From Promethearchaeia archaeon (lineage in GTDB: Archaea; Asgardarchaeota; Lokiarchaeia; Sigyniarchaeales; SOKP01): a stretch of DNA of 32,000 nucleotides. The number at the start of each line of letters is the position of its first letter. The first letter of the stretch is position 1. The notes beneath the pieces were generated by a model. The model made no database searches. It was not told the origin of the DNA and saw only the letters and a list, made by a program, of their open reading frames with translations. A program made the translations under genes and the position numbers. Location of the stretch: NCBI GenBank assembly GCA_046497275.1, contig JAWOFX010000080.1:30001-62000 (forward strand). Reading direction: 5' to 3'. Below are positions 1-32,000 of this stretch, piece after piece.

Positions 1-155
1 CAATATATCAATGTGATCATCCCACTTAACCAAATGATAGGTAAATAGACTAATAAAAATTTTAAATTTATTCGACTAATGGCTGAGGAAGTAATAAAAT
101 TTACTAAATATTCCTCTTCTTCATCTTGCTCTTCTTTTTTATTATTTTCCTCCAT
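1..155 (-). CDS. 5' part of a membrane protein (runs off the window)
   Basis: Manual translation from ATG at 155: MEENNKKEEQDEEEEYLVNFITSSAISRINLKFLLVYLPIIWLSGMITLIY..., an acidic N-terminus followed by a hydrophobic helix. It starts 1 nt after the stop of 157..1062 and has the same layout. Confidence 0.7.
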   Translation of the reverse strand, partial: MEENNKKEEQDEEEEYLVNFITSSAISRINLKFLLVYLPIIWLSGMITLIY

Positions 156-156
156 C

Positions 157-1062
157 TTAATCGGCTTTTTCTTTTTTTTGTGTTTGTTTTTCTTCTAATT
201 TTTCGGCTCTTTCAAGATCTTCATCAGTCAAATCTAAGAATTTTTTTAATTTACGTGAAAACAATTTTCGAATAGGCATACCAAAATAATAATATCCTCC
301 TTTTGCTACTGTAAACTTCAGAGTCGCAGATCCAGGAAAGACATATGAATTATCTCCTAATTCTGTCCCAGGAGCTAAAGGAGATTCAGCACCAACCGTG
401 CAATTATCCCCTAATTTAACTTTGAAATAGTAAATATTCCCAAAAATTCCCTCTACAAGATGACTTGCTAATGAAGCATTTGGACCAACATAACAGTTCT
501 TTCCTGTTATTGCAAATCTATCTCCACATACTTCCTCTTCTACGGTAGTTCCTTTTCCATAATCAGTTGATCCTATGAAATTAAACATCCATGTAAAAAG
601 CCAGGGAAACATACCCTTCATTATAGTGTTTTTTGGATATTTCAATAAAAATGACCGAATATGGTATAATGAAGCAGTTTTACTGGGTATATTTCGTGGA
701 ATCACCCCATCTTTAGCTGGAGATATTTTTTGGGTAAATCCATACCAAAATTTCGTTACCGCAGCAGCAAAGAAAATATGTAAGAAAGCACATAGTATTA
801 AAACAATTGGAAAAAATAAGAGAGAAAGCAAAGGTTCTAATTCTGTGAAGATTAAAATAAAATTAGATGTATCTAAAAAATATGGTACAAAAAATAAAAA
901 TATGTATAAGAAAAATAAAATCCCAGGAATAACCCAAGAAATGAAATAAACAGTGACGAATCCAATAATATACCAATGCCACTTTATTGGCTGTTCTCTC
1001 TTTATTATATCCAGATCCTCATTATTATCTTCTTGCTCTTGATTATTTGAATCTTTTTTCAA
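157..1062 (-). CDS. Membrane protein with C-terminal left-handed beta-helix (hexapeptide-repeat) acyltransferase-like domain
   Basis: 2-3 N-terminal hydrophobic helices, then hexapeptide repeats (ITGKNCYVGPNASL, VKLGDNCTVGAESPL, TELGDNSYVFPGS). Confidence 0.7.
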   Translation of the reverse strand: MKKDSNNQEQEDNNEDLDIIKREQPIKWHWYIIGFVTVYFISWVIPGILFFLYIFLFFVPYFLDTSNFILIFTELEPLLSLLFFPIVLILCAFLHIFFAAAVTKFWYGFTQKISPAKDGVIPRNIPSKTASLYHIRSFLLKYPKNTIMKGMFPWLFTWMFNFIGSTDYGKGTTVEEEVCGDRFAITGKNCYVGPNASLASHLVEGIFGNIYYFKVKLGDNCTVGAESPLAPGTELGDNSYVFPGSATLKFTVAKGGYYYFGMPIRKLFSRKLKKFLDLTDEDLERAEKLEEKQTQKKEKAD

Positions 1063-1472
1063 AGAGTCCCATCTCGAAAGAATATTAATTTTTAATTTTT
1101 TTAAAGCGAGATATTATTTTATTGAGCCATATTATAACAGCTTATAGATTACGTGCTTATTTAATAGTAAATTCAATACTCTTAAAAAATTTCTCGATAT
1201 GAAAATCGTTTTTTAATCGACTAATTTCGTTTCCTTTTTTCTTTAAATGTAAATTAAAGCCATATAATTATGCAAAAATATTTTTAATTCAATTTATAGA
1301 ATTTGGAATTCAATGGCAATTGTAAGAATTCTTGAAAAAGAAGAAATATAATGAAATATTTTAATAGTAAATGGATGGACTCTATTTATTGATTAATAAT
1401 AATATATTAATTTAGATAATTCTCATATAAAATATTAAACCAAAATCTAATAATATAGAAAAAGAGTGAAAT

Positions 1473-1478
1473 GAGGAG
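1473..1478 (+). promoter_or_regulatory. Shine-Dalgarno of nrdJ
   Basis: GAGGAG 5 nt before the TTG start at 1484. Confidence 0.55.
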
Positions 1479-1483
1479 TTAAT

Positions 1484-4400
1484 TTGACGAATAAATCATT
1501 CTCTCTCGAAGATCTCTATCCTAAATATGTAATAAATAGTAAAGGAGAGAAAATTCCATTCGAGGAGACCAAAATTGCCACCGTTTTAAATAGAGAGACG
1601 GGTCTCGATATGCACATAGCCGAGAGTATAGCCGAGGATGTTTTAAGAAAGGTTATCGGTTTAGGGGTTGATGAAATCACTACTAATCACCTTAGAGAAC
1701 TAGTTTGTGTTGAGCTTACTCAAAGAGGTATGAATAAATATCGAAATCTATTCGCGAGAGCAATCAATTTAGAAAATATTAGTTTTAAGCTAGATGATCA
1801 ATTTATTGAGAAATATAAACATAAACAACCAGATTGGGGTCCTCTCGGACACTTCACTTATAAAAGAACATATGCGAGAATAATTGAGAAGGAAGGGAGA
1901 AAAGAAGAATTCTGGGAAACCATTAGAAGAGTAGTTGAAGGATGCTATTCTATTCAAAAAGAACATTGTATGAAGCTAAGTTTACCTTGGGATACTGAAA
2001 AAGCTCAAAGATCTGCCCAAAAAATGTTTGAGAAAATATGGAATTTTAAATTTTGCCCACCTGGTAGAGGTTTATGGATGATGGGTACAGACTTCATAGC
2101 TCGACATGGGTCTATGGCATTGAATAATTGCGGGTTTGCATCCACAGAAGATATTAATTTAAAGTATTCGAAAGCCTTTGAGTTTGTGATGGATGCGCTT
2201 ATGTTAGGGGTAGGGGTAGGATTTGATACTAAGGGAGCAGGGAAAATAGTAATCAAAAAACCACAAGAAGGTCATTTTAAATTTGTCATCTCTGATAGTA
2301 GAGAAGGTTGGGTTGAAGCCCTCAAACTTATGCTGGAGGCATATTTCATAGGGCAACAAATTCCAGAATATGATTTCTCCGAAATTAGGCCCGCAGGTAC
2401 TCCTATCAGAGGTTTTGGGGGTATCGCGTCTGGTCCAGAACCACTAAAAGAAATGTTACAAGATCAACAAAAAATATTAGAAAAAAGAATTGGAGAACCG
2501 ATTACCTCAGTAGATATTTTAGATATAATGAATCTTATTGGGAAATGCGTCGTAGCCGGTAATGTAAGACGATGTTTGCCTGAGGGAACTTTAATTCATA
2601 CAAAAAATGGATTAATTCCTATAGAAAAACTAAATCCAGGAACCCTAATAGAAACTACCAAAGGATATTATCCCATTTTAGAAGTAATATCTCAAGGTCA
2701 ACAAAATCTTATAAGAATTAACTCACAGATTGGAGAATTTCTCTGTACCAAAAATCATCAAATTGCGGTTATGACAAAGATTGGACAATATACTTGGAAA
2801 AAAGCCATAGATCTCAAAAGGGGAGATAGAATTGTATTCCCGATACACATTTCCAAAGGAAGGGATACTCACCTTCCAGAATGGTCATATGATAAACCAG
2901 ATCATTCAACAACTTGTAAAGATATAACAATTCCTCCATTAGATGAAGACTTAGCATGGTTTTTGGGTTACTTTCATGGTGATGGATGTGTAATTCCAAA
3001 TTTTGAAAATAACGGACTCAATGCTGAAATAAATGTTGCCATAGATAAGGAGCATAAATTGATTATAAAAAAGTGTAAAGAGCAATTACAACGGTTTGGA
3101 GTGAATATTTATTCTCCAGAATTAGAAGAAAAGTGTGTAAAGTTAAGATGTATATCTAAACAACTTTCTTGGTATTTTGATCACTTTAAACAATCAAATA
3201 CATCAATAAGAATCCCAGATTATATTATGGAAGGAAAACCTGAAATTAGGGCAGCCTATTTAGCAGGACTTTTTGACGCTGATGGTTCTTCTTTAACTCG
3301 CCCAATTCATCTAGTTGTTTCTATTTATCCCAAATTTATTCAACAAGTTAAAGCTTTATATGCCTCATTGGGAATTCCTACCCGAATTAAGAAATTAGAT
3401 CGATCAAATTTAGATAATTGGAAAGATATCTTTAACCTAGATCTGGTGGGTGAGGTAGCAATAAATAGATTCCTAAATATTGTACAAAATTACTCATTAA
3501 AATTTACCTTTAATAGAAAAACAAAAAGAAGCCAAAATGACTTTGGTTATCCCAGAGAATGGATTCTAGAAAGTAATTTTAAGTACGGAAGGAAGTGGAC
3601 ACCTAGTCAAAAACAAATGACTGTCGCGACATATATGAAATGTGGAGGAGAAATAAACAATTTAATACCTATTGAAGTTTTTGAGGTCATAAATAGTGAT
3701 AATTCAAAATATAATACTTTTGATATCTCAGTAGCAAATGTCCATGAATTAATAGCAGCTGATGGAATATTAGTTCATAATAGTGCTGAAATAGCATTAG
3801 GAGATGCGACTGATTTTGATTTTATTACATGTAAGCAGGATAAGGAAAAACTATATCATCACAGGTGGGCAAGCAATAATAGTTTATTCGCCAAGAAGGG
3901 ATTAGATTATTCTTTCATTGCTGACCAAATCGCTATAAATGGAGAACCCGGAATATTTTGGCTCGAAAATGCTCGTGCATATTCTAGAATGAAGGAGAAA
4001 CCAGATTATAAAGACAAAAAGGCAGCAGGTGTTAATCCTTGCGGGGAACAAACCTTAGAATCTTTTGAGTTATGCTGTTTAGTTGAAACTTTCCCTTCCC
4101 GTCATGAATCGTATGAGGAATTCGAGGAAACTCTTAAATATGCCTATTTATATGCAAAATCAGTCACTTTAGTAAATACACATTGGAAAGAAACTAATGC
4201 AGTCATGTTAAAAAATAGACGTATGGGTGTTTCTCAAACGGGCATAATTGAAGCATTTATTAAACATGGAAGGCATAGAATTCTTGAGTGGTGTGACAAA
4301 GGTTATAAATTTCTAAACACTTTAGATGAGAAATATTCACATTGGTTATGCGTACCAAGATCAATTAAAATTACCACAGTTAAACCCAGTGGTACAGTTT

Positions 4401-4927
4401 CGCTACTTCCAGGTGTGAGTTCTGGAATTCATTATCCACATTCAGAATATTATATCCGTAGAATTAGAGTATCTAGTAACTCAGATTTAATTGCACCATT
4501 AAAAGAATCGGGCTATAAAATTGAGGACGATCATTATTCGAAAAATTCAGTGGTCGTAGAATTTCCCGTCCACGAAGAATATTATGATCGCGGAAAAGAT
4601 GACGTATCAATCTGGGAGCAAGCAGAAAATGCAGCCTCATATCAAAAATATTGGTCCGATAACCAAGTTTCAATTACAATCACGTTTACTCCAGAAGAGG
4701 CTGATCAGATTGAGCGTGTATTAGAATGTTTCGAAGACAAACTAAAAGCAGTGAGTTTCCTCCCTATAAAAGAGCATGGATATAAACAAGCTCCGTATGA
4801 AAAAATCTCAAAAGAAAAATATGAAGAAATGTCCTCAAAATTAAAGCCTTTAAATTTATCAAGTACAGCAGACAGAGCAATTGGAGAGAAATTTTGCGAT
4901 TCAGATTCATGCGAAGTGAATTATTGA
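1484..4927 (+). CDS. nrdJ: Adenosylcobalamin-dependent (class II, monomeric/RTPR-type) ribonucleotide reductase with N-terminal ATP-cone and an intein
   Basis: RTPR-type motifs: TYKRTYAR, PPGRGLW, NNCGF, MLGVGVGFD, GNVRR/SAEI, NPCGEQ (catalytic N-x-C-x-E), ELCCLVE, TTVKPSGT, C-terminal CDSDSC cysteine pair. Confidence 0.95.
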   Translation: MTNKSFSLEDLYPKYVINSKGEKIPFEETKIATVLNRETGLDMHIAESIAEDVLRKVIGLGVDEITTNHLRELVCVELTQRGMNKYRNLFARAINLENISFKLDDQFIEKYKHKQPDWGPLGHFTYKRTYARIIEKEGRKEEFWETIRRVVEGCYSIQKEHCMKLSLPWDTEKAQRSAQKMFEKIWNFKFCPPGRGLWMMGTDFIARHGSMALNNCGFASTEDINLKYSKAFEFVMDALMLGVGVGFDTKGAGKIVIKKPQEGHFKFVISDSREGWVEALKLMLEAYFIGQQIPEYDFSEIRPAGTPIRGFGGIASGPEPLKEMLQDQQKILEKRIGEPITSVDILDIMNLIGKCVVAGNVRRCLPEGTLIHTKNGLIPIEKLNPGTLIETTKGYYPILEVISQGQQNLIRINSQIGEFLCTKNHQIAVMTKIGQYTWKKAIDLKRGDRIVFPIHISKGRDTHLPEWSYDKPDHSTTCKDITIPPLDEDLAWFLGYFHGDGCVIPNFENNGLNAEINVAIDKEHKLIIKKCKEQLQRFGVNIYSPELEEKCVKLRCISKQLSWYFDHFKQSNTSIRIPDYIMEGKPEIRAAYLAGLFDADGSSLTRPIHLVVSIYPKFIQQVKALYASLGIPTRIKKLDRSNLDNWKDIFNLDLVGEVAINRFLNIVQNYSLKFTFNRKTKRSQNDFGYPREWILESNFKYGRKWTPSQKQMTVATYMKCGGEINNLIPIEVFEVINSDNSKYNTFDISVANVHELIAADGILVHNSAEIALGDATDFDFITCKQDKEKLYHHRWASNNSLFAKKGLDYSFIADQIAINGEPGIFWLENARAYSRMKEKPDYKDKKAAGVNPCGEQTLESFELCCLVETFPSRHESYEEFEETLKYAYLYAKSVTLVNTHWKETNAVMLKNRRMGVSQTGIIEAFIKHGRHRILEWCDKGYKFLNTLDEKYSHWLCVPRSIKITTVKPSGTVSLLPGVSSGIHYPHSEYYIRRIRVSSNSDLIAPLKESGYKIEDDHYSKNSVVVEFPVHEEYYDRGKDDVSIWEQAENAASYQKYWSDNQVSITITFTPEEADQIERVLECFEDKLKAVSFLPIKEHGYKQAPYEKISKEKYEEMSSKLKPLNLSSTADRAIGEKFCDSDSCEVNY
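2573..3781 (+). mobile_element. Intein (403 aa) with LAGLIDADG homing endonuclease
   Basis: Begins CLPEGT (Cys1), block B FLCTKNH, endonuclease motifs LAWFLGYFHGDG and YLAGLFDADG, ends ILVHN followed by Ser(+1). Removal restores GNVRR|SAEIALG. Confidence 0.95.
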
Positions 4928-6057
4928 ATACTCTTCATGGTTTCTTTATATCTTCTATACTTTCTTTTTCCGAAACTTATTACTTTAGCAAGCATTTCAG
5001 ACTTTTGAATCGATGTATTAAAATCGTTGGGTTCCCTTATATATTCTTCCTTCAAAGCATTATCATAGATTTTTCTGCCAATTGGAGTTCTAACTAATGT
5101 AGTAGTAAAATGATTTTGAGATCCTAAACCCCCAAAAGAGATATCAGCATAAATATTTGAAAAATCTTTGCAAGCATAACATGCAGATCTAATTATCCCA
5201 TTTAATTCCGTAAAAGGAATAAAAATCTTATTTTGATCGTTAAGTTGTAAGATTAATTCTTCTTTTATATTCATTTTTTTAACATCATCAAATGAAAAAT
5301 GAAATTTTTCTTCTAAATTCCTTCTTTCATTCTCTGAAAAGGAAAAATTAAAATTACAAAAAAGACCTAAAGTATATTTGATTACATGAGCAGGTAATAT
5401 ACTTAATTCCTGCATTTTTCTAATAGAATGAATTTGGCATGGAGTACCTACAATAGCAATATCCATTAGACTAGAATCTACTAAATGTTTTAATTCTGTA
5501 ATGGTGGGAACAAATGAATCATAATTTTCCAATTTAACTACTCCATGTGATAGATCATAGTGAGATCCTGCTGCTTCAATGAGATCTTTTTTATTTTTAG
5601 CGAAGAAAGGAATTCTATTGAATAAACTCTCTTCTTTTGAGACAATCGCTCCTTGGATTAAATTATTATCTAATAGATATGTTAATATTGCTGTTACCAC
5701 CCCACCATCCGTTGCGTTCTTTAAAATTTCTTTTGAAGTGGCTTGACTTGATGTTATTTTATCCCAATTTCCTATAGATGTTTTATAATTATATTTCTCA
5801 TTTAATTCTTCATCTAAAACATGAGTTTGAGGGCAAATTAAATAACAAATACCACATTCAAGGCAGTTATCCTTATTGACATATTTTGGAGGTCCGGAAT
5901 TCGACATTCCTATTGCTTTTATCTCATCTGCAGAACAGAAACTTACACATCCTCCACATTCTCCACATATCCCTTTATCATGAACCTCATTTATTAAATC
6001 ATCAAAAGATTTCGGTAATGTTTCTTTTACTTTATTTTCATTTAAATTATTAGTCAT
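4921..6057 (-). CDS. frhB: Coenzyme F420 hydrogenase/dehydrogenase beta-subunit (FrhB/FdhB) family protein with N-terminal 2x[4Fe-4S]
   Basis: CGECGGCVSFC and CLECGICYLICP ferredoxin motifs; DGGVVTAIL, IVGTPCQ, LGLFC, CYACKDF...ADISFG are typical of the FrhB family. Confidence 0.85.
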   Translation of the reverse strand: MTNNLNENKVKETLPKSFDDLINEVHDKGICGECGGCVSFCSADEIKAIGMSNSGPPKYVNKDNCLECGICYLICPQTHVLDEELNEKYNYKTSIGNWDKITSSQATSKEILKNATDGGVVTAILTYLLDNNLIQGAIVSKEESLFNRIPFFAKNKKDLIEAAGSHYDLSHGVVKLENYDSFVPTITELKHLVDSSLMDIAIVGTPCQIHSIRKMQELSILPAHVIKYTLGLFCNFNFSFSENERRNLEEKFHFSFDDVKKMNIKEELILQLNDQNKIFIPFTELNGIIRSACYACKDFSNIYADISFGGLGSQNHFTTTLVRTPIGRKIYDNALKEEYIREPNDFNTSIQKSEMLAKVISFGKRKYRRYKETMKSIQ

Positions 6058-6072
6058 TTCACTTTCCCTCGC

Positions 6073-6915
6073 TTAATATTCATCCGGCATATCTTCTAAT
6101 TCTTTTAAAGAAAAAACAGGTCCGTCTATGCAAACATATTTATCACCAATATTACATCTCCCACATTTCCCAACTCCACATTTCATTCTCATTTCTAATG
6201 AATTTAATATTTGTTCTGAGGAGAAACCCAATTCTTTCAAGACATCGATTGTTGTCTTGATCATTATCGGGGGTCCACAGACTGTTGCTATGGAGTTATC
6301 TGGTGATGGTGAAATTTCTTTTACAACTGGTGCGACATATCCAACCATACCATCCCAACCTTCTGCCTCTTGGTCAATAGTTAAATATATATTAAGATCA
6401 TCACGTATATTCCATCTTTCAATTTCAAGTTCATATAGCAGTTCTCCTGGATTTCTATTTCCATAAATCACTGTGATATTCCCATATTCAGATCTATTAT
6501 TCTCATGTATGAGGTATTCTGTTAATGATCTTAATGTGGAAAAAGCAAATCCTCCTCCGATAATGACTATATTTTTCTTTTTCATATCTTCAATTGGCCA
6601 TCCATTCCCAAAGGGACCCCTAATTCCAACTATATTCCCTTCTTTACTATTATGCATAGCAGTCGTTACTGTTCCCATTCTTTTTACAGTAAATTTAAGC
6701 GAATCTGGTTCTGTTGGTGAGGAAGCAATTCCAATAGGACATTCTCCTTTCCCTAAGATACTTAATTCAGCAAATTGACCTGGAATATAATTGAATTCTT
6801 CTAAATCTCCTTGATTCTTAAATATTAATTCGAATGTTTTTATATCATTAGCTTGATTTTCAGATCTAATGGTTCTAATTTCAGTCAATTTTGGCATATA
6901 GAGTTCAGGCAACAA
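6073..6915 (-). CDS. flxA: FAD/NAD(P)-binding oxidoreductase with [2Fe-2S], FlxA/AsrB/HdrF-like
   Basis: FNR-family motifs RGPFGNGW, GGGFAF, CGPPIM and C-terminal KCGVGKCGRC...VCIDGP. Confidence 0.85.
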   Translation of the reverse strand: MLPELYMPKLTEIRTIRSENQANDIKTFELIFKNQGDLEEFNYIPGQFAELSILGKGECPIGIASSPTEPDSLKFTVKRMGTVTTAMHNSKEGNIVGIRGPFGNGWPIEDMKKKNIVIIGGGFAFSTLRSLTEYLIHENNRSEYGNITVIYGNRNPGELLYELEIERWNIRDDLNIYLTIDQEAEGWDGMVGYVAPVVKEISPSPDNSIATVCGPPIMIKTTIDVLKELGFSSEQILNSLEMRMKCGVGKCGRCNIGDKYVCIDGPVFSLKELEDMPDEY

Positions 6916-7981
6916 GTAATTTCTCCTCCTCCTCTTTATTTAGTTTTTGAAATTTCTCTAAAATTACCCTTATATCATTATTTACAGGGCAATATTGAAT
7001 ACATCTACCGCATCCAACACATCCTATTAAATCATAATTCTTTGGGTAATAGCAGAATTTATGCAAAATTCGGTTTCTACATCTTTGAATTCTAGACGAT
7101 CTTGGATTATGTCCACTAGTGTGGAGGGTATATAATGGAAATTGACAGGTATCCCAAATCCTAACTCTTCTACCTCTGTTATTATAATGATCTTCTTCAT
7201 CTATGACATCAAAACAATGACATGTTGGACATAAAAAAGCACATGTGCCACATCCAATACAAACTTCACTTATCTCTTTCCATAATGAATTATAAAAGTT
7301 ATTATCAAGTTTTTCTGAGATATTCTCTAAATTTAAATTAGTTTCAATCGCAGATTCAGCTTTATTTGCTAATTCCACCGACTTTTTTAAATCATTTTTA
7401 CTGGCTTTATTTAACCATGAAATTCCCTCAATTAACTCTTTCCCCTTATCTGAAATTGGAGTAACTAAATATTTTTCCGTTAAATCCACTAAAAATATAT
7501 CTACATCATCATCTTTAAATGGATGACCATTAACAGATGTACAGAAACAAGTATTTTTTGGTGTATTACATCCAATTCCAATTAGAATTGTATTTTCCCT
7601 CTTTTTCAAAAATAAATCATCTTCAAATTTCCCAAAACTAAAAAAAGTCTTTAATAATGTAAAGCTATGAGCATCGCAAGGTCTAATACCAAGAATTATT
7701 CTCTTTTTTTCTAGATTATTTGATTCTTTAAAGACAATCTCATCACTTTTTTGTTCATATTCAAATAAAGTCTCGATCTGAGGGAAAATGACTGATTTTG
7801 GAGGTATTTTTGAATTTAGATAATCTAATTTTAATCTATCACTTTTATCAACCTTTTCAAAAACGATATTTCCCTTTTTCTCTATCGGACCATAAACTGA
7901 GTAATCTTTCAAAAATTCTTTTAATAGTCTATTCAAATCTTGTTTAAATATGATTTTTTCCAATTTTTTTCCACCTTCCAT
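6905..7981 (-). CDS. flxB: 4Fe-4S dicluster protein, FlxB/AsrA-like
   Basis: GIRPCD, CFC, CIGCGTCAFLCPTCHCF, GCVGCGRCIQYCP. The true start may be the TTG about 18 nt downstream (GAAGGTGG SD). Confidence 0.8.
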   Translation of the reverse strand: MEGGKKLEKIIFKQDLNRLLKEFLKDYSVYGPIEKKGNIVFEKVDKSDRLKLDYLNSKIPPKSVIFPQIETLFEYEQKSDEIVFKESNNLEKKRIILGIRPCDAHSFTLLKTFFSFGKFEDDLFLKKRENTILIGIGCNTPKNTCFCTSVNGHPFKDDDVDIFLVDLTEKYLVTPISDKGKELIEGISWLNKASKNDLKKSVELANKAESAIETNLNLENISEKLDNNFYNSLWKEISEVCIGCGTCAFLCPTCHCFDVIDEEDHYNNRGRRVRIWDTCQFPLYTLHTSGHNPRSSRIQRCRNRILHKFCYYPKNYDLIGCVGCGRCIQYCPVNNDIRVILEKFQKLNKEEEEKLLVA

Positions 7982-9012
7982 TATCCTTCTTCTTCTAACA
8001 TGAAATTTTGGTTATCATCCATATCGTGGGTCATCATCGGAGGTATCGTGGTAAGATCTGCACCACTAAAAAAATTAAATCTCTCTTTTACTATCTCTTC
8101 AATTTTTCTATTAATTAATGATAAGTCAATCCCTACTGGGCAAACACTAGAACATGAACCACAACCTACACATCTCCCTGCTAAATGCAAGGCGCGTATT
8201 AAATGGAATGAAATTATATCTGGAATTTCTGTAGTCTTTCCAAACCATTGAGGCATGTTCTGATCTACAAAACATAAATTACAATAACAAAATGGACATA
8301 CTTCCCTACATGCATAACATCTTGTACAACTTTGTAAAAGATCGTTAATATATTCCCATCTCTCTTCTGGTGATTTTTCTTCAAATTCTTTAATATCATC
8401 GAAGTTCAAATCCAAATCGGAAATATCTTGAAAATCTCCTTTAATATTTTCTGATAATTTTGGTATTTGAGGTGGGGATTTAATTTTACAAACTTTGCAT
8501 AATTCCATTAAATATTCATCAAATGGAAATTCCTCCTCAAAATCTTTCCCTTCTACAATAATATCTTGCCCTCTTACGGAAAGATTTGTGATTTCTCGCT
8601 CTCCTATTTCTTTTTCTATTCTTTTTCGATTAATTATTCCATTACACTTAATTCCAATAAATATAATGTCTTTTAAATCAATTTGATTTTCAAGTGAAAG
8701 TTGAATAATAGTCCTAGCTACACATCCTTTCGCTACTAACCCAATTTTTAAATTCTCCTCTGACTCTTCCTTACGGATAAATCTTGAGATATTTGAGGTT
8801 AAATATGATGCTAAATTAACATAACAGAGATTATTCCACATTAATTTTTCAACCTCATCAACTTCTCTAACAAATACTGGCAAATTACTTAAGGGAAATG
8901 TTCCATCCGAATAACCAATGATAAGATCAACCTCTTTTTCTTCTAGTAATTGTGTAGAAATTTCTCTTATTTTATCTGTTATTTTTTGATTTTGTATTTG
9001 TATATCTTCCAT
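7981..9012 (-). CDS. flxC: 4Fe-4S dicluster protein, FlxC-like
   Basis: KGCVAR, CTRCYACREVCPFCYC, RCVGCGSCSSVCP. Start moved to ATG 9012 (MEDIQIQ), which follows a GGTGA SD and the flxD stop. Confidence 0.75.
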   Translation of the reverse strand: MEDIQIQNQKITDKIREISTQLLEEKEVDLIIGYSDGTFPLSNLPVFVREVDEVEKLMWNNLCYVNLASYLTSNISRFIRKEESEENLKIGLVAKGCVARTIIQLSLENQIDLKDIIFIGIKCNGIINRKRIEKEIGEREITNLSVRGQDIIVEGKDFEEEFPFDEYLMELCKVCKIKSPPQIPKLSENIKGDFQDISDLDLNFDDIKEFEEKSPEERWEYINDLLQSCTRCYACREVCPFCYCNLCFVDQNMPQWFGKTTEIPDIISFHLIRALHLAGRCVGCGSCSSVCPVGIDLSLINRKIEEIVKERFNFFSGADLTTIPPMMTHDMDDNQNFMLEEEG

Positions 9013-9016
9013 ACTC

Positions 9017-9478
9017 TCACCATTTCTTATTGAATTTTTTATTAGGACCAATTTTTTTCACTCTTTCTGTTGCTGTTTTTATAAGTTTTGCAAATCTCTC
9101 TCCTTCAGCAGCAGATACCCACATAAAATTAATCCTTTCAGGTTCTATACCAAAAAATATTAATAAATCATTAAGAATTGCAAATCTCCGTCTCGCTACT
9201 AAATTGCCACTTATATAATGACAATCTCCAGGATGACATCCAGATACAACAACTCCATCCCAACCATCTAATAAACTTTTTACTATAAAAAATGGATTTA
9301 TCCTCCCAGAACAAGGAACTCTAACAATTCGTATATTTGGGGGATATTGGATTCTACTCACTCCTGCTAAATCAGCTCCCGCATAAGAACACCAATTGCA
9401 TAGAAATGCAATTATTTTCGGTTCCCATTCATCTTCTTGTTCTTTATTTACTTTTTTTTCAATACTTAATTCATTCAT
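9017..9478 (-). CDS. mvhD: MvhD/FlxD [2Fe-2S] subunit
   Basis: FLCNWCSYAGADLAG, VPCSGR, GCHPGDCHY, WVSAAEG. Confidence 0.92.
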   Translation of the reverse strand: MNELSIEKKVNKEQEDEWEPKIIAFLCNWCSYAGADLAGVSRIQYPPNIRIVRVPCSGRINPFFIVKSLLDGWDGVVVSGCHPGDCHYISGNLVARRRFAILNDLLIFFGIEPERINFMWVSAAEGERFAKLIKTATERVKKIGPNKKFNKKW

Positions 9479-9482
9479 TTTT

Positions 9483-12400
9483 TTATAACCTCCCTGTTAT
9501 CATTGCATATATTTGTTCTGAAGAGAATCCTAAAATATCAATAGCAGAACATCGGCAGTTTCCTGAACAAGCACCACAACCTTTACATAAGGCTTGATTT
9601 ACTGAAGCTACGGTTCCAAATCTTCTATCTTCTATTAATTCAATTGCGTTATAAGCACAATTTTCAACACACATTCCACATCCTACACAACGGGATAAAT
9701 CCACTTTAGCAATTTTTCCTTCCGCTTCGATTTCTTCTTTTGAAAGAATTGTACACGCTCTCGAAACCGCAGCATTTGCTTGACTTATTGAATCTTGAAT
9801 CGTTTTTGGTGCATGAGCTAAACCAGCCACAAATATTCCTTCAGTTGCAAAATCAACAGGTCGTAATTTTACATGTGCTTCCAAGAAAAAATTATCTTCG
9901 TTAATGGGTACTTTTAATAATTTTGCGAGCCTCTCATTTTGTTTGGGGGCTTCTATACCTGCACTCAAGACTAGTAAATCAGTATCTAGATTAATTAACC
10001 CTAATTTTGGAGATTTAACATTAACTTGGACTTTTTTTTCTTTTGGAATTATTTTCGGTGGATCTTTTTCATTGAACCTAATAAAAATAACCCCTTTTTC
10101 ACGTGCTTTACGATAATAGATTTCTTTAAACCCATAGGTTCTAATGTCTCTATATAAAATAACAATTTCTATATTTGGATTCTGTTCCTTTGCTAAAAGA
10201 GCATTTTTAATTGCCTCTGCACAACACATTTTACTGCAATAGGGATGTTCATCATTTCTCGATCCGACACATTGAATCATTACAATTTTTTTTTTATCTT
10301 CAATTTCACTTGTTTCATTTAAAACATATTCAAATTCAGATTGAGAAATAATTCTTAAATCTTGACCGAAACAATATTCTTTTGGTCTATATTCTTTAGC
10401 ACCTGTCGCAACTACAATTACGCCATGTTCAAAATTTTCCTTTCTATTATCCTCTCCATATTTAATTGTTGTTTTAAAATTCCCAATATACCCATCAATA
10501 TTTTCTATTTCTGCTTGGGTAAAAATATGAACTTTTGGATTTTCTTGAATTTTCTCAATTATCTCTGATAAGAATTGTTGAACGTTTCCTCCTTCAAGAG
10601 TTGTAAAAATATTTCTCGCATGTCCACCTAATTCTTTTTCTTTCTCTATTAAATAAGTTTCATATTCTTGACTAGCAAGATTTAATGCTGCAGTCAAACC
10701 ACTTATTCCTCCTCCAATTACCAATGCGTTCGGTGTAATATTTAACTTTATTCTTTCTAATGGTTGTATTTTCCTGGCTTTATTTACCGCCATTCTCACT
10801 AAATCTTTAGCTTTTTGAGTTGCGGATGCAGGATCATTCATATGTACCCAAGAACATTGATCTCTGATATTTGCCATTTGAAATAGATATCTATTTAATC
10901 CAGCCTCTCTAATCGTTTCTTGGAATAAAGGTTCATGTGTACGTGGAGTACAAGACGCAACTATAACACGATTTAAATTAAATTCTTCTATTTTTTCTTT
11001 TATTAATGTTTGAGTATCTGCTGAACATGTATAAAGATTTCTATCTGCTAAAACTACATCTTGTAAATTATTAGCATATTCCGTTACCTCTGGAACATCT
11101 ACTGTACCTCCAATATTAATACCACAATGACAGATAAATACTCCAATTCTAGGAGGTTGACCTGCAACAAATTTTTCTGGAGGAAGAGATTTTTCAGTAA
11201 TTAAGGTACCTCTTTGTTGATATAATAATGAATCGACACATCCAGCAGCAGCACTGGCTTGCGTTACAGTTTCAGGGATATCCTTTGGGGAAGAAAATGC
11301 CCCGCAAACATAAATTCCTGTTCTTGTTGTCTCTACTGGATTAAATAAATTCGTTTGAGCAAATTTAAATTCATTTAAATTAATATTAAATTTTTCAGAA
11401 AGATACTCAGCATCATGGGGGGGATTTAACCCTATAGCTAAAACAACCATATTAAAAATTTCTTCTTTAATTTTTCCTGCTTCATCTTCATATCGTATTT
11501 TTAGATCATTTGTAAAACGATTTTCTTCAATTGATGCTATTCTGCTCCTAATGTATCGAACTCCATATTCATCTTTTGCTCGTTCAATGTATTTATCAAA
11601 ATCTTTGCCATATGCTCTAATATCCATCGTAAAAATAGTTGGATTAACTTGATGCATATGTTCTTTGGCAATTACTGCTTCTTTTGCTGTATACATGCAG
11701 CAAACCGAGGAACAATAAGGTTGCCCCTCTTTAAGATCTCTTGATCCAATACATTGAAGGAAAGCAATTTTTTCTGGAACATCTCCATCAGAAGGGCGTA
11801 ATATCTTTCCGCTATAAGGACCACTTGCACTTAAGATCCTTTCGAATTGTATACTTGTAACTACATTGTCATAAATACCGTATCCATATCTTTTAATATT
11901 ACTTGGATCAAATTCATCAAATCCGGGTGAGAGAATTATTGCTCCAATATCTAATTCTAACTTTTCATCTTCTAAATCATATTCTACAGCATTTGCTTTA
12001 CAAACCCCTTCACATACTCCACAACCAATACAATATTCTTTATTTATCGCATAAACTAACGGAACTGCTTGAGGATATTTGACGTAAGTAGCCTTGCAAA
12101 TCGATAAATCTTCATTAAAGATATCAATTGCTTCAACAGGACATTTTTGACCACATACACCGCAGCCTGTACATTTTTCTTGATTGATATGGATAGATTT
12201 TTTTAAAATATGTGCTTTAAAACTTCCAGCTTCTCCTTCAACCTCAATAATTTGACAATTAATCAATAAATCAATGTTCTGATGTCTTCCAGTCTCAACC
12301 AATTTAGGAGAGACTATACACATAGCACAGTCATTTGTGGGAAACGTTTTGTCAAGCTGGGCCATCACTCCTCCGATACTTGTTGTTTTTTCCACGAGAT

Positions 12401-12491
12401 AAACTTTAAATCCAGATTCGGCTAAATCGAGGGCCGCCTGACAACCGCCAATTCCAGCTCCGACCACCATCACTGCTCCAACTTTTTCCAT
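9483..12491 (-). CDS. hdrA: Double-module heterodisulfide reductase subunit A (1002 aa)
   Basis: GAGIGG, DKTFPTNDCAMC, inserted 2x[4Fe-4S], CSSVCCMY; second module GVFICHCGINIG, VASCTPRTHE, GGGISG, CSKMCC, C-terminal 2x[4Fe-4S]. Confidence 0.92.
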   Translation of the reverse strand: MEKVGAVMVVGAGIGGCQAALDLAESGFKVYLVEKTTSIGGVMAQLDKTFPTNDCAMCIVSPKLVETGRHQNIDLLINCQIIEVEGEAGSFKAHILKKSIHINQEKCTGCGVCGQKCPVEAIDIFNEDLSICKATYVKYPQAVPLVYAINKEYCIGCGVCEGVCKANAVEYDLEDEKLELDIGAIILSPGFDEFDPSNIKRYGYGIYDNVVTSIQFERILSASGPYSGKILRPSDGDVPEKIAFLQCIGSRDLKEGQPYCSSVCCMYTAKEAVIAKEHMHQVNPTIFTMDIRAYGKDFDKYIERAKDEYGVRYIRSRIASIEENRFTNDLKIRYEDEAGKIKEEIFNMVVLAIGLNPPHDAEYLSEKFNINLNEFKFAQTNLFNPVETTRTGIYVCGAFSSPKDIPETVTQASAAAGCVDSLLYQQRGTLITEKSLPPEKFVAGQPPRIGVFICHCGINIGGTVDVPEVTEYANNLQDVVLADRNLYTCSADTQTLIKEKIEEFNLNRVIVASCTPRTHEPLFQETIREAGLNRYLFQMANIRDQCSWVHMNDPASATQKAKDLVRMAVNKARKIQPLERIKLNITPNALVIGGGISGLTAALNLASQEYETYLIEKEKELGGHARNIFTTLEGGNVQQFLSEIIEKIQENPKVHIFTQAEIENIDGYIGNFKTTIKYGEDNRKENFEHGVIVVATGAKEYRPKEYCFGQDLRIISQSEFEYVLNETSEIEDKKKIVMIQCVGSRNDEHPYCSKMCCAEAIKNALLAKEQNPNIEIVILYRDIRTYGFKEIYYRKAREKGVIFIRFNEKDPPKIIPKEKKVQVNVKSPKLGLINLDTDLLVLSAGIEAPKQNERLAKLLKVPINEDNFFLEAHVKLRPVDFATEGIFVAGLAHAPKTIQDSISQANAAVSRACTILSKEEIEAEGKIAKVDLSRCVGCGMCVENCAYNAIELIEDRRFGTVASVNQALCKGCGACSGNCRCSAIDILGFSSEQIYAMITGRL

Positions 12492-13326
12492 CTTTTTTAT
12501 CCCTCCATCACGTTTAGATAAATTGGTGTAATTCCTACAATCTTATCCATAGCAATTTGGCCTCGTTGCTTCAATACTAAAATATGATCCAAGATTTCAC
12601 TTGGCTTTATTTCAAACTCGATTGCTAAATCTTTTACTGATTTAGGATCTTTCTTTAATGAACCGAGAATACGATGGCGCACATATTCATCATAGATTGC
12701 TTGTTCAAAGAGTTCTTGAAATTCTTCTTCCGGAATTTTATCTCCATACACATTTTGTTGCTCTGTTAATGCTCTTTCTCTGCCTACTAACGCTCTCATT
12801 CTATAACTCGTAGATGCCATCTCTAATGCTTTTATTTTATCAATTAATTTATCTTTAGCTTTTCCAGAATTTATTGGGGATGGACCTAGATCTTTTATGT
12901 GGTTTGTAAAATTCGTAATTATTTCAGCAAATCGATTTCCTTCTGATGCTGAAACCCATTCTAATCGAATTCGATTTTCAAAACCTATAAAGCTTAAGAA
13001 TTGTGTAATCATCTCATATTTTATTTTCGCTTCATAATTGCCTTCAAGATAATGGCAATCACCAGGATGGCATCCCATCACAATAATACCATCTATTCCA
13101 GTTAGAAATCCTTCAAAGATAAATTCAGGATCTACTCTCCCACTGCACATTACTCGAATTACTCTCAAGTTCGGGGGATATTGTATCCTACTCACTCCTG
13201 CTAAGTCAGCTCCCGCATATGAGCACCAATTACATAGAAATCCCAAAATTTTCGGTTCATAACTCATGCGATTTCTCTCCCTCCTAAGGCATATATTTCT
13301 GATAAAATTTGCTCATTTGTAAAATG
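12295..13326. repeat. Duplicated block, copy 1 (hdrA 3' tip + mvhD-wHTH + hdrA 5' end)
   Basis: Aligns to 16079..17110 at a constant offset of 3784 bp; 13146..13305 is identical to 16930..17089. Confidence 0.9.
12497..13267 (-). CDS. mvhD: MvhD domain fused to a C-terminal winged-HTH-like domain (256 aa)
   Basis: MvhD cysteine motifs in aa 1-130; tail RHRILGSLKKDPKSVKDLAIEFEIKPSEILDHILVLKQRGQI has wHTH spacing. Confidence 0.85.
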   Translation of the reverse strand: MSYEPKILGFLCNWCSYAGADLAGVSRIQYPPNLRVIRVMCSGRVDPEFIFEGFLTGIDGIIVMGCHPGDCHYLEGNYEAKIKYEMITQFLSFIGFENRIRLEWVSASEGNRFAEIITNFTNHIKDLGPSPINSGKAKDKLIDKIKALEMASTSYRMRALVGRERALTEQQNVYGDKIPEEEFQELFEQAIYDEYVRHRILGSLKKDPKSVKDLAIEFEIKPSEILDHILVLKQRGQIAMDKIVGITPIYLNVMEG

Positions 13327-16275
13327 CTTAATCTCAATTGCTCTTTCTGGACAAGAAGCTCCACAAAGACCACAACCTTTACAGAGTGCTTCTTGAACAT
13401 AAGCATAACCTTCCTCATCCTTGACTATAGCATTGAAAGGGCATATTCTAACACAGATTTTGCACCCAGTGCAAAGATCTTTATCAACATGCGATACAAT
13501 ACCTCCTACTATTAATGAATCTTTCGATAAAATTGTCGTTCCCCTTGATACAGCGGAATTGGCTTGTGCAATACTTTCACTGATTGTTGACGGACCATGA
13601 GCTGTCCCACATAAAAAAATACCTTCAGTAGCAAAATCTACAGGTCTGAGTTTAACATGTGCTTCTAAGAAGAAATTATCTTCATTTAAAGGGACTTTTA
13701 ACATTTTTGCTAAAGATAAATTGTCTTCTACAGGAGCTACTATTCCTGTACTTAATATTAATAGATCACATTTAACAGAAATTTCTCCTAATTTTGGAGA
13801 TTCAAGATTAATTGTTAAATCTTTTTTATTTTTAACAATTTCCGGAGGTTTTTCATCATCAAATCTTATAAATATGACTCCCTTCTCTCGGGCTATTCGG
13901 TAATATTTCTCTTTAAATCCATATGTTCTTATATCACGATAAAAAATAATAACTTCTATTTTTGGATTGATTGTTTTAATTTTTATAGCGTTTTTAATTG
14001 CATCAGAACAACATATTCTGGAACAATATGGATGATCTTCATTTCTTGATCCGACACATTGAATCATAGCAATAGAATTTTTATCTTTAAGGTCTGAGGA
14101 TGAGGTTAATAGAATCTTTTCTAATTCTACTTGTGTAATAACGCGTGAATCCTCATTATATAAATATTCTGATGGAACATATTGGTCAGCTCCGGTTGCA
14201 AGAATAATAATACCGTGTTCTATTTCTTCTTTTTCTTTTTTATTTTTAATAGTTGTTTTAAAATTCCCTATATATCCATCAATTTTTTCTATAGTCGAAT
14301 TTAAAAAAACATGAATTTTATTATTATTTTTAATATTTTCAATTAAATTCTCAATAAATTCATCTACTTGAATACCCTCAAGAGTTTTATGAATGTTTCG
14401 AGCAAAACCTCCTAAAACATTTTCTTTTTCAACTAAATAAGTATCAAATCCTTGTTTGGCAAAATTAATTGCTGCAGACATTCCACTAATTCCTCCTCCT
14501 ATTAATAGAGCACTTTGAGTTATATCTAACGGCATTTCCGCTATCGGAGATGTTTTTCTAACTTTCGCTATTGCCATTCTCACTAAATCTTTTGCTTTTT
14601 CAGTCGCTCTCTGTGGTTCTTTCATATGAACCCATGAACATTGATCTCTGATATTTGTCATTTGAAATAAATATCTGTTTAATCCTGCTTCTCTAATTGT
14701 TTCTTGAAAAAGTGGTTCATGAGTACGGGGTGTGCAGGAAGCAACAACGACTCGATTGATTTTATACTCCTCAATTTTTTCTTTTATTAAGGACTGTGTA
14801 TCAGCTGAACATGTATAAAGATTCCTATCTGCTAGTACTACATTTGGCAAGGTTTTTGCATATGCGACGACTTCTGGAACATTTACAGTCCCTCCAATAT
14901 TGATACCACAATGGCAAATAAAAACTCCTATCTTAGGAGGTTCATTTGAAATATCTTTCTCTTTTGGATATTTTTTCTTAGTCACTAATGTATTTCTCGT
15001 AGATGAAAGAACGGTATTAACTTGTCCCGCTGCAGCACTCGCTTCAATCACAGTTTCAGGTATATCCTTGGGAGATGAACATGCCCCACAGACAAAAATA
15101 CCTGATCTAGTAGTATTAACTGGAGAAGAGAGATTAGTTTTTAAAAAGCCATATTCATTTAATTCAATATTGAATATTTTTGCTATTTTTTTCGCGTCAT
15201 TAGGAGGATTTAATCCAACCGCTAAAACCACCATATTAAAAACCTCTTCTTTAATCTCTCCTTTCTCATTTTCATATTTTATTTTTAAATCATGAGTATA
15301 AGGATTTTCTTCAATTGATGCCACTCTGCTTCTGATATACCGAACTCCATATTCATCTTTCGCTCGTTCAATATATTTATCAAAATCTTTACCATATGCT
15401 CTAATATCCATTGTAAATATAGTAGGCTCTAAACTTTCCATATGTTCTTTGGCGATTACAGCCTCTTTTGCTGTATACATACAACACACAGAAGAACAAT
15501 ATTCATTTCCAAATTTGAGATCACGTGAGCCCACACATTGGATGAATGCGACTTTTTTCGGGACATCTCCATCAGAAGGTCTTAAAACTTTTCCCGAGTA
15601 GGGGCCACTAGCACTTAAAATACGTTCAAATTGAATACTGCTGAGCACATTTTTATATTTCCCAAATCCCAAATTTTTATTTAAAGTAGGTTCAAACTCC
15701 TCAAATCCAAGAGCTAAAATGATTGAACCAACATTTATTTTAGAATTTTTATCTTTTAAATCATAATTAATAGCGTTCGCTTTACAAACTCCTCTACAAA
15801 TCCCACATCCAATACAGATATCTTTGTTAATTGCATATACCAAAGGAACTGCTTGGGGATATTTTACTGAAGCTGCTTTATTTAATGATAACCCCTCATT
15901 GAATATGTCAACTGCTTCAGTTGGACATTCTTGACCACAAACTCCACATCCTGTACATTTTTCTTGATCTATATATAAAGTTTTTTCAATTATTTCAACA
16001 TTAAAATTACCAGATTCACCAGAAATATTTTCAATCTCAGAGTTTATTTTAATTTCAATATTTGGATGTCGTCCTGCTTCAACCAATTTAGGAGAGACTA
16101 TACAAATTGCACAATCATTCGTAGGAAACGTTTTGTCAAGCTGGGCCATCACTCCTCCGATGCTTGTTGTTTTTTCCACGAGATAAACTTTAAATCCAGA
16201 TTCGGCTAAATCTAGGGCCGCTTGACAACCGCCAATTCCAGCTCCGACCACCATCACTGCTCCAACTTTTTCCAC
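13264..16275 (-). CDS. hdrA: Double-module heterodisulfide reductase subunit A (1003 aa)
   Basis: Same motif order as 9483..12491; GTG start after a GGAGGGA SD. Confidence 0.92.
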   Translation of the reverse strand: MEKVGAVMVVGAGIGGCQAALDLAESGFKVYLVEKTTSIGGVMAQLDKTFPTNDCAICIVSPKLVEAGRHPNIEIKINSEIENISGESGNFNVEIIEKTLYIDQEKCTGCGVCGQECPTEAVDIFNEGLSLNKAASVKYPQAVPLVYAINKDICIGCGICRGVCKANAINYDLKDKNSKINVGSIILALGFEEFEPTLNKNLGFGKYKNVLSSIQFERILSASGPYSGKVLRPSDGDVPKKVAFIQCVGSRDLKFGNEYCSSVCCMYTAKEAVIAKEHMESLEPTIFTMDIRAYGKDFDKYIERAKDEYGVRYIRSRVASIEENPYTHDLKIKYENEKGEIKEEVFNMVVLAVGLNPPNDAKKIAKIFNIELNEYGFLKTNLSSPVNTTRSGIFVCGACSSPKDIPETVIEASAAAGQVNTVLSSTRNTLVTKKKYPKEKDISNEPPKIGVFICHCGINIGGTVNVPEVVAYAKTLPNVVLADRNLYTCSADTQSLIKEKIEEYKINRVVVASCTPRTHEPLFQETIREAGLNRYLFQMTNIRDQCSWVHMKEPQRATEKAKDLVRMAIAKVRKTSPIAEMPLDITQSALLIGGGISGMSAAINFAKQGFDTYLVEKENVLGGFARNIHKTLEGIQVDEFIENLIENIKNNNKIHVFLNSTIEKIDGYIGNFKTTIKNKKEKEEIEHGIIILATGADQYVPSEYLYNEDSRVITQVELEKILLTSSSDLKDKNSIAMIQCVGSRNEDHPYCSRICCSDAIKNAIKIKTINPKIEVIIFYRDIRTYGFKEKYYRIAREKGVIFIRFDDEKPPEIVKNKKDLTINLESPKLGEISVKCDLLILSTGIVAPVEDNLSLAKMLKVPLNEDNFFLEAHVKLRPVDFATEGIFLCGTAHGPSTISESIAQANSAVSRGTTILSKDSLIVGGIVSHVDKDLCTGCKICVRICPFNAIVKDEEGYAYVQEALCKGCGLCGASCPERAIEIKHFTNEQILSEIYALGGREIA

Positions 16276-17110
16276 CTTTTTTATCCCTCCATCACATTTA
16301 GATAAATTGGTGTAATTCCTACAATCTTATCCATAGCAATTTGACCTCGTTGCTTCAATACTAAAATATGATCCAAAATTTCACTTGGCTTTATTTCAAA
16401 CTCAATCGCTAAATCTTTTACTGATTTTGGATCTTTCTTTAATGAAACGAGAATACGATGGCGAACATATTCATCATAAATTGCTTTAATGAAGAGTTCC
16501 TTAAATTCTTCCTCCGGAATTTTTTCTCCATACACATTTTGTTGCTCTGTTAATGCTCTTTCTCTGCCTACTAATGCCCTCATTCTATAACTCGTAGATG
16601 CCATCTCTAATGATTTTATTTTATCAACCAATTCGATATTCTTCTTCCTATTTTGTAGAGGAGAGGGTCCTAAATCTTTGATGTGATTTGTAAAATTCGT
16701 AATTATTTCGGCAAATCGATTTCCCTCTGATGCTGAGACCCATTCTAATCTGATTCGATCTTCAAAGCCAACAAAACTTAAGAATTGTGTGATCATTTCA
16801 TATTTTATTTCTGCTTCATAATTGCCTTCAAGATAATGACAATCTCCCGGATGGCATCCCATCACAATAATACCATCTATTCCACTTAGAAATCCTTGAA
16901 AGATGAATTCGGGATCCACTCTTCCACTACACATTACTCGAATTACTCTCAAGTTCGGGGGATATTGTATCCTACTCACTCCTGCTAAGTCAGCTCCCGC
17001 ATATGAGCACCAATTACATAGAAATCCCAAAATTTTCGGTTCATAACTCATGCGATTTCTCTCCCTCCTAAGGCATATATTTCTGATAATATTTGCTCAT
17101 TTGTGAAATG
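16079..17110. repeat. Duplicated block, copy 2
   Basis: Paralogous to 12295..13326. Confidence 0.9.
16281..17051 (-). CDS. mvhD: MvhD-wHTH fusion, second copy (256 aa)
   Basis: About 20 aa differences from 12497..13267 by manual alignment (~92% identity), nine of them in the linker after GPSP. Confidence 0.85.
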   Translation of the reverse strand: MSYEPKILGFLCNWCSYAGADLAGVSRIQYPPNLRVIRVMCSGRVDPEFIFQGFLSGIDGIIVMGCHPGDCHYLEGNYEAEIKYEMITQFLSFVGFEDRIRLEWVSASEGNRFAEIITNFTNHIKDLGPSPLQNRKKNIELVDKIKSLEMASTSYRMRALVGRERALTEQQNVYGEKIPEEEFKELFIKAIYDEYVRHRILVSLKKDPKSVKDLAIEFEIKPSEILDHILVLKQRGQIAMDKIVGITPIYLNVMEG

Positions 17111-18733
17111 TTTGATTTGGATTGCTTTCTTTGTACAAGAGGCACCACAAAGACCACATCCTTTACATAATGCTTGAATAATTTCTATTTCGTCCTCTTC
17201 ATTTTTTCTTATTGCTCCATAAGGGCATATTTCAATACAAATTTCGCATCCTTTACATAATTCTTTATTCCATTCTGGAATATAAGCGGTACTTCCTTGG
17301 ATCTCTAAAGTATCATGAGAAAGTATTGTACTTGCTCTTGAAGCCGCTGCTCTACCTTGAGTTAACGCCTGACCGATATCAGTTGGCCATTTAGCAGAAC
17401 CGCATAAAAATACCCCATCTGTAGCAAAATCTATAGGTCTTAATTTTACATGTGCTTCTAAGAAAAAGTTATTCTCTTCCAAAGGAATTTTTAAAAGTTG
17501 AGCAAGATTTTTATTATTCTCATTTGCTATTAAAGGAGTAGATAAAACCAGTAAATCATAGGGAATACTCATATCTCTTCCTAAATACTCATTAAAAACG
17601 TGAACTTCTTCTTTTTTCACTATTGGCTCTTTTTCAGGTGAATATTTAATGAATAATATTCCTAATTCTCTTGTTTTTCTATAATATTGTTCATTTCTCG
17701 TACCTGGAGTATATATATCTCTAAATAAAATGCTTATATTTGCTTCTGGATTTTTTTCTTTAATAATTAAAGAATTTTTTAAAGCAGTCATACAACAGAT
17801 ACTTGAGCAATAATTTCTCTCTTCACAGCGAGCCCCAACACATTGTATCATTACTATGTTGTTCTTGTCAAAGGATTCTTCTTTTAATATTTTCTCTAAT
17901 TCAAGTTGAGTGACTCTCACTTTCCCATCATAACCATATATATTTACAGGTTGAAAGGTTGATGCGCCTGTAGCAACTATAATTGCTCCCACTTGTAATT
18001 CCTGGATTTTACTATTTTGTTCAATAATTACATTAAAATTTCCTAAATATCCATTGATTTCTGAAACCGTTGATGATGTTAAAATCGTTAAATTATTCGC
18101 ATCTTCTATCTGATTTTTTAAACCTTCAAGGAATTTTGATGCTTTAATATTATCGGGATAAATCGTATTTAATGAATTTAGCATGCCACCAATTCTCTCT
18201 TCTTTTTCTATAAGAAATGTTTCAAATCCTTGTTTACTTAAACTTAAAGCAGATGATATGCCTGAGACTCCCCCTCCAATTACAAGCGCTTTAGACTCAA
18301 TATCAATTGAGATATCCTCTAAAGGTTCTAATTTTTCTGCTTTAGAGACTCCCATCTTAATTAAATCTAATATTTTATTATAAGCTTCATTAGGATATTT
18401 TGCATGAACCCATGTACATTGATCTCGAATATTGACGAAATTAAAGAGATATTTATTTAAGCCTGCCTCTTGGACAGTTTCTCTAAATAAAGGTTCATGA
18501 GTTCTTGGAGTACAAGAGGCAACAACAACACGGTTTAAATTATGTTCCTCTATAGCTTTTTTTATAGAATTTAACCCATTTTCAGAGCACGTATAGAGGT
18601 TATCCTCACTATATGCAACTTTTGGAAATTCTTTGATCTCTTCAGCCAATTTTTTACAATCAACTAAGCCCCCGATGTTAGAACCGCAATGACATACAAA
18701 AACCCCTATTCTAATATCATCATTATTAGTAAT
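17048..18733 (-). CDS. hdrA: HdrA second-module protein (C-terminal half of a split double-module HdrA); probable ATT start
   Basis: The frame stays open 28 codons upstream of the track's TTG and encodes ITNNDDIRIGVFVCHCGSNIGGLVDCKK, the conserved HdrA N-terminal CxC domain. No ATG/GTG/TTG lies between the in-frame TGA (18740-18742) and this motif; GGAGGTGA sits 6 nt before ATT at 18733. Confidence 0.8.
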   Translation of the reverse strand: MTNNDDIRIGVFVCHCGSNIGGLVDCKKLAEEIKEFPKVAYSEDNLYTCSENGLNSIKKAIEEHNLNRVVVASCTPRTHEPLFRETVQEAGLNKYLFNFVNIRDQCTWVHAKYPNEAYNKILDLIKMGVSKAEKLEPLEDISIDIESKALVIGGGVSGISSALSLSKQGFETFLIEKEERIGGMLNSLNTIYPDNIKASKFLEGLKNQIEDANNLTILTSSTVSEINGYLGNFNVIIEQNSKIQELQVGAIIVATGASTFQPVNIYGYDGKVRVTQLELEKILKEESFDKNNIVMIQCVGARCEERNYCSSICCMTALKNSLIIKEKNPEANISILFRDIYTPGTRNEQYYRKTRELGILFIKYSPEKEPIVKKEEVHVFNEYLGRDMSIPYDLLVLSTPLIANENNKNLAQLLKIPLEENNFFLEAHVKLRPIDFATDGVFLCGSAKWPTDIGQALTQGRAAASRASTILSHDTLEIQGSTAYIPEWNKELCKGCEICIEICPYGAIRKNEEDEIEIIQALCKGCGLCGASCTKKAIQIKHFTNEQILSEIYALGGREIA

Positions 18734-20046
18734 TAAAATTCACCTCCTTTAATAATCTCTGCTGCGCTTGATGCAGCAGCACTCGCCTCGGCCACTGTTT
18801 GTGGGATATCCATAGGTTCATGAGCACATCCACATGTAAAAATGCCTTCTCTTGAAGTCTCTATTGGAAAATAAGGATCTGTCTTGATAAAATCAAAATC
18901 ATCTAATTGAATACTAAGAACATTAGCTAATTCTTGTATTCCTTTTGGTGGAACTATACAAGTAGCTAAAACAACTAAATCAACCTTCAATTTTTGGATT
19001 TCTGAAGTATCAAAATTTTCATAAGTTATAATGGGATTCTCTTTCTTATCTATACTAATTTCAGGAATTTTACTTTTAATATAATTAATATTATATTCAT
19101 TTTCCCCTCTTTCTATAAATTTAGTAAATCCTTTTCCCCCTGCTCTAATATCAATATAAAAAATATAAGATTCAATTTCATTATCGTGTTCATAGGCTAT
19201 CATTGCTTCTTTTGAAGTATACATACAACAAATAGAAGAACAATAATCTTTGTTTCTTTTATCTCTAGATCCAACACACTGAATATATGCTATCTTTTTT
19301 GGCTTCTTTCCATCTGAAAGCCTTTTAATATGCCCTCCTTGGGGTCCAGAAGCACTTAATAATCTTTCGAATTCTAAGGCAGTAATAACATTTCTAAATT
19401 CTTTATAACCATAGTGGTTTAGTGGGATTGAATCTTCTATAACATCATAACCCACAGAAACGATTATAGAGCCAATGTTATCCAATTTTAATATTTCTTC
19501 TTTTTGATCAAAATCTATTGCATCTTTATCACAATTCTTTTCGCATATTCGACACGCTTCTTTTGTGAACCATAAACAATGTTCTGAATCTATAGTCATT
19601 ACAGCTGGAACACCTTGTAGATAATATAAATATATGGCTTTACGGTGTCTTAAACCTCTATCAAATTCATCCTCTACGCGCATTGGACATTTTTCAGCAC
19701 ACTCACCACAATTAATACACGCATCTTCTTTTACATACCGTGGCTTCTTTAAAATTTCAATAGAATAATTTCCCTTCTCTCCATTAATTTTTGTTATTTC
19801 TGAAAGCGTATGGAGAGTAATATTAGGATGTCGATAACATTCAGACAATTTTGGGGCTAAAATGCAGATTGAACAATCATTTGTGGGAAAAGTTTTGTCT
19901 AATTGGGCCATTCTGCCACCAATACAGGGTTGCTTTTCTATTAAATGAACATGAATATTCATATCTGCTAAATCTAAGGCAGATTGAATTCCTCCAATTC
20001 CTCCGCCAACAACAACTACACTTTTAGAATTTTTCAAGGATCTCAC
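18733..20046 (-). CDS. hdrA: HdrA first-module protein (N-terminal half of a split double-module HdrA)
   Basis: GGGIGG, DKTFPTNDCSICIL, inserted ferredoxin, CSSICCMY; lacks the CxC N-terminal domain and the C-terminal ferredoxin. Confidence 0.88.
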   Translation of the reverse strand: MRSLKNSKSVVVVGGGIGGIQSALDLADMNIHVHLIEKQPCIGGRMAQLDKTFPTNDCSICILAPKLSECYRHPNITLHTLSEITKINGEKGNYSIEILKKPRYVKEDACINCGECAEKCPMRVEDEFDRGLRHRKAIYLYYLQGVPAVMTIDSEHCLWFTKEACRICEKNCDKDAIDFDQKEEILKLDNIGSIIVSVGYDVIEDSIPLNHYGYKEFRNVITALEFERLLSASGPQGGHIKRLSDGKKPKKIAYIQCVGSRDKRNKDYCSSICCMYTSKEAMIAYEHDNEIESYIFYIDIRAGGKGFTKFIERGENEYNINYIKSKIPEISIDKKENPIITYENFDTSEIQKLKVDLVVLATCIVPPKGIQELANVLSIQLDDFDFIKTDPYFPIETSREGIFTCGCAHEPMDIPQTVAEASAAASSAAEIIKGGEF

Positions 20047-20086
20047 TTCTCTTTAATTATTTTATTACTTCTTATTGAAAGCCAAT

Positions 20087-20965
20087 TTATTTAAGAAAAT
20101 TGAGTTCTTGCAGTAAAGCAGTAGGTTTAGCTCTATGATAATTGAACCCTAGTTCGTTTGGATTTATCCCAAATGCCAAAGCAACCAATTCGGATAAATA
20201 AAAAATCGGAACATCATAATTAGTTTCATTTAATTTATTTAACTCCCTTTGATTAAAATCAAATTGTTGGTAACACGCGGGACATACTAACGCCACACAA
20301 TTGGCTCCAGAATTAATGATAGATTCAAGTTTGTTCCCAATCATGAGAAGGGATAAATCTTTATCGGATTTATCAACAGGATTGCCACAACATTCTAATT
20401 TCAACTCATATTCTATAGTTTCAGCTCCAAGAGCTTGAATTATGCTGTCTATAGTAAACGGTTCAAAAGGATCATCCCAATCTATTATTTCTGATGGTCT
20501 TAAATAATGGCAACCATAATGCACAGCTACCTTAAACCCATCTAAAGGATTTACAAGATTTTTCTTAATCAATTCTAAATTTTCATATAAAACCTGACCA
20601 AAATGCTTTACACTTGTTAAACCATCATATTCTTTTCCGACTTTTTTTAATATTTTATTAGTCTTTGCCTTGACTTCTTCATCTTTCTTGATATGATAAT
20701 TTACTCCCTTAAGCGTTTCGACACATCCAGAACAAAGCGAAATAATCCCACCGTTTCCATTATTGCTTAAACTTAAGTTTCTAGCCCCCAATGCTAACCA
20801 GGTATTTTGATCAATCTGCTCTATCCCTGTTGGGTCCGGACAACAACTAAACCCATCAACATCATTAAGTTTTATCCCCATCTTGTCAAAAATCTTTCGA
20901 GCAGAAGCCTCAAGGAAAGGAAGCCTGGCTGGGATTACGCATCCCAAAAATAAATCATACTCCAT
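20087..20965 (-). CDS. hdrB: Heterodisulfide reductase subunit B (two CCG domains)
   Basis: FLGC, SCCP, LCSGC, HYGCH, ECCG, VCPAC. ATG at 20965 directly follows the hdrC stop. Confidence 0.93.
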   Translation of the reverse strand: MEYDLFLGCVIPARLPFLEASARKIFDKMGIKLNDVDGFSCCPDPTGIEQIDQNTWLALGARNLSLSNNGNGGIISLCSGCVETLKGVNYHIKKDEEVKAKTNKILKKVGKEYDGLTSVKHFGQVLYENLELIKKNLVNPLDGFKVAVHYGCHYLRPSEIIDWDDPFEPFTIDSIIQALGAETIEYELKLECCGNPVDKSDKDLSLLMIGNKLESIINSGANCVALVCPACYQQFDFNQRELNKLNETNYDVPIFYLSELVALAFGINPNELGFNYHRAKPTALLQELNFLK

Positions 20966-20966
20966 C

Positions 20967-21464
20967 TCATTTCTCACCTAATTTAATTTTATTTTCTATT
21001 CCCGTTTCTTTAAAAATTGGCTCTAATTCCTTCATCTCTGCTGTTTTAATCTCCGGGAGATTCATCTTTTCTCGTCTAGATAAAATAGATTTTGAGAAGG
21101 GGATTGCAATACCTTCGTTAACAATAGCTTGGGCTTGTAATAAAAATGCTTCTGGCAATTTACCTCTCTCAAAGCAACGGTTTTTAATCACGGAAAAGAT
21201 TTCTGTTAATTCTACTTTTTGAGGACATAATTCTAAACATTTTTGACATGTGGAACATAACCACACATTTGGGTTTTGCTCCTCAATTAACTCCTCTTCA
21301 AATCCAAGAAGTGCAAGCTCTATTATTTTCCTTGGATTATATTTTCCTTTAGTCATTAACGCTACAGGGCATCCGCTTGAACACGTAGAACATTGATAAC
21401 AATAACTTAATGACGCATTATACTGCAAAATCTCATTTCTAAATTCAAAATTAATTAAACTCAA
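20967..21464 (-). CDS. hdrC: Heterodisulfide reductase subunit C
   Basis: CYQCSTCSSGCP and WLCSTCQKCLELCP; GGGTGA SD before TTG. Confidence 0.92.
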   Translation of the reverse strand: MSLINFEFRNEILQYNASLSYCYQCSTCSSGCPVALMTKGKYNPRKIIELALLGFEEELIEEQNPNVWLCSTCQKCLELCPQKVELTEIFSVIKNRCFERGKLPEAFLLQAQAIVNEGIAIPFSKSILSRREKMNLPEIKTAEMKELEPIFKETGIENKIKLGEK

Positions 21465-21563
21465 TATTTATCACCCAAATTTACAAATTCTTTTTAAAAA
21501 ATATCTCAATTCTTTCCAACCTTATTATTTTTATTCTTAATTCTTAATTTTTTTAAGAAAATC

Positions 21564-21833
21564 CTATTTTTGACCTAATTGCTTATCAATATCAATGAAT
21601 ATGGGGATTTGTTCCTCATCCTTCTGAATTATCACCTTAAGGATTCCATCTTCGATTTTTGTACTAATTGGCGTTATTTTTTTCGGTTTTGGCTTCCCTG
21701 ATTTTTGTTGTTGCATATTCAAACATGTATGCTCTTCATCATAAAGATTACATCTGGAACAACAAAACCCAATAGGCATATATCCCACTATACTGCACTT
21801 TTCATAATTGTCGCAATTACAATTATTACACAA
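21564..21833 (-). CDS. Small 8-Cys-domain protein, paralog 3
   Basis: MCNNCNCDNYEKCSIVGYMPIGFCCSRCNLYDEEHTC plus a 52-aa tail; GAGGTGA SD; TTG start. Confidence 0.8.
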   Translation of the reverse strand: MCNNCNCDNYEKCSIVGYMPIGFCCSRCNLYDEEHTCLNMQQQKSGKPKPKKITPISTKIEDGILKVIIQKDEEQIPIFIDIDKQLGQK

Positions 21834-21867
21834 CTTCTTGGCCTCACCTCTCTAATTTAAGGAATTT

Positions 21868-22098
21868 TTACGGAAAATTCTCTAAATCTCTGTCGGATAT
21901 TTTTAATTTTTCTAAGAACTTTTGAGCAATTTCAATATCTTCTTTATGATCCTCTATTTTTTTCTGGACTTGCTCTTTTAATCTCTTACAAGTCGTTCCC
22001 TCTTCATAAAAATTACAATTTGGACAACAAAATCCCAAGGGTATATTCCCTACAATTGAACATTGATATTGGTTATCACATTGGCAATAGTTACAAAT
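21868..22098 (-). CDS. Small 8-Cys-domain protein, paralog 2 (not in ORF track; probable ATT start)
   Basis: Manual translation ICNYCQCDNQYQCSIVGNIPLGFCCPNCNFYEEGTTCKRLKEQVQKKIEDHKEDIEIAQKFLEKLKISDRDLENFP* (76 aa), colinear with both neighbours. Confidence 0.75.
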   Translation of the reverse strand: MCNYCQCDNQYQCSIVGNIPLGFCCPNCNFYEEGTTCKRLKEQVQKKIEDHKEDIEIAQKFLEKLKISDRDLENFP

Positions 22099-22120
22099 GA
22101 TACATCACTCAGGTTTTTGA

Positions 22121-22369
22121 TTATGGATATAATTCAACCGATTTTTCTAATCCACTTTCTAATGTTATGCCAGTTTTCACTTGAAATGGCTCGGGAAGAA
22201 CCTCGAACATAACCATTTCTTCCACTTTCGGTTTTATCACTTGGCTTATATAATGTGAACACGTATGCCGCTGGTCGTAATTCACGCATTTCTCACAGCA
22301 CGCGCCGAAATGCAAATGTCCGACTATAGAGCAAAGATAGGAATTTTCACATTCGCAATTATTACACAT
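22121..22369 (-). CDS. Small 8-Cys-domain protein, paralog 1
   Basis: MCNNCECENSYLCSIVGHLHFGACCEKCVNYDQRHTC plus tail. ATG at 22369 after GAGTGA is preferred over GTG 22378. Confidence 0.8.
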   Translation of the reverse strand: MCNNCECENSYLCSIVGHLHFGACCEKCVNYDQRHTCSHYISQVIKPKVEEMVMFEVLPEPFQVKTGITLESGLEKSVELYP

Positions 22370-22397
22370 TTTTTTCACTCTTTTTTTTTTGAGATGT

Positions 22398-22455
22398 TTG
22401 TGATTTTTTTATCACAAGAATCTTAGTGATATATTATTCAAGTCACCTATATAAA
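22398..22455 (-). promoter_or_regulatory. Putative promoter (TATA box) and palindromic operator of the Cys-rich gene trio
   Basis: Minus-strand TTTATATA at 22455-22448; TTGTGAT-N6-ATCACAA palindrome at 22398-22417, overlapping TATCAC-N10-GTGATA at 22410-22431. Confidence 0.45.
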
Positions 22456-22522
22456 TCTAATGATCGGAATCGTGCAAAAGCTCTGTAAAGTGACAAAAAT
22501 CTCTATGAGATCCACGAAAAGG

Positions 22523-22594
22523 AACATAAATCAAAATTCACTATCGAGAAAAAGATAATTATAACAAAAAAAGACCAAAAACTTGCATAATATA
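22523..22594 (+). repeat. 72-bp intergenic direct repeat R1, copy a
   Basis: 66/72 identical, ungapped, to 24652..24723. Confidence 0.85.
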
Positions 22595-22969
22595 GAATTC
22601 CACAACAAATTTAAAATAATATTTAGGAAAATCATAATCTCAGAAGAGTATAATTTTCATTTCACGATAATTATAATGAAAACCATTTTTGAGAATGAAT
22701 ATTTATAAAATGAAATTCATATCCTAAGAAAGAGAAGAATTAGATTTACAATAATTGAGTCTGGAAAAGTGATCGAAATTGATCAACATCTCGGAAAAAT
22801 TATTAAGGTTTAGACCAAAAAAAATTAATTTGAAATATAGGTTATCTTTTGGTTTATTTTAACTATAATTATATCTTTCTTATTAAACAGCCCAGCTCGC
22901 CCTAAAGGGTGATTTATCCGTGATTCATTAAGGCTGAAATATCATAGTTAAAGAATTAATCATTTTAAG

Positions 22970-23379
22970 TTACTTGATAATTTCCTTAAATTCTTGAATT
23001 ATTTTTAGTGTATCCTCTTGAAAGTTTTTTAAATAGGAAAAGATCTTTTCAGAATTGACCTTAATATATTGATGTACTAAAAAATTTCTTAAATTCTTAA
23101 ATTCTTAAATTCTTTAATTAAATCATAGTTTTCAAGTTTTGGCTTTAAAAGTTCAAGGATCGAATCTTCAGATGTCGGAGGTCCTAAGTTAAAAAATTTC
23201 ACTAATTGAATACAAATTTGAATTATTGCTTCTATTATGTTTTGCATATTTCGCTCTATCGCAGCCTGAAGTTTTAAATCTCCGAGGAACACTTCTTTGT
23301 TCTCTGGTGTCCATAGCCCTAATAAATTTAATTGATTTTCAATAAAAGCAATTCTTTGAAGAATTCGTTCATAAGCCAT
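22970..23379 (-). pseudogene. HEPN (DUF86/HepT-like) RNase toxin frameshifted by an 8-bp duplication
   Basis: Removing one GAATTTAA unit gives a 133-aa ORF ending KEFKNLRNFLVHQYIKVNSEKIFSYLKNFQEDTLKIIQEFKEIIK*, with the R-x4-H-x-Y motif restored. Confidence 0.85.
23086..23114. repeat. Tandem 8-bp repeat (TTCTTAAA x3.6) inside the HEPN gene
   Basis: ttcttaaa-ttcttaaa-ttcttaaa-ttctt read directly. Confidence 0.9.
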
Positions 23380-23749
23380 TTTTGACCGGCTCCAAATATA
23401 ATTCATAATATGGTCGGAATGATTCCCATTCTTTTATAATATTAATGAAAATATCAAATATTTGAGAGTAGTCCTTGTAAAATAGAATTTTTCCTTTAAT
23501 CGCCTCTTTCGCGATAATTATAGGCATATCGGTTAGAAAATGCGCATCAAACTTTTCTGGGAACTGTAAAAGATATTTTAAAGATTTGGAATTTGAGTTA
23601 GGCTTTCTAACTATAGCAAGATCGATATCATTATAATTATCAGAATTAAGTGCGCTCCCGTATAAAATGGCAGCTAGAATATCGTCATCTTGCTTTAGTT
23701 CTGTAATTATTCTGTACAATTTTTTTTTATCATTATCAGAGAGATACAT
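23369..23749 (-). CDS. Minimal nucleotidyltransferase (MNT) antitoxin
   Basis: LYGSAL...NDIDL (GS..DxD); its stop overlaps the HEPN ATG; ATG at 23749. Confidence 0.88.
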   Translation of the reverse strand: MYLSDNDKKKLYRIITELKQDDDILAAILYGSALNSDNYNDIDLAIVRKPNSNSKSLKYLLQFPEKFDAHFLTDMPIIIAKEAIKGKILFYKDYSQIFDIFINIIKEWESFRPYYELYLEPVKNGL

Positions 23750-23921
23750 ACCCAATCACAACGTACTTTTTTGCATATATTAATCTGAAAAAGACTCGTG
23801 AAATTTCAATATTAAATATGAGTAAAAACTTAAGTTGATATATATAATCATAAAATGCTCTTATATTTAAAGGATCTATAAAAATGTTTAGAGTTATAAT
23901 TTTCTATTAGGAATTGTAGAA

Positions 23922-24050
23922 ATGGATTCATTAAGGGTTGGCTTTCTTCTACTTACACCTAAATCACTATTTATTTGTCTAACAGCGTTAGGAAAAGCGG
24001 TATGGATTGGTAAAAAAAGAGACTATAAGCTGCCTTTAAGTCCCTACTAA
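23922..24050 (+). other. 42-codon mini-ORF whose 3' end duplicates the 153-aa membrane gene
   Basis: MDSLRVGFLLLTPKSLFICLTALGKAVWIGKKRDYKLPLSPY*, compared with ...WIGKKRDYKLPLSSY* of 25842..26303. Confidence 0.3.
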
Positions 24051-24093
24051 AACTTTTTTATTTGATTTCTCTCTATTTGGATCTTTCAGTTCT
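24003..24093 (+). repeat. ~90-bp direct repeat R2, copy a
   Basis: Matches 26256..26345 with about 4 substitutions and one 1-nt indel. Confidence 0.88.
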
Positions 24094-24188
24094 TGGGGAA
24101 AAAAATATATATTTTATAAATTTAACTGAGAAATAACACGAGACGAATTTAAAATCTTTGAAGAAACAAGTTATAACTACGAAGTTAT

Positions 24189-24608
24189 TTATTTACTAAA
24201 AGATATATTCTTTAACTTTAAGATAAGGAAAGAATTTTTGAAGATTTTTTCGAGGGTATGCAAGGTTATTTTCCTGTTTAAATCGTATGCTACAATGAGA
24301 CAATCATTATAAGAGAGGATGTTTGAATGAGAACATTTTAATTCACCTGCCTTAAACATCAGTGATTTATTAAGAGATACGAGTTTAACTGGCATATTGG
24401 TTAAGAACGATGCGACTCGTATTTCTGCTTGAACTCTTCCCAATAATTTACAGATATGATAATATACTTCAACCATTAAAGGTTAAATAATATGAGCTGT
24501 AAGTTCTTTGCTTTTTATTTTGTTCATTAAATTAAGAATTTCATCAGGGGGACTCTCTGAATAATATTGAGTAATAATCCCCGTATCTATACATACTACG
24601 GTTTTCAC
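24189..24608 (-). pseudogene. vapC: PIN-domain (VapC-like) nuclease with an in-frame TAA
   Basis: GTG 24608 after an AAGGAGAG SD gives VKTVVCIDTGII...HII*PLMVEVYYH...YNDCLI; stop at codon 42 (24483-24485); acidic PIN residues are present. Confidence 0.75.
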
Positions 24609-24651
24609 AAACTCTCCTTCTCTAATTCCTCTTCCCTGATTTTTGAAAAAT

Positions 24652-24723
24652 AACATAAACCAAAATTCATTATCGAGAAAAAGATAATTTTAGCAAAAAA
24701 CGACCAGAAACTTGCATAATATA
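24652..24723 (+). repeat. 72-bp direct repeat R1, copy b
   Basis: See 22523..22594. Confidence 0.85.
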
Positions 24724-24782
24724 TTGAAATTACGGGATTGATTCATGGAATCAGTAGTGGTGTTTTAAATGACAAAGAACAT

Positions 24783-25148
24783 CTAGATTTTTCGAATTCT
24801 TAAGGTTTTTCCATCTGAAACAATGAATTTGTTTTTTATAATGATTTTTTGTGTATTTAATTGGTTAAGAATATGGTGTATTACAGAGAAAATAAATTCC
24901 GATGATTGTGGATGTATTCTAATTAAAATTACTCCATAGGGACGTGTACCCTTACGATATGCCAAATAACCAAAATCCTTATCCATTGTGATAATCGGTC
25001 TCTTATATTTCTTACTTAATTCTATTATTTTTTCATCGTCAATCCCCCTAAAATCTTCTCTAATAGAAAGGATTTCAAAATCTAAGTTTCTTAATCTAAA
25101 TATTACTGAATTTGGAATGTTTTCATCCATTATTAGTTTAAAAGACAT
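24783..25148 (-). CDS. DUF5615 (VapC45-like) PIN-like protein
   Basis: LIMDENIP, DDEKII, IITMDKDFG, GVILIR. Confidence 0.85.
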   Translation of the reverse strand: MSFKLIMDENIPNSVIFRLRNLDFEILSIREDFRGIDDEKIIELSKKYKRPIITMDKDFGYLAYRKGTRPYGVILIRIHPQSSEFIFSVIHHILNQLNTQKIIIKNKFIVSDGKTLRIRKI

Positions 25149-25199
25149 TATAGATTTCTCCTAAATTACATATTACAAAATAAGAGACGACGAATAGTT

Positions 25200-25427
25200 T
25201 TATGGAAAAATTTTAAAAACTTCCTCTTCACGTACTACTTTGGAGGCATATTTAAGAACTGCCAGTATATCTTCTCTTTTAATTTCATATTCTTCTTGGA
25301 TCTGGTTAAAATTCCAACCTGAGGCTAATAATTCCAAAATAAAATCAACAGAAAGACGAGTACCCTTTATGCAAGGTTTTCCCGCACATTTTTTCTCATC
25401 AATAACGATTCTTTCTGGAATATTCAT
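25200..25427 (-). CDS. DUF433 (VapB45-like) putative antitoxin
   Basis: RIVIDEKKCAGKPCIKGTRLSVDFILELLASG...EDILAVLKYA; ATG at 25427. Confidence 0.88.
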   Translation of the reverse strand: MNIPERIVIDEKKCAGKPCIKGTRLSVDFILELLASGWNFNQIQEEYEIKREDILAVLKYASKVVREEEVFKIFP

Positions 25428-25841
25428 ATACTCTAATTGGAAGAACCAAAATAAATAGTTTTCTATTATTTCCAATAAGATTCAATAAGATAAGATATCA
25501 AATGTTCTTAGACTACTCGTTAAATTAGAATTTTTTACTTATAGTCGCATGTTTTTTAGTCTAAATTGGAAAGATTGGTTTCCAAGCTACTAAAGAATCC
25601 ACCATGCAGCTCAAAAACACTTTCATAAGATTCCCTGTATAATATAAATTAATAATAATCTAATCTAATTGAAATATTCCAATTAAAAATCTTGTTAATT
25701 CGATTTAAATCCAAATTTTGAATTGAAAATTAATTAAATCTTTAGAGATCATTCCAAATCGATTTTCTTTTTACAGAAGGATTAAAGGAGTATAAGTAGG
25801 TAAAAACATATAGGAGTGATTCATATTCTTGTAATGAAAAA

Positions 25842-26303
25842 ATGAATGACAATAAGGATGAACATAATTTAAATGAAAAGGGAGAAAAATCTAAGAGGCC
25901 TGAATGGTGGACACCATTTTGGATAGCGATGGGAATTTCAATGATTGGCTCAGGAATTTTTAGTTATTTTTTTTTATCCCGTGATTTTATACGCATTCTT
26001 ATTCTTGAAATTGTTTTTTTGATAGTTTTGGGGCTCGCTTATTATTTTCGCGTTAATCCCTCAAAGAAAGCAAATAAAATTGCATATATTTTATTGGGAA
26101 TCACTCCTATTGGATTTGGTTTATGGGTGGTTTATGCTGTCTTTTGTGGGCTAACAAATTTTTGCCATTTTCTAAACAATTTAGAGCCCTATGGATTTCT
26201 GATTAATTTAACTTTTCAACTACTTCTTTATGTGGTGGGAGGATTTATTGGAAATTGGATTGGTAAAAAAAGAGACTATAAACTGCCTTTAAGTTCCTAT
26301 TAA
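25842..26303 (+). CDS. Hypothetical integral membrane protein (~4 TM)
   Basis: Four hydrophobic segments and a charged N-terminus. Confidence 0.75.
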   Translation: MNDNKDEHNLNEKGEKSKRPEWWTPFWIAMGISMIGSGIFSYFFLSRDFIRILILEIVFLIVLGLAYYFRVNPSKKANKIAYILLGITPIGFGLWVVYAVFCGLTNFCHFLNNLEPYGFLINLTFQLLLYVVGGFIGNWIGKKRDYKLPLSSY

Positions 26304-26345
26304 AACTTTTTATTTGATTTCTCTCTATTTTGATCTTTCAGTTCT
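26256..26345 (+). repeat. ~90-bp direct repeat R2, copy b (gene end + T-rich 3' region)
   Basis: See 24003..24093. Confidence 0.88.
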
Positions 26346-26635
26346 CTAATTACATTCAAATCAATAATAAGAATTTCTTTATAAAAATATATCTGATTAG
26401 GAAAGCGATATAAATTCATTATCATCTCGAAGATCAGAGATTCGAGCATAACTAATTTTAATTTCTTTTTTATTTTTTTTCATAATTTTTACTATCGATC
26501 TTAGAGTTAAAAAGCAAAATATCGGATCAAACTAAGAAGGATTAGAATTTGTGTGTCTAATTATCTCATAAATTTAAAAAAAGAATAAAAATTTTTGGGG
26601 AAAAAATTTATATTTTTTAACAAAAGGTTTTAAAT

Positions 26636-26881
26636 TTGACAGAAGGAACAGTAAAATGGTTCGACAGCCGAAAAGGCTATGGATTTATTAATTCCGAAGA
26701 TGATGAGGATGTATTTGTTCATTACTCCGCTATTGAGGGAGATGATGCCGCATACAAATCGTTAAACGAAGATGATAAAGTTGAGTTTAATAAAGTAGAA
26801 GGCAAAAAAGGTCCTCAAGCAGAGAACGTTACCGTAACAGAAAGAGCACCTCGGAAAGAGAAAAGAGGATTTCGCTTTTAA
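26636..26881 (+). CDS. cspA: Cold-shock domain protein
   Basis: GTVKWF, KGYGFI (RNP1), DVFVHYSAI (RNP2), [10 protein letters not shown]. Confidence 0.95.
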
Positions 26882-26940
26882 GTAGGTTTTTTCTACTAAA
26901 TAATGCTCTGTTCTTTATAGCATTATATTATCGCGTAATA
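26881..26940 (+). terminator. Hairpin series after csp
   Basis: AGTAG-N7-CTACT, TAATGCT-N11-AGCATTA and TATTA-N5-TAATA in succession. Confidence 0.3.
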
Positions 26941-27333
26941 AGATCCATATAAAATAAAAGCTTTACAAAGTACCAAATTAATAAGCAGTAAGTAATAATT
27001 AGTAACACTATATATAACTTAAGGATCTCCTGGTTATTCTAATTTACAGTTGTTGCCGAGACTTATCTTTTTTTTAATTTCACTTTATTATATTACAATA
27101 ATAGATAAATATTAGATAATTATTGAAATCTTAGGAAGAGATTAGAAACTGAAAATAAATAAGTGGAAGATTTTCTAATTTAACCAGAATTCCTTTTAGA
27201 AATTTTTGCATCTTAAAATCACCCTTTTATTCAATTTTTTAAATTTTTTGATAAACAAGATAAGGCTTATGAATTTTATATCAGCTTAAAAGAAATTATT
27301 AAAGATGGTAGAAAAATTATTTTATCTAGCAAA

Positions 27334-27777
27334 CTAGTTATTTAATATCCATGAATTCTTAGATCTTCGAATAGTATCATTTTCTAACAATTTTTTAACT
27401 CGTTTTTTATATTTTTTTCCCACACCCTCATCATATAATAAAATTCCGTTATATAGTGCCTCTAAAGTAATTGGATGGAATTCCTTGACCATTTCATCAA
27501 ATTTATCTATATTATATACAAAAAAGTCGATTCCACCAGATGAAATATCATACATTTTTCTCAATTTTTCAAAATAATCTCCTTCTATAGAATCACTCAC
27601 AATTAACAAATCAATGTCACTTCTATAATTGAAATTCCCTTTAGCGCTCGATCCAAAAAGAATGATGAATTCTGCTTGATATTGTGAATAAAATTTTTTC
27701 AAAAATTCAATTAATTTATCCCTTTTTGGATGACTTTTCAAGAGTTCTGTTATTTTATTTAATTTTTTCTTGTACAT
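27334..27777 (-). CDS. MNT nucleotidyltransferase antitoxin
   Basis: ILFGSSAKG...SDIDLLIV; overlaps the upstream HEPN gene. Confidence 0.88.
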   Translation of the reverse strand: MYKKKLNKITELLKSHPKRDKLIEFLKKFYSQYQAEFIILFGSSAKGNFNYRSDIDLLIVSDSIEGDYFEKLRKMYDISSGGIDFFVYNIDKFDEMVKEFHPITLEALYNGILLYDEGVGKKYKKRVKKLLENDTIRRSKNSWILNN

Positions 27778-28141
27778 ATTCTAATATTTCTTTTGCTAAT
27801 TTTATTGCATCTAGTGCTTGCTGCTTAGAAAATTTTTCAGAAGGATGCCCACTTGTAAAGGCGTCGGGATATCTTGTAGATATATAATACAAATTTAGAG
27901 TTTTGCTATTATCTAAGATTTTTTCCGGAATTTTAATCTTTTTTTCTAACTCTTCTATTAAATCCACTAAATCATGACCCCATAAAAAAATATTTATGTA
28001 TTCCCCCAAGGCTTTTAATGCCTTTTCCGCTGTCTGTTGTGCTAAAAAGCAAGACCAAGAAAAATCATTTGTATCTAAAAGATGATTTGCCGCTTCTAAA
28101 TCTGATTTTCCTTGCTCTAACCAATCCTTACTTCGATCCAT
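27755..28141 (-). CDS. HEPN domain protein (WLEQA..DL/AEKALKA/GHDL/RYPD type)
   Basis: DWLEQGKSDLEAA, CFLAQQTAEKALKA, WGHDL, YISTRYPD. Confidence 0.88.
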   Translation of the reverse strand: MDRSKDWLEQGKSDLEAANHLLDTNDFSWSCFLAQQTAEKALKALGEYINIFLWGHDLVDLIEELEKKIKIPEKILDNSKTLNLYYISTRYPDAFTSGHPSEKFSKQQALDAIKLAKEILEYVQEKIK

Positions 28142-28584
28142 TCCAACTCTCTAATTACTTAAATTTCACACCTACTATAAATAAAATCTTTTAGACTTAA
28201 ATTCTTAGCTATAAAAATAAGTTTCACATCTACACTGTTTTAGGTTAGAAAATTAAATCTTTATATAATCATTCTCACCAAAAAATTAAATTTATTTCTA
28301 AAAAGGGTATTATTCCTCCCAGATACCTGATAAATGAATTGGTACAGTAAATCCAGATCCTGAACACATTTTATCAGATTAGTAGAATTTTGAGCATGAT
28401 GATTTTAAATAATTTAAATTTCAACTGATTTTTCTTATTAATTTGAAATTTTTCATTCCAAAACCTTCGCAAGGCAGTCCTCTTATAGCTAATATTTTTC
28501 CATAAGAATCATCCGTTTGGATTGAATTATTTTTTAGATAAGCAACATATCAAAATAAAAGGGAATTAGGGACATAATATATGC

Positions 28585-28731
28585 TCATCCAGAGGGCTCT
28601 CCGCTGTTAGGTTGATTCAATGTGATAACTAAGAAAATGGTTATAAAGGTAGCTATAGCTGAAAGTATTATCAGGACTAGTGCTAATCTTTTTTTCCCAA
28701 TTTTCAACCTTTTAGTTGAAATCGCAATCAC
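28585..28731 (-). other. 48-codon signal-anchor-like ORF, possible gene remnant
   Basis: VIAISTKRLKIGKKR-LALVLIILSAIATFITIFLVITL-NQPNSGEPSG*. Confidence 0.35.
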
Positions 28732-28830
28732 CAATCTTTTTATTATTTATTCTTATTATTATTTTATTCACTAATATTAATCATTAGAATATTAATTTAA
28801 CTATGGAATTTACTTTCACGGCTCTGGCTC

Positions 28831-29162
28831 TTAGTAAAAAATTATAAATCTAGGCATTATTAAAAATCCTTTAAATATAAGAGCATTTTATGATTTTAAA
28901 TCTCAGTTTAAGTTTTTACTGATATTTAGTATTGAAATTCCACGAGTGTTTTTTATATTAATATATGTAAAAATTTGTTTGAGAGTGTCTATGCATCTTT
29001 CAGATAATGATAAAAAAAGATTTCACAAAATAATTACCAAACTAAAGCAAGATGAAGATATTCTAGCTGCCATATTATACGGGAGCGCTCTTAAATCTGA
29101 TAGTGGCTTATGAACGTATTCTTCAAAGAATCGCTTTTATTGAAAATCAATTAAATTTATTA
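28831..29162 (+). pseudogene. Inverted, internally deleted remnant of the 22970-23749 MNT-HEPN locus including its upstream region
   Basis: ATG 28991 gives MHLSDNDKKRFHKIITKLKQDEDILAAILYGSALKSDSGL*, followed by 20 codons of the HEPN start; upstream DNA aligns to the reverse complement of about 23760-23910. Confidence 0.85.
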
Positions 29163-29163
29163 T

Positions 29164-29559
29164 TCATAAAGAGAGCAATTCTTCTTTAGAAAGTGTTTGG
29201 CGATGTTTCTGATCATTCCATAATTTTCTATAAAAGTAAAAAAATTCATAAAGGTCATATTTATTTGGGCTGTATATAATAATTCCATTTTGAATAACAC
29301 GAATTTTAATATAGAGAGGGAATTCTTGGAATAATCTAATATCATATTTTTTTAAAGTAGCATTAATATGTTGCAATATAAATGAAATAAGTTTCACGGG
29401 GTCTTCATTTGGTGCCACGACGCATATATCGATGTCGCTTCTATTTGTTTGTGTCCCCTTTGCATATGAACCAAATAAAAGAACTCCTAAGATGGGTTTA
29501 TTCTTAATAATAGGTAAAAAATCTTGTCGTAATTGGATTAAGAGTTCTTCACTAACCAT
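29164..29559 (-). CDS. MNT nucleotidyltransferase antitoxin
   Basis: LLFGSYAKG...SDIDICV; GGAGGTG SD. Confidence 0.9.
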   Translation of the reverse strand: MVSEELLIQLRQDFLPIIKNKPILGVLLFGSYAKGTQTNRSDIDICVVAPNEDPVKLISFILQHINATLKKYDIRLFQEFPLYIKIRVIQNGIIIYSPNKYDLYEFFYFYRKLWNDQKHRQTLSKEELLSL

Positions 29560-29975
29560 CTATTCACCTCCTCTTTATAATCTTTAAAAATTTTTATTAA
29601 GACTAAAATCCTCTCATATGCAATTAAGTCGTCAAGACCATTATAATTATGAACTATCCTATTTCTAAGGCCATTTGCTTCCTTTAACTTAACACCAAGT
29701 TCATTTTTAATAATATTTTTCTCAATAAGAGAATTTATATTTGAATAATCATCTTTAGGTAAGATTTTTTCATCCTTTATTATCATAGCGGTTATATCTG
29801 ATATAATTTCAACTACAATTTGAAAAGCATGATAAATACTGTATCTTTTCTGTAATGCTGTTTCCTTAATAAAGACCTTATCTTCAATATCATACGTCCA
29901 ATCCGTTAAATTTCCAATTGTTGTTTCCAAATATTTCAATTTTTCTTTATATCTTAATAATCGCTCTTCATCCAT
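29538..29975 (-). CDS. HEPN (DUF86/HepT-like) RNase toxin, intact
   Basis: GLRNRIVHNYNGLD R-x4-H-x-Y motif. Confidence 0.9.
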   Translation of the reverse strand: MDEERLLRYKEKLKYLETTIGNLTDWTYDIEDKVFIKETALQKRYSIYHAFQIVVEIISDITAMIIKDEKILPKDDYSNINSLIEKNIIKNELGVKLKEANGLRNRIVHNYNGLDDLIAYERILVLIKIFKDYKEEVNRWLVKNS

Positions 29976-30346
29976 CGTTATGATGTTAATTTCTTTTGAC
30001 TATTTTAATATTAATATATTGATTTATTAACGTTCAATTTTTAAGTTCTAGTTGGTTTTTAAACATTTCTCAAGTAATAGTTGATTAAACCCTCAGATGA
30101 ATCCTATTTCATATATGTAATTTTTATGATTCTTCAATATCTTAAGCACAATTCTCTCATTTAAATCTTATCCCAAAAAGAATCTGGGTCAATTAGCTCT
30201 TTTTTATTTCTTATTTTCAATATTACTTGTTAAACAAGATTTTTGAAATCCTCTAAAAATTTATCTAGAAAGGTAAAATTTATTTCAATCTTTTTTATGA
30301 AGCTATATTCTGTGTCTTCCTGCAGCAACATCCGAACAGAAATTCC

Positions 30347-31477
30347 TTACCAATTAAGTGTGGCATAATCATTCAAGGGTAATTGAATTCTCTTATTCCT
30401 GCGTTGAGATTCATATGAAGCTAAAACAATTTCCAAGGCAGCTCTTCCATCATAAATTGTAGGAATCCATTCTTCAGGAAATCCAACATCTTCATTTGAT
30501 CTTTCTAGAACCCGATTGATAAATGAGCGTATTTCTCGAGCATAAGGTTGTTCCATAGGATCTTTCGAGAGAGATATATTTGTTTTCACAAGCTTATAGG
30601 TTTTCTCGTCTTTGATATATTTTTCCAGCTCCATTGGTTTCTTTTTATATTCCGCTTGAACGCTGAAAGTATAATTTCCTTGTGTTCCATGAATCCTTCC
30701 TCTCTCATCACCATATACATCACCTACAATGGCTTCTGATCGTTCGAAAAGCGCAACGATATCGCTATCTTTAAAAGTTAATATAACTAACGAATGATCC
30801 TCATTTACTCTAGTTTCATGAATACGCCGTATCCGCGCATCAATACTTTCTACAGGACCAAACCACCACCTGAATAGATCAAAGTAATGAGGTCCATGAT
30901 CTAAAAGATCTCCGCCACCACACCGTTCATCTGTCAATCTCCATAAGCCAATTTCTTGAATCAATTCTTTGCTAGGCTTTTCTTCTAAAAATTGAGCCAT
31001 AGAATGATACCAAAATACTGATGCTTGGAAAATAGTACCTATCTCTTTTTTGAGAATTCCTTCCTTAATATATTGGTTTCCCAAATCAAATCTCTTCTGG
31101 GTCGCGGTTTGAAAAATAACATCGTTCTTCTCAACCACTTTAATTAATTCATCGATTTCGTCTAAATCTTGACCAACTGGTTTTTCACATAAAATATGCT
31201 TGCCATTTTTTGCTGCTTTAATTGCTTGTTCTGTGTGAAGCCAATGAGGAGAGCAAATACTTACTGCTTCAATATTAGGATCGTCTATTAAATCATTGGC
31301 ATTTTCATAACCTTTTGGTATTTTAAATTTATTTTGAACTTTCTTAAGATGTGCTTTAAGCGGGTCAGCAACGGCAACTACTTCAGCAAGAGGAGATTTC
31401 TGATAAGCTGGTAAATGGCCAATATTAGCCACCATCCCGCAGCCTATTACTCCTACCTTTAACGTTTTATTGGACAT
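30347..31477 (-). CDS. Gfo/Idh/MocA family NAD(P)-dependent oxidoreductase
   Basis: VGVIGCG, ICSPHWLH, HILCEKP, GGDLLDHGPHYFD. Confidence 0.92.
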   Translation of the reverse strand: MSNKTLKVGVIGCGMVANIGHLPAYQKSPLAEVVAVADPLKAHLKKVQNKFKIPKGYENANDLIDDPNIEAVSICSPHWLHTEQAIKAAKNGKHILCEKPVGQDLDEIDELIKVVEKNDVIFQTATQKRFDLGNQYIKEGILKKEIGTIFQASVFWYHSMAQFLEEKPSKELIQEIGLWRLTDERCGGGDLLDHGPHYFDLFRWWFGPVESIDARIRRIHETRVNEDHSLVILTFKDSDIVALFERSEAIVGDVYGDERGRIHGTQGNYTFSVQAEYKKKPMELEKYIKDEKTYKLVKTNISLSKDPMEQPYAREIRSFINRVLERSNEDVGFPEEWIPTIYDGRAALEIVLASYESQRRNKRIQLPLNDYATLNW

Positions 31478-31755
31478 ATTTCTATTAACAAGTTATTATT
31501 ATCAGGTTTTATATAATAGAATTATTATGAATTCCTTTTAACCCTATATATTCATTTAAAGAAAAAAGTTATTTTCAAAAAATTCACGAATAAAGAAAAT
31601 CGTAACAATTTTTTACTATTTGATCAAAAACGATCATTAAAATCAAATCTATTTTCAATTTCAGTTATATTTATATTAGCAACTATTCTTATATTATAAT
31701 ATTTGAAAAAAAATGTAAAAATATATGAATAATTAAATTGAGGTGAAAAGTCTTA

Positions 31756-32000
31756 ATGGCGTTTTTTATGGTAACCTTTACGTATCCACCGAATAAAGCG
31801 AGAGAGGTTGGGGAGGCATTTCTTTCAGGAAAGGCACCTAAATTGCCTGAATTTGTAAAACAAGAAAAAGTATTTGTCGTGTTAGATGGACAAGTTAAAA
31901 ATTATATTATCTATGAGGTGGAGAATGAAAAGACTCACGAAGGTTTAATGGCAATTACAAATAGATTTTCGGGGTATTTTAATATTAATGGTTCTGAATT
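31756..32000 (+). CDS. 5' part of a hypothetical protein (runs off the window)
   Basis: GAGGTGA SD, then ATG: MAFFMVTFTYPPNKAREVGEAFLSGKAPKLPEFVKQEKVFVV..., open to the window end. Confidence 0.7.
   Translation, partial: MAFFMVTFTYPPNKAREVGEAFLSGKAPKLPEFVKQEKVFVVLDGQVKNYIIYEVENEKTHEGLMAITNRFSGYFNINGSE

Follow-up and report, generated by a model that had tools for sequence, protein, structure and literature searches.

Three small genes lie directly upstream of an Hdr-Flx operon in the genome of a Promethearchaeia archaeon, and the question raised by this locus is what their products are and whether they have anything to do with the redox complex encoded next to them. Current models of Asgard energy metabolism and syntrophy give a central place to Hdr-Flx and MvhADG-Hdr complexes (PMC7015854; bioRxiv 10.1101/826495). 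Published Asgard work names the FlxABCD-HdrABC genes without mention of the cysteine-rich proteins considered here, and a description of the family was absent from the literature searched in full text. The window, as the whole stretch of DNA analysed is called below, comprises 32,000 nucleotides. A sequence-only reading of it had noted that the three proteins share an amino-terminal segment of 37 residues, the head, followed by unrelated tails, and had proposed that a metal- or redox-sensing head is carried on variable adaptor tails and that the proteins form a sensor/chaperone system for the adjacent operon.

The three genes and the adjoining operon

The trio and the operon are arranged on the minus strand as follows.

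22121..22369, minus strand: paralogue 1, 82 aa, ATG start (22369), from the translation and head alignment
21868..22098, minus strand: paralogue 2, 76 aa, ATT start (22098), from the translation
21564..21833, minus strand: paralogue 3, 89 aa, TTG start (21833), from the translation; the hdrC-proximal, conserved core member
20967-21464, minus strand: hdrC, Pfam Fer4_8 and relatives
20087-20977, minus strand: hdrB, Pfam CCG
6073..20046, minus strand: rest of the Hdr-Flx operon, from Pfam matches
4921..6057, minus strand: FrhB-family gene at the end of the operon, Pfam FrhB_FdhB_N/C and Fer4

The neighbours were assigned to an Hdr-Flx-FrhB cluster by Pfam matches exceeding the cut-offs, namely the Fer4 dicluster of HdrC, two CCG domains in HdrB, FAD/Fer4 in HdrA, MvhD (FlpD), FlxABC-like proteins and FrhB_N/C. 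The genes between hdrB and the FrhB-family gene run in the order split hdrA, mvhD, hdrA, mvhD, hdrA, mvhD and then flxC-, flxB- and flxA-like, the operon holding hdrA pieces, three mvhD genes and two hdrA genes of 1000 aa. The start of hdrC lies 99 nt 3' of paralogue 3 on the same strand, and this gap is AT-rich, while the gaps within the trio are 22 and 34 nt, which suggests that the trio forms a single transcript. HepT/MNT and further toxin-antitoxin pairs are located 5' of the trio.

Translation and alignment confirmed that three co-oriented genes begin with a head, residues 1-37, that aligns without gaps. The eight cysteines (C2, C5, C7, C13, C24, C25, C28 and C37) are invariant, as are S14-I15-V16-G17, G22, Y31 and T36, all of which had been pointed out before, and N3 and N9 are invariant besides. 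The tails were correctly described as unrelated; they cannot be aligned, and the overall identity of the three proteins is only ~33% and confined to the head. The tail of paralogue 1 contains VLPEPFQVK and ends in ...ELYP, that of paralogue 2 is charged and helical and ends in ...ENFP, and in paralogue 3 the head is followed by a Lys-rich linker and a beta-meander tail (PISTxIExGxLKVxI...IPIxIDxxKQL).

Two of the three genes have a non-ATG start, which favours the view that the trio consists of spurious or decaying ORFs without function. A Shine-Dalgarno-like motif, GAG(G)TGA, is present 6-10 nt 5' of each start. In paralogue 2 an in-frame TGA occurs three codons 5' of the ATT, and no in-frame ATG, GTG or TTG exists. 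Its orthologue in a genome of the same genus (G305) also starts with ATT, and the orthologues at two other loci (L006 and L010) have GTG at the same codon. Among 72 distinct genes of the family, the codon preceding the first Cys is ATG in 61, GTG in 3, TTG in 2, ATT in 3 and ATC in 3, and a canonical in-frame start upstream was found in none of the six ATT/ATC genes.

Distribution of the family

There are 90 full-length homologues of paralogue 3, at 45-100% identity, and all of the named ones come from MAGs labelled Lokiarchaeota, Promethearchaeota or Thorarchaeota. A head profile made from 27 sequences and searched against 1.84 billion representative proteins retrieved only 64 clusters, of which all named ones are Asgard; divergent head proteins bear Helarchaeota and Hodarchaeota labels. 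The cluster members are 49-110 aa long, except for one repetitive 1515-aa protein and one triple-YHS protein, and the head starts at or near residue 1 or behind a short extension that is probably mis-annotated. A search with the full-length alignment found no longer fused forms, which is weak evidence. One head protein (P0094) has a weak, partial GerE-type helix-turn-helix tail (E 2.5e-4); it is encoded on a 590-bp contig, may be a chimera and was set aside.

In a survey of 379 Asgard genomes, each at least 70% complete, the head was present without internal stops in 107, so that its recurrence is, on this count, far beyond chance. It was found in 101 of the 128 genomes of the window's own family and in 5 of 250 elsewhere. 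Between one and three copies stand in tandem at each locus. Every positive locus has the hdrC-proximal type, whose tail reads PISTxIExGxLKV...IDLQKxL, and the copies beyond this core paralogue have several other tail types, many of which contain LPxxFC[LVM]K and end in [FY]-P. Orthologue-like counterparts of paralogue 1, with an LPxxFC[LVM]K...[FY]P tail, are exemplified by P0110 and by a protein of the same-genus genome G305 (L077:243). The picture of variable adaptor tails on a conserved head consequently held for the family at large but not for paralogue 3, whose tail is the most conserved of the family, with 50-77% identity over the full length.

The notion of spurious ORFs is effectively refuted by this conservation and can be given almost no credence: the frames are kept open in more than 100 genomes, the tails are conserved to the extent just given, Shine-Dalgarno motifs stand at the starts, and the ATT start is kept in the same-genus orthologue. 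Judged in this way, the trio genes are real.

Comparison with known domains

Pfam and NCBIfam scans of the three trio proteins gave no match, and Pfam run on 62 diverse heads, at E up to 10, gave no consistent match, which agrees with the earlier statement that the domain is an unrecognised one. Among PDB sequences, the head profile picked up nothing beyond 16 residues of the NEMO zinc finger (FCCPKC, E 0.04). By these comparisons, the head is not a member of any family tested, and the centre of the head, K-C-S-I-V-G...G-F-C-C-x2-C, bears a weak resemblance to the knuckle-hairpin-knuckle core of small zinc fingers.

The TRASH and YHS domains (PF08394, PF04945) are, like the head, small Cys-rich modules, and the YHS knuckle Y-F-C-x3-C-x3-F aligns with ...G-F-C-C-x2-C-x2-[YF] of the head. 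When the heads were compared by hhalign with 22 YHS domains, the comparison domains being taken from P-type ATPases of the same genomes, the probability was 67.6% over only 12 columns, corresponding to the FCCxxC knuckle. The triple-YHS protein, P0157, was the only known-family match of the head profile (E 9e-4). The ligands of TRASH are spaced C-x2-C-x19-22-C-x3-C, and the C2-x2-C5-x18-C24-x3-C28 of the head is near to this spacing; variants of the head with insertions of one or two residues reach x19-20. However, four more invariant Cys set the head apart, and it is shorter, acidic and never joined to HTH regulators or P-type ATPases; hmmscan of the trio proteins and the 62 heads (E up to 10) found no YHS, TRASH or zf-FCS match.

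The likeness to the AN1 zinc finger (PF01428) lies in the succession of knuckle, hairpin and knuckle, K-C-S-[IL]-x-G...[GP]-F-x-C-x2-C. The AN1 finger of an M50-like protease was a weak match of the head profile, and hhalign of the head with AN1 fingers gave 44% over 24 columns. In contrast to AN1, the head has Val at the second Cys of the first knuckle, is ~7 residues shorter and lacks both the C-x2-H-x5-H-x-C half and the conserved His pair. None of the 62 heads had a Pfam match to AN1, and the C6H2 ligand set is not present.

Rubredoxins and desulforedoxins are very small, acidic iron carriers with a Cys4 site that are encoded beside the flavoenzymes they serve. The C-x2-C...C-C of the head recalls desulforedoxin, but the head has eight Cys, not four, and neither rubredoxin (PF00301) nor Desulfoferrodox_N (PF06397) was matched in Pfam by the trio proteins or the 62 heads. 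The Fer4 motif C-x2-C-x2-C-x3-C-P is absent from the head, and the same proteins gave no Fer4 match. Metallothio_Euk was matched by one of the 62 heads with an E of 0.21, and the head does not qualify as a metallothionein; the conserved non-Cys residues SIVG, GF, Y and T argue for a defined fold.

AlphaFold2 did not provide a usable model of the head, the pLDDT being ~52 for the head of paralogue 3 modelled with 84 homologues and, on average, 56.5 for the head alone modelled with 62 sequences. The tail of paralogue 3 was predicted to consist of three strands and a short helix (residues 51-80, block-mean pLDDT 81-85). When the full paralogue 3 model was compared with PDB representatives and the ESM Atlas, only the tail was matched, to generic beta-meanders with Z <= 4.2, and a feature search of the ESM Atlas returned nothing beyond the protein's own clusters.

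The pattern of Cys loss in degenerate duplicates of the core paralogue (L013, L026 and P0145) is informative. These proteins keep C5, C7, C13 and C25 and lose C2, C24, C28 and C37, and the simplest reading suggests that the head cysteines make up two separable 4-Cys sets, one of which is expendable. The C5-x-C7 spacing is fixed, and indels are tolerated between C2 and C5, C7 and C13, and C28 and C37. A free N-terminus was considered as a metal ligand and dropped, because the copy of the head inserted in an FrhB-family protein (see below) is internal. The Cys pattern and the weak local resemblance to zinc-finger knuckles would fit metal binding by the head which, as far as sequence comparison can tell, is an Asgard-specific 8-Cys domain not described before.

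Association with hdr, flx and frhB genes

The functional tie to the neighbouring Hdr-Flx operon that had been suggested is supported by synteny, co-occurrence and domain fusion. Conserved synteny with hdr/flx genes was checked in 29 related loci, and an hdrC orthologue (61-69% identity) lies at most 1.5 kb away in 23 of them; hdrC is co-directional in 20 of the linked loci and divergent in 3. In genus g7, hdrC is divergent and 1.6 kb from the Cys genes. The gaps between Cys gene and hdrC in relatives are 100-500 nt, and some copies are divergent.

In the 135 genomes of the family, with hdrB counted at E <= 1e-105, the head and the hdrB orthologue occurred together in 96, hdrB without the head in 8, the head without hdrB in 8 and neither of them in 23, these counts and those of synteny being drawn from related genomes and hence not independent. 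Of the hdrB-only genomes, three contain nothing closer than a 55-58% paralogue and five are fragmented MAGs. In two of the head-only genomes, hdrC and hdrB do lie next to the Cys genes, either broken or at the end of a contig. Within the window's own genus, both were found in two genomes and neither in five. In five genomes lacking the head, the best hdrB paralogues are only 46-48% identical.

Across lineages, at least six other arrangements preserve the link.

L085: head gene directly after hdrA-mvhD-flxCBA-frhB
L086/L095: head gene beside frhB and an Lrp-type gene, opposite hdrCBA
L084: head gene divergent from frhB-hdrA
L096 (sister family f2): head gene upstream of hdrCBA
L092 (Hodarchaeota-labelled): head gene upstream of a CDF transporter, an hdrD-like gene and two hdrA
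L089 and L097/98 (Helarchaeota-labelled): head gene directly upstream of an FrhB-like gene adjoining hdrCBA

The exceptions are the following.

Genus g4: Cys pair between an FMN reductase (FMN_red) and a CxxCxxCC protein, the best hdrB (60-62%) being elsewhere
One genome: gene beside a class I pyridine-nucleotide disulfide oxidoreductase and MsrB
Two contigs: gene beside an NMO flavoenzyme only
One copy: directly after a CDF (cation-efflux) gene and a NifU_N (IscU-type scaffold) gene
One copy: neighbours uninformative

The unlinked copies are thus neighbours of other flavoenzymes, namely FMN_red, the class I disulfide oxidoreductase and NMO. In two related Helarchaeota-labelled contigs, the only ones in which a fusion was seen, the head is part of a 386-aa FrhB-family protein, where it retains all 8 Cys and forms an insert of roughly 45-50 residues that separates FrhB_N from FrhB_C. 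The two fused proteins, P0165 and P0166, come from different assemblies and are 73% identical over the queried residues 170-232, which span the insert, and each fused gene directly follows a free-standing head gene and adjoins hdrCBA. This fusion is a Rosetta-stone clue that the head may work on or with FrhB-family subunits. Prediction of a complex of HdrB, HdrC and paralogue 3 returned a score of 0.01, which carries no weight either way.

Some of these contexts point instead to metal handling, the CDF transporter occurring twice and NifU_N once. The proteins might be non-catalytic factors that, in the manner of a metallochaperone or metallothionein, buffer, carry or deliver Zn, Fe or Fe-S for maturation of the very cluster-rich Hdr-Flx-FrhB proteins. 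Such a role would suit the member that directly follows the CDF and NifU_N genes, the other that directly precedes the CDF transporter ahead of hdr genes, the variable copy number, a transcription that is probably separate from that of the hdr genes (see below) and the weak local likeness to the FCCxxC knuckle of YHS/TRASH. It is nevertheless unlikely, since three such contexts stand against dozens of Hdr/FrhB contexts, a chaperone would hardly be a permanent insert within an FrhB-family enzyme, and the head has no Pfam-level membership of TRASH/YHS.

It is also conceivable that the trio are thiol/disulfide protein substrates of HdrB, analogous to DsrC or to the lipoate-binding proteins of sHdr, whose head or tail Cys would alternate between the dithiol and the disulfide state and stand in for the CoM-S-S-CoB heterodisulfide. 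Published Asgard genomes are not known to encode methyl-CoM reductase, and CoM-S-S-CoB would be absent on that account. The Hdr-like enzymes of non-methanogens use small proteins encoded nearby, DsrC for DsrK and LbpA for sHdr, and these precedents are joined by the position of the Cys genes next to hdrCB, the unlinked copy beside the class I disulfide oxidoreductase and MsrB, and the extra conserved Cys in many tails (LPxxFC[LVM]K). DsrC and LbpA are, like the trio, small proteins encoded beside hdr-type genes and possible dedicated partners. However, the trio proteins have no sequence or fold relation to them, no redox-active C-terminal Cys arm and no lipoyl-lysine, and there is no Pfam match of the trio proteins to DsrC/TusE (PF04358), the tails being unrelated and that of paralogue 3 being free of Cys. 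The eight Cys at fixed spacing within 37 residues, with scant predicted secondary structure, resemble metal ligands; the tail Cys is lost in paralogue 1 of the window (FQVK); the link persists where the hdrB of the locus is replaced or absent and FrhB or HdrA is the neighbour; and the fusion partner is FrhB, not HdrB. A thiol substrate is accordingly a very doubtful description of these proteins.

Putative promoter and inverted repeat

Two elements were found 5' of the trio.

22448..22455, minus strand: TATA-box-like TTTATATA, putative promoter of the trio, 79-86 nt 5' of the paralogue 1 ATG
22398..22417, minus strand: inverted repeat TTGTGAT-AAAAAA-ATCACAA, 29-48 nt 5' of the paralogue 1 ATG

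The inverted repeat is thus ~30 nt downstream of the TATA-like element, transcription is predicted to start near 22425, and equivalent GATCA-N-TTTAAATA elements stand at the same place in related loci. The repeat occurs once in the window, versus 0.05 expected, and is kept ahead of the leading Cys gene in ~20 of 30 related loci, among them those of g4, which are unlinked. RNAalifold predicted 7 pairs in the repeat, with compensatory double changes at 4 of the 7. The genome itself contains 8 TGTGA-N6-8-TCACA sites, and the sole other one with an AT-rich spacer is inside a radA-like ORF, so that no regulon is definable. Genome-wide, the repeat is essentially unique. It may serve as an operator or fold into a hairpin in the 5' UTR.

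A promoter of its own, accompanied by the conserved inverted repeat, seems to precede the trio, so that its dosage is probably controlled apart from the enzyme genes. Judging from the AT-rich gap before hdrC in the window and from the wider gaps or divergent orientation seen in relatives, co-translation of the enzyme genes with the trio seems not to be obligatory.

The proteins might be redox- or metal-sensing regulators, like the sensor of the sequence-only reading, that govern transcription or translation at their own promoter and of hdr-flx, possibly acting through the inverted repeat. The putative promoter, the repeat that is confined to it and accompanies the Cys genes even when they are unlinked from hdr, the divergent orientation to hdrC in two genera, the Lys-rich linker and the single database protein that joins the head to a GerE-type domain are all in line with this proposal. 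It is quite unlikely all the same: Pfam and NCBIfam found a DNA-binding domain in none of the three trio proteins, the structure matches of the beta-meander tail are weak and generic, the GerE-tailed protein is the possible chimera mentioned above, no copy of the repeat is present upstream of hdrC in the window, and a domain internal to FrhB is not expected of a regulator.

Proposed role

The account preferred here, held tentatively and rated a little below an even chance, is that the head is a new compact Cys8 metal module and that the microproteins are detachable partners of Hdr-Flx-FrhB, serving as redox carriers or adaptors. Its main support comes from the fusion, the recurrent flavoenzyme neighbours and the pattern of presence and absence. 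The family itself, its conservation and distribution, the synteny, the co-occurrence and the fusion are observations, and we infer metal binding, physical interaction and a redox role for the trio from sequence and gene context. The members would be small cytoplasmic proteins of an Asgard-specific family, whose head most likely holds two tetrathiolate metal sites, with Zn, Fe or Fe-S as candidates. The family would act with the Hdr-Flx-FrhB flavin-based electron-bifurcating complex, the head being the detachable counterpart of a metal module that is built into the FrhB-family subunit in some relatives. The microproteins would dock, most likely at the FrhB/Hdr side, as redox partner or adaptor, and the tails, that is the beta-meander of paralogue 3 and the lineage-specific tails of the extra paralogues, may confer docking or client specificity.

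A core subunit of fixed stoichiometry is argued against by the lack of translational coupling to hdrC, the gaps, the divergent copies and the unlinked genes of g4, and a copy number of 1-3 with fast turnover of the tails would be unusual for an enzyme subunit. A redox or adaptor partner accounts for the fusion with FrhB and for the flavoenzyme neighbours no less well than does the sensor/chaperone system of the sequence-only reading, for which the very large iron and sulfur demand of the operon is only an argument.

In a more specific and rather improbable version, the head would be a redox-active metal or Fe-S module of a new kind and the microproteins the dedicated physiological electron (or thiol) acceptor or donor of the Asgard Hdr-Flx-FrhB complex. 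If so, they would be the missing counterpart of the methanogen heterodisulfide or of bacterial DsrC, and the tail variants would route electrons to different clients.

Significance

The domain is new to the databases, where a new Cys8 domain can be defined; small Cys-rich proteins that partner redox complexes are, as a kind, familiar. The family may also constitute a clean natural set of AUU/AUC-initiated archaeal genes.

We know of no physiological partners and no high-potential substrate for the Hdr complexes of non-methanogen Asgard archaea. The Cys8 family is a testable candidate for such a partner: it is lineage-specific, co-occurs with one Hdr-Flx-FrhB cluster, remains its neighbour when gene order changes and, in some lineages, has become part of FrhB by fusion. 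On this evidence it is probably a new small metal-binding partner of Hdr-Flx-FrhB.

Putative promoter region and start codons

The window carries an inverted repeat downstream of the TATA box and ahead of the first of the three tandem genes encoding the small proteins that open with the 8-cysteine head (Cys genes):

22398-22417, minus strand, inverted repeat TTGTGAT-N6-ATCACAA

The repeat was conserved at related loci (L005-L010, L012, L015, L016, L018, L023, L024, L028, L029, L032 and L033:9467), with compensatory changes at four of the seven pairs, and is a candidate for either a protein operator or a hairpin in the 5'-UTR. A GATCA motif also recurred immediately upstream of the TATA boxes at Cys-gene loci.

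ATT or ATC was the sole possible start codon in 6 of the 72 distinct genes of the head family, none of the six having a canonical in-frame start, and an SD-like motif was located upstream of every one (6/6). These genes were the second paralogue of the window (start codon 22096-22098), L077:471 in a genome of the same genus, and those at L011, L018, L020 and L080. The ATT start of the window paralogue was kept in the same-genus orthologue.

Two other features of the window were observed:

23089-23755, 24189-25475 and 27334-28141, a run of toxin-antitoxin-like pairs upstream of the Cys genes (HepT-like with MNT, the HepT ORF being short at 105 aa; a PIN fragment; DUF5615 with DUF433; HEPN with MNT)
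1484-4927, a gene for a class II ribonucleotide reductase, split by an intein that contains a homing-endonuclease domain of the LAGLIDADG type

A second hdrB class

Many genomes of the window's family (G129, G144, G040, G177 and many of genus g2) have a second class of hdrB, 55-62% identical to that of the window. The best match to the window hdrB in genus g4 belonged to this class, and the g4 Cys genes were unlinked from it.

Heads within larger proteins

The head was found inside a paralogue of the FrhB family at two Helarchaeota-labelled loci (L089:7282-8442 and L097:1441-2601), where a deletion of about 22 residues was present further on, in the FrhB_C region, and the gene adjoined a normal FrhB gene and hdrCBA. 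One other protein, P0094, combines the head with an incomplete helix-turn-helix of the GerE/LuxR type (E 2.5e-4, under the Pfam cut-off). This join may be a chimera, its contig, L094, being too short at 590 bp to tell. The weak match of the first head profile from outside the family was an M50-like membrane metalloprotease with a fused AN1-type zinc finger, encoded in another Asgard family (L099:2464-3369).

Degenerate duplicates and tails

Degenerate duplicates of the core, hdrC-proximal paralogue (L013:1180, L026:1167 and P0145) had lost four of the eight cysteines, C2, C24, C28 and C37, and retained the beta-meander tail. Recurring tail features were noted in the non-core window genes (22121-22369 and 21868-22098) and in P0098, P0104, P0106, P0108-P0110, P0115, P0117, P0121, P0123 and P0136. 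Many non-core members end in [FY]-P and many contain LPxxFC[LVM]K, the motif cysteine being replaced by Q in the first window paralogue. These tail features may constitute a short docking motif.
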